A DNA stretch of 64,000 nucleotides, taken from contig NIVC01001568.1 of NCBI GenBank assembly GCA_002269645.1, positions 186,001-250,000 of the forward strand. The letters run 5' to 3'. Below the pieces are notes generated by a model. The model made no database searches. It was given only the letters and a program-made list of their open reading frames with translations, and was not told the DNA's origin. A program made the position numbers and the translations under genes. This document shows positions 1 through 64,000 of the stretch, one piece after another. Numbering within the stretch: position 1 is the stretch's first letter; every line of letters begins with the position of its first letter. The DNA is from Macrostomum lignano. Taxonomy: Eukaryota.

Positions 1-529
1 GTGAAAATCGGCCAGGGAGCAAAGTTGCGGCTCACCTGATACCCATAACTGAGAGATAAACTGGTGGCCTGACGTGCCAATCGATTGGAAGATGGGCTCT
101 TGACTGACCTCCACTAACCGCCTGACTCATCCTTGCAAACTAAGTAATAGCAAATAATCTATCACGCCCAGTAGCAACATGTTGATGTAGAATAACTTTA
201 GAATATTGCTGCGTCTGTCTTGCTAGCTAAGAGGAAATCCACCCCTCCAGCGGCAGGGAGTGACGTGTCTTAACATCTATAAAATAGACACGATCTCGGA
301 CCACGAGCGAGCACTCTCGCGACTCTAGCTTTATCTCTGGACTCCGTTTAGCAGTCCCACAAACATCTTAATTACTTATCGCTTGCGCTAAAGGCACGAA
401 AAAGAATCCGGTGCGATCTTGATGGCGAGCCCTCTGAGGCTCGGTTATAAAACTAAGAACAGCAATCCGCCAGACAAACTAACTAACGATGCCGAAGGCC
501 AAGGAGGGTCTTACATGACCCAAGCCTGG

Positions 530-1760
530 AGATCTAAGCCAAAACTAGGAATCTGACCCAAACATGGGGATCGCTGACCCAAACATGGGGATCTCTGACC
601 CAAACATGGGGATCTGACCCAAACATGGGGATCTGACCCAAACAGGGGATCTCTGACCCAAACATGGGGATCGCTGACAAAAAAACATGGGGATCTCTGA
701 CTCAACATGGGGATCTGAACCAAACATGGGGATCTCTGACCCAAACAGGGGATCTCTGACCGAAACATGGGGATCTGACCCAAACAGGGGATCTCTGACC
801 CAAACATGGGGATCGCTGACAAAAAAACATGGGGATCTCTGACCCAAACATGGGGATCTGACCCAAACATGGGGATCTGACCCAAACAGGGGATCTCTGA
901 CCCAAACATGGGGATCGCTGACAAAAAAACATGGGGATCTCTGACTCAACATGGGGATCTGAACCAAACATGGGGATCTCTGACCCAAACAGGGGATCTC
1001 TGACCGAAACATGGGGATCTGACCCAAACAGGGGATCTCTGACCCAAACATGGGGATCGCTGACAAAAAAACATGGGGATCTCTGACTCAACATGGGGAT
1101 CGCTGACCCAAACATGGGGATCTCTGACCCTAACCTGGGGATCTGACCCAAACCTGGGGATCTCTGACCCAAACATGGGGATCGCAGACCCAAACATGGG
1201 GATCGCTGACCCAAACATGGGGATCTCTGACCCAAACATGGGGATCGCTGACAAAAAAACATGGGGATCTCTGACTCAACATGGGGATCTGACCCAAACA
1301 TGGGGATCTCTGACCCAAACCTGGGGATCTCTGACCCATGCCTGGGGATCTGACCCAAAAATGGGGATCTCTGACCCAAACATGGGGATCTCTGACCCAA
1401 ACATGGGGATCGCTGACCCAAACCTGGGGATTTCTGACCCAAACCTGGGGATCTCTGACCCAAACATGGGGATCGCAGACCCAAACATGGGGATCGCTGA
1501 CCCAAACATGGGGATCTCTGACCCTAACCTGGGGATCTGACCCAAACATGGGGATCTGACCCAAACATGGGGATCGCTGACCCAAACATGGGGATCTCTG
1601 ACCCTAACCTGGGGATCTGACCCAAACATGAGGATCTCTGACCCAAACATGGGGATCTGACCCAAACATGGGGATCGCTGACCCAAACATGGGGATCGCT
1701 GACCCAAACATGGGGATCTGACCCAAAATGGGGATCTCTGACCTAAACTTGGGGATCCGA
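530..1760. repeat. Minisatellite, 19-21 bp unit (GACCCAAACATGGGGATCTCT-like)
   Basis: Tandem copies visible directly; explains the repetitive ORFs at 511-1891. Confidence 0.97.
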
Positions 1761-2050
1761 GACAAACATAGTGAATATAAGCCGCAAAACAAAAAGGCAT
1801 CAGAACGCGTGATAACAGCAGATATCTTAGCTTGAACTCCAACAAATTTTCCAGGGGCAACTGTACTCGTATGTAAGCAATATGCCGCCAACTAGTCGAA
1901 GAGCTGCTATATTTCTAAATTTCCAGATATGAGCACTGCTTTCAACTGAAAGATAAGCGTCAATGTTTCTGTGAAATTGTATACGAGTATATAAAATCAG
2001 GCAATTTTCTCAGTTGCCTACTACAAGTAGCACAGCGATTCATTGACTGG

Positions 2051-5000
2051 TCAATCAGGCAGCTCCAGAGGCTGGTCATACGGCAGCAGGTCCGGGTGGT
2101 AGACGTCCTCCGGGTATCCGCCCTCGGGCGCGTCCTCAGCGAAGTAGGTCGGCATCGGCGGCGGGTTGGCGTCCAGCGAGCGGCGAACGTCAAGCATCCA
2201 GGAGTCCATGATCTGCCGACAGGGGTAAACAAAAAGAGTAACTATGCCTTTTGTTTCAATGTAAAATTCCTCGTCATCTGAAAACTGAAAAGCCGGATAA
2301 ACGCAGGAGCCTGGGTGAACAGTGGCAGCAACTATCACTTGCACCAAGGGGTCGGCAAACTTTTTTACCTCCAGATAAAGAATCCAGCTCATGACTTGCG
2401 GGCTAGATGAGAGGGGAAAGGAGAGGGAATGCAAGATAAGAGATGAAAAGAGAGGGTAAAAGAGATGATAGTGAGAGAAAATATAGAAGATAAGAGGAGA
2501 GAAGAGGGCAGAGAGAGGAGAGGGGAGAGAGGATAGGGGAGAGGAGACTGAGTGAGGAGAGGAGAGAGAGGGAGAGAAGTGAGTGGAGAAAGGCGAGAGG
2601 AGAGGAGAGAAGAGAGAGGAGAAAAGATAGGGAGAGAAGAGAGAGAAGAGAGAGGAGAGAAGAGAGAGGAGAGAGGAGAGAAGAGAGAGGAGAGAGGAGA
2701 GAAGAGAGAGGAGAAAAGATAGGGAGAGAAGAGAGAGAGGAGAGAGGAGAGAAGAGAGAGGAGAGAGGAGAGAGGAGAGAGGAGAGAAGAGAGAGGAGAG
2801 AGGAGAGAAGAGAGAGGAGAGAGGAGAGAAGAGAGAGGAGAAAAGATAGGGAGATTAGAGAGAGGAGAGAGGAGAGAGGAGAGAAGAGAGAGGAGAAAAG
2901 AGAGGGAGAGAAGAGAGTGGAGAGAGGGAGAGGAGAGGGAGAAAGGCGAGGCGAGAGGGAAAAGAGAAGAGGGAAGGGGAGAGAGGAGAGGAGAGAAGAG
3001 AGAGAGAGGAGAGGGGAGAGAGGAGAGAAGAGAGAGAGGAGAGGAGAGGGGAGGGGAGAGGAAGAAATGTCTGGGTAAACAGCGGGAGCTTCCAGATTCG
3101 TTCGCCATCTAACCTGAGCAGCAGTTCTCACCTGACAATAGGAATGCGGCGGCCCGGGAGTGAAGCCTTTGATGAACAGCAGCCGGTGCTTGGTGTTGAC
3201 CCGCAGCACCGGCAGGGAGCGGGCCGCCCGGAACCGGTTGCCCATGACGCCCGGCATTCGCTTGCCGCGGTAGATCGGCCCGCCGCCGCCGGCCGCGCTG
3301 CCCATCTTGCGGTGGAACTTCGTGCTGCCGTGTGCCGCAGGGCCGCCTTCCATCAGGTGGCGCTCCATGACGCCCTAGGGGGTTCGAATAGTTCGATGCT
3401 CATGCTGACACTAGGGACTTGGAGGCTCGGGTTGATAGCATCACCTTCGATTCAGTCATACTGATCCCAGATTCAGTCAGACTGACCCTAGATTTAGTCA
3501 TTGTGACACTATATGCAGTCATACTGACCTTGGATTCAGCCATACTGGCCCTAGATTCAGTCAGACTCACCCTAGATTCAGTCAGACTCACCCTAGATTC
3601 AGTCATACTGACCTTAGATTGTCATAACCGACACCAGATGGTCATACTGACACTAGATTCAGTCATACTGACCTTAGATTGTCATAACCGACACCAGATG
3701 GTCATACTGACACTAGATTCAGTCATACTGACCTTAGATTGTCATAACCGACACCAGATGGTCATACTGACACTAGATTCGGTCATACTGACCTTAGATT
3801 GTCATAACCGACACCAGATGGTCATACTGACACTAGATTCAGTCATACTGACCTTAGATTGTCATAACCGACACCAGATGGTCATACTGACACTAGATTC
3901 GGTCATACTGACCTTAGATTGTCATAACCGACACCAGATGGTCATACTGACACTAGATTCGGTCATACTGACCTTAGATTGTCATAACCGACACCATATG
4001 GTCATACTGACACTAGATTCGGTCATACTGACCTTAGATTGTCATAACCGACACCAGATGGTCATACTGACACTAGATTCGGTCAGAGCGAACAAACTTG
4101 AGCCAAGCGACTCACCTGGAAGCCGCGATTGACTGTCCGGGCGACCACATCAACGCAGTCGCCCACGCGGAAGTGGTGCAGCCCCAGACAGGCCCCCGGC
4201 TGCAGAGCGGCATCCGGGCTGACCAGAAACCGGGAGATCTTCCGCATCGGCGGCAGGCCGGCTGCCTTGAAGATGCCGCACCACTGGGCGGTGAAGTTGG
4301 CGGGGTCGGCTGGCACGGCGCCAACAAGCTGGAGGCCCCAGCGCTGCTGGGTGAGCCAGCGGGGCAGTAAGCTTTGGTTCAGGCGGTAGGGCCGCATCTC
4401 ACGCAGGGAGGCGTAGCTGCTCAGGGGCAGTGAGCAAAGCAGTGAGAGCATTGAGAACCTCGTGTATCTGACTGACTATTGCCAACAATTATCTCTAAAT
4501 CCGTAAAAGAGAATCCCAGAAATCAATTAACTACAAGTGCAGACTGACAGCCTTAAACTCATCCATGTAATTCACAGAATCCTCAGATCGCAAACTTCGA
4601 GTACATTCCTCAAATCCCCAAAACTGGAATCCTCAAACCCCCAAAACTGGAATCCTCAAACCCCTAAAACTGTAATTCTCAAATCCCCAAAACTGGAATC
4701 CTCAAATCCCTAAAACTGGGATCCTCAAATCCCCAAAACTGGGATCCTCAAAACCCAAAAACTGGGATCCTCAAATCCCTAAAACTGGGATTCTCAAATC
4801 CCTAAAACTGGAATCCTCAAATCCCCAAACTGGGATTCTCAAATCCCCAAAATTGGGATCCTCAAATCCCAGAGTCGAATCTCAGAAACCGCAAGCTCCA
4901 ATCCCACAAGCCCAAAGCAGAAGGCCCAATTCAACAAGGGAACAGGCCCGGACAGCAGGCAGACTGAGTGCAGACTGACAGCCTTAAACTCATCCATGTA

Positions 5001-6253
5001 ATTCACAGAATCCTCAGATCGCAAACTTCGAGTACATTCCTCAAATCCCCAAAACTGGAATCCTCAAACCCCCAAAACTGGAATCCTCAAACCCCTAAAA
5101 CTGTAATTCTCAAATCCCCAAAACTGGAATCCTCAAATCCCTAAAACTGGGATCCTCAAATCCCCAAAACTGGGATCCTCAAAACCCAAAAACTGGGATC
5201 CTCAAATCCCTAAAACTGGGATTCTCAAATCCCTAAAACTGGAATCCTTAAATCCCCAAAACTGAAATCATTAAATCCCTAAAACTGGGATCCTCAAATC
5301 CCCAAAACTGGGATCCTCAAATCCCCAAAACTGGGATCCTCAAATCCCCAAAACTGGGATCCTCAAATCCCCAAAACTGGGATCCTCAAATCCCCAAACT
5401 GGGATTCTCAAATCCCTAAAACTGGAATCCTTAAATCCCTAAAACTGAAATCATTAAATCCCTAAAACTGGAATCCTTAAATCCCTAAAACTGAAATTAA
5501 ATCCCTAAAACTGGAATCCTTAAATCCCTAAAACTGGAATCATTAAATCCCTAAGACTGGGATCCTCAAATCCCCAAAACTAGGATCTTCAAATCCCTAA
5601 AACTGGGATCCTCAAATCCCCAAAACTAGGATCTTCAAATCCCCAAAACTGGAATCCTCAAATCCCCAAACTGGGATTCTCAAATCCCCAAAATTGGGAT
5701 CCTCAAATCCCAGAGTCGAATCTCAGAAACCGCAAGCTCCAATCCCACAAGCCCAAAGCAGAAGGCCCAATTCAACAAGGGAACAGGCCCGGACAGCAGG
5801 CAGAAGTGCAACTCACTTTCCCAGATCCTCAGGCGGCACCCAGCGCAGCACCCGCTGGTCGGGAATCTGCACGACAGTCGTGTGCACCTTCTGGCCGTTG
5901 CGGTACCACATCGGCAGGATGCCCAGCTTGATGCCGACCAGGCCGCAGCGCTGGCTCACCCGAGGAGTCCACAGCGGCCTCGCCGCAGGCGGCTCCTTCA
6001 ACGGGCTGGCGGCGGCGGCCGCCTCGCTGCTACTCGCAACGGCGTCTCGCACCCGCTGCAGGCGCCACTGCCGCAGCCAGTCGCGATTCTCCGGCGTCAG
6101 GTCGGCGTCTACCCGGCGCGCCTCGAACTGGCGAACCCAGTGCGGCTTCGGCTCGTCCTTCCACGGGTAGTCGATTTTGTGCAGCCGGGTGGCCTTGCTG
6201 TAGGACCGGCAGCTGGGGACCAGGCGGAGCCACGTATGGGGCGCCGTTGCCAT
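2051..6253 (-). CDS. MRPL3: Mitochondrial ribosomal protein uL3m; 4 exons: 6253-5817, 4416-4116, 3374-3132, 2212-2051 (380 aa)
   Basis: Motifs RCGLVGIKLGILPMWYRNGQKVHTTVVQ, HHFRVGDCVDVVARTVNRGFQ|GVMERH, AHGSTKFHRKMG, RMPGVMGN and PMPTYF match the uL3 family. GT/AG boundaries have compatible phases (2,0,0) and the ATG is in a GCCATGG context. The start codon is the least certain part. Confidence 0.93.
2345..3062. mobile_element. hAT-like terminal sequence (CAAGGGGTCGGCAAAC) followed by a ~650 bp GA-rich low-complexity tract, in MRPL3 intron 3
   Basis: Terminus resembles the ends of the MITE at 41997-42633. No second end or TSD is recognisable. Confidence 0.5.
3460..4085. repeat. Tandem repeat, 60 bp unit, in MRPL3 intron 2
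   Basis: Line-to-line identity at 3601-4080. Confidence 0.97.
4540..5803. repeat. Tandemly duplicated intronic block containing a ~21 bp minisatellite (CTCAAATCCCCAAAACTGGGATC), in MRPL3 intron 1
   Basis: Unique flanks GCAGACTGACAGCCTTAAAC... (about 4540 and 4970) and ...GGACAGCAGGCAGA (about 4963 and 5803) each occur twice. Confidence 0.92.
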
Positions 6254-6421
6254 GGCGACAATCAGCTGGCTGCTCAAAGCTGGTGCGGAGGCCGCTGAAA
6301 CCATGGGACAGCGCTTGAGAACTAAGCATGGCAATCAGGAAATTGAATATTGTTATCGGGTAAGGGATTTTAGCGTTTCGGGTCTTTTGAGACTTTGGAA
6401 CTTGTAGGACTTTAGCAAGAT

Positions 6422-6950
6422 TCAAGATAGAATGATGAGATTCAGGATGGGGATCCTGAGATCCAGGATGAAGATCATAAGATTCAGGTTGGGGATCATG
6501 AGATTCAGGATGGGGATCGTGAGATTCAGAATGGGGATCATAAGATTCAGGATGGGGATCATGAGATTCAGGATGGGGATCATGAGATTCAGGATGGGGA
6601 TCATGAGATTCAGGATGGGGATCGTGAGATTCAGAATGGGGATCATGAGATTCAGGATGGGGATCATGAGATTCAGGATGGGGATCATAAGATTTAGGAT
6701 GGGGATTATGAGATTCAGGATGGGGATCATAAGATTTAGGATGGGGATCATGAGATTCAGAATGGGGATCGTGAGATTCAGGATGGGGATCATGAGATTC
6801 AGAATGGGGATCGTGAGATTCAGGATGGGGATCATAAGATTCAGGATGGGGATTATGAGATTCAGAATGGGGATCGTGAGATTCAGGATGGGGATCATAA
6901 GCTTCAGGATGGGGATTATGAGATTCAGGATGGGGATTATGAGATTCAGC
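6422..6950. repeat. Minisatellite, 21 bp unit (ATGAGATTCAGGATGGGGATC), between MRPS6 and MRPL3
   Basis: Direct tandem copies. Confidence 0.97.
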
Positions 6951-7110
6951 TAGTAATTTTTAGAAAGAACTGTGGCTCAGACAAGAAAAAAACAAAAAAG
7001 CAGAACTGTACTAGAGAAAAATTAGATTGCAAAATTTCTCAAATATATTAACAGTATAATAAAAGCAAAACTCAAGCTATCCTACTCAAAGTAAGCTAAA
7101 CAGCGCCCAT

Positions 7111-7515
7111 TCAATAATGCCTATAGCCTCGCTTAACAGCATAGGCCTGTTCAAAGTTCGGCTTGTCCTTCTCGCCGAACTTGCACTGCTCGCCAGTTGA
7201 GCAGGGCCGCACCCAGTCGGCCTCGGTTTTGTCGCACACGTGGCCGCGAATCATGAAAGGGTCGAGGCGCTGCAGCGGCCGCAGGCGGTCCTTCACCCCT
7301 GGCGGCGACTCGAAGTGCACCAGGAAGTAGTGCCCGACCAGCGGCTTGTCGCCCACGGGAGCCCGCATGTTCAGTGGCAGCCGGCGCTCGCCCAAGTTGT
7401 CAACGGAGCGAATGACGGCGCCGCAGCGCAGCAGGTGGCCGAGGTTGCTGCGGAGGCCCGCCGCCACGTCTGCGCGACTGGCGCACTTCAGGATCAGCGT
7501 CTGCTCGAAACCCGG
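7111..7515 (-). CDS. MRPS6: Mitochondrial ribosomal protein bS6m; coding exon starts right after acceptor TTGCAG and lacks its own ATG
   Basis: PGFEQTLILK...RCGAVIRSVDNLGERRLP...GHYFLVHFESP...DPFMIRG aligns with the bS6 pattern (MPxYELxLILK...GAIVRxLENLGERxLPY...GxYFLVxF). An in-frame TGA lies 7 codons upstream of the acceptor. Confidence 0.88.
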   Translation of the reverse strand, partial: PGFEQTLILKCASRADVAAGLRSNLGHLLRCGAVIRSVDNLGERRLPLNMRAPVGDKPLVGHYFLVHFESPPGVKDRLRPLQRLDPFMIRGHVCDKTEADWVRPCSTGEQCKFGEKDKPNFEQAYAVKRGYRHY

Positions 7516-7534
7516 CTGCAATGGCGCGGAGTGA

Positions 7535-7912
7535 TTTCACTCTGATGTCTTGCAATAGGAGTGACTTCACCCTGATGGCTTGCAACTGGAGTGAATTCAC
7601 TCTGATGCTTGTAATTGAAGTGACTTCACTCTGATGCCTTGCAATCGGAGTGAATTCACCCTGATGACTTGCAATTGGAGTGACTTCACTCTAATCGAGT
7701 AGCTTTGGAATAGGAGTGACTTCACTCTAATCGAGTAGCTTTGGAATAGGAGTGACTTCACTCTAATCGAGTAGCTTTGGAATAGGAGTGACTTCACTCT
7801 AATCGAGTAGCTTTGGAATAGGAGTGACTTCACTCTAATCTAGTAGTGTTAGAACAGGAGTGACTTCACTCTGATCTAGTAGCTTTTGGATGGGAGTGAC
7901 TTCACTCTGATG
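7535..7912. repeat. Minisatellite, ~34-43 bp units (GGAGTGACTTCACTCT core), abutting the MRPS6 acceptor
   Basis: Direct tandem copies. Confidence 0.93.
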
Positions 7913-8549
7913 TGAAGACTAACATTAAAAAAGACAGTTAATAAATCACTCCAATAATAATTATTAACAAACGGGACTTACCCGTCAGCCACTTCCCTAC
8001 TTGCATCAAGCTAAAATAAATTAAAAATGAGGAACCTGATTGTAATGTTGACGCGAATAGCCGGGGTTTATTGACGATATTTTCAGAGCCAATCGGCTAA
8101 AAGTTACTAACAAATTTACAAAAAAAGTATTGAACCAGCGCATAAAAAATAAAACAACATGCGCACTTTCCAGCTAGCATTGAGACCAGATTATAGAGAC
8201 ACAAGAAAAGCTAAAAGTACTTTAGCCAAAGCGTGCAGGACAATAAAAATCAGCGGGCAGGAATAACAGTTATTATAAACTTGCTTTGTAGAAATTTTGT
8301 GATAAAAATAGTTACAAAATACGCATGCAAAAACCGGACGCTGGCAGTAGTAAAATAAGTGCTGTGACAGACGCAATTTCAAATTTCAGAATTTGTGCAA
8401 AAAGAGCAATAAAGAAATGCAATTAAAATTGTACAAGTTGACAAAGAGTTCGACAAACAACTTTGACTGAATAGTGAGTTGAGTACAGATAATTATTGTC
8501 AGCTTGATAGAAAATAAACAGATATGGTAAATACACTACATACTTTGGC

Positions 8550-8735
8550 CAATTGGGTCATTGAGTCACCTGATCACGCTATGTACTCTTAAGGATGATT
8601 GGGTCATTGAGTCACCTGATCATGCTATGTACTCTTGTGGGTAATTGGGCCATTGAGTCACCTGATCATGCTATGTACTCTTGTGGATGATTGGGTCATT
8701 GAGTCACCTGATCACGCAATGTACTCTTGTGGATA
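8550..8735. repeat. Short tandem repeat, ~45 bp unit (TTGGGTCATTGAGTCACCTGATC...), 4 copies, in the NF-YC 3' region
   Basis: Direct copies. Confidence 0.9.
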
Positions 8736-8766
8736 ATCTCAATGACCTTAAATGACCCCGCTCAAC

Positions 8767-10600
8767 TCAAAGGCCGGCAAAGCTGATTGGCACGGGGCCA
8801 GACAGACCCAGCTGGGCGATGTCCGGCTTTACATCCAGGGCCTCCTGCTGGACGTCGGAGGCGGCGGCCGCGGTGGCAAAGTGCAGCACAGGCTGCTGGT
8901 GCCCGCCGGCTGGATGGTCCTGGCTGGACACGAAGGCCAACTGCATTGGCTGCTGCTGGCCGCCAGGCATTTGAATAACATACTGCACCTGCTGCTGCGG
9001 CTGATGCGACGAGGTGACAACGGTGACAGCAGCTGGCTGAGCCGGAGTCTGGTGCTCCATCAGCTCGGCAGTGAGGGAGGCGTGGCCAGTCGCAGCGGCG
9101 GCAGACGCAGCAGAGACAGGCGCAGGTGCAGCAGCGGAAGCCGCCGCAGGCGCAGAGGCGGATCGGGCCGGGGTGGCGGGCAGCTGCTGCGGTTCCTCGC
9201 GCGGCACAATGTCGATGAGGAAGTCGAACTGGTCGGTGTCCTGGTCGTAGACGCTGGCGGAGATGTCGATGCGTTGCAAAGTTCGCCGGCGCTGCCGCTC
9301 CGTGTGCGACCAGGCGCGAAGGGTCAGCTCCTGCGGGATGCGGGCGGGATGGCAGCGATGGGAGCCGGTGCGGGACTCAGGGAAAGACAGCCACTTGCCG
9401 AGAGGCTTGGGGACAGCGTCAGACCTATCATTGGCGCGTCAGCACTGCATGGCAGTTTCGCTACAAATTGCTCAGTAGATTTCATCATTAATTGCTCAGA
9501 GAATGTACTTTAATTCTCCGAGGGGAAAACAGGCTGGGCTTATCAACTTAGAAATATCCCATGAAAGAACTGATTCATCCCAATATCCCAGCTGCCTGAT
9601 TTATCCCAACATCTCAGTTGCCTGATTCATCCCAATATCCCAGTTGCATGATTTATCCAATATCCCAGCTGCCTGATTCATCCCAATATCCCCTGATTTA
9701 TCCCAACATCCCAGTTGCCTGATTCATCCCAATATCCCCTGATTTATCCCAATATCCCAGTTGCCTGATTCATCCCAATATCCCCTGATTTATCCCAATA
9801 TCCCAGCTACCTGATTCATCCCAATATCCCCTGATTTATCCCAATATCCCAGTTGCCTGATTCATCCCAATATCCCCTGATTTATCCCAATATCCCAGCT
9901 ACCTGATTTATCCCAATATCCCAGCTACCTGATTTATCCCAATATCCCAGCTGCCTGATTTATCCCAATATCCCAGTTGCATGATTCATCCTAATACCCC
10001 AGCTGCCTGATTTATCCCAATATCCCATCTACCTGATTTATCCCAATATCGCATCTACCTGATTTATCCCAATATCCCAGTTGCCTGATTCATCCCAATA
10101 TCCCAGCTGCCTGATTTATCCCAATATCCCAGTTGCATGATTTATCCCAATACCCCAGCTGCCTGATTTATCCCAATATCCCATCTACCTGATTTATCCC
10201 AATATCCCAGCTGCCAGATTTATCCCAATATCTCATCTACCTGATTCATCCCAATATCCCAGCTGCCTGATTCATCCCAATATCCCAACTGCCAGATTCA
10301 TCCCAATATTCGATGCTCAAGGCACATAATTGATCCCTATTATCCCCAACTATAGCATACTGCCCCAACCTTGATGAGCAGCTCGGCAGCTTTGGAGAAC
10401 AGCAGAGGCGCCTCCGCGGCGATCATCATCCCGCGCACATCATCGTCCAGCTTCATGATCTTCTTGATTCGCGCCAGCGGCAGCTCAGAGTTCTTAAAGG
10501 CGGCCGTGTCGGCGGGCAGGGCGGCGATCTCCCTGGCCTCGTCCTGCATCAGCCTGGCGATGCGGGCGCCCAACAGCGAAATGGAATTGACGTTGGCCAT
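8767..10600 (-). CDS. NFYC: Nuclear transcription factor Y subunit C; 2 exons: 10600-10370 and 9330-8767; Ala/Gln-rich C-terminus
   Basis: Histone fold [36 protein letters not shown]|[35 protein letters not shown]; phase-0 GT/AG intron. Confidence 0.95.
9570..10310. repeat. Minisatellite, ~20-25 bp unit (CTGATTTATCCCAATATCCCAGCTGC), in the NF-YC intron
   Basis: Direct tandem copies. Confidence 0.96.
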
Positions 10601-10689
10601 GTGGCTCAAGCTGCTGGAACTGGAATGTGGGCACCTAAATTGATAAAGCATCTCAGAATACCAACCCATTCTTAACTATTACTCACATC

Positions 10690-10920
10690 CCAATCTCCCC
10701 TTTGAGTCCCTATCTCTCCTCAGAATCCCAATCTCCCCTTAGAGTGCCTATCTCCCCTCAGAATCCCAATCTCCCCTTAGAGTGCCTATCTCCCCTCAGA
10801 ATCCCAATCTCCCCTTAGAGTGCCTATCTCCCCTCAGAATCCCAATCTCCCCTTAGAGTGCTTATCTCCCCTCAGAATCCCAATCTCACCTTGGAGTTTT
10901 AATTTCACCTCAGAGTCCCA
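10690..10920. repeat. Tandem repeat, 37 bp unit (ATCTCCCCTCAGAATCCCAATCTCCCCTTAGAGTGCCT)
   Basis: Direct copies between RPS12 and NF-YC. Confidence 0.92.
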
Positions 10921-11512
10921 ACTGGCGCTATTTACAATCCATGCCTTCTGGAGTCATATCGGGTGCATCAATAACTCTTTTTGGTAAGACAGCCACAGCA
11001 ACTACGTGAATCCCCTTAGCTATCCTTAGCAACCATCTGTAAATTCTTATAATAATCTCATGATTCATCTGAATCCTTGGTTAATCTAATAGTACTAATA
11101 ATCTGGAGCTACCACCTGGATACTCGCATTTCATTAACCCATAGCAACTATTCCCAAAACAACAGAACACAAATAGTTTCCAAAAACGGCCATCTCGCAG
11201 GACAAGCTCGAACTGGCAGGCCAATGCGCCGGGGTTGCCACCGCATTTCACTTTCCACATCTCTGCGCTCTGTCTGCAGCGGATCGGCACGCAAGTTAGT
11301 AAAGAGTCGCCTATCTGTTCTCCTTTAATATTCAGACAAATATTACAAGCCATCGCCATGATAACGAAATCATTGATTAATAATTATTAATAGCACGCGC
11401 AATATCTGATATAATTTAACGATAACAAATCAATCCCGAATTCGGATATCAAATAAGCTGCGCTGATGTGGCTTCCAGTTTCGCCCTTTGTCCAGCCTCC
11501 GTTCGCCTCAGA

Positions 11513-13972
11513 TTAATCCGTCATCTTCTGCAGGAACTCCATCGCCTGACTGGCATGGCTGGAGCCCAGGTCCTGTTGGAGACGGGTGGGTAATGTTATT
11601 CTTAAAGTACATTTACAACTGTCCCGTGAGCGCCTGATAAAGCATAAATACAAAGGGATTATAAGTCAGACCTATCATTCAAGCTTCACCGCTGGCGGAA
11701 CTATGACCGGACAGCTTTGCTCAAAATTGCTCAAAATTTATCATCACTTCGGAATAAAGATTTGAGACGACATGCGAGATCGGGAAGTCGAGACAAGGGA
11801 TCGGGATTCATTCTTGATAGGGATCCTGAGGTGAGATTGGGACTCTAATGTGAGAATGGGACTCTGAGGTGAGATTGGGACTCTGAGGTGAGATTGAGAT
11901 TCTGAGGTGAGATTGGGACTCTGATGTGAGAATGGGACTCTGAGGTGAGATTGAGACTCTGAGGTGAGATTGGGACTCTGAGGTGAGATTGGGACTCTGA
12001 GGTGAGATTGAGATTCTGAGGTGAGATTGGGACTCTGAGGTGAGATTGAGACTCTGAGGTGAGATTGGGACTCTGAGGTGAGATTGGGACTCTGAGGTGA
12101 GATTGAGATTCTGACGTCAGATTTGGATTCTGAGGTGAGATTTGGATTCTGAGGGGAGATTGGGCTTCTGAGGGAAGATTGGGACTCTAAGGTTAGATTG
12201 GGATTCTGAGGTGAGATTGGGACTCTGAGGTGAGATTGAGATTGAGATTCTGAGGTGAGATTTAGATTCTGAGGGGAGATTGGGATTCTGATGGGAGATT
12301 GGGACTCTGAGATGAGATTGGGACTCTAAGGTGAGATTGAGATTCTGAGGTGAGATTAAGATTCTGAGGTGAGATTGGGACTCTAAGGTGAGATTGAGAT
12401 TCTGAGGTGAGATTTAGATTCTGAGGGGAGATTGGGATTCTGATGGGAGATTGGGACTCTGAGGTGAGATTGGGACTCTGAGATGAGATTGGGACTCTAA
12501 GGTGAGATTGAGATTCTGAGGTGAGATCGAGATTCTGAGGTGAGATTGGGACTCTAAGGTGAGATTGAGATTCTGAGGTGAGATTTAGATTCTGAGGGGA
12601 GATTGGGATTCTGAGGGGAGATTGGGATTCTGATGGGAGATTGGGACTCTGAGGTGAGATTGGGACTCTAAGGTGAGATTGAGATTCTGAGGTGAGATTG
12701 AGATTCTGAGGTGAGATTGGGACTCTAAGGTGAGATTGAGATTCTGAGGTGAGATTTAGATTCTGAGGGGAGATTGGGATTCTGATGGGAGATTGGGACT
12801 CTGAGGTGAGATTGAGATTCTGAGGTGAGATTGGGACTCTGAGGTGAGATTGAGATTCTGAGGTGAGATTTAGATTCTGAGGGGAGTTTGGGATTCTGAT
12901 GGGAGATTGGGACTCTGAGGTGAGATTGGGACTCTGAGATGAGATTGGGACTCTAAGGTGAGATTGAGATTCTGAGGTGAGATTGAGATTCTGAGGTGAG
13001 ATTGGGACTCTAAGGTAAGATTGAGATTCTGAGGTGAGATTTAGATTCTGAGGGGAGATTGGGATTCTGATGGGAGATTGGGACTCTGAGGTGAGATTGG
13101 GACTCTGAGGTGAGATTGGGACTCTGAGATGAGATTGGGACTCTAAGGTGAGATTGAGATTCTGAGGTGAGATTGAGATTCTGAGGTGAGATTGGGACTC
13201 TAAGGTGAGATTGAGATTCTGAGGTGAGATTTAGATTCTGAGGGGAGATTGGGATTCTGATGGGAGATTGGGACTCTGAGGTGAGATTGGGACTCTGAGG
13301 TGAGATTGGGACTCTGAGATGAGATTGGGACTCTAAGGTGAGATTGAGATTCTGAGGTGAGATTGAGATTCTGAGGTGAGATTTAGATTCTGAGGTGAGA
13401 TTGGGACTCTGGTTGAGATTGCTATCGTGGAGTGAGATTGGGTTTCTGATGTGTGATTGGGATTCTGGCATCTTGATGGGGATTCTGAGGTGAGATTGGG
13501 ATTCTGACATTCTTGATGGGTATTGAAGTAAAGTGAGACTGGGATAGTTAGATAGAAATCTAAGAGATTCCGGCTTGGGAATCTAATAGCTGAGATGCAG
13601 AATCGCAGAGTTACATTCCAGCCTCACCTTGACAACCACGCAGGAGCACTTGACAACTTTGCGCGGCTTGCCCTCTTTGTCAATCTTGCACAGGCCGGCC
13701 CACTCGCCCAGCTGCTTGGCCTGGTCCACCCGCACCAGCCGGACGCCGTGCTCGGAGCAGAGCGCCTCCACCAGCTTGCTGTAAGCGGCCTCGTCGCAGT
13801 CGTTGGCCAGAATGCACAGCAGGGCGTTGCGCTTCTCCAACGCTTTGGTGGCCTCGTGGAGGCCGCGCGACAAACCGTCGTGCGCCATGGAAGTTTTGAG
13901 CACCTCCTGAACGGCTGTCTCCAAGGTGAGCTCGCCGCCAGCAGCGGCATCAACATCGCCAGCGTCGCTCAT
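11513..13972 (-). CDS. RPS12: 40S ribosomal protein eS12; 2 exons: 13972-13628 and 11572-11513
   Basis: [79 protein letters not shown]|DLG... is the eS12 signature; phase-0 intron AAG|GTGAGG...CAG|GAC. Confidence 0.97.
11820..13510. repeat. Long minisatellite, 19 bp unit (GAGATTGGGACTCTGAGGT), in the RPS12 intron
   Basis: Direct tandem copies with higher-order blocks. Confidence 0.97.
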
Positions 13973-14432
13973 TATTATTGGACTTTGAGTGGATTGATGA
14001 GCAGGCCTGCGCCTCCCGGCTGCAATTATGCGTTTATTAATCAATCTAGTGTAGGGGTGTCCGCGCAATGTTTATTTTCAATCTCCTCTATCAATTTCTT
14101 AGCCAGGAGTTGTGTACCGTCTTGGGAAACTTTCTACTTGTAATCGAATGGTGCAAGTTTCATAAAGATTGGTTGAGCAGTTTTTTTCTAAAATAAATCA
14201 CACAAATAGAAACAAATAGTAAACAACTCATTTTTAGTATATAGGAAGGAAATAAAACTAGCAATCTGCGCCCCCATTGTGGGGCAACAAAGAATAAAAT
14301 ATATATTTTTTAATAAACTATTAATAGCTTTTAACCTTGTACAGTTAACACTGCTAGTTTCTTATGAAAACATGATGTTTAAAGCAAACAAGCATCAGCC
14401 CTGAAAACCAGCTATCTAGCCTAAGATATCAG

Positions 14433-15394
14433 CAGTGATGGGCACCACTAAATTTATTGTTAGCGCCACTAATTAGCGCTGTCACAAACTGATAGAAGAA
14501 AAAAATCAGCGATTGCTAATAGCAAGCGCTATTTCTACTTTGAATTTAGCGCAATCAGAGCCACTAATAGTAAATTTGCTAATTAATGAATACATTTAAT
14601 ATAAACTTCTGTTTCACACATATTTATGCATTTTTTCACATTTTTAACTCACATGTTGTAAATGAAAAAAGCTAATAAAGCTATTGCTAATAATTTGTTT
14701 TTATTGTCAATCCTGATAAAAAATCCTCAAACCACTGAACTGTCAGAGCAATAGTTGGTAGAAAGAGTTCCTAAATTACAATGCTGTTTGCCTTGAAAAC
14801 ATCAAGGGCCTGTGCTACTGGAGCTTACACTCAAGAAGGAACCTTATACTCAAGAAGGAAAGCGAGATCATCAGCTTGAAACAGTGGTACAGGATTTATT
14901 AACCCCACCATCACCCTAATGATATAGCCTGTCATTTTGCATCATCACTTAGAATATCAACTGAGTTGAATGTTGAATTCTTTGATTAAATTATTAAATT
15001 AAATTAAATTAATCAACAACTTTTTGCTAACAAATTAAAAGTAGTAAGAAAACTTTTAAAACTTAATGACAAAAACAAGATTAATTGAACTATGAACTTT
15101 GTTCTTTGAACTTCTAAGAAAATTAGAAACATTAGAGATTTAGTATAGGAAGATTATATAATATTTTACTTATTACTCAAATAGGGTCTCATTTTAAGTA
15201 TTAAGCAGTCATTAACTGTCTAGTTTTATAGCAAAAAATGAATTTAGCGCAATTAGCGATTTTCAGAAAATATTAGTGGCACTTTGATAGCACACACTAA
15301 TTGGAATTTCAATTTAGCGGAATTAGCAGTGCTAACAAAACATTAGTGGCACTTTAGCAGAATTCAAATTTAGTGGTGCTAGTGCCCATCACTT
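14433..15394. mobile_element. Non-autonomous hAT-type MITE (962 bp)
   Basis: Inverted termini CAGTGATGGGCAC...GTGCCCATCACTT with inner ACCACTAAATTT / AAATTTAGTGGT; 8-bp TSD GATATCAG / GATATTAG; repeated subterminal TTAGCG motifs. Confidence 0.8.
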
Positions 15395-15821
15395 GATATT
15401 AGCATCTAATTTAAACCCTATAATGCTAAAAAAACTTATTGCACATACATATGCTAAATACGGAAATACAATAAAAACACTAAATTAATGAACTGAGAAA
15501 AATATAAAATAAAACATAAAACAATAAAGACCTGAATTTGTATAGCCATGATTTCCAATACAGGATCCTACACTAATCTGAGGCTATTTGGATTTTGGAG
15601 CTTTAGCAGGTTTAAATTTAATTTTTTAAATCAACAAGAAGCACTTAAACAAATAAAGTTAAAGATTTTGTGAATGCTAGGATAGTGGACTCAGTATATT
15701 TGTTGTTAAACTTTACTTGCAAAGAATCTATTTATACCATATTAGTTTTGCTTTCATATTATCTTTTATGCAATATACTTATATCTAGACAACTCTTTGC
15801 AACATTTTAGTGCTTAGTTGA

Positions 15822-16110
15822 CATACATGCGCAACAGTCGGCCGAGTTGGCCGACTGATTTGGTGGCCAACCAAGGAAGTCACAAAAATACCCACCCAAA
15901 AAATTACCAAAGTAGTAGTACTAAGTAGCTGATGAGGCATTTTGGCTTAATAAGACAGTCATAGTTACTCCTGCTGTTTACCCAAAGTTGCGTTAATTTT
16001 GCTTTAGGGTTTTTTTACATGTAAGTTGCATTTTTGGCCAAAAACTACGTCGCATTTTTGTTAAAACTAAGTCGCATGGCCGACCGAATTTTGGAGGTTG
16101 CGCATGTATA
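15822..16110. mobile_element. MITE (289 bp) with 8-bp TSD (hAT or P superfamily)
   Basis: Termini CATACATGCGCAAC...GTTGCGCATGTATA; exact TSD TTAGTTGA at 15814-15821 and 16111-16118. Confidence 0.8.
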
Positions 16111-16891
16111 TTAGTTGATCAGTTTTGTAACAAATTCATTTGTATCATATTATCAGGATTGACCAAGCTAGCCAAGTATTTTACATATATGCCTAGCCTT
16201 GCTACCCAATTTTTATTAACTTCCTTAGTTGTTTTAGCCTAAATCTGCCTTATAAATTTCAGTGGCTAATGTACATTATGGCAAAACTAATAAGCAAGCT
16301 TTTTACAACTATAAGCTTGGCTTTTTAACTTATCAAAGTTATCTCAGGTGCCTTTATTCTTATAAAATAGCTTATATACTCTTCACAACTTATTGAACTA
16401 AAAATAGAAAGCTGTTTTGTTAAGTCTATGCCTATGTTACTACTGAGTGGCTCATTTAGTTATTTTAGCATCTGTGGGCCTAAGTAAAAAGTTGGCAATC
16501 TCCTAGTTTATTGTGTTGAATAAATTTTTAAGTTTTTCCTAAATTGTTTAGCTAATTAGCCAACTCTGTAATGGTTAAAAGGCCTAGAGCACTAACTACC
16601 ATAATCTTTAAAGCTAACTGCCAAGCTTATCAATATCAATATCAACCTATAGGAGCCCACACTACTGATAGCCAACAATATGAGCTATTCACTAGTTGGC
16701 CATGTATACTAATATGGCTATATAGGGATAGAATATGGCATGAACAAGGACATGATGGATGATGGTTCTTATCCTAAACTGCAATAAATAGATGTTGCTA
16801 CCTATTATCTAGCAGTATGTCTTTCAATGGCCTTGTTCTTCAATCAATGGCAGGTATAAAAAGGCCTACAATGGCCTGCCAAATAGTATCT

Positions 16892-17528
16892 ACATTTTGG
16901 TACCCAGTATTTTGGTGCCCTAGTTTGCTTTTTGTTGCCTAAATTATAGGCCTCAATTAGAATTAGAAACAAAATAGAAATTTAGCCCTAAATTATTGCT
17001 TGATTGTTTGATAATTGCTTTGCAATCAAAAATAAAATCATTGCTTCTCATTTTGTTGAGCTAATCTATTTTTTTATTTTTTGAAAGTTTTTTTTCATAA
17101 AATTTTTGTCCTAATTTGTCAAAAAATCATAACATAATTACATGTTAGATGTTACTTAAGAAAACAAATCAATATTAAAAGAGATTTGTCACATTTCATA
17201 ACTTTGATCAAAACTATATCTATAATATTATGTATAATGTAGCATCATTAGTAGTTAGTTATATTATGTTACCTAAATCTTCTTAGCACATATTTAAAGT
17301 GCAGCCTTGTATGCATAGATAAATAGCAAATGCAATTAGGCCTAAACATTAATGGATATTTCAAAATCAAAGAAACATGTCAGTTCAACAAAATGGATAC
17401 TGCTTTTAATCATTAAGAAAAAATTTTTGTAGAAAATTTATTAGAATGTTAGAAGACTATTTTATTATTTAGATATCATAAACTTCATAAACTAAGGCAC
17501 CAAAAAGCAATCTGGGGTACCAAAATGT
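16892..17528. mobile_element. Degenerate inverted-repeat element (probable MITE)
   Basis: ACATTTTGGTACCCAG..TTTTGGTGCCCTAG is mirrored by CTAAGGCACCAAAA..CTGGGGTACCAAAATGT. No TSD seen. Confidence 0.45.
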
Positions 17529-17782
17529 CAGGAACCAAAAAGCATGGAAACCTGCTAAATGCTCAAACCATGCCACCATGAACTAGAAACTATAGCCTAT
17601 ATTTTGTGGACCCAAATGACCTAACAATCTACACTAACACTTAGAGGTCTTAGGCTCATATCAAGGAAAAGTTTAGGGCCATGCATGGCACCTTAGATGT
17701 TCTCTTTGAGCGCCACCTCAACAAATATCTACGGCTTTGTCTGTTTCTAGAAGAGGTCTTCAAAAACTTCTTGTACCCAGTA

Positions 17783-18328
17783 GGAATCCAGTCCATTTCG
17801 GCGACAAACCATTTCAGTGACACCCATTTCGGCGACAGGTCAATTCAGCAACAACCATTTTGGCAACAATTCTTAAATAGGATTTTGAATGTTTTTTATC
17901 TCATAGAACTTTATCTTATCTCATATCTCATAGTCCTCTACAAGCTTTTTTCTTGTCATTTCTTAAAACATTAATTTCTTATTAGGCCCCCCTATAATTC
18001 ATTTGTTTTACTGTACTTTTGGTATCTAAACTAAATGTCCATCAGTGTCCAGGTTTTATAGGCCTACTGTCTAAAGTGTTGATTAGGTTTTATATTAAAA
18101 ATTTTAACATAGTTTTAACAAAGCTTTTAAAGTTTAATGTAAAGTTTTACACTATAATTTGTTTTAACAACATTTAAACAAAGGGTGTTAATTTGTATAA
18201 GTTCTGAAATTTTTTGTTGCTATGAGATAAAAAAACATTAAAAGTCCTATTTAAGAATTGTCGCCAAATTGACCTGTCACTAAAATGGGTGTCGCCAAAA
18301 TGGTTTGTTGCCAAAATGGACAGGTACC
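17783..18328. mobile_element. MITE (546 bp) with ~90-100 bp internally repetitive TIRs and GG...CC ends
   Basis: Left GTCCATTTCGGCGACAAACC...AATTCTTAAATAGGA is the reverse complement of right TCCTATTTAAGAATT...GCCAAAATGGAC; 4-bp flanking repeat AGTA. Confidence 0.8.
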
Positions 18329-20387
18329 AGTAGCTCACTATTTTTATTATTAATTGATTTAACACTTACCCGACACTTATAATATGCCTGCTGCTACTCA
18401 TATTCCACCTGGTATGACCATCTCTGTGTGAAAAAAAACTGAAAAAATTAACATAGCAAACTAGGAGATAGACAAAAAGTTAGGCCTATGGCTATATCAA
18501 AATAGCCTAGTAGGCCTAAAGTAAAAAACATTTTTGCAAAAATGATCACAGTGACAGTGTCTAGTAAGAAAAATGCAACAGAAAAAAATTAAGATACAAA
18601 ATTATTAATTGTTCCCTCCCTTTTTAATTTTGTTTTCGTTTTTGTTGGTGGCAATTTTTGTGGCTATTCAACTTTTGCTCTTTGGCTTTGGCTCTTAGTC
18701 TAGAGCAAACTAATAATCCATATTAGATCATAATCCATATTAAGCTTAAGCTTAATAGGCCTAACTGTCACTGACAACCACAGATTTAGTTAGTTGTAGG
18801 TTTATGATATGTTGTAGCATCTTATCAGTAATGTTGAAACTAACCACGCGCACGTCGACTGGTAATTATGTAAACGTAACTATTTAATTTAACAAGTCTA
18901 TCCTCAGCTCAAGATATAATTTTTGTACGTGCGATCCGATGATGGTCAGCATTTTGCTTTTTTTAAAAATTTAATCAATTTAACAAAATAAATGTTTGGC
19001 TCTCTTAATTTAAAAAAAAAATGTACTTAACTAGATTTTTTGAAAGAGAAATTAATTAAATAAATTATTCACAGTTGTTTTTATATTAACTAATTACCAA
19101 TTGCCGATTACATTTATTCATTTTTTAATTGAACCACCACAAATGCCTACCTAAAGCTTTGCTTTAAATGCCCTTTTTCTGGTTACTTCTTTTTTAAAAA
19201 TATATTTTATTTTTAAATGCCTAATATTGCCAGCAATCCTTATATACTGGTATATTATTTATTATTGATAGGTTAATATACTTGAACTACCTATTTGAAT
19301 CATGTTTTGAATGAATCGCTTTCTATCAAGTTCATACAGTACCTGTCATACAGTATCCCTACTTAATACCTTGTCATTTGTTGTTAGTCGTTGTTAGTCG
19401 TTAAAGTTCGATAATACCGTTAAAAAAATTTACAGATGCGTTTTCAATCATAGTTTTTTTACAAATTATTACATGTAAATACACTGCCTTTTATTGGCCA
19501 AACAGGCTCCCAGCCTGAGCCTAACTTACCAACTTACTTACACGCGTTTCAGGTTTACTGATGTAAACTTTTAATACTTTTTCGCAATTCGAAAATCAGC
19601 GGTTCCACGCACGCGTGCCGGGTATTCTGATGTTACATGTATATCCAATAAAAAAGTGTGCAGGTGGTCCCTACATGTAAATAATTTATGCGAATGATGC
19701 TAAAAAATATCCTAGCTAATTTTTTTTACACTAATTCACGACGGACGACAGCCTACAGTTTCGTGAGGCAGATTTAAGTCTTTGCACAGTCTACGGTGAC
19801 AGTGTGCACCATTGCTTGTGCACCAGTCCATCTTATAAGAAATCATTATGTTAAGCATGCAAATTAAGAGCCAGACTGGCGCTTTGGCGCGGTCACAGGC
19901 AGTTAAGCGGCTAAAGTAAGCTAAATATTAGTCTAACGATCTCCGAAAGTGATCGCAATGCATCTACATCATCGCTATCCGTCGACGCGTTAACACATTT
20001 AGTGCCAAAAGCGTGCAGTTATGTGTACTTTTACATGTACTTCTGGGAATTTGGTAATGAAATAGTACATTTAGTAGTGTATGAAGGCTCGCCAGCGCAA
20101 GAACCCTCTGCAAAAGTCCTCTCTGTCCCTGCATGGCCAATGCGACCTTAGCCCCAGTCCCTAAAGCAAGTTGAAGCAAGTTGAAGCAACATGTTTTGTA
20201 AGTTATATCAAAATAAGAGCTTTGTATCTGCTTCCAATAAAAAGCTATCACACCATTTTAAATTGAAAAAAGTGAAAAGTTCCTATCTCGCTAGTGCATT
20301 TTTCCGTGAAAATCAGCCTTTAATAAATTTTCCAAGAAACGAAGTGTCCCGTCCTTCTTCTTCTAGTGGTCCTTGATTTCAAAGAGC

Positions 20388-21472
20388 AGGACGATTAGCA
20401 AAAGTTCAAATGCCATAGACAAATGTACAGCATTGAAAAATCACTTATGGCACACACAAGCGAAATAGCTGGAGCAGGCTTTAACCACTCTTCAACTCTT
20501 GTTATAATACGTCGATCTTGACGAAATTGATTTGCCGTTCGACCAATTATTTATGGATATGGAGTCAGCTCATGCGACAAGAGTCAATAGCTATGACACA
20601 CCCTGCGAGACCGCTTGGTAATAAAACTGACGGCTGAAGATCTACAACGACATCTGGACGACACCTGGAAGGCTTGACTAATGGCTGAGAATCCTCAGTG
20701 ATGGCGCTGCCCCTAGAACTGATTCGTCTTGTTGTCTCCAGCTCTCAACAGATTGACGTTCGCGTTGAACCTCTTGGATCGACAGGTCAGGATACTGTAC
20801 CACCTGCTGAAAAAAACAAAAGGTTCTATCGAGGTGGAGATTGCATGACGGTGAGAGGGTTGTAAGGTTTTTTTAAGTGATTGTAGTAAAAAATTCAATG
20901 AACTTTGTTTGAAGCTAATTGATCAAACTGTTATTTGCTTTATCTTGTTTATTTGCTATTTTGTACTAAATATATTTGCCATCGTGAAGACACTTTTGTT
21001 TTACGTTTTTACGGCCCAGTGCATGTATCAAGGTACCAATGTACCTAAAATCACAAAAATGCATGACACAGCTCCAATATTTGGTTTTATGAATCTATTT
21101 TATCATCTCTGTTACGAATATTTGCTACACAGTCAGTTAAGAATGAAAAAATAGATTCATAAAACCAAAGAGCCGAGCCGTGGCATTCTAATGTATTTCA
21201 AGCACAAGACACGTGAAAATATACGTAGAATAAAAAATTAACATAGAATCCTAATTTTCTGAACGAAAAGCTTTATAAATATCGATAGAGCAATAAAAAA
21301 GGGACAGCATATCAAAAGATAAACACTGGATCTGCTTCCTATCAAAAGTAATAGCAATTTTTGTGCTGAAAAAATGAAAATTTCCCATCTCCGTAGTGTA
21401 TTTTTCGGGAAAAAGTGCCTTCAAAAATTTTCTAAGAAACGAGGTTTCCCGTCCTTTTACTTAAGTCGTCCT
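20388..21472. mobile_element. Probable non-autonomous DNA transposon with AGGACGA...TCGTCCT termini
   Basis: Imperfect TIR. Its right ~100 bp resemble 20270-20373 and, inverted, 31325-31380. No TSD seen. Confidence 0.4.
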
Positions 21473-21484
21473 TGGCATGTATAA

Positions 21485-21722
21485 CAACAAGCCCATTATC
21501 TAAATAATGGTCCTGACAGCAAGCCCATTTTCTAGTTAATGTTCCAGTGATGCTTGAGTGTGGCCATGACAAGCCCATTTTCTAGTTAATGGTCCAGCGA
21601 TACTTGAGTGTGGCCATAGACAAGTCCATTTAGTTAATGGTCCAGTGATACTTGAGTGTGGCCATAGACAAGCCATTTAGTTAATGGTCCAGTGATACTT
21701 GAGTGTGGCCATAGACAAGCCC
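21485..21722. repeat. Tandem repeat, ~45-52 bp unit (TAGTTAATGGTCCAGTGATACTTGAGTGTGGCCATAGACAAG)
   Basis: Direct copies. Confidence 0.88.
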
Positions 21723-22385
21723 ATTCCCGAAAAATAGGCGGACGTACCATATTACAAGCTTTTGGCGTAAGTGGAGTTTACTTACGAAGAAACGTGCAAT
21801 TTTGGTTTTGAAATAACTGTTGAAGGGCATTTTTAATGAGTAGTGTGCGATGCCCTTTTGAAATTTTGGTAACAATTTTTCCATGATAACTACGAGAGGG
21901 TACATGTACACACCTGCAAAATTGCTTGAGAATTCCGAAAAACACCCACGTAAAATGCCTCGAGATTACACTACTACATTTCAATACATTTTGAATTGTT
22001 CCAATCCTACGGCGCAAATGCAAATAATTCGTTTAAATAATTCCACACGAGTGCTAGGTAGTAGTTTCCTCGACGCTTCAAAAAATTGCTTCCCTAGCTG
22101 AAAATCGTCGTCGATCGTTGAAACTTTTGAGTGGAAGAGAATTGTTTGCATGGTTTTAATGGTTGCTGTCAAATACATGTTTGCATATCTAGCTGTAGAA
22201 AGATGGGAGCGGCAATGTATATATGGTAGAAGCGGATGATGCTGCAAAAAACGAAGTACAGTATACCACACGAATTCGGAATACTGCTAAAATATATACT
22301 GTCATACTGAGGAGTACGCTCGTATACGGCGACTGTAGAATTCACCCTGCTAAAGTTAGACAGAAGCTTTAATTATTGAGTCACA

Positions 22386-23129
22386 ATGTCCAAGAAGGCC
22401 TTCGCTGTGCTTTTTCTAATCCTACATGCATCAGCGAATTCCACTGCTAGGCTGCAGCAGTATCAGGGTGTGCAGAATGGCAGCCTCTGCATCAATGCCC
22501 GATTCGTCGAAGTTCATCCAGATGAAAGTGGCGAAATTGGCTGCGCTGCGATTTGCAGCTCCGTGCCCCGCTGTCAGGCCTTCACCACTGCCGACGGGCC
22601 GTGCCAGCTGTTCGTGTTCGACAAGTGCAGCAGGTCGGTGCGGGACTGCAGCTGCGTCAAGAGAGGCCGCCTGTTTGTGAAGCGGCAGCCGGGACTCACG
22701 GCGGGCACGCTGTGCCCCACCGGCTACGGTGACGAGCGGTGCGGAGTGAAGTACAGAATGCTGATGGGTTCCGGCGTGTGGACCGCGCAGAGAAAGGTAT
22801 GCGAGTTCGACGGTGAGCTGACCACGATGGCCGACGTGATCGACAGCGCGGAGATGAGCCACGTGAACTACCTATTCGCTAAGCACGGATCGAGGGGATT
22901 TTACCTTGGCGGCTGGCAGGTGCCAGGCAGCGACGAGCCGGCAGGCGGATGGGTCTGGGCCGGCTGCAACACCACTATCGACGGCACTCTTTGGGTCCCC
23001 GGCGAGCCCAACAACGGAGTGGCTAACGAGAACGCCATCATGCGCGTTGTGCCTTACTCTAAGCTGGTCGACGTCACAGGTTTCCTCGTCAGGAGAGCTC
23101 TGTGCGAATGCGTGTCTCCATTCGATTGA
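22386..23129 (+). CDS. Secreted PAN/Apple-like plus C-type lectin domain protein, single exon (247 aa)
   Basis: Hydrophobic N-terminus MSKKAFAVLFLILHASA; PAN-like CAAICSSVPRCQAF..CQLF; CTLD elements WTAQRKVC, FYLGG, WVWAG, WVPGEPNN and ALCEC; coding-like GC content. Confidence 0.85.
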   Translation: MSKKAFAVLFLILHASANSTARLQQYQGVQNGSLCINARFVEVHPDESGEIGCAAICSSVPRCQAFTTADGPCQLFVFDKCSRSVRDCSCVKRGRLFVKRQPGLTAGTLCPTGYGDERCGVKYRMLMGSGVWTAQRKVCEFDGELTTMADVIDSAEMSHVNYLFAKHGSRGFYLGGWQVPGSDEPAGGWVWAGCNTTIDGTLWVPGEPNNGVANENAIMRVVPYSKLVDVTGFLVRRALCECVSPFD

Positions 23130-23519
23130 CTTGGAGCGGTCTCTGTGCTGGAAAAAACAGAACTTTAAAACGCATAGTTTGCAGATTGATTGATGCGACG
23201 TCTTGCTAAATGCTGCCGTATAAGCGGTCATATTTTACAGCAGCCTCTTAATTATTAAGCAAGAAAGACCAATACTGAAAATTAAAATGTGAAGGACACT
23301 ACTTTAAGTACAATGGCATTCGACTCTAATATTTTTAACGGATTTTTACACCAGTCACCGTTCCTGCAGTCTGTTTCCACACCAGAATTGGCCCTGCAGT
23401 CGGCGACTCCAGCTGGCAGCCTTTCAGTTCATCCGTGCCAAGTCGTACTGCGCTTTCAGGCGGTTTCAAAAGGTGCCGCTGTGGCTGACGCTAACGTTTC
23501 GTCGACTGCCCGCCCTCGA

Positions 23520-24530
23520 TTCTGTCACCCCAGAGTGCCCGCCCCTGAGTCTGTCACCCCAAGACTGGCCGCCCCTGAGTCTGTCACCCCAGAGTGCCCG
23601 CCCCTGAGTCTGTCACCCCAGACTGGCCGCCCATGGGTCTGTCACCCCAGACTGGCCGCCCCTGAATCTGTCACCCCAGAGTGCCCGCCTCTGAGTCTGT
23701 CACCCCAAGACTGGCCGCCCCTGAGTCTGTCACCCCAGAGTGCCCGCCCATGGGTCTGTCACCCCAGACTGGCCGCCCCTGAATCTGTCACCCCAGAGTG
23801 CCCGCCTCTGAGTCTGTCACCCCAAGACTGGCCGCCCCTGAGTCTGTCGCCCCAGACTGCCCGCCCCTGAGTCTGTCACTCCAAGACTGGCCGCCCCTGA
23901 GCCTGTCACCCCAGAGTGCCCGCCCCTGAGTCTGTCACCCCAAGACTGCCCGCCCCTGAGTCTGTCGCCCCAGAGTGCCCGCCTCTGAGTCTGTCACCCC
24001 AAGACTGGCCGCCCCTGAGTCTGTCGCCCCAGACTGCCCGCCCCTGAGTCTGTCACCCCAGACTGCCCGCCCATGGGTCTGTCACCCCAGACTGCCCGCC
24101 CATGGGTCTGTCACCCCAGACTTCCCGCCCATGAGTCTGTCACCCCAGAGTGCCCGCCCCTAAGTCTGTCACCCCAGACTGCCCGCCCATGGGTCTGTCA
24201 CCCCAGACTGCCCGCCCATGGGTCTGTCACCCCAGACTTCCCGCCCATGAGTCTGTCACCCCAGAGTGCCCGCCCCTAAGTCTGTCACCCCAGACTTCCC
24301 GCCCCTGAGTCTGTCACCCCAGACTGTCCACCCCTGAGTCTGTCACCCCAGACTGTCCACCCCTGAGTCTGTCACCCCAGACTTCCCGCCCCTGAGTCTG
24401 TCACCCCAGACTGTCCACCCCTGAGTCTGTCACCCCAGACTGTCCACCCCTGAGTCTGTCACCCCAGACTGTCCACCCCTGAGTCTGTGACCCCAGACTG
24501 TCCACCTCTGAGTCTGTCATCCCAGACTGT
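23520..24530. repeat. Minisatellite, 24-25 bp unit (CTGAGTCTGTCACCCCAGACTGCCCGCCC-like)
   Basis: Direct tandem copies; explains ORFs 23289-24279. Confidence 0.97.
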
Positions 24531-25154
24531 CCAGGCCCCTGTTCGTGCCCAGCTTATGGAGCCGCTAAGAGCAGCTGGAGTATCTTTAGTATAACAATAC
24601 AACCCATATCCTATTGGTTGAATGTTTTTAACAGAAAAAAGCAATCTGAAGGATCACGGCCAAAAATTATCCATCCGATAACGATGCAAAATTTGTAGTT
24701 GCCATGCATTTAATATTACCCACTTAGCATTTGCGTAGCAGCGTCTTGAACCAAGCTCGCTAAGACTCTTCAACGTGAATTTTTTATTCATTCTGACATT
24801 CGCGTGAGGACTATCTTTTAGCTTTGCGAATCTGATCATCAAAGTGCTTCATGCTTAATTTGCGTGAACATGATGAAGAGAATACTCGATCACGCGTTCC
24901 CACGCCCAGCTATGTTCTTCTCAAGATATTGACTCATTTCTGCTCAGCAACGGGTCAGAGTTGACCTCCGCTGACTCAAAACTGCCTGGAAAATGGGTCC
25001 AGAGATTCGGGAGTTTGGCTTTAACCTTAATCTTTGACTTTAAAATTTTAAATCTCAGCAATAAAAATTTGCTAGTTTAGGAAGGAGCAAAGAAAGCTTT
25101 ATCAACAGTTTAGACTAAATATGTCTGTTTGAAATTCTTCCAGGTGCCAGGTGA

Positions 25155-25410
25155 TATACCTATGTCAAACATGTGAGATACCAATGTCAAACATGGGAGA
25201 TACCTATGTCAAACAGGTGGCATACATGTCTCAAACAGGTGAGATACATGAGTCAAACAGGTGGCATACATGAGTCAAACAGGTGGTATACATGAGTCAA
25301 ACAGGTGAGATACATGAGTCAAACAGGTGAGATACATGAGTCAAACAGGTGAGATACATGAATCAAATAGGTGGTATACATGAGTCAAACAAGTGACATA
25401 CGTGAGTCAG
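25155..25410. repeat. Minisatellite, 22 bp unit (GAGTCAAACAGGTGAGATACAT)
   Basis: Direct copies. Confidence 0.92.
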
Positions 25411-26452
25411 AGTGTGTAACGAGTTTAAAACGATTCAAGCCAGTTTATCTCTCCCATGCGTGTAAGTTAGTCCAGGCTCGTACCGAAAGAGAACATTGAT
25501 AGCAGTCCAAGTTTCTTAGTTCAGTTCTCATCTCAAGCCAGACAGACATCGAAGTCCTAAGGGAGTTTTTTATTTTTTGCTAAGCATTTTTGGAGCAGAG
25601 CGCCCTGTCAGTCACGGCCGACATGATACAAGGGCCGCAGACTGACAGGAAGTCGGTCGCAAATTGAATCGAGTTTTGCCATTAGAGGCAGCCTGCCACA
25701 TCCGGTGCCGTCCATGCTGGTCATTGGCCAGTCTTAGGGAGCCGCCAAGTCTTCCCTTGTTCCCCAGCTCTATTCATCTTTCTCCTCAGGTAAAACCTCG
25801 CGCAGGAAATGCGCAGATCTGTGAATTATTCGCGCATCTGCCGATGAGTGCCAGCCGGCCTGTTGATCTGACGTCGCATCTTGAAGACTCTCGCAGTGCA
25901 CCTGCCAGCCATCACATTCTAAGGCATTCGAGGTACATTTAGCTCGTAGTAACCATTTGCTGCAGTACGTCATTAGCTGTCGTTTTCAGTCAAATCTCTC
26001 CAGAATACAAGCATTTTTTCTTTCTTTGAATTCCCTATTGATGAAATTTTGTTAACTCTGGCTCAACATTTTGTCCGGAATCTGGTGTGCCCGTTGAGTG
26101 ACTAGTACGAAAAACTGCGCCCGCCAGCAAATCGACGCATTTGAGGGGAGAAAAAACAATCCAAGCCGCTTCATCGGAGACTTTCCTATTTTGACATGTC
26201 CGAAATTCGGGAGGGGAGGGCGGGTGCGCTGAGCTGCCTTTTGGCGGACCCGAGCTCCTCATGCAGTCTGGAGAAATATCCCAAAACAGCGCGGTTCCCT
26301 CTGGCGGGCTTAGCAGTCACTCCGGGAGGGCGGGCTTGTAGCAATCCTGCCAGGAGCTTACACACCGCTTCCCGGCCGCAGGAGCTAAAATCCGGACCAA
26401 ATCTGGGTCGAGCAAACTTCCACCTGCATTGCAGACAAGTTGCCCGCGTCTC

Positions 26453-26460
26453 TATATAAG
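26453..26460 (+). promoter_or_regulatory. TATA box of the neuropeptide precursor gene
   Basis: TATATAAG 260 bp upstream of the ATG, followed by a probable non-coding first exon ending CAAG|GTAATT near 26588. Confidence 0.6.
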
Positions 26461-26712
26461 AACTCAGCAGAGCGGCCGTCTCAGCCGCCTTTTTCGGTCG
26501 AGAGAGAAGCAATTAGCGTAGTCGCTTGAAGGTCTCCGCCTGCCCGGGCTCCACAAACGCACTGACACACTTAGAAGAGAACGCCAAGGTAATTAATAGC
26601 TTTCAAATCTTCTTTCCTTCTTTGCATGTTTTCAATTCAGTTCTCTACGTGTTGAATTATCCTGTACAGTACGAGCGTAACTGCTTCGTAACAACTTAGA
26701 GCCGGATCTGCC

Positions 26713-27637
26713 ATGGTGCATCCAACAAAAAGCCTGCTGATTGTCGCTGCCTGCCTTGCCGTCGCTTACGGATCCAAGGTGAGCAGGTTAACCAGCTCGT
26801 CAATGAGTTCACTGAGAAGAAAATTGTGCACGAAACTTCGTCTCAAACTTTCAGGCTGCCGGTGGTCACGACGTTGACAAGAAGAGCAAAGGCTTTGAAA
26901 AAAGGTCAAATCCTCTCGTCGACTCCGGCCCGAACTATGAGTACGCCAGCCTTCAACATCCGTACGGCATGAAACGCTTTGACCCACTGTACGGCATGAA
27001 GCGCTTTGACCCACTGTACGGCATGAAGCGATTCGACCCACTGTCCGGCATGAAGCGCTTTGACCCACTGTACGGCATGAAGCGCTTTGACCCACTGTAC
27101 GGCATGAAGCGCTTTGACCCACTGTACGGCATGAAGCGCTTTGACCCACTGTACGGCATGAAGCGATTCGACCCACTGTCCGGCATGAAGCGCTTTGACC
27201 CACTGTACGGCATGAAGCGCTTTGACCCACTGTACGGCATGAAGCGCTTTGACCCACTGTACGGCATGAAGCGCTTTGACCCACTGTACGGCATGAAGCG
27301 CTTTGACCCACTGTACGGCATGAAGCGATTCGACCCACTGTCCGGCATGAAGCGCTTTGACCCACTGTACGGCATGAAGCGCTTTGACCCACTGTACGGC
27401 ATGAAGCGCTTTGACCCACTGTACGGCATGAAGCGCTTTGACCCACTGTACGGCATGAAGCGCTTCGACCCACTGTCCGGCATGAAGCGACTCGACCCTC
27501 TGTCCGGTATGAAGCGCTTTGACCCACTGTCCGGTATGAAGCGTTTTGATCCTCTGTCCGGCATGAAGCGTTTTGATCCTCTGTCCGGCATGAAGCGTTT
27601 TGACCCTCTGGCCAGCATGAAGCGGTCAAAGAATTGA
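26713..27637 (+). CDS. Neuropeptide prohormone (282 aa); exons 26713-26778 and 26855-27637; 24 KR-flanked heptapeptides (15 FDPLYGM, 7 FDPLSGM, 1 LDPLSGM, 1 FDPLASM); pedal peptide/orcokinin-like DPL motif
   Basis: GCCATGG start; signal peptide MVHPTKSLLIVAACLAVAYG; 76-nt phase-0 intron AAG|GTGAGC...TTTCAG|GCT joins in frame to the repeat ORF; dibasic KR between every peptide. Confidence 0.93.
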
Positions 27638-28144
27638 CGAAAAACAGTCAATAACTAATAAAAAACGAATACTTGACCAGCATATAGTGTTTCCGTGTGT
27701 CCTAGGAACTTTCCACTCAAATAGACACGAGGTTAGCATCGCTTCATTCATGATGAATGTCTCAGAAGACTGGAATGCTTGTTGCTAATGACACGGGAGT
27801 TTTTTCTGAGTTCTTTTGTCTCTACCAGCTGGAAGCAACCTAGTTGTGTTCTGTACTTTTGCGGTGCAAGGGCAACCCGCTCTTCGTCCCGCATGAGGAA
27901 GTGCACCATCATTTATTTTTGTTTTCGGCCTAACTTTGGCGTGTAGGCTGCGGGATGAGGGTCGTTCGACTGGGGATTGATTGGCTGGGCTCTTTCTGCG
28001 GTGTGATTGGCTGACGTAAGGTTGGGCCGGTCGGGAGAGACTGTGGGTGGGGTGGTGAGCTTGAGGGCTTGCAGCCTCCCCCCCCCCGACGCGAGCGCCT
28101 GCTACGAGGCGAGGTAGTTTCGCTGCTACTTGCGTCGCCACTCG

Positions 28145-28188
28145 ACGTAAGGACGGTCTCTTATTGCGAAGGCCCAATCCTTTGCGTG
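28145..28188 (+). other. Spliced-leader-like sequence (degenerate SL exon copy)
   Basis: ACGTAAGGACGGTCTCTTATTGCGAAGGCCCAATCCTTTGCGTG matches ungapped, at 35 of 44 positions, the Macrostomum lignano SL as I recall it (CCGTAAAGACGGTCTCTTACTGCGAAGACTCAATTTATTGCATG). The reference is from memory and unverified. Confidence 0.6.
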
Positions 28189-28902
28189 TCAGTTAAATAC
28201 TTGTGTATTTAAAAAACACAACACAGTTACAGTTACATACCGGCCCACTCACGTCAGCTACTGCTGCCAAGAAAGTGAGTTCGTAGCTACTTTGTCTTCT
28301 TTTTTCAGTTTGGTTGCCAATGGGACAGTTAAAGGTCCGTCCGTGTGTCCCGACGCCGACTCAGTTTAGGCTACGTAAGCATACCGCACATGTCTGTGAT
28401 TGTACGCCAGCCTGTGCGTCCTGAGGCCTCAGCCACAGGTGGTTGGAGTTCAGCCCCGGCGTCCTCAGGTGAGCATCGACCACACGAGAGCATTCTGACG
28501 CCCCAGATTTCAGGAAGCCTCGAGCAGTCGCATCCTGACTTTAGCAATTTTTTAGCATGTTCGTATAAAAGACATTTATTAAAACCAATAGCAGCTACAG
28601 ATTACGCAGAGGGGAAACTTATTAAATAGACTGAAAAGGTAGACATATAGGTGTTTCCTACAATGCTATTGCAGAGCTTAGATTTCTAATTATTAATTAA
28701 AAACAACTAAAGTACAAGGGGACAACTATTGAGTCAATATCAGATACGAGCGTAGCACAGCGGGTGCGAAATCAAACGATTGATCTATGAACAGTCGTAA
28801 GCACTCTGAATATTTGGAATTAATCGAAAATCAATAATAGTGAAAAATTTTAACAAAAGCTTCGAATCGTTTATGAAAAATTTATAAATAGAGTCTGCTG
28901 AT

Positions 28903-31900
28903 CTACAGACCAGAATCCTGAAGCTGGTATCTGAGTGAGTGCATTCGAAACACGAGGGCAGAAACGTGCTGCGCTATCTGTTTCCATATCTCTGTCTCGT
29001 TAGACCGCTTCTTGGCCACCGCCAGGAGGTCCTGAAGGCCCGGGAACCCGGCCGAAATTTCCGTCTCCTCCGTCTGGGAGGAGAACACCAGATTTCGCAG
29101 CGTCTTGTCGCGCAGCAGAGCTCCAGGATCCGCTAGCGTCTGCATGACCCGCATCCGACGATCGTTGAAGCCGCGCACCGACATCGGATCGATGTCCTCA
29201 CTGCCCGCGTCGATGCGCTCCTGCAGCTGCTGCACTGCCGAGCCAAGCCGGGCGCTCTCAGCCTCCAGAGCTGTCAGCGCGCTATCGAACTCTTTCCAAG
29301 TGTCGTTCACGTACTTGTCGTACTTGGCCGCGCTCGCGGGCCAGCCCCACTGCGACGGTGGAGTGGCAGAGTTGAAGCGATTTCGAATGTTCGCAATCAA
29401 AGCGGCCTCGTCGTACGGGAGAAGCCAAGTTTCGGACAACAGTCGCAGCATCTCAACGCCCCAGATGGCCACCTCGCCGTGAGCTCGCAGGCCAGGATCG
29501 ATAATACTCTCCATCACGGGCAGCGTTTCGTACATCGAATGATACAGCGGGTAGTACGAGCTGTACTTCGGATCGGCCACGTAGCTCGCATCGATAATCG
29601 GTACTGCAGCCGTCTGTATGAAGGCGGAGTAGTCGCTGGAGCCAATCGGAACGCTGAGCCTGTAGTCTTGGTCTAGCCAGCGTCTCTTAAACTCCTCGAA
29701 CATGGTCCCGCCGTCCTGGGCCGGCAGGTTTTTCAACGCCTGCAGGGCCGCCTCCTGGAGCAGCGGGTCTGCATTCGTACGAATTGAGTAGTTTCCACGC
29801 ACTGCGATGTCGATGTTGATGTAGGCTACCACTTTCTAGACAAGGAAGTAAAGAATGTGGGACAGCTTCCTGTTTGTGTACGCTATCATTAGCTCCTGTA
29901 CTCTAAACAAATTCTTAAAAAGAAGTTTTCTCATACCTCCCTAATCTGCGGAAGGCGATCTTCCACCCATTCCCAGCTGCCGGTGATGCCCTGCTCCTCG
30001 ACGTCCCAGCTACACAGAAGGATGCTGCGCCGCGGTCGCCAGCCGTCAGAGTAGAATTGGCCGAGCATTCTGGCAATTTCCAGCAGCACCGCGCTGCCAC
30101 TGGTGGCATCGACCGCCCCGGCACCCCAAGCATCGCGGTGATTGCCAAGAAGGACGTATCTGTAGACATTGCAAGTAAAAAACATCCCATTATGCCTGTA
30201 GGCTCTATTCAGGGGGAATTCACATTGTTAATTGAGCATTATACTACTACAAACGCAGCCTTTTTAGACCTGTATCCGTTTTTTTGCTCATTAAGTCTAA
30301 TACAGTAAGCTTCTCTGTCAATTGGTTCGAGAATATATCGCTGTGAACTGCGTCTGAAGTGTTGCCATGCGAGTCTACCTTTAGGCACAGTTAATTACGA
30401 GTGTAGTGTATCACTACAGCTATATCAGCTTTGATTAACTATTGCAAGCTTGTAAATACCAAGCATTACTCGCAGCGGCGAAGTGTGACGGAGAACTCAA
30501 ATTATTATCAGACTCCCGAACCAAAAATGGTAAAAACCGCACATTTGGAACCAATTAAAAGTCAAATCACCTGTCCGGTTCCAAGTCGCCTTTCATCTCC
30601 GCAAACACATTCACCGCGTTGACACCTTCCAAGATTCGATTATTGACAACTAGTCTGGCATGATCCACGCCAGGTGCAAAGCTGCCTCCAGCTCGATAGT
30701 CGATGGGCAGGCCGCCCTTTACGTACGAGCTGATGTTGGCGCCCTCGAGTACGCCCAGCAGCTTCATGGCGTCTCCGTAGCCAACGGGATAGCCTGGAAT
30801 CGGGGAGAAGACCGGCGGATCCGTTTGCTGTTTGATTTCGTCGAATTCGTCGCGATAGGCGAACGGCAGCGAGGGATAGGCGGGGGTCTGCGGGTCGGCC
30901 TGGCGCATTTTGGCGCTGCCGCGTTGAACGCCAGTGGGCGGCAGCCACCAGGAGTTCGGGTAAACGTCGTCAAGCCTGCCCGGCACCGCCCAGCCGTCGG
31001 CAGGGTCGGAGTAAACGATGCCACCAATGCAGCCGTAGGCGGCCGCGTTGACAAGTTTCTTGCCGCGACCGACGCCACCGTAGCGCATGAGGGCGATGGC
31101 GCCGCTCAGAGTGACGTTCAGCTGCTGCAGATACTCAAAGTCGCGCTCTCTGCCGTAGTTTGCGAATACGACTAGGCCAGAGACGTTTCCCGAGGGCGTG
31201 AAGGAGAGGATCGGTGGCACCTGTCAGATTTAGCGTGGGTAGCAGGAATGAATATACCGGTAAATAATGTTGTGCCTTTCTTATTGCTCTATCGATATTC
31301 ATAAAGCTTTTCGTTCAGAAATAGTTTTAAAGGCAGGTTTCACCGGAAAAATACACCACGGAGATGGGAAATTTCACGATTTTCAACACTAAAACAGTGA
31401 TTGGGTCTCTTAACAGTGTCAGAGAAAGTTCTAATCACACTGTTTTGTGCCTCACATTCTGCTCTAACGACACATTAATCGATTTTTCATGTTAAATTGG
31501 TCTTGTCATTTTTAAACGTTTTTTAAGTGAAAAAAGTGCATCGCAATACGCTCACACAGAGTGTACAGCGAGCCTGACTTTCTAATCTGTAAAGTCTCTG
31601 TGCCTTAAGGACTTTTTCCTCATCGGTGGGAGTCGCACAAAAACTTATCGTCCCATTTTCGCGTACAAGCCCCAAACGAATGTGGCCGCGCACCGAATCA
31701 AGGGTCCGGGGGTCGTAGCAAAGGTTCAGGTGCGTTTACCACTAAGCTCCACTGCGACCCCTTCGAAGCGGAGGTCTGATCTCTGCACATTCGCATACCT
31801 CAGTGATGAAAGAAATCAGGACGATGGCCTACTCAGGTAGCAATATGATGTAGCGCTTCAAAAGTTACAAACCGACTTTATGTGGAAAGTGGAAGCTCAC

Positions 31901-32545
31901 AAGATAATAAAATTCTCATATTTTTAATAACTGCCCCTGCCGCCCAGTCGGGATTTCCTGATTTGGAACTTTTTATTCCTACGCTCGTAAAGCAAGGCGG
32001 AGGTGGGCAACAGATGTCACAAGAGGTGCTATGATCGAATTTTCATTTATCAAAACATCACCAAGGCCCACCTGGTCAGTAAGGTTGAGCTTCACCAGTT
32101 CCTTCTCCTGCCTCTGACTCTCCACCACGGTTCCATTGGAATAGACAATGGTGAACAGGGACTCGCCCTGCCCCACCGTCATGCCCACCGGCACTGAGTA
32201 GTTCCGGGTGAACACCTCAAAGCCCGGCAGGCCGCTCAGCACGTCCCTGAAGTACTCGGCGGTGGCCCGGTGTCCCAGCGTGCCGGCAATGTGCGGTCGC
32301 GACGCCAGCGAGCTCAGGTGCCGTCCGATCTCGTCGCGCCGGACGGCGGCCCGCACCGACTGGCCGGTGAAGCCGCGCTCGCGCCGGCCGAGAGCTCGGT
32401 AGCGGTCGGCCAGAGCCTGCAGGCCGGATGTGTCCGGTGGTGGCCGAGCCGCATAGCCAATCCAGAAGAAGATCAGGGCGATGAGCAGTCCGCCACCGAT
32501 AGCGGCTCCGATCAACAGGCGCCGGCTTTGACCGCTTTGTCGCAT
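28903..32545 (-). CDS. Type II membrane M28B metallopeptidase (glutamate carboxypeptidase II / NAALADase-like); exons 32545-32072, 31220-30571, 30159-29937, 29835-28903
   Basis: N-terminal [24 protein letters not shown]; PHIAGT; PA domain [20 protein letters not shown]; zinc and catalytic motifs [32 protein letters not shown]; splice phases 0,2,0 are consistent. Confidence 0.93.
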
Positions 32546-33508
32546 TTTTTCACCTGCCAATCTTGTCTTCTACTGGTAGGTATGAGTATGCAGCAACCTG
32601 CTGGCTGATCTAGAGCAAAAAACCAGCACAGAAGTGACTTCATTTTGTCATTCTGTTTATACTTAGGTTGCGCGGCTGCTGCAATCGAACTATATGGCGA
32701 CTGATAAGCAAATGCAGAGCGCAATGGGCTCGAATTTCGTTTCAGAGAATCTTATTTGAGATTCTTACCTCCATAGCCAACTCTTCGCCATAGCAAGTCT
32801 CTCTTACAGTATGCCGGCTTGGTGGAAAATTCAGTATTGCATTTTAAGGTTCTGCTATCTCCTATCTTGAGCCAGGCTAAAGTGACACAGAAGCAGATTC
32901 CAATGTGAAACAGGCATGCATATTAATATTTAATACAGCTATCGACAGTTTTTTATCGCATTTACAATCTAGAAATGTTTTTCCCATAGTTAATTCACTT
33001 CACAGAGAAGCGCGAGTCCGTATTAAAGTTTAGTGTAATTTTGGACGCGTGGTTGGTTCTCGTAGTTTTCTGTCACGTTCTCTTCACGAAGCAAATATAA
33101 GATGGAATGGAATGACTTTACGGCACGGTCAGCTCCTGACTCTTCACCAAGGGTTGACCTCGTAAGAACTGGTGCTGTACCTATATAGAGCTATATTTAC
33201 TGGCACAACAGGTGCTGTACCTAAGACTGCGTTAGACAGTTTCCTTAACTGCACAAAACTTCTAAAACTAGCGGCAGACCTTTAAAATGAGACCGCCCAA
33301 GCTGAAGCAAAAAAACAATGGTAGGACGGTACCACAGCAAAGATGCTATTTTAAGAACTTATTGTTTCTGCCATAGACAGTAGTTTAGTTCTGCTTGTGC
33401 AACACAGGAAAACTCTCAAGAAGATACCAGTTCAAAAATAAATATTTTTATAACTTGTGCTTTCAAGAATTTCCGTATTTCAAGCAGCTTAGTTTCCTGA
33501 CATTAGCA

Positions 33509-35559
<2,051 letters not shown>

Positions 35560-36200
35560 TCCAGCGCCACCACTTTGTTATTTGTCATTACATAATCGTT
35601 GAACTTTCGATTATTTGAAGAAATCCAAGATTAAATGCAATTTTAGGTAGGTTAATTCAAGATTCTCAACGTTAAGTTAACTTCTTTGAAGACCAATTGA
35701 AATATGAATATTTTGACGTCACTTCAACGACCTGTTAGGGAACAAACATTGGAGCTTATATATTTATGCGAGCGCGTTGCTATCTGCTCGAAAAAAGAAA
35801 TCATTGATAGTTTTGAAAAATCACCAAAAATAGCCGAATTCTTCGATTTGGCCGTTTCCAAAAACAATAACACAACAAAAAACACAGCATTTTCTCAAAA
35901 CAGCGTCACAAAATCTGGGGCGTCAGCCAGCAGGCTCTCTACTAATTCCGAGTGCGCGCCTGTCCTTGCCGGTAGTGCGCCGTCACCGTCAGCAGCACCT
36001 GCTCGGTCTGAGGGCTGTGCGACGGCGCGGATGATGCGGCCTGTCAGCTGGAGTGGCCGACGGCCCAACAGGTCGCTTGGACGCGACTGAATGAGGCGAG
36101 AGTTGACACTAAATCAAGTACAGATCGAAGCATAAGTCATCTGCAATTTAAGCCTTGTTCTGCTCTTACAGCACTCAGGACAGCACAATAAGTTTTGGGG

Positions 36201-36550
36201 GGGCTGTGCTCTAATGGTTAGAGCGTCGGACTCACGACTTGAAGGTCGGGGGTTCGATTCTTGATCCCACAGGAACGCTTTCTGTCCTTGAGCAAGACAC
36301 TTACCAGGGTAACTCTGCATTGCCTTAGTTCACCCAGTTGTTAAATGGGTGCCAGCATTGGCTGGGGTAATTGAGGGTGTGTGTGGCGACCCCCCCCCCT
36401 CCAGTCCTTGGACTGAACAGCCGTACGCAGCCTTTAGATGCGCCGCGCAATGGCTGCGGCTGAGCTGTCGGTTGCAAATCTGGCCTAATTGTGGCTTTTG
36501 TAATCAATTATTATTATTAATAATATTATTACTATTATTATCATTATTAC
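36201..36550 (+). mobile_element. tRNA-derived SINE with conserved central domain and (TTA)n tail
   Basis: A-box GTGCTCTAATGG, B-box GGTTCGATTC, core GTCCTTGAGCAAGACACTT...CACCCAGTTGTTAAATGGGT resembling V/Meta-type SINE domains, and a TTA-rich tail. Confidence 0.8.
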
Positions 36551-37049
36551 TGTCGCCTACACAAGTCAACAGTGTTGGAACTTATAAAGATTTTCGCGCA
36601 AAATCGAGAGATATTTACTTGAATTGATGGAGGCCTGAATAAATCTAACAACACTCATTTTTATTTATTACAATTGTACTCGAATCTGTGTGTACATCAG
36701 TAGAGTTGCATGGCAAAGACTAAGAGACCAAGCCACCCTCCTGGTTACGAGAACATTGTCACTGCGCTGTTTATTAGAACCTTTGTGCTCACTGGGGCCG
36801 CCGACTGCCTCATACACACGGGTTGCGTGTTTTATCGATAGATAGCTCCATGAAGCAGTGCGGTTACGTCACTGTGCAGACGGGCAATCTCGCCACGCTG
36901 TCTAATAGCATAGGGGCCTATCGTGTACGCGCTACACAGTTCCAAATGAGTATAAAGGCGCTGGACAGCTGACTTGCCGATTGGATCTAGCAAGTTGCAT
37001 ATTTGACTCGTCACTGTTTGCTGAGACAACGAGAATCTTTATATTTGGA

Positions 37050-39839
37050 ATGTTTCTGTTGGGCATTGGGCTGCTGTGCCTGACGCTTTCTGTGCCCAGG
37101 GCTGCACCAGCTCGACAGGAGTCCGAGGTGACTTCACCGGCCGCAACAACTGCACCTGCTGCTGCTTCGGGTTACAGCTCTATTCAGGTAGAATCAAGCA
37201 CAAATGCACCAGCTCCAAATGAGTCCAGGTTGACTGCACCGGCCGCAACAACTGCACCTGCTGCTGCTTCGGGTTACAGCTCTATTCAGGTAGAATCAAG
37301 CACAAATGCACCAGCTCCAAATGAGTCCAGGTTGACTGCATCGACCATACCTGCACCCGAAACTACTACATCATCTGACAACTCTGCTTGGAAAGAATCA
37401 ACCACAACTGCACCTGCTGCTGCATCAATTCAATTTGAGTCCATGTTGAATGACGCATCAACTACAACTGCACCAGCAACTCCACCAGCTCATAAGTCTA
37501 CTTTGAGAGACTCTACCAAAATTGTACCTGCCACTGCATCAACTCGAGTTCAGTCCAATTCGACTACTCCAACCAAATCTGCAACCGACAATACTGAATC
37601 AGCTGACGAGTCGTCGTGGACAAAATCAACTGCAGCTGCTCCTGATGCTGCATCGGCTCGGTTAGAGTCCGACTTCACTGCATCAGCCACAACTGCGCCT
37701 GTTGCTGAAAGTGCTCACGAGTCCACTTCAACAGCGGCACCTGTTTCGTCGTCTTTTACCATAGCGAAGCCCCATCGGGGTGAAAGTCCATCGAGTCCAA
37801 CAGCGGAGGCCACGGGTCGCTGCGGCCTGCTAATTCGCAGCAACCTGTACCGGTGCAGCGACCGGCCCAACTGGTGGCTGTCAAAAGCCGACCTGAACGA
37901 GTTGAAACTTCGGCTGCTTGCGGGCCAATCGGAGTCCATCTGCTGCCGGGACTGGCGGAATCAGGCCATCTATTCGAACCTGAACCAGCACCGGGACAGC
38001 GCGGCTGGCTCCCGGATGCGAATCAACTGCCCCCTGGCACTGGCCACCAGTCAATCTTCCCTTGACGCCTTGACAACAGTTGTGACTGGCTCGGAGCTGC
38101 ACTGCTACAATCTGTGCAACACAACCCTAGCCCTGGGCGATGGCGGCCGCACGCACTATAACTTGTTCCTGCCGATCCAATATGCGCCCGTCAAATGTCA
38201 ATGGCGACTCAAAGGCGTGAGTAAAGTCGTCATCAGGTGAGCAGTCTCATTCTTTTTAGATGCTGTATGAGCTTGCAAACAATACCGGTGTTACCGAGTG
38301 ACAATATGACCGAGTAACAATATGACCGAGTGACAATATGACCGAGTAACAATATGACCGAGTGACAATATGACCGAGTGACAATATGACCGAGTAACAA
38401 TATGACCGAGTGACAATATGATCGAGTGACAATATGACCGAGTGACAATATGACCGAGTGACAATATGAACGAGTGACAATATGACCAAGTGACAATATG
38501 ACCGAGTGACAATATGACCAAGTGACAATATGACCGAGTGACAATGTGACGCAATACAAAGCATTAACCGTCAATAAACATAATTTTCAGCAAGAGCCAG
38601 ATGCAGGCCTGGGATCAGCTTCGCCCGTTCCTGTGCCTGTCGGACGGGACTCGCCTCGGGCTTGCGGTTCGGAGCGCGCATCTGGTCAGGTATATCCGCT
38701 GACCAGCTCGGCAACTGAAGTTCTGCAGTGCCGCAGTGGCGACTGCCTTCTATGGTACGATTGGAGATCAGCGATCGCGTCTCAGCGCCGGTTTGACTTT
38801 CGCAGCTTAAAAGTGGAGCTTTTTGGCTGGGCTGCAGTGAGTTTTTGAGTTTTTCTATTCAAGTTTCCGCTAACTGCCTGCATTGTCTACGGGTCTTCTG
38901 GTGCGCCCGCTATGGCACCTCTGTAAATCTGCACCTGTCTGTTCCCTATTCGGACATCTCTTGGCATTGATGCCAGTCTGTTTTCATGCCCTCAAAAAGT
39001 ACACCAAATACCTGACAATTGAAATTGCTCCTTCCTTGCTAGCTAGTGTTAGTAATAGCCACTGCACTTACATTTGGGGAACCTCAGCGACTTTCGAATA
39101 AAAGTACACAAGGTTCGATTCCGTGAGCGGCCACATTTATTTGGGGCCAGCGCGCAGAGACCATTGATCACGATTGAGGTTTTTTGTGCGGTTTACCCCC
39201 ATGAGGGCCAACCCCGTGCTCTGGGTCAGCGGATTGGAGTGTGTGCTGGCCGACCGTCGCTTTGATTAGCCCCAGGCCTCCTGAAAACTGGCCCAATAGC
39301 CGCTACATTCGCCTCCCACCCAGCCCACTTCCGGACCAGAGGCGCCCGCTCTGCCGCAGCAGCGAACACCCCGGCCAGCCTCTCTGACGACTGCCGCAAC
39401 ACCGACAGCAGCCGGAAGCCGCCCAGCCGGCCCGCCCTCACAGCCGCCGCTGCCGAGGTCCTCGGAGAAATTCCCACTGGAGTTCCGCGTCACCCGCGGC
39501 GTGATGGCCGGCGTCACGGCTGCCGCGGTGGCGCTGATCTGCGCTGCCGCCTGCATCTGGGGCTGCCGCAGCTGGCACTACCGCATGTACAGCTCGCCGC
39601 TGCGCCGCCTCCTGGGCCGGACGCCGCTGCACCGCCTGCCGACCTACTCCAGCCGGCTGTTCGACCTCGAGCAGCTGCGACTCGACCAACCGTGCAGCGC
39701 AAAGGAGGCGCCCGACGCTTCCGAAGCCACGCCTTCGTCGTCGGATGAGGAGGACGTCGACGAAGAGGAAGACGACGGGGTGGAGGAGATCGACATGATG
39801 ATGGAGCTGGTCGCGGGTGAGGTTCCGCGTCGGGCTTAA
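37050..39839 (+). CDS. Orphan type I membrane protein: signal peptide, S/T/A/P mucin-like stalk, Cys-rich region, TM, acidic tail; tentative exons 37050-38216, 38591-38836, ~39300-39839
   Basis: MFLLGIGLLCLTLSVPRAAPA signal; a 34-aa internal duplication; two phase-0 GTGAGT donors; TM VMAGVTAAAVALICAAACIWGC; tail DEEDVDEEEDD. The exon 3 acceptor is uncertain. Confidence 0.65.
38295..38548. repeat. Minisatellite, 17 bp unit (TGACAATATGACCGAG-like), intronic
   Basis: Direct copies. Confidence 0.95.
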
Positions 39840-40588
39840 GTCTCGTCTCGTGGCCTTTGCGGCGGTGTGCTGTTCAAGATTATTTTGCTGATCTTCGTTT
39901 TGAACAATATTGCGTCACATTGATTCATTTAATCCCGTTTAATCCCCAAGTTTAATCCTAAGGCCCGATTATCCATTTCTTGATTCTTCTGGGTTGTTTA
40001 TTTACTGTACAAAGCATTTGAGGTTGATCTATTGCAATAAGATGATAAGCCAATTGATGTACTTTATTGCATTGTTTAACACTTAATCTTGAGTACCACT
40101 GTTAATTTTCAATCTAATTTAATTTTTGTTTGATTTCTCACTTTTTGAAAGTATACACTAAACTAAAATTCTTAAACTATTTTCAAGATCTCTTGTTTCT
40201 TCACTTCTGGAAAAGAAAATGTTCAAACTGGCAAAAATTGGTTGTTATAATGCACAGAAACTGGCGAAAATTGAAATGAAAGAAGATAAAAAATTCATGC
40301 ATTCAGTTTTATGTATTAAACTGAAGACCACCAATAAAGATGTAAAAAACTAGTTGCTTATCTAACTTTTAGGGAGATTCTGACAAGCAGAAGAAAATAA
40401 AATAATGAGCTTAAGCTAAATAGACAGTAGCTAAAAGTCATTCTTGGATCGTATCTAATTTGCAAGATTAGTGGGATGAAGATTTAAAAAAATAATTAAT
40501 CAAGAAATTCTTTGTAATAAAACAGACAGACAAACCGGCAGCCTGTAATTTTCATAATTTTGTGCAGATGCAGCTCGCAGAGAGAATA

Positions 40589-41891
40589 CGAGGGTCACTC
40601 AGAAAGTCTTTAGCCTGAGTAGGATCCACGAGACGTAGAAGCATGAAATTTGTCTATGGTAAAGACCAACTTTTAAAAGTATCGCAGCAAAAATTTCAAA
40701 CAGAAGCAGCCACTTTTGAGTCCACTGCAGCGAGTTCAAGTCAGTTCACCCCCCTGAGATCTTCAATTCAACAATGAAGCTGGAAAATCGCGACTTCAGA
40801 GCAATGATGTACTTGCACTTCAAGCAAGGCAAGTCGCCGGCCGAATCGTATCAAACTTTACAGAACGTTTTCACCCATGTATGTCCTTCATACGCAACCG
40901 TCAAAAACTGGTTCGCTGAGTTTCGCCGAGGTCGAGAAAGCCTCGAAGATGAACATCGATCCGGGAGACCCTGTGACGCAGTGACTCCAGAAAATATCTG
41001 CGCTGTGTCCAGCATGATTGCCGCTGACCGGCGAGTGACCTACCAGCAGATCCAGCAGGAGATCGGTATTGGATCGGGGAGTGCGCACGCCATTCTGCAC
41101 GAACACCTTGGAGTGCGGAAGCTGGCTTCCCGGTGGATCCCCCATCAGCTGTCGGACGTGCAGAAGGACACCAGGGTGGCTTGGTGCCGATTCATGCTGC
41201 AGAAATTCGAATCCGGGACCAGCCGGCGTATCTGGGACATCCTCACGGGCGATGAGACCTGGATTTATCAATACGACCCCGAAAGCAAGCGCCAGTCAGC
41301 CATGTGGACCTTTGGAGACGAGGACAGCCCCACCAAGTTTCGACGCAGCCGGAGTGTCGGCAAGCAGATGGTGGCCTGTTTCTTCATGCGCACTGGGCAT
41401 GTGGCTTCCGTTTCACTTGAAGATCGCCAGACAGTCACCGCTGACTGGTACACAACGGTTTGCCTGCCCAAGGTCTTTTCTGCTGTGAGCCAGAGGCGCC
41501 CAAGGTGCGGAATGCGTGGGGTGCTTCTGCACCACGACAACGCCAGCGCGCACACGGCGGCTCAAACTCTGGAGTTTCTGGCTGACTGTGGGGTCCAGCT
41601 GATGACTCACCCTGCTTACAGTCCAGACCTGGCACCGTGCGACTTTTTTCTGTTTCCGAAGTGCAAGGAAATTCTGAAGGGCCAGGTCTTTTCTTCACCG
41701 GAAGAAGCTGTGAATGAGTTTAAAAACATCATCGAGGAGCTCCGGGATGAGGATTGGCGGCAGTGCTTCGACAGCTGGTTTCACAGGATGCAAGCCTGTA
41801 TCAATGCCGGTGGAGAGTATTTTGAGCACTTGTAGTCGTTTTTTAGTTCATTTGTTGCTGTTTTCGTGTTCAAGCTAAGAACTTTCTGAGT
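40589..41891 (+). mobile_element. Mariner element (Tc1/mariner, DD34D); left TIR intact, right TIR missing its outer ~8 bp
   Basis: TA then CGAGGGTCACTCAGAAAGTCTTTAGCCTGA on the left; TCAAGCTAAGAACTTTCTGAGT on the right matches only the inner TIR; encloses the transposase ORF. Confidence 0.92.
40774..41835 (+). CDS. Mariner transposase, intact 353 aa
   Basis: HTH region with RSGRP, WIPHQL, TGDETW, LHHDNASAH and YSPDLAPCDFFLF; exactly 34 residues between the 2nd and 3rd catalytic Asp. Confidence 0.97.
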   Translation: MKLENRDFRAMMYLHFKQGKSPAESYQTLQNVFTHVCPSYATVKNWFAEFRRGRESLEDEHRSGRPCDAVTPENICAVSSMIAADRRVTYQQIQQEIGIGSGSAHAILHEHLGVRKLASRWIPHQLSDVQKDTRVAWCRFMLQKFESGTSRRIWDILTGDETWIYQYDPESKRQSAMWTFGDEDSPTKFRRSRSVGKQMVACFFMRTGHVASVSLEDRQTVTADWYTTVCLPKVFSAVSQRRPRCGMRGVLLHHDNASAHTAAQTLEFLADCGVQLMTHPAYSPDLAPCDFFLFPKCKEILKGQVFSSPEEAVNEFKNIIEELRDEDWRQCFDSWFHRMQACINAGGEYFEHL

Positions 41892-41996
41892 TTCTTTTGT
41901 TTTTTGTCACTTAATTTTCACGCAAACGTTTTTAAGCAGAATTTTTTGTTAATCTGAAGCAATTTTCACTTTTCAAATCGCCCTGCGACTCTAAGC

Positions 41997-42633
41997 CAGG
42001 GGTCGGCAAGCTCTGGCCGGCGGGCCACATGCTGACCGCGAAGCCTCTGTCCGGCCCTCGGGTCCTTTGAAACTTCACGATATCAATCCGGCCCGCTCAA
42101 GGTTTGTCTCTTCTCAGGTGTCTTCTCTCCAATCTCCTCTCCCGCCTTTCTCCTCTCTCCCCTCCTCTCCCTCTCACCCTCCTCACCCCTCTCACCCTCC
42201 TCTCCCCTCTCACCCTCCTCTCCCCTTCTCTCCCCTCCTCTCTCTCCCCTCTATCCCCTTTTCTCCCCTCTATCCCCTCTCTCCCCACCTCTCCCCTCTA
42301 TCCCCTCCTCTCCCCTCACTCCTCTTCTCTCCCCTCCTCTCTCTCCCCTCCTCTCCCCTCTCTCCCCTCCTCTCCCCTCTCTCCCCTCCTCTCCCTTTCT
42401 CTCCCCTTCTCTCCCCACTCCTCTCCCCTCTCTCCCCCCTCTCCCCTCTCTCCCCCCTCGCGCCTCTCCCCCCCTCGCGCCTCTCTCCCCTCCTCTCGCC
42501 CCTCTCTCCCCTCCTCTCGCCCCTCTCTCCCCTCCTCTCGCCCCTCTCTCCCCTCACCCCTCGTATCTACTTCTCTCTGGCCCAGTCTTGCGCTAGAACT
42601 GGCCCTTAGGTTAAAATATTTAGCCAACCGCTG
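41997..42633. mobile_element. hAT-type MITE (637 bp) containing a CT-rich low-complexity tract (about 42110-42560)
   Basis: Left end CAGGGGTCGGCAAG, degenerate right end TTAGCCAACCGCTG, 8-bp TSD CTCTAAGC / CTCCAAGC. Confidence 0.75.
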
Positions 42634-42762
42634 CTCCAAGCAACCACTAAAGCAAACAAAAGAGATGTATATACTCGTATTTTAACAAAAATGTCGTTTT
42701 TAATTTGCTAACTTACGAGCTATAAAGAAACAGAATTTGTAGAAAAAAGTTCACACGGTACT

Positions 42763-54807
<12,045 letters not shown>

Positions 54808-55069
54808 GGCAGCTGGCTCAGAGTCGCTGACTGAGAAATCTGTTTCAAAGCACAGAAGTGTCGGGCAGCGCCAGCTCTTTTCCAGGCTGCTGCCGAGCTT
54901 TTCTACTGGTACCTTCGCTCACTTCTGGCTGGCCCGTCTCTGATTGGCTGGTGGGAGCTGGGCAGGGCTGCTGCCCTCCCCGTGCACTCTAACCGGTTTT
55001 TGGATGTCGGTCGTCGGTGCAATCTTAGTGCAATCGGCGAAAAAGTTAATAAATCTCTTGGTGACCGCC

Positions 55070-55735
55070 CCTGTCTCTTGGTGAGCGCCCGTCTCTTGGT
55101 GAGCACCCCTGTCTCTCTTAGTGGGCGCCTCTGTCTCTCTTAGTGGGCGCCTCTGTCTCTCTTAGTGGGCGCCTCTGTCTCTTAGTGAGCGCCTGTCTCT
55201 TAGTGGGCGCCTCTGTCTCTTAGTGAGCGCTTGTCTCTTAGTGGGCGCCTCTGTCTCTTAGTGAGCGCTTGTCTCTTAGTGGGCGCCTCTGTCTCTTAGT
55301 GGGCGCCTCTGTCTCTTAGCGGGCGCTTCTGTCTCTCTTAGTGGGCGCCTCTGTCTCTTAGCGGGCGCCTCTGTCTCTCTTAGTGGGCGCCTCTGTCTCT
55401 CTTAGTGGGCGCCTCTGTCTCTCTTAGTGGGCGCCTCTGTCTCTCTTAGCGGGCGCCTCTGTCTCTTAGCGGGCGCCTCTGTCTCTTAGCGGGCGCCTCT
55501 GTCTCTTAGCGGGCGCCTCTGTCTCTTAGCGGGCGCCTCTGTCTCTTAGCGGGCGCCTCTGTCTCTCTTAGCGGGCGCCTCTGTCTCTTAGCGGCCGCCT
55601 CTGTCTCTTAGCGGGCGCCTCTGTCTCTTAGCGGGCGCCTCTGTCTCTTAGCGGGCGCCTCTGTCTCTTAGTGGGCGCCTCTGTCTCTTAGCGGGCGCTT
55701 CTGTCTCTCTTAGCGGGCGCCTCTGTCTCTTAGTG
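55070..55735. repeat. Minisatellite, 22-24 bp unit (CTCTTAGCGGGCGCCTCTGTCT), upstream of NCKX
   Basis: Direct copies. Confidence 0.96.
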
Positions 55736-56894
55736 TCTCAACTGTTTCCTAGTTGGCTGCTCTTCCCCTCGGTATTTCAATTGAGTCCAGCAGACTGACA
55801 GCAGCTCAAACAGATAGGTGATTAACTCATTCGGTTGGCAGTTCACAGTCTCCATCAGAGCAACTTCGATTTCTGAATCTGATTGAGCTCAAACAATCCA
55901 ATCCTAAATTGAATTCATCGAAAATTAAATCACGTACGACGATATTCCATAAAAAATTACAAGTATTTGTCAAAGTCCACTTAAAAGTACATCAATTAAA
56001 ATCCACACGGGACTAATCAAAGCAGGATGCTGCACTACTTGCAAGTCGAGCAAATCTTGCTGGAAAATTCATTGGCAAAACGGCAAGTCCAGTTTTATAG
56101 ACTAAATCTCCGGGATTTCACATCTCGTCTTCTCGACTGCCGAATTCCAAATGAAGCAAAAAAGCGTTTTGTCGGATATGCAAACAACCGAATTTTTCAT
56201 GACATGCAACCGGAGACTGGCAAGCAAGCAGAGTTCTCGTAACTGCAGCTGCTCCTGTTGCTTCAGTTTCTCGACCGAGTTTGTCTATGGCCAAACTCCA
56301 TTTATTGCTACGCAGAAAAGCAAACATTTGTAAAACTCCCACCGATATCACAATAAGAAATTTTTTCGGAGCAAAATTCATTCATGTACTTACTTTATTT
56401 GACATTCTGAAGTACAAAGTCAATCTAAAAGACTGGGAAAGCCTTTTAAACCCACATCTTCTAATTAATTACTGAAGCGCTATGAAAGATCACAGAATGC
56501 AAATCAGTCAGTAGTATGACCCATTAATCAAATCCAGGCAACTGAGACCAACCTTCTTAATGAGACCGAAGTTCAACTGAGCAGCAACCTGATGACGCAT
56601 AGATTAGGATCGTTCTTAGGAAGGAGGAACTCAGTAAGCCGGGTCGTTCTGTTTCAATTAATCAACATCTGCCTGCCAATTGAAGACCACAGCGCTGAAA
56701 TCACAGAGCAAACAGCTCAGAGACAGCGACCGCTCTTGTCATTAAATCAGCAGAGGGCAGGGTACACGCAGCCGCGCCACGACTACTGGTTCGATTCTAG
56801 GCGTGGCCACTGCACTCGTTTGTGCAGCTTGCAGTACACGAAAATCGGCCCAGGCTCGACTTGCCATTCACACTACTCACCAAGGCTAAACCCT

Positions 56895-57065
56895 CCCCAG
56901 GGCACAGAGAGTCTACATGGCCCACGATTAGAAAGTCAGGGCTGCTTTACGCCCTGCGTGAGCGTGTGTACGAGTGCTTGTGTGTGCTCATGGGCAGAAT
57001 TACCCCAGCTTCTGGTTGCTCGACGATGCCTCCGAATGCGTTGTGCCAGGGTGTCCATGCACAGC
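56895..57065. repeat. Dispersed repeat family copy (other copies at about 43985-44155 and, inverted, about 31540-31610)
   Basis: Shared core GGCACAGAGA...GATTAGAAAGTCAGGGCTGCT..TACACCCTGTGTGAGCGTGTGTA at three loci. Confidence 0.7.
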
Positions 57066-58119
57066 CTTCCAGTGAAAAATTATATACACTCAGCAACATG
57101 CTGAGGTTTCCACCAGTAAATCAGTGGTCAACAAGTGGGAGCTTTAATCCAACTCTAAGCCATCTACACTCTCTCCTTACCAAGCTTAGGCTAATTACAT
57201 CACCCAACTTAACACAGTTGAGACGAGAACCGCGGGCGTGTGGTGTGAATTGCACCTCTTAGGGCTGGGATCTGAGAAAAGTTACCACTGGTTTCGCAGC
57301 CGAAGCGTTAACATCCGCCATCCCGGACCCAGTGCGCCTGAGCGAGAGTTGGAAAACCTTGCGTCATTTGCATTGCCATGAGCTGAATTGGGTCGATGCT
57401 CGATGTCAATGCTCTAGGGTGGCGGTTTCCAATGTTACTGAATATAAGTACATCGCGCACCGCGAAAGCTCCCAGCTCTCAGCAAAATCCCCAAACCAAA
57501 GCCCCCTTGTTTTAGTCTCCATTCCCGCTGAGGCGAACTGTACTCAACACCCGGCTAATTGCCGGGCTGTAATGACCAACCAACCTACAAAGTCAGTCGG
57601 ATTGTTGAGACAGCTCTCCTCTCGATCACTGCGCCGCAAAGAAATCCGAGACTGACTGATTTGAGCGGAGCTGTTTCTCACGAGACTGCATATGGCTGCA
57701 TGGCTAGGGGGGAGCAGAGTTAATGAGCTCATGGACACCGACGGAGCAGGCGGGCTAATCTGCGGCCGCTCAGGGCTAATGACCGGCCGAAGCTTGGGAA
57801 GCAAGCAAATGAACAAGTAGGGAAAAAGGCGTTTACAAGCCGGCTTGCAATCTTTGTCTACGAAGTTCCATGGGTAAAGCGATTGAAAGAGCTCAAAACC
57901 TCCATGAGCTAGCTGAGCACAGAGTTTTCTAGACGATTGACGGATGAGTCTTTTTTATTCTTGCATTTTTTCAATGAAAAACAGAAAAATATTGCTATCA
58001 TTTTAACAAAAATCAGGGACTATACTTACTCAATACTTAAGACGTGAATCGAAAAAAATAGTATTGAGTAGTCCCTGTAGAACGAAGATGAACAAATATG
58101 AACACCCACCTTTGAGCCC

Positions 58120-58500
58120 CGCACTCTCAGTAGCATTGAGTTCCCCACTTCCAACACCATTGAGTCCCGCACTCCTAACACTCTAATACAATTTAGTCCC
58201 TGCGCTCCCAACACTAATACAATTTATTCCTTCACTCTCACCATTGAGTCCCGCACTCTCAACACCAACATTGAGTCCCGCACTCTCAACACCAACATTG
58301 AGTCCCGCACTCTCAACACCACCATTGAGTCCCGCACTCTCAACACCAACATTGAGTCCCGCACTCTCAACACCAACATTGAGTCCCGCACTCTCAACAC
58401 CACCATTGAGTCCCGCACTCTCAACACCAACATTGAGTCCCGCACTCCCAAGGCTCCAACATCATTGAGTCCCGTACTCCAACACCATTGAGTCCCACCG
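58120..58500. repeat. Minisatellite, 27 bp unit (CATTGAGTCCCGCACTCTCAACACCAA)
   Basis: Direct copies; one more isolated unit near 58760. Confidence 0.94.
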
Positions 58501-58932
58501 GACACACTAAAATAGGGGTCAAACAACGCGTAGGCACACCAAGACAGGTTTCTGGCTCGTTTTTCTTCGTCAGTCAGCCACAGTCACGCGCCGTCCTCTC
58601 CCACCACTCTTAGTTTGCAGACGTTTCTTATACTAGTATGCTGTAATTTCCTCTATGGCGACCTTTTCGAGCTATGTGAGAAATTTAACGATTCAAATCT
58701 TTATCTGTCTACTTTTCTCAGTAGCATAAATTTGAATCTCTCACACCACACTCCAACACCATTGAGTCCCGCACTCCAACGCGATGATAGTTATAGATGC
58801 AGAACTACAACGTAATAAAGATAATAGGTTTGTGACAAGCACTGCAAGTACGAGTATGAAGTTTGGTTTAAGAAGATGGAGCCTCAGTCATATCCTAATT
58901 ATTCAGTTTGAGTTTCAGGCAGAAAACAGAAA

Positions 58933-61900
58933 TCAGCGAGGTCCGCGGCAGAGCGGCTGATGGTCGTAGACCTCCTCGGCAGAGTCGAACGCCCGAACGC
59001 AGAGCCAGCAGAAGTGGCAGTGACACCTGACGCAGGTCATGTGATTGCAGCCGGCATTTTTCTCGATGTGCACCCGGCACCGCGGGCACTGCTTGCGATT
59101 GCGCGAGTCAGCGGTCAGCCACGTCTGCGGGAAATCCGGTTTGCGGAATCGGTAGTACGAGCTCGTATTTTGCTTGCAGATCTGGGAGAAACGGCATGCT
59201 CTCGAGCTTCTACTTACAGTACGAAGCTTGGTAATGAGCGGGAGCAGTAATGGCTGTGCTACTCTTATTTTCTTTGCCTATCTTAGCGTCCGTCTGTTTT
59301 AGCGCCTGTGTGTACATCTCCTGCCTGTCTGCCTTAGTGTCCGAGAGTCTTTGTGTCTTAGAGCTTAGTCCTAGATTCTGTTTTAGTATCTGCCCATCTT
59401 AGTGTGTGCAACAGTGTCAGTCTGTCAAAAAAACACAATGCATAACACAAAAAGCCTCGAATGGCAAGCAGGCTACTAGCAGTAGCGGGCTGCAGCCAAT
59501 CAGAACAAACTTGAAGTCCGTAGTCCGGATTCGCCCTGATCTCCTTGGCGGTCTTGCAGGTCAAGCCGACGTGGCTGAAGTATTGACAACTGAAATTACG
59601 GAAAAAATCCGATTTGAAAACAAATCGAAATTGACTAGCAGAAGCATTTTTATTCACGAGAGGCTGCTCACTCCAGACAGAAGGTTCCGCGACAGACTTT
59701 GCAGCGGCTCTCCCTGACGGCGGCCTCTTTGAAGTCGCGCAGCAGGCCGGGACAGTCGGGCGCCGGGCAGAACTGCAGACAGCTGGCCGGCAAATTCACG
59801 TGACGCTTCAGGGCGGGTCCAAGAAGGCGGCGCATCAGCTGCTCTCGTTCGGCTGGGCTGGGCGCGCGGTCAAGGATGTCCAGCCCCACGTGGAACGGTT
59901 GGCCGCAGCCCTGAGGCAGGTCAAAGGTGAAAGTGTGGAAAATGGGATGACACGGAGGATGGGAGAATTGGGAGCGGGATTATATTAGAGAAGACATTAT
60001 CCATTCGAGTTTTACTTCAGCAGCACACAGCAGAGGCACATCGGCAGCGGAGGCCAGCTGCAGGTCCAGGCAATCCGTGCAGTAGACGTGTCCGCACAAT
60101 GCCAGGGTGGTGGCGGCCTCAGTGCCCGCTGGCGCGAAGCACACGGGGCACTCCAGCTTCACGGTGCCAGGCACAGCAACCGCTGTGGCGTTCAGTGCTG
60201 CAGCAGCCGCGGCGGTCGCTTCCTCCTCAGCGAGACGTTCAACGGCATCAGCGGCGGCGGCCACAGCGTCGGCGTTCACTCCAAACAGAGTCAGCGTCCT
60301 GCTGTCGCCTAGTTCGAGCTCGGCAGTGACAGACTCGTCGCCCAGTTTGGACAAATCTCTGCCGAATGTCTTCAATAGGCGACGGATGAGGCCGCGAGGG
60401 CGATGAGCTCCAGCCAGAGAGATTTCGCGCAGGCTGAGTGCCTCTCGCTCCGTCAAGTAGCTGTGAAGCGGAGTTCTCAAAGTTAATTTAAAGTATCAGA
60501 CAGGACTGCGTGTACTTCTAAGAATATCGGCTACTATGGTTTATATTTAACAGGTGAGCACGTGACTACGGCACGACCACAGCAACTGGTTGCGTGTACA
60601 TTGTCAAACGGTGAAAATCTCGATTCTCGAATACCTATGCAAGTGTATGTACTCAGAGTAAGTTAGTGGAAGAAGCATTTTGAGCTTCTATATTTGTATT
60701 TAAAAGTAAGATTCGAACTCGGAATAGGCCCAGATCGATTTTCTGTGTCTTAATACTTTTCGTCACCTCGTAACCGAAACAAAGTATAAATATAAGCTAC
60801 TGTCCTAAGCAAGTTACAACCAACTATTATTATCTAATCGTTCACTTACTTGTTGATGATAATCTGGCACCGGCTTTTGACTGAGTCGGTACCATAGATG
60901 CTCAAGCACTCGCGCCGTCTGTCGAATATGGCGTGCGACAGTTCCGGAAGACGCTTGCGCAGCTCAGACTCCGACCTGGCCAGCAGAAGGCTTCTGAGAG
61001 CGTCATTCCTGCTGCAGTCCAGCTCGTACGGCATCAGCGACTTTCTCAGGTGCTGATAGGTGAAGGACCAGGTGGTGACATCCTGTGTGTCGACGTCAAT
61101 TTTTACCTTTTTCACTTCGACTCCACGATGTTTCTCACGGTAGTCCGTATTTATATTAATTGACACAGGGTTAGCTCGCAGCATATTTTGAATAGCAGTA
61201 GGGAACAGCGAACTCCGCTTCTCAATGTCCCGCTTCACTTCAAGCAGTAGAGGCTCTGAGGCAGAAAAAATTTCGCTGGAAACAATTAGCGGAGGAAAAA
61301 TTAACTCGAACTTTGAGCCAGCGAATGCGGACGCCTTGTAAGCATTTTGCTTTGCCAGGAATATACTTTTTCGTTCTCGGCCGCGAGCGAGGTGACCATG
61401 CGACCAATTAGACAGATTTGCCAAAACAAAACCTTTCAGCTGTTTAAACTCCCTCGCAAACACAATGTAGTCGTCATCGTATCTGAAGCAAATCGTCACT
61501 TGCCAGTCAAAGAAGCCAGGATTCGGTGGATCCCGAATCACAAATTGATAGTTTTCCTCATCATCTACAAATTCCGAACTGAATATGGCTCTTAAAATTT
61601 CAAGCACTCGCGCGCCGGCGGCCTCCTTTGATAAGGCATTATCTTGGTGCTCGCGGCGCATCGTAACTCTCGGATTGATAGAGTCCAGCAGCACAGCAGA
61701 GCGAGCAAGCTCATTAGCAATAACACCTTCATCGATCCATAACGGCACGTCAAAAATGATTAGTTTTTCAGGATCTCTCTTGTCAAGGGCCATTTTACTT
61801 GCCCAAAAGCTGTTGCTGAGTGACAGAGAAGTTACATGTTCAAGAACGCTGCTAGCATCTTCCGGATTGTCGAATGAAACATTGGCAAAACCTGTAGGGT

Positions 61901-64000
61901 ACCGGCGAGGAAAAGTGAGCCGCAGCTTTAGCTCGTTCAAGTCGCAGGTTTGCTGTCTGTCCGTGCTATTAGAGTACGAATGTGGCTTTATCTGGGCTAA
62001 ATACGCCACCTCAGATGCATTTAGCTTTTCAACTAGTTTCTGAGCGACGACTGGCGACTCGGCTATTAGAAACTTGCCCTTTTCATTAACTTGAATTTCA
62101 CCGAATTCGTGACCGTACTTTGTAGCAACGGCGTTGAGCAACGGGATTGAAATGGCTTGATTCGGCATCCGTGCCATCAATTTGACAGCGCTGGATTCGC
62201 CGGTGAGGTTCAGCTGAGAGATAACGAATCCCGGAGCAAGCCGAATATGGCATGGTAGCTGGGTCTGATCAGGGGTCAGAGACGTCAAAGAGCACAGAGT
62301 GTCAACAGTTTCTTTAATGAAATCGTCTGTCATCGCCCTAGCGGCTGCCAGACAAGAAGCTGGCTCGCATACAATGTCAACAAAGTGAAGTTCAAAGTTG
62401 CAGTGAACTTCAAACAACTTTGGTTTAAGCTTCTCTTTCACATTTTCTGTCAGTTTATTTAAAGCGACGCGGCCACGGCCGACAAGCCGCTTCATGACTT
62501 CCGTGCTGACTGGCATGATGCGCGTGACTGTTCTGAAGATGGCCTCGCTAGTCAAATTTCGATCGGAGAGCCACTCAGGAGACACCGGTGTAATATTTAG
62601 TAAATAAGTTTGCTCTGTCTCAAGCAATTTGGTGTACACAGCGAACGGGATGTTGACGGCGTTGCTAAACACTGAGGATGGATGAATTTTCAATAGCTGG
62701 CCAGTGCTCACTTCAACAAAGCCAATTCGAGGATTGCCCGAGTAGGCGCACAGCTTATCTGAGAAAACTCGATAGATGCACTCCTGGACAGCGGAAGCAA
62801 AATTTCTATCATCCGAAAAAGTTTCAGACACTTGCATCTTGAGGTCGTACTTTAGTGCACGCTGCAAGTCGGCGACCTTCTCATTAACTGAGCGCATCGA
62901 CTTGTTGTTAACGCAGTTTTTCACTGACCATTTCGTTCTCAAGTTATCCGGGCGAGATCGCCAATCTTTGAAAACTTGCAAGCTAGTGAGAAGATCGCCG
63001 TCATCAGAGGCATAAAACTCTTTGGTCTTTGTAGCATCTTGACGCTCAGCATCTGTCTTGCCTCTAAAGAAGACTTGTCCCGATAAGGTGATGAGCGAAG
63101 CCAGAACCATTCCTTCCATTGCCAGGTTATTTTCGTAGAGAAGCAAAATCATTTTAGCAAGGCGCGGCTCGGCCGGTATTTTCGCAATCTTTTTGCCCAA
63201 TTCTGTCAGCTGACCTTCGCTGAATGCGCCAATGAATTCCAGCGCGCTCATTGCACTGTTCAGGCCCTGGCGCGACGGCGGCGTCAAATAGTCAAACTCA
63301 AGCGGATTCAATCCAAGCTCCAGAATTCGGATGGCGACTCCAGATAAATCGATGCGCTGTATCTCTGGCACAGTTGACTCGCTCATTGCCTCGTACTCCG
63401 CCTGAGTGTAAAGTCGATAGCAGCAACCGTTTTGAGTTCTACCAGCCCGGCCTTTTCTTTGATCGGCGCTGTTGCGCGAGATCTCGCCTACAACGAGAGC
63501 GTCCATGTTCCTGACAGGGTCGAATGCGTTTTGCTTGGAGAGCCCGGAGTCAACGACAACAACAACGCCCGGAATTGTTAGAGAAGTTTCGGCGCAATTT
63601 GTCGCAAAAATTACTTTTCTGGAGTTTTTGTCTTTTACCTCCTCCATTGCCAGCTGTTGATCCTCTGGCTGCAGCTGCCCGTGCAGAGGATAAGAGGGTA
63701 TTTTACTCTGCGTGCCAATTTTTCTCTGAAACAACGCACTAGCATTCTCTGTGTCTTTGGGAGTAGTCAGAAAAACCAGCATGTTTCCATGCGGAACATT
63801 GCGATCCAAACACAGTTCTACCACTTTGTCAACTGCTGTTTCAAAGTATTTTTCAGTCTTGTCCATCTTTTTGTCGCTATAGTGAACGTCAACTCGATAC
63901 ACTCGTCCAGGAATTTGGGCATGAGCTTTTGAGAAATCATCAAAAAAACTCAGAAACAGGTAGGGATTGATGGTGGCAGAAGTTATGAGCACCTTTAGTT
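58933..64000 (-). CDS. DEAH/RHA-family helicase fused to an RBR E3 ubiquitin ligase (RING1-IBR-RING2), 5' partial; exons >64000-60850, 60460-60016, 59910-59672, 59589-59511, 59181-58933
   Basis: Helicase motif III ITSAT, LHGQL, motif V ATNCAETSLTIPGV..VVDSG, motif VI QRKGRAGR, then PEIQR, HA2 and OB-like regions. RING1 CPVC..CGHVYCTDC..CAAE|GC, IBR CPAPDC..CKVC..FCLD|CQYFSHVGLTC, RING2 CPRC..IEKNAGCNHMTC..C.CHFCWLC. Splice phases 2,0,2,0 are consistent. Confidence 0.92.

What the first reader, a model, noticed from the sequence alone, without database searches (positions are those of the whole stretch)
2051..13972. Candidate trans-spliced operon: RPS12 > NF-YC > MRPS6 > MRPL3
Seen: four minus-strand genes with stop-to-start gaps of about 910, 1250 and 860 bp. 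Poly(A) signals follow RPS12 (ATTAAA near 11329) and NF-YC (AATAAA near 8072), each with a T-rich tract. Each start has a 3' splice-like AG just upstream and no obvious TATA. Established: flatworms resolve polycistronic transcripts by SL trans-splicing, and animal operons are enriched for mitochondrial and translation genes. Inference: one promoter upstream of RPS12 co-transcribes cytosolic and mitochondrial ribosomal proteins with a CCAAT-factor subunit.
Basis: partly seen in the sequence, partly recalled or inferred. Interest (0 to 1): 0.7.

Follow-up and report, generated by a model that had tools for sequence, protein, structure and literature searches.

The report
Ordinary flatworm trans-spliced four-gene operon
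Four neighbouring same-strand genes of the flatworm Macrostomum lignano (ribosomal protein S12, NF-YC, and mitochondrial ribosomal proteins S6 and L3) all start at spliced-leader acceptor sites and fit the published definition of an operon, a gene arrangement already reported for about 15% of this animal's genes.

Summary
The window is Macrostomum lignano scaffold NIVC01001568.1 (assembly Mlig_3_7). On the minus strand lie eS12, NF-YC, bS6m and uL3m, with stop-to-start gaps of 912, 1251 and 857 bp.

In GenBank all four CDSs are 5'-partial. Each begins 0-2 nt after an AG (TTGCAG, TTCCAG, TTGCAG, TTTGAG), even though each reading frame stays open further upstream. That is what the published pipeline produces when it cuts transcripts at spliced-leader (SL) read peaks.

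MRPS6 has no genomic ATG. The M. lignano SL ends in ATG, and joining it at 7516|7515 gives MPGFEQTLILK, which aligns from Met1-Pro2 with mammalian bS6m.

After removing minisatellites, the stop-to-acceptor distances are 658, 686 and 323 bp. All are below the published 1-kb operon threshold. Two paralogous scaffolds keep the same gene order.

Locus tags give NF-YC, MRPS6 and MRPL3 one transcriptional-unit prefix (Mlig000932). RPS12 always has a different prefix. Co-transcription of the last three genes therefore has indirect support, while a single promoter upstream of RPS12 is unproven.

Operons of this kind are already described genome-wide in this species, so novelty and interest are low.

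The parts
14020..14025 (-). RPS12 trans-splice acceptor TTGCAG; first exon base is 14019.
   Evidence: The GenBank 5'-partial CDS (PAA66331.1, 149 aa) starts at 14017, 2 nt after the AG, although the ORF stays open 18 codons further upstream. The acceptor is conserved in all three paralogous copies.
11513..13972 (-). RPS12 (eS12) coding region. Exon 1 CDS is 13972..13628 and exon 2 CDS is 11572..11513. The intron (13627..11573) is filled by a 19-bp minisatellite at 11816-13507.
11324..11329 (-). ATTAAA, a possible RPS12 poly(A) signal, 184 nt after the stop.
   Evidence: It is variable among copies (ATTAAA, AATAAA, GTTAAA), and such hexamers occur at a background of about 1 per kb.
10621..11512 (-). 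Spacer 1, from the RPS12 stop to the NF-YC acceptor. It contains a 19/38-bp tandem repeat at 10687-10921.
   Evidence: Length is 893 bp including the G of the acceptor, and 658 bp after removing the repeat.
10620..10625 (-). NF-YC trans-splice acceptor TTCCAG; first exon base is 10619.
   Evidence: The GenBank CDS PAA66330.1 (Mlig000932g1, 270 aa, partial) starts at 10618. The acceptor is conserved in L001 and mutated to TTCATG in the third copy.
8767..10600 (-). NF-YC coding region. Exon 1 is 10600..10370 and exon 2 is 9330..8767. The intron carries a 26-bp minisatellite at 9570-10309.
8067..8072 (-). AATAAA, the likely NF-YC poly(A) signal, followed by a T-rich tract.
   Evidence: It is the only canonical hexamer in spacer 2, in each of the three copies.
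7517..8766 (-). Spacer 2, from the NF-YC stop to the MRPS6 acceptor. Tandem repeats lie at 8552-8734 (46 bp unit) and 7527-7908 (30/36 bp units).
   Evidence: Length is 1251 bp, and 686 bp after removing repeats. About 150 bp of unique sequence lies between the AATAAA and the acceptor.
7516..7521 (-). MRPS6 trans-splice acceptor TTGCAG, in phase 0 with the CDS.
7111..7515 (-). MRPS6 (bS6m), single exon, with no genomic start codon. There is an in-frame TGA at 7539..7537 and no ATG before the conserved N-terminus.
   Evidence: SL ATG + CCG GGT TTC gives MPGFEQTLILK, which aligns from residue 1 with mammalian bS6m MPRYELALILK. GenBank annotates it as 'partial', 134 aa.
6274..7110 (-). Spacer 3, from the MRPS6 stop to the MRPL3 acceptor. 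It contains a 21-bp minisatellite at 6435-6949.
   Evidence: Length is 838 bp, and 323 bp after removing the repeat. It has no AATAAA or ATTAAA; the only variant is AATATA at 7049.
6273..6300 (-). MRPL3 acceptors: TTTGAG (6278..6273, used in the GenBank model of this scaffold) and TTTCAG (6300..6295, used in the model of paralog L001).
2051..6253 (-). MRPL3 (uL3m) coding region, four exons: 6253..5817, 4416..4116, 3374..3132, 2212..2051. Each intron holds a different tandem-repeat array.

Best explanation
This is an ordinary spliced-leader operon of Macrostomum lignano.

Proposed mechanism. RNA polymerase II reads through a same-strand gene cluster. Each cistron's 3' end is cleaved and polyadenylated. 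The 35-nt SL (…TTGCATG) is trans-spliced onto the acceptor just upstream of each coding region: TTGCAG|14019, TTCCAG|10619, TTGCAG|7515, and TTTGAG|6272 or TTTCAG|6294.

For MRPS6 the SL also supplies the initiator AUG. For the other three genes the SL AUG is out of frame and opens a short or overlapping upstream ORF.

The spacers look long only because each carries a minisatellite array.

Shown:
- gene identities and gene models;
- acceptors exactly at the annotated transcript 5' ends;
- MRPS6's need for the SL AUG;
- repeat-adjusted spacing below the published threshold;
- conservation of gene order in three paralogous scaffolds.

Inferred:
- actual SL addition, deduced from the published annotation rather than from reads;
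- polycistronic transcription of NF-YC, MRPS6 and MRPL3, deduced from a shared transcriptional-unit prefix.

Open: whether RPS12 is the first cistron or a separate unit. I put this at about even odds.
For: 1. Organism and locus. The MRPS6 hit is BOX15_Mlig000932g3. L002 is identical to the window, from NIVC01001568.1.

2. Transcript 5' ends. All four GenBank CDSs are 5'-partial and begin 2, 1, 0 and 1 nt after an AG, while the ORFs remain open 18, 19, 7 and 21 codons further upstream. The annotated transcripts therefore start at those AGs. The annotation pipeline (TBONE) cuts transcriptional units at SL-read peaks (PMC5730564). The same pattern is seen in paralog L001.

3. Acceptor motif. Three of the four hexamers match the published acceptor motif [T/C]TNCAG (PMC8629364).

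4. MRPS6 start codon. The SL sequence ends in ATG. MRPS6 has no genomic ATG, and the SL-joined product aligns from Met1-Pro2 with solved bS6m. The spacer contains no ATG|GT donor, and the window contains no SL copy.

5. Spacing. Stop-to-acceptor distances are 893, 1251 and 838 bp, or 658, 686 and 323 bp after removing tandem repeats. The published operon threshold is a repeat-adjusted 1 kb, with trans-spliced downstream genes.

6. Transcriptional-unit naming. Genes of one unit share a prefix (Suppl. Fig. 5a). NF-YC is Mlig000932g1 and g5, MRPS6 is Mlig000932g3 and MRPL3 is Mlig000932g4.

7. Genomic context. The same four-gene order occurs on NIVC01000201.1 and NIVC01000957.1. No other gene is called within 10 kb on either side.

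8. Promoter motifs. There is no TATAWAW in the spacers.
Against: - No SL-bearing read, 3'-end read, capped-TSS signal or spacer-spanning RNA was seen directly.
- RPS12 has a different transcriptional-unit prefix in every copy: Mlig006428 here and Mlig005267 in L001. MRPL3 of this scaffold is Mlig007843g1. The published transcript assembly therefore did not bridge all four genes on this scaffold.
- About 60% of SL-trans-spliced genes in this species are not in operons, so trans-splicing alone does not prove co-transcription.
- Spacer 1 keeps about 450 bp of unique sequence after the putative poly(A) signal, well above the ~100-bp mode reported for operon spacers.
- A cytosolic ribosomal-protein gene is normally expressed far above an NF-Y subunit.
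- In the third copy the NF-YC-to-MRPS6 spacer is 7.7 kb.
- The cluster is not conserved around MRPL3 in Fasciola or Hymenolepis.
Confidence: 0.65

Rival explanations
1. There are two units. RPS12 is a monocistronic, SL-trans-spliced gene with its own promoter and terminator. A separate promoter in spacer 1 drives a three-gene operon NF-YC > MRPS6 > MRPL3. This overlaps the best explanation and contradicts only the reader's single-promoter claim.
For: - The RPS12 transcriptional-unit prefix differs from that of the other genes in all three copies, while NF-YC, MRPS6 and MRPL3 share Mlig000932.
- Spacer 1 has the largest unique remainder: 658 bp from the stop, and about 450 bp after the ATTAAA.
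- A large difference in expression level between a cytosolic ribosomal-protein gene and NF-YC is expected (general knowledge, not tested here).
Against: - The authors note that transcriptional units split at repeat-rich operon spacers, and spacer 1 carries a repeat array.
- The distance is still under the published 1-kb threshold.
- Spacer 1 has no TATA or CCAAT motif.
- Its unique part is no better conserved between paralogs (about 92%) than other non-coding sequence.
Confidence: 0.35
2. The four genes are independent. Each has its own promoter in the upstream spacer and each is trans-spliced as a monocistronic pre-mRNA, so the adjacency is only a dense gene cluster.
For: - Most SL-trans-spliced M. 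lignano genes are not in operons.
- The raw spacers are 0.84-1.25 kb, and 3.2-7.7 kb in the paralogs, long compared with the ~100-bp mode.
- MRPL3 of this scaffold has a different transcriptional-unit prefix (Mlig007843) from NF-YC.
Against: - In L001, MRPS6 and MRPL3 are consecutive genes g3 and g4 of one prefix, which NF-YC also carries.
- After removing repeats, only about 150-300 bp of unique sequence separates the likely 3' ends from the next acceptor in spacers 2 and 3.
- The excess length in the paralogs is minisatellite plus one antisense LINE insertion.
- There are no TATA-like motifs in the spacers.
Confidence: 0.15
3. The cluster is a chance juxtaposition or an assembly artefact.
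For: None beyond the known heavy duplication of the Mlig_3_7 assembly.
Against: The same order, orientation and exon structure occur on three separate scaffolds that are 85-92% identical in non-coding DNA.
Confidence: 0.02

Closest known systems
Macrostomum lignano SL operons (Wudarski et al. 2017, PMC5730564; Ustyantsev & Berezikov 2021, PMC8629364)
   Same: - The same single 35-nt SL ending in ATG.
- The same acceptor motif, YTNCAG.
- Same-strand neighbouring genes.
- Repeat-inflated spacers that fall under 1 kb once repeats are subtracted.
- Conserved housekeeping genes.
   Different: - Nothing of kind.
- It has four genes, whereas 75% of the reported operons have two genes and 18% have three.
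- The first spacer lies well above the ~100-bp mode.
Caenorhabditis elegans operons (Blumenthal & Gleason 2003, as cited in PMC8629364)
   Same: - Polycistronic pre-mRNA resolved by 3'-end formation plus SL trans-splicing.
- Enrichment for mitochondrial and gene-expression machinery genes (established knowledge).
   Different: - C. elegans uses a specialised SL2 for downstream genes and has ~100-nt intercistronic regions.
- M. lignano has one SL, and here the spacers are hundreds of bp plus minisatellites.
SL-donated initiator AUG in flatworms (Cheng et al. 2006, as cited in PMC12582326)
   Same: The SL ends in AUG, and for MRPS6 that AUG is in frame and replaces a missing genomic start codon.
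   Different: - It applies to only one of the four genes.
- In the other three the SL AUG is out of frame.
- GenBank does not recognise the SL AUG and labels the MRPS6 CDS 'partial'.
Cestode MRPL3-histone H2A pair (chimeric gene models in Taenia and Rodentolepis; adjacent genes in Hymenolepis)
   Same: uL3m sits in a tight same-strand pair that gene predictors sometimes fuse, which points to polycistronic transcription.
   Different: The partner gene is different (H2A, lying downstream), and no S6, NF-YC or S12 gene is nearby. The M. lignano cluster is therefore not an ancestral flatworm operon.

Membership tests
M. lignano SL operon (operational definition of PMC8629364) | Immediately adjacent genes in the same orientation, with no opposite-strand gene between them. 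| tested here: met
   The called genes on NIVC01001568.1 are S12, NF-YC, S6 and L3, all on one strand with nothing between them. ORF survey.
M. lignano SL operon (operational definition of PMC8629364) | The downstream gene of each pair is SL trans-spliced (acceptor at the mRNA 5' end). | tested here: met
   This is indirect. The annotated 5'-partial CDSs start 0-2 nt after AG acceptors while the ORFs continue upstream. MRPS6 needs the SL AUG.
M. lignano SL operon (operational definition of PMC8629364) | SL-bearing RNA-seq reads map at those acceptors. | not testable with these tools
   No read data are available here. Logan holds no M. lignano transcript for these proteins.
M. lignano SL operon (operational definition of PMC8629364) | Repeat-adjusted intergenic distance below 1000 bp. 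| tested here: met
   Measured from the stop codon rather than the poly(A) site, the upper bounds are 658, 686 and 323 bp.
Operon in the strict sense (one promoter, one polycistronic pre-mRNA) | A precursor RNA spans the spacers. | tested here: inconclusive
   NF-YC, MRPS6 and MRPL3 share the transcriptional-unit prefix Mlig000932 across copies. RPS12 (Mlig006428, Mlig005267) and this scaffold's MRPL3 (Mlig007843) do not.
Operon in the strict sense (one promoter, one polycistronic pre-mRNA) | No independent transcription start site in the spacers. | not testable with these tools
   Only motif scans were possible. They found no TATAWAW and no CCAAT near the acceptors, apart from repeat-borne CCAAT in spacer 2.
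C. elegans-type SL2 operon | A specialised downstream SL and intercistronic regions of about 100 nt. | tested here: not met
   Only one SL is known in M. lignano. The raw spacers are 0.84-1.25 kb.
SL-donated start codon | The SL ends in AUG; the acceptor is in phase 0 with the CDS; there is no in-frame genomic ATG before the conserved N-terminus; and the N-terminus aligns with orthologues from Met1. | tested here: met
   There is a TGA at 7539 and no ATG before 7515. The alignment with bS6m starts at residues 1-2. No ATG|GT donor occurs in the spacer.

The most novel reading that the evidence does not exclude
A single promoter upstream of RPS12 couples a cytosolic ribosomal protein, two mitoribosomal proteins and the CCAAT-factor subunit NF-YC in one pre-mRNA, giving hard-wired co-regulation of cytosolic and mitochondrial translation capacity. 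In addition, MRPS6 has become obligately dependent on trans-splicing for its start codon. In that case, loss of the acceptor AG, as seen in the third paralog, would silence the gene while its ORF stays intact.
Probability: 0.35. Interest if true: 0.3.

Novelty: new member of a known kind. Interest (0 to 1): 0.2.

Why it matters
It matters little beyond annotation. The locus is a clean worked example of three points already made for this genome:
- M. lignano operon spacers are inflated by minisatellites.
- SL acceptors define the 5' ends of genes.
- The SL's terminal AUG can be the only start codon of a gene.

MRPS6 is filed as 'partial' in GenBank, but with the SL AUG it is complete.

The locus could serve as a convenient test case, because M. 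lignano is transgenic-capable. It could show whether a highly expressed ribosomal-protein gene can head an operon of low-expression genes, or whether such clusters hide internal promoters.

Tried and rejected
I went through MRPS6 and cluster look-ups instead.
- Searching the papers and supplements for Mlig006428, Mlig007843, Mlig000932 and Mlig005267 found nothing. The 2021 operon paper has no supplement held.
- The supplements of the parasitic-flatworm operon paper list none of these genes.
- The window has no Rfam family, tRNA or SL RNA gene. This also rules out a local SL-like exon.
An acceptor at about 8011 with the GGTAAGT donor at 7981 would make a 29-nt mini-exon, but neither its internal ATG nor an SL ATG would be in frame with MRPS6 (and my own reading). 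Rejected.
- A Logan mRNA contig of uL3m from a related species (L006, SRR30276804, 80% identity) carries no SL at its 5' end. This is uninformative, because assemblers usually break at the shared SL.
- Synteny was checked around MRPL3 in Fasciola hepatica and Hymenolepis diminuta. There is no S6, NF-YC or S12 neighbour.
- The poly(A) hexamers are at background density, so I did not count them as evidence.


Full report
**What is there.** The region is eukaryotic and full of minisatellites. Reading the minus strand gives four genes.
- RPS12: CDS 13972..13628 + 11572..11513, 134 aa.
- NF-YC: 10600..10370 + 9330..8767, 264 aa.
- MRPS6: 7515..7111, one exon.
- MRPL3: 6253..5817, 4416..4116, 3374..3132, 2212..2051, 380 aa.

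All introns use GT-AG. The identities are firm. Against solved structures the scores are eS12 6e-49, NF-YC 1e-31, mitochondrial bS6m 2.5e-12 and mitochondrial uL3m 4e-50. Pfam agrees.

**Where it comes from.** The MRPS6 search returned a single relative, 'BOX15_Mlig000932g3, partial [Macrostomum lignano]'. Exact look-ups and contig retrieval show that the window is scaffold NIVC01001568.1 of assembly GCA_002269645.1 (Mlig_3_7). Locus L002 is base-for-base identical to the window. Two further scaffolds, NIVC01000201.1 (L001) and NIVC01000957.1 (L003/L005), carry the same four genes in the same order. Their non-coding identity to the window is 85-92%. This fits the known partial genome duplication of this strain and excludes an assembly accident. 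On the window's scaffold no other gene is called within 10 kb upstream of RPS12 or 10 kb downstream of MRPL3. An 8-kb stretch of 32% GC lies directly upstream.

**Trans-splicing.** The M. lignano spliced leader is CGGTCTCTTACTGCGAAGACTCAATTTATTGCATG, and the acceptor motif enriched at trans-splice sites is [T/C]TNCAG (PMC8629364). The published annotation cut assembled 'transcriptional units' into genes at peaks of SL-containing reads and at poly(A) reads (PMC5730564).

On this scaffold all four GenBank CDSs are 5'-partial. They start at 14017, 10618, 7515 and 6271. These positions are 2, 1, 0 and 1 nt after the AG of TTGCAG, TTCCAG, TTGCAG and TTTGAG. Yet each reading frame stays open for a further 18, 19, 7 and 21 codons upstream. 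A 5'-partial ORF is extended to the first in-frame codon of its transcript, so the annotated transcripts must begin right after those AGs. This is what cutting at SL sites produces. The same holds in paralog L001 for RPS12, MRPS6 and MRPL3, where MRPL3 starts after TTTCAG, 22 nt further upstream. I did not see the reads themselves, so this step is an inference from the annotation.

**MRPS6 and the SL start codon.** One piece of evidence needs no annotation. MRPS6 has no genomic start codon. Upstream of 7515 the frame runs through the acceptor to a TGA at 7539, with no ATG. The first internal ATG is at codon 51. Joining the SL at 7516|7515 puts its terminal ATG in frame and gives MPGFEQTLILK. 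This aligns from Met1-Pro2 with mammalian bS6m, MPRYELALILK. Spacer 2 has no ATG|GT donor. The window contains no SL copy. All flatworm SLs end in AUG, and its use as an initiator is a known possibility (PMC12582326; PMC10468722). For RPS12, NF-YC and MRPL3 the SL AUG is out of frame and opens a 15-codon, 42-codon or longer upstream ORF.

**Is it an operon?** The published operational rule for this species has three parts: adjacent same-strand genes, a trans-spliced downstream gene, and an intergenic distance under 1 kb after subtracting repeats. By that rule 10,458 genes (about 15%) are in operons. Of those operons, 75% have two genes and 18% have three.

Here the stop-to-acceptor distances are 893, 1251 and 838 bp. 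Removing tandem repeats leaves 658, 686 and 323 bp. These are upper bounds, because they include the 3' UTRs. With the conserved AATAAA at 8072, only about 150 bp of unique sequence separates the NF-YC 3' end from the MRPS6 acceptor. The cluster therefore qualifies as a four-gene operon under the rule.

The longer spacers in the paralogs are explained. The 3.2 kb in L001 and the 7.7 kb in L005 consist of expanded minisatellites plus, in L005, an antisense non-LTR retrotransposon. This is the repeat inflation the authors describe.

**Evidence on co-transcription itself.** In the annotation, genes cut from one transcriptional unit share its name prefix (Suppl. Fig. 5a of PMC5730564). The tags are as follows.
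- NF-YC is Mlig000932g1 here and Mlig000932g5 on the third scaffold.
- MRPS6 and MRPL3 of L001 are Mlig000932g3 and Mlig000932g4.
- RPS12 is Mlig006428g2 here and Mlig005267g1 in L001.
- This scaffold's MRPL3 is Mlig007843g1.

So assembled RNA linked NF-YC, MRPS6 and MRPL3 in at least one copy, but never linked RPS12. The authors warn that transcriptional units break in repeat-rich operon spacers, so the break before NF-YC does not settle the question. Still, spacer 1 keeps the most unique sequence, and a cytosolic ribosomal-protein gene is expected to be much more highly expressed than NF-YC. I rate RPS12's membership at roughly even odds.

ATTAAA (11329) and AATAAA (8072) exist. Such hexamers occur about once per kb on this strand, so they add little. 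The AATAAA is kept in all three copies, whereas the ATTAAA varies. No canonical signal follows MRPS6. The absence of TATA-like motifs in the spacers is confirmed but is weak evidence, because M. lignano promoter motifs are not defined.

**Comparison and novelty.** The locus works like a C. elegans operon but is not of that type, because it has one SL and long spacers. It is a member of the already described M. lignano operon class. The cluster is not ancient. MRPL3 stands alone in Fasciola, and in Hymenolepis it is followed by histone H2A. No paper names this particular cluster. The finding is correct in substance and ordinary in kind.

Noticed in passing
L003 ~12750-12758 and L005 ~8225-8233 (scaffold NIVC01000957.1), equivalent to window 10625-10620 and 7521-7516: The third paralogous copy has lost two trans-splice acceptors by point changes: NF-YC TTCCAG>TTCATG and MRPS6 TTGCAG>TTGCTG. 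All of its coding sequences remain intact. Without that AG, MRPS6 has no way to acquire its start codon, so this copy may be silenced with an intact ORF, or the change may be a consensus error. GenBank still annotates both genes at the same positions, probably because trimmed SL reads map to several copies.
   Followed up: partly
L005 ~2650-7450: An antisense non-LTR retrotransposon (endonuclease + reverse transcriptase, plus a downstream RNase H-like ORF) is inserted in the NF-YC-to-MRPS6 spacer of the third copy, stretching it to 7.7 kb.
   Followed up: partly
window 552-1768, 2493-3058, 3449-4087, 4607-5711, 6435-6949, 7527-7908, 8552-8734, 9570-10309, 10687-10921, 11816-13507: Every intron and every spacer of the cluster carries its own minisatellite array. 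Units range from 5/7-bp purine-rich repeats in the last MRPL3 intron to 60 bp, with up to 89 copies. Each array has a different unit, and copy number differs greatly among the three paralogs.
   Followed up: partly
window 14019-13973, 10619-10601, 6272-6254: For RPS12, NF-YC and MRPL3 the SL's AUG is out of frame. In RPS12 it opens a 15-codon upstream ORF ending 2 nt before the real ATG. In NF-YC it opens a 42-codon upstream ORF, and in MRPL3 one of more than 50 codons; both overlap the real ATG. This may affect translation but was not tested.
   Followed up: no
window ~10684 and 7981: There are 5'-splice-site-like sequences inside the spacers: GTGAGT 63 nt upstream of the NF-YC acceptor (L001 has GGTAAG nearby instead) and GGTAAGT about 90 nt after the NF-YC AATAAA. 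Their role is unknown.
   Followed up: no
window 14100-21500: An 8-kb AT-rich stretch (about 32% GC against about 50% elsewhere) with no called gene lies directly upstream of RPS12. It is collinear with the third copy, while only short blocks are shared with L001. L001 also has an insertion of about 330 bp at -70 relative to the RPS12 acceptor.
   Followed up: partly
window 40774-41835 (+) and 52209-52901 (-): There is an intact-looking Mos1/mariner-type transposase ORF (353 aa; HTH_48, HTH_32, weak Transposase_1) and a second, degraded copy.
   Followed up: partly
window 28903-32560 (-) and 59980-63992 (-): Two other genes lie in the window. One is a transferrin-receptor/PSMA-like gene (PA and TFR_dimer domains). 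The other is a DEAH11-like helicase with KH and RING domains that runs off the window end.
   Followed up: partly
P0032, P0035; L008 10001-16747: In cestodes MRPL3 is followed 0.7 kb downstream by histone H2A on the same strand. In Taenia asiatica and Rodentolepis nana the two are fused into one gene model, which suggests a separate MRPL3-H2A operon in that lineage.
   Followed up: no
P0020 (UniRef A0A1I8FNQ…): M. lignano also has a second uL3m-like protein, only 63% identical to this one (361 aa, no Pfam hit on record). It may be a diverged paralog or a poor gene model.
   Followed up: no

What the first reader, a model, noticed from the sequence alone, without database searches (positions are those of the whole stretch)
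26453..27637. Neuropeptide precursor with 24 KR-flanked FDPL-type peptides hidden in what looks like a 27-bp minisatellite
Seen: a TATA box, a signal-peptide exon absent from the ORF track, a 76-nt intron, then peptides FDPLYGM x15, FDPLSGM x7, LDPLSGM and FDPLASM. A longer first peptide SNPLVDSGPNYEYASLQHPYGM shares the YGM end. None has a C-terminal Gly, so they should be non-amidated. Units 3, 8 and 14 share the synonymous signature CGA TTC, showing block duplication of 5-6 units. Established: FD/DPL cores in non-amidated multi-copy peptides are typical of the pedal peptide/orcokinin family, which affects muscle and cilia. The short 7-mer ending in GM is not a peptide I recognise.
Basis: partly seen in the sequence, partly recalled or inferred. 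Interest (0 to 1): 0.72.

Follow-up and report, generated by a model that had tools for sequence, protein, structure and literature searches.

The report
Flatworm multi-copy pedal-peptide-like precursor gene
The 27-bp "minisatellite" is the coding body of a real gene of the flatworm Macrostomum lignano. The gene encodes a secreted precursor carrying 24 copies of a 7-residue peptide that resembles pedal-peptide/orcokinin neuropeptides: a sound but fairly ordinary new member of a known family, and only a truncated version is present in the protein databases searched.

Summary
There are 24 in-frame 27-bp units (26972-27619), each reading KR plus a heptapeptide: FDPLYGM x15, FDPLSGM x7, LDPLSGM and FDPLASM. 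They are preceded by a 22-mer ending in YGM, and a 76-nt GT-AG intron joins them to a signal-peptide exon (26713-26778).

The only database relative is UniRef A0A1I8FZM5, a "Secreted protein" of Macrostomum lignano. It is 100% identical, uses the same 26778/26855 junction, and stops inside the repeat.

Seven of the 11 variants among the units are synonymous in the KRFDPLYGM frame (P = 0.003). KR is kept at all 26 sites while using five different Arg codons.

The core matches peptides detected by mass spectrometry in other animals: planarian PPP-1 (YDPIGGGLL) and starfish ArPPLN1b (FDPLSAGFTD). The similarity is at motif level only (BLASTP E = 0.064).

Best reading: a pedal-peptide/orcokinin-like prohormone, cut at KR and not amidated.

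Not shown here: transcript 5' end, expression site, processing, receptor.

Novelty is modest: a new member of a known kind, with unusually short peptides.

The parts
26453..26459 (+). TATA-like box (TATATAA). It is the candidate core promoter, with a transcription start inferred about 30 nt downstream.
   Evidence: Only TATA[AT]A[AT] match in 25400-26720. Function is inferred and not tested.
26483..26588 (+). Candidate non-coding first exon (5'UTR). Its 5' end is approximate.
   Evidence: Ends at the donor gccaag|GTAATTAA. When spliced to 26700 it contains in-frame stops and no upstream ATG. Inferred only; no transcript data were available.
26589..26699 (+). Candidate 5'UTR intron of 111 nt. 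Its acceptor (...AACAACTTAG|agcc) is also the acceptor used by the public gene model.
25790..25932 (+). Alternative upstream exon used by the public model A0A1I8FZM5 (P0001). It is joined to 26700 across 767 nt.
   Evidence: tblastn of the P0001 N-terminus is 100% identical. The exon is preceded by the acceptor ctcctcAG and followed by GTACAT. It carries an in-frame ATG at about 25845, which would bury the signal peptide.
26713..26778 (+). Start codon and signal peptide, MVHPTKSLLIVAACLAVAYG|SK. The Kozak context is gccATGG.
   Evidence: The hydrophobic core LLIVAACLAVA has a mean Kyte-Doolittle hydropathy of 3.09. Small residues sit at -3 (A) and -1 (G).
26779..26854 (+). 76-nt GT-AG intron inside the coding sequence.
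   Evidence: The junction is used by P0001 (...AYGSK|AAGGHD...). It corrects the one-frame offset between the exons.
26855..26905 (+). N-terminal propeptide AAGGHDVDKKSKGFE followed by KR. It contains a KK site and a KR site.
   Evidence: Translation.
26906..26971 (+). First, longer peptide SNPLVDSGPNYEYASLQHPYGM, which shares the YGM end of the repeat peptides.
26972..27619 (+). 24 units of 27 bp, each KR plus a heptapeptide: FDPLYGM x15, FDPLSGM x7, LDPLSGM, FDPLASM. There is a higher-order 5-6 unit block structure, and units 19-24 are the most diverged.
   Evidence: Seven of 11 variants are synonymous (P = 0.0026).
27620..27637 (+). Final KR, C-terminal tripeptide SKN and the TGA stop.
27657..27662 (+). 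AATAAA polyadenylation signal, 20 nt after the stop codon.

Best explanation

Proposed mechanism:
1. A cleavable N-terminal signal peptide takes the protein into the secretory pathway.
2. A prohormone convertase (PC2-type) cuts after each of the 26 Lys-Arg pairs.
3. A carboxypeptidase removes the basic residues.
4. About 24 acidic, non-amidated heptapeptides are released (FDPLYGM, FDPLSGM and two variants), plus one 22-mer.

The peptides carry the aromatic-Asp-Pro-Leu-x-Gly core of pedal-peptide/orcokinin (PP/OK)-type peptides. I read the gene as the macrostomid counterpart of planarian ppp-1/ppp-2, but with peptides shortened to the core. It is most likely expressed in neurons or secretory cells and acts on a still unknown receptor to modulate muscle and/or cilia.

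The array itself grew by recent unequal exchange of 5-6 unit blocks. It therefore behaves like a minisatellite while staying under purifying selection at the protein level.

What is shown: gene structure, reading frame, the selection signature, the motif match and the species.

What is inferred: processing, cell type, physiological role and promoter.
For: - Species and gene model. The only hit among 5.8 billion proteins is UniRef A0A1I8FZM5, "Secreted protein", M. lignano. It is 100% identical and contains the junction AYGSK|AAGGHD. Its first seven repeat units come in the same order as in the window.
- Frame logic. The repeat frame is open only from 26816 and has no ATG before 26969. Exon 1 would stop at 26875 if left unspliced. 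The frame offset of 1 equals 76 mod 3.
- Selection. There are 10 variable columns carrying 11 variants. Seven are synonymous in frame +0, where 21% is expected (binomial P = 0.0026). The other five frames give 1-4 synonymous changes.
- Conserved residues. K, R, D, P, L and M never vary. KR is kept at 26 of 26 sites while Arg uses AGG, CGC, CGA, CGT and CGG.
- Signals. A signal-peptide-like N-terminus, a Kozak context of gccATGG, and AATAAA 20 nt after the stop.
- Family motif:
  - Schmidtea PPP-1 peptides GAYYDPIGGGLL and RSFYDPIGGGLL and PPP-2 peptide SYFDKIGSDLL are KR-flanked, non-amidated and detected by mass spectrometry. They fall to about half after pc2 RNAi (PMC2953531).
  - Starfish ArPPLN1b is FGGKGAFDPLSAGFTD, Aplysia pedal peptide is PLDSVYGTHGMSGFA, and orcokinin is NFDEIDRSGFGFN (PMC5656890).
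  - BLASTP aligns the units in register as [FY]DP[LI]xG..[LM]KR.
- Motif background. [FYL]D[PSEK][ILV].{0,3}G occurs 23 times in the array and 7 times in the other ~128,000 six-frame residues. FDPLS occurs 0 times outside the array.
- Processing enzyme. M. lignano has a pc2 homologue with an RNAi phenotype (PMC4490696).
Against: - No transcript, expression or peptidomic data could be reached. Both exact-sequence look-ups found nothing.
- The alignment to planarian PPP-1 is not significant (E = 0.064, 34% gaps). The alignment to another PP-like precursor, P0151, is worse (E = 2.1). No Pfam family matched.
- Known PP/OK peptides quoted here are 11-18 residues long and mostly end in G-F or L-L (one starfish peptide, ArPPLN1e, ends in PLVA). 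These are 7 residues long and end in G-M.
- No orthologue from another species was found, so conservation over evolutionary time is untested.
- The public model carries a 52-aa N-terminal extension with an in-frame ATG. If that form is real and translated, the signal peptide would become internal.
- The surrounding DNA is extremely rich in minisatellites, many free of indels.
- The synonymous-bias test treats variants as independent, although block duplication has copied some of them.
Confidence: 0.75

Rival explanations
1. It is a lineage-specific secreted peptide family that only converges on the PP/OK motif. The gene and its processing are real, but the heptapeptides are not orthologous to pedal peptide or orcokinin and may use a different receptor.
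For: - The alignment to planarian PPP-1 is not significant (E = 0.064).
- The peptides are about half the usual length and end in Met.
- No orthologue was found.
- The loose PP/OK motif has a background of about 5e-5 per residue. Across dozens of neuropeptide families, some motif match by chance is not negligible.
Against: - FDPLS is an exact 5-residue match to starfish PP-type peptides, and 0 occurrences are found elsewhere in the window's six-frame translation.
- Precursor architecture, absence of amidation and KR spacing are all the same as in planarian ppp-1 and ppp-2.
- A search with Smed PPP-1 found no other M. lignano protein that could fill the PP slot, although that search is limited by its word index.
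Confidence: 0.17
2. It is a secreted gland product rather than a neuropeptide. One option is that the acidic heptapeptides act outside the body, as a pheromone or as a component of the "small negatively charged" releasing secretion of the duo-gland adhesive organs. Another is that the uncut, KR-rich protein is a structural or seminal secretion.
For: - There is a signal peptide and a highly repetitive body, and no expression data are available.
- The peptides are small and acidic (pI 4.05).
- The adhesion model for M. lignano postulates an unidentified small negatively charged release factor, and KR-rich regions occur in the adhesive protein Mlig-ap1 (PMC6410801).
Against: - The same paper reports a low protein density and PAS-positive polysaccharide in the releasing vesicles.
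- Net charge is only about -1 per peptide.
- Strict KR at every junction, together with a PP/OK core, is the hallmark of prohormones cut by PC2 in flatworms.
- At 282 aa and with Asp balancing part of the charge, the protein is unlike the more than 3,600 aa of KR-rich regions in Mlig-ap1, which have a reported pI above 14.
Confidence: 0.06
3. It is a neutral, non-coding minisatellite that happens to be open in one frame next to a chance signal-peptide-like ORF. On this view the public gene model is an ab initio artefact.
For: - The window contains about 30 minisatellite arrays, several with periods divisible by 3 and no indels.
- All three minus-strand frames of this array are also open.
- The public model is a truncated fragment with an odd N-terminal extension.
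Against: - The synonymous bias is specific to frame +0 (P = 0.0026).
- KR is invariant at 26 of 26 sites despite five different Arg codons.
- A unique, non-repetitive coding region lies upstream, containing dibasic sites and a related first peptide.
- The intron length restores the frame exactly.
- The stop codon comes right after the last unit, and AATAAA follows 20 nt later.
- No other array in the window gives a KR-punctuated open frame except this array's own antisense and a simple AGAGG tract.
- The array matches a known peptide motif.
Confidence: 0.02
4. The coding strand is the minus strand. That ORF (26953-27651) reads FMPYSGS-KR repeats, which are also flanked by dibasic pairs.
For: The antisense frame is open for 232 aa and shows 20 KR pairs.
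Against: - The only start is TTG, there is no signal peptide, and there is no downstream polyadenylation signal logic.
- KR degenerates to NR or SR in four units.
- Only 4 of 11 variants are synonymous in that frame.
- The public model is on the plus strand.
Confidence: 0.01

Closest known systems
Schmidtea mediterranea pedal peptide prohormone-like 1 and 2 (Smed-ppp-1, ppp-2; Collins et al. 2010, PMC2953531)
   Same: - Both are from flatworms.
- Both have a signal peptide followed by tandem, non-amidated peptides flanked by KR or KRR.
- Both share the core aromatic-D-P-(I/L)-x-G-...-hydrophobic, as in YDPIGGGLL, NDPLGVALL and FDKIGSDLL.
- The planarian peptides were seen by mass spectrometry and fell after pc2 RNAi.
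- The units align in register.
   Different: - The planarian peptides are 11-12 residues long, with a 3-residue N-terminal extension and a GGLL or SDLL tail. There are about 8 copies of them.
- Here the peptides are 7 residues long, start directly at F and end in G-M. There are 24 copies.
- The pairwise alignment is not significant (E = 0.064).
Starfish myorelaxant peptide / ArPPLNP1 peptides (PMC5656890)
   Same: - FDPLS is identical in ArPPLN1b (FGGKGAFDPLSAGFTD) and in ArPPLN1d.
- Both precursors are multi-copy (12 + 7 copies in Patiria) and their peptides are non-amidated.
   Different: - The starfish is a deuterostome.
- Its peptides are 13-18 residues long, with a Gly-rich N-terminal part and a GFTD tail.
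- Its peptides have a demonstrated muscle-relaxant action. No function is known here.
Aplysia pedal peptide (PLDSVYGTHGMSGFA), arthropod orcokinin (NFDEIDRSGFGFN) and C. elegans NLP-14
   Same: - Both start with a hydrophobic residue followed by Asp. LDSVYG can be set against FDPLYG.
- Both are non-amidated.
- Both come from multi-copy precursors.
- The family's receptor is still unknown.
   Different: - Those peptides are 13-15 residues long with a C-terminal GF(x) part that is missing here.
- The roles reported for them (ciliary beating, gut and muscle activity, sleep) are only a lead for this gene.
RTX-type nonapeptide repeats (GGxGxDxLYG), a false friend
   Same: Both have a 9-residue period and a D-x-L-Y-G string. 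This produced 14,884 phmmer "hits", with E-values down to 1e-97.
   Different: - The matches are purely periodic and compositional.
- The hits are huge, unrelated repeat proteins, or other 9-aa tandem repeats sitting inside P450, Gcd10p or Sec63-domain proteins.
- This is not homology.

Membership tests
Pedal peptide/orcokinin (PP/OK)-type neuropeptide precursors | N-terminal signal peptide on the precursor | tested here: met
   MVHPTK, then a 12-residue hydrophobic core, then AYG|S. The hydropathy peak is 3.09 and small residues sit at -3 and -1. This was judged by rule; no SignalP run was available.
Pedal peptide/orcokinin (PP/OK)-type neuropeptide precursors | Several tandem copies of related peptides bounded by dibasic cleavage sites | tested here: met
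   25 peptides separated by 26 invariant KR pairs.
Pedal peptide/orcokinin (PP/OK)-type neuropeptide precursors | Peptides not C-terminally amidated (no Gly before the basic pair) | tested here: met
   Every peptide ends in Met directly before KR. This agrees with the family members.
Pedal peptide/orcokinin (PP/OK)-type neuropeptide precursors | Core motif: hydrophobic or aromatic residue, Asp, (P/S/E/K), (I/L/V), 0-3 residues, Gly | tested here: met
   23 of the 24 units match. FDPLS is identical to starfish ArPPLN1b and ArPPLN1d. The background in the window is 7 matches in about 128,000 residues. I defined the motif from members quoted.
Pedal peptide/orcokinin (PP/OK)-type neuropeptide precursors | C-terminal part after the Gly (G-F-x, or G-x-L-L) and an overall length of about 11-18 residues | tested here: not met
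   The peptides are 7 residues long and end in G-M, with neither an N-terminal extension nor a GF or LL tail. This is a typical feature of the family, not a formally defining one.
Pedal peptide/orcokinin (PP/OK)-type neuropeptide precursors | Statistically supported sequence homology of the precursor to a family member | tested here: inconclusive
   BLASTP gives E = 0.064 against Smed PPP-1 and E = 2.1 against P0151. There is no Pfam model. The phmmer hits are repeat artefacts. Short-peptide precursors rarely pass such tests.
Pedal peptide/orcokinin (PP/OK)-type neuropeptide precursors | Expression in neurons and release as processed peptides | not testable with these tools
   No transcriptome, in situ or peptidome data for M. 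lignano could be reached.
Pedal peptide/orcokinin (PP/OK)-type neuropeptide precursors | Activation of the family's cognate receptor | not testable with these tools
   No receptor is known for the family in any species (PMC5656890; PMC11121805, 2024).
Neutral (non-coding) minisatellite | Substitutions among units spread without regard to codon position, and no functional flanks | tested here: not met
   Seven of 11 variants are synonymous in one frame only (P = 0.0026). The array is flanked by a signal-peptide exon, a frame-restoring intron, a stop codon and AATAAA.

The most novel reading that the evidence does not exclude
The heptapeptides may not be an internal neuropeptide at all. They could be an exported signal or effector made in bulk from a 24-copy precursor. 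One possibility is the still unidentified small, negatively charged release factor of the M. lignano duo-gland adhesive organs. Another is a water-borne pheromone. On this reading the PP/OK-like core would have been co-opted or would be convergent.
Probability: 0.05. Interest if true: 0.75.

Novelty: new member of a known kind. Interest (0 to 1): 0.36.

Why it matters
It gives the complete structure of a peptide-precursor gene that the protein databases searched hold only as a fragment: an unnamed "Secreted protein" that stops in the eighth repeat unit, plausibly because the repeat was not resolved or was masked in that assembly or annotation. Tandem-repeat-rich genomes such as that of M. lignano can therefore hide multi-copy prohormones inside what repeat finders call minisatellites.

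Biologically, the peptides look like the bare core of PP/OK-type peptides. No receptor is known for that family in any animal. A natural 7-residue ligand in a flatworm amenable to RNAi, which I recall also to be transgenic, would be a convenient probe for receptor de-orphanisation. It would also help in testing whether PP-type control of cilia and muscle extends to a worm that I recall moves by ciliary gliding.

The array is also a clear case of minisatellite-style expansion under protein-level constraint.

Tried and rejected
1. A phmmer search of the full precursor against 1.84 billion representatives returned 14,884 hits with E <= 0.001.
   - Inspection showed RTX-like GGxGxDxLYG nonapeptide repeats and unrelated 9-aa tandem repeats inside P450, Gcd10p and Sec63-domain proteins.
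   - I rejected these as periodicity artefacts. P0001 is the only real relative.
2. The word-indexed search of 5.8 billion proteins found only P0001.
3. Exact-sequence look-ups of P0001 and of the 222-aa repeat ORF in the contig collection found nothing. No genomic or transcript context from elsewhere could therefore be fetched.
4. Pfam returned no family for the precursor.
5. A search with Smed PPP-1 found two PP-like precursors from Logan assemblies (P0151, P0152) but no second M. lignano gene.
6. BLASTP of the precursor against PPP-1 and against P0151 was not significant.
7. Literature:
   - The strings FDPLYGM and FDPLSGM occur in no held paper.
   - McVeigh et al. 2009, which surveyed M. 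lignano ESTs for neuropeptides, is not held. I therefore could not check whether this gene was listed there.
8. The bacterial promoter/terminator scan is irrelevant to this eukaryotic locus.
9. Rfam and tRNA scans of the window found nothing.
10. The antisense reading FMPYSGS-KR was considered and rejected.
Full report
**1. What is in the sequence**

The region was read directly and dissected with a script. A 66-nt exon (26713-26778) reads MVHPTKSLLIVAACLAVAYGSK. It is followed by a 76-nt intron with consensus ends (aag|GTGAGC ... TTTCAG|gct). Exon 2 (26855-27637) ends in TGA. The spliced CDS is 849 nt, or 282 aa.

Splitting the product at KR gives these pieces:
- a short propeptide;
- SNPLVDSGPNYEYASLQHPYGM;
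- 24 heptapeptides: FDPLYGM x15, FDPLSGM x7, LDPLSGM x1, FDPLASM x1;
- a C-terminal SKN.

Tandem Repeats Finder calls the array at 26962-27624 with period 27, 24.6 copies, 94% matches and no indels. A degenerate KRFDPL DNA pattern hits 24 times, against 0.26 expected by chance, and nowhere else in the window.

Units 3, 8 and 14 are identical, with CGA TTC and TCC. Units 3-7 equal units 14-18, so the array grew by duplication of blocks of 5-6 units. Units 19-24, at the 3' edge, are the most diverged.

**2. Whether it is more than a chance-open minisatellite**

This question matters because the window carries about 30 minisatellite arrays. Several have periods divisible by three, and many have no indels. 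All three antisense frames of this array are open as well. Openness and regularity therefore prove nothing. Five other lines of evidence do.

(a) Among the 24 units there are 10 variable columns carrying 11 variants. Seven are synonymous in the KRFDPLYGM frame, where 21% would be expected from random single changes (binomial P = 0.0026). The other five frames give only 1-4 synonymous changes. One caveat applies: block duplication copies variants, so they are not fully independent.

(b) K, R, D, P, L and M never change. The KR pair is intact at all 26 sites although Arg is written with AGG, CGC, CGA, CGT and CGG.

(c) The repeat frame is open only from 26816 and has no ATG before 26969. Exon 1 would terminate at 26875 if unspliced. 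The two frames differ by one, which is exactly 76 mod 3.

(d) The ATG has a gccATGG context. The N-terminus has the n/h/c layout of a signal peptide, with a hydropathy peak of 3.09 and A and G at positions -3 and -1. The stop codon follows the last unit immediately, and AATAAA lies 20 nt further on.

(e) A six-frame scan for KR-punctuated open frames found only three things: this array, its antisense, and a simple AGAGG tract.

**3. Outside evidence**

The word-indexed search of 5.8 billion proteins returned a single relative, UniRef A0A1I8FZM5, a "Secreted protein" of Macrostomum lignano (P0001). It is 100% identical and contains the junction ...AYGSK|AAGGHD... It lists the first seven units in the same order as the window, then breaks off in the eighth. 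The window is thus M. lignano DNA, a gene model already uses the proposed splice, and the full-length precursor is absent from the protein databases searched.

The model's 52-residue N-terminal extension maps to an upstream exon at 25790-25932. That exon is preceded by an AG acceptor, followed by GTACAT, and joined to 26700.

That exon joins the same acceptor, leaving a 5'UTR with in-frame stops and no upstream ATG.

The upstream-exon form contains an in-frame ATG that would bury the signal peptide, so I favour the TATA-driven form or trans-splicing at 26700. No transcript data were reachable, so the 5' end remains open.

**4. A search result that must not be over-read**

A phmmer search against 1.84 billion representative proteins gave 14,884 hits, with E-values down to 1e-97. 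The matched segments are of two kinds: RTX-like GGxGxDxLYG nonapeptide repeats, and unrelated 9-residue tandem repeats in proteins with P450, Gcd10p or Sec63 domains. Both the shared period of nine and the D-x-L-Y-G string are coincidental. None of these hits is a homologue.

**5. What it is like**

Planarian Smed-ppp-1 and Smed-ppp-2 (pedal peptide prohormone-like) encode KR-flanked, non-amidated peptides:
- GAYYDPIGGGLL;
- RSFYDPIGGGLL (x3);
- RFYNDPLGVALL...;
- SYFDKIGSDLL.

These were detected by mass spectrometry and fell to about half after pc2 RNAi (PMC2953531).

Starfish PP/OK-type peptides include FGGKGAFDPLSAGFTD and SFVHGDFDPLSTGFVDGD. Aplysia pedal peptide is PLDSVYGTHGMSGFA, and orcokinin is NFDEIDRSGFGFN (PMC5656890).

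The M. lignano peptides thus carry the family core: an aromatic or hydrophobic residue, Asp, Pro, Leu or Ile, one residue, then Gly. FDPLS is an exact match to the starfish peptides, and FDPLYG can be set against LDSVYG of Aplysia. They lack the N-terminal extension and the GF or LL tail.

BLASTP aligns the precursor unit by unit with PPP-1 ([FY]DP[LI]xG..[LM]KR), but the score is not significant (E = 0.064). This is usual for short-peptide precursors.

A motif taken from the quoted members occurs 23 times in the array and 7 times in the remaining ~128,000 six-frame residues. FDPLS occurs nowhere else.

A search with Smed PPP-1 found two further PP-like precursors from read assemblies (P0151, P0152) but no other M. 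lignano protein.

**6. Mechanism**

*Shown:*
- a spliced, signal-peptide-bearing open reading frame;
- 26 conserved KR sites;
- protein-level constraint;
- no Gly before any KR.

*Inferred from established prohormone biology and from the planarian data:*
- entry into the ER;
- cleavage after KR by PC2. M. lignano has a pc2 homologue with an RNAi phenotype (PMC4490696);
- trimming by a carboxypeptidase;
- release of about 24 acidic heptapeptides (pI about 4; [M+H]+ 842.375 and 766.344) and one 22-mer, all non-amidated.

The target is unknown. No PP/OK receptor has been identified in any species. By analogy with molluscan and echinoderm members, an action on cilia and/or muscle is the best guess. 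From my own knowledge, M. lignano moves by ciliary gliding, which makes this a natural thing to test.

**7. Rivals**

- Convergent, lineage-specific peptide family (0.17). This cannot be excluded on a 7-mer.
- Exported gland product (0.06). Options are a pheromone or the postulated small negatively charged release factor of the adhesive organs. That is conceivable because expression is unknown. However, the adhesion study found little protein in the releasing vesicles (PMC6410801).
- Neutral minisatellite (0.02) and antisense coding (0.01). Both are contradicted by the frame-specific synonymous bias, the degeneration of KR to NR or SR in the antisense frame, and the flanking gene signals.

**8. 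Verdict**

This is a real gene, read correctly by the first stage. It is best filed as a PP/OK-like (ppp-type) prohormone of M. lignano with unusually short peptides and a high copy number. It is a new member of a known kind.

The points of interest are:
- only a truncated model is present in the protein databases searched, and the rest sits inside a minisatellite-like array;
- it is a coding minisatellite under constraint;
- its heptapeptide may be a minimal natural ligand for a family whose receptor is still unknown.

I could not check McVeigh et al. 2009 for prior mention. The peptide strings occur in no paper of the held library.

Noticed in passing
window 1-64000 (for example 552-1757, 4607-5711, 11816-13507, 23504-24529, 46841-47873, 49258-49814): The window is unusually dense in minisatellites. 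About 30 distinct arrays have periods of 16-47 bp and up to 89 copies. There are also two long tetranucleotide tracts, (GTCT)n at 33933-34814 and (ATCT)n at 53443-54107. Together they explain the strong local GC and AT skews.
   Followed up: partly
window 25790-25932: The public gene model A0A1I8FZM5 starts with an exon here, spliced to 26700 across 767 nt. Its translation looks like translated UTR rather than protein and contains an in-frame ATG. It could be an alternative first exon, a trans-splice-trimmed transcript end, or a prediction artefact.
   Followed up: partly
window 14000-21000: This is an AT-rich island (GC 0.32, against about 0.50 elsewhere) with almost no long ORFs. Its nature (old transposon, intron or heterochromatic insert) was not determined.
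   Followed up: no
window 13583-14068 (-): This ORF reads like ribosomal protein eS12 (...[64 protein letters not shown]). I identified it by eye from the translation. The frame then runs on into what is probably an intron.
   Followed up: no
window 28903-31220 (-): Two ORF pieces carry a PA domain and a transferrin-receptor-like dimerisation domain. This points to a glutamate carboxypeptidase II / NAALADase-like gene lying tail-to-tail with the peptide precursor. No functional link is implied.
   Followed up: partly
window 40774-41835 (+) and 52209-52901 (-): These are mariner/Mos1-type transposase ORFs with HTH_48, HTH_32 and partial DDE domains. One is nearly full length and the other is a fragment.
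   Followed up: partly
window 60846-63992 (-): A 1048-aa open frame running to the edge of the window carries Helicase_C and OB_NTP_bind domains. It is a DEAH-box RNA helicase gene, apparently without introns over this stretch.
   Followed up: partly
window 36981-38240 (+): A 419-aa ORF overlaps a 102-bp (34-codon) tandem repeat at 37103-37418 and has no Pfam match. It may be another repeat-containing coding sequence.
   Followed up: no
window 26953-27651 (-): The antisense strand of the peptide array also reads as dibasic-flanked heptapeptides (FMPYSGS-KR). This is a reminder that KR-punctuated repeats can appear on the wrong strand. Here KR decays to NR or SR in four units.
   Followed up: yes
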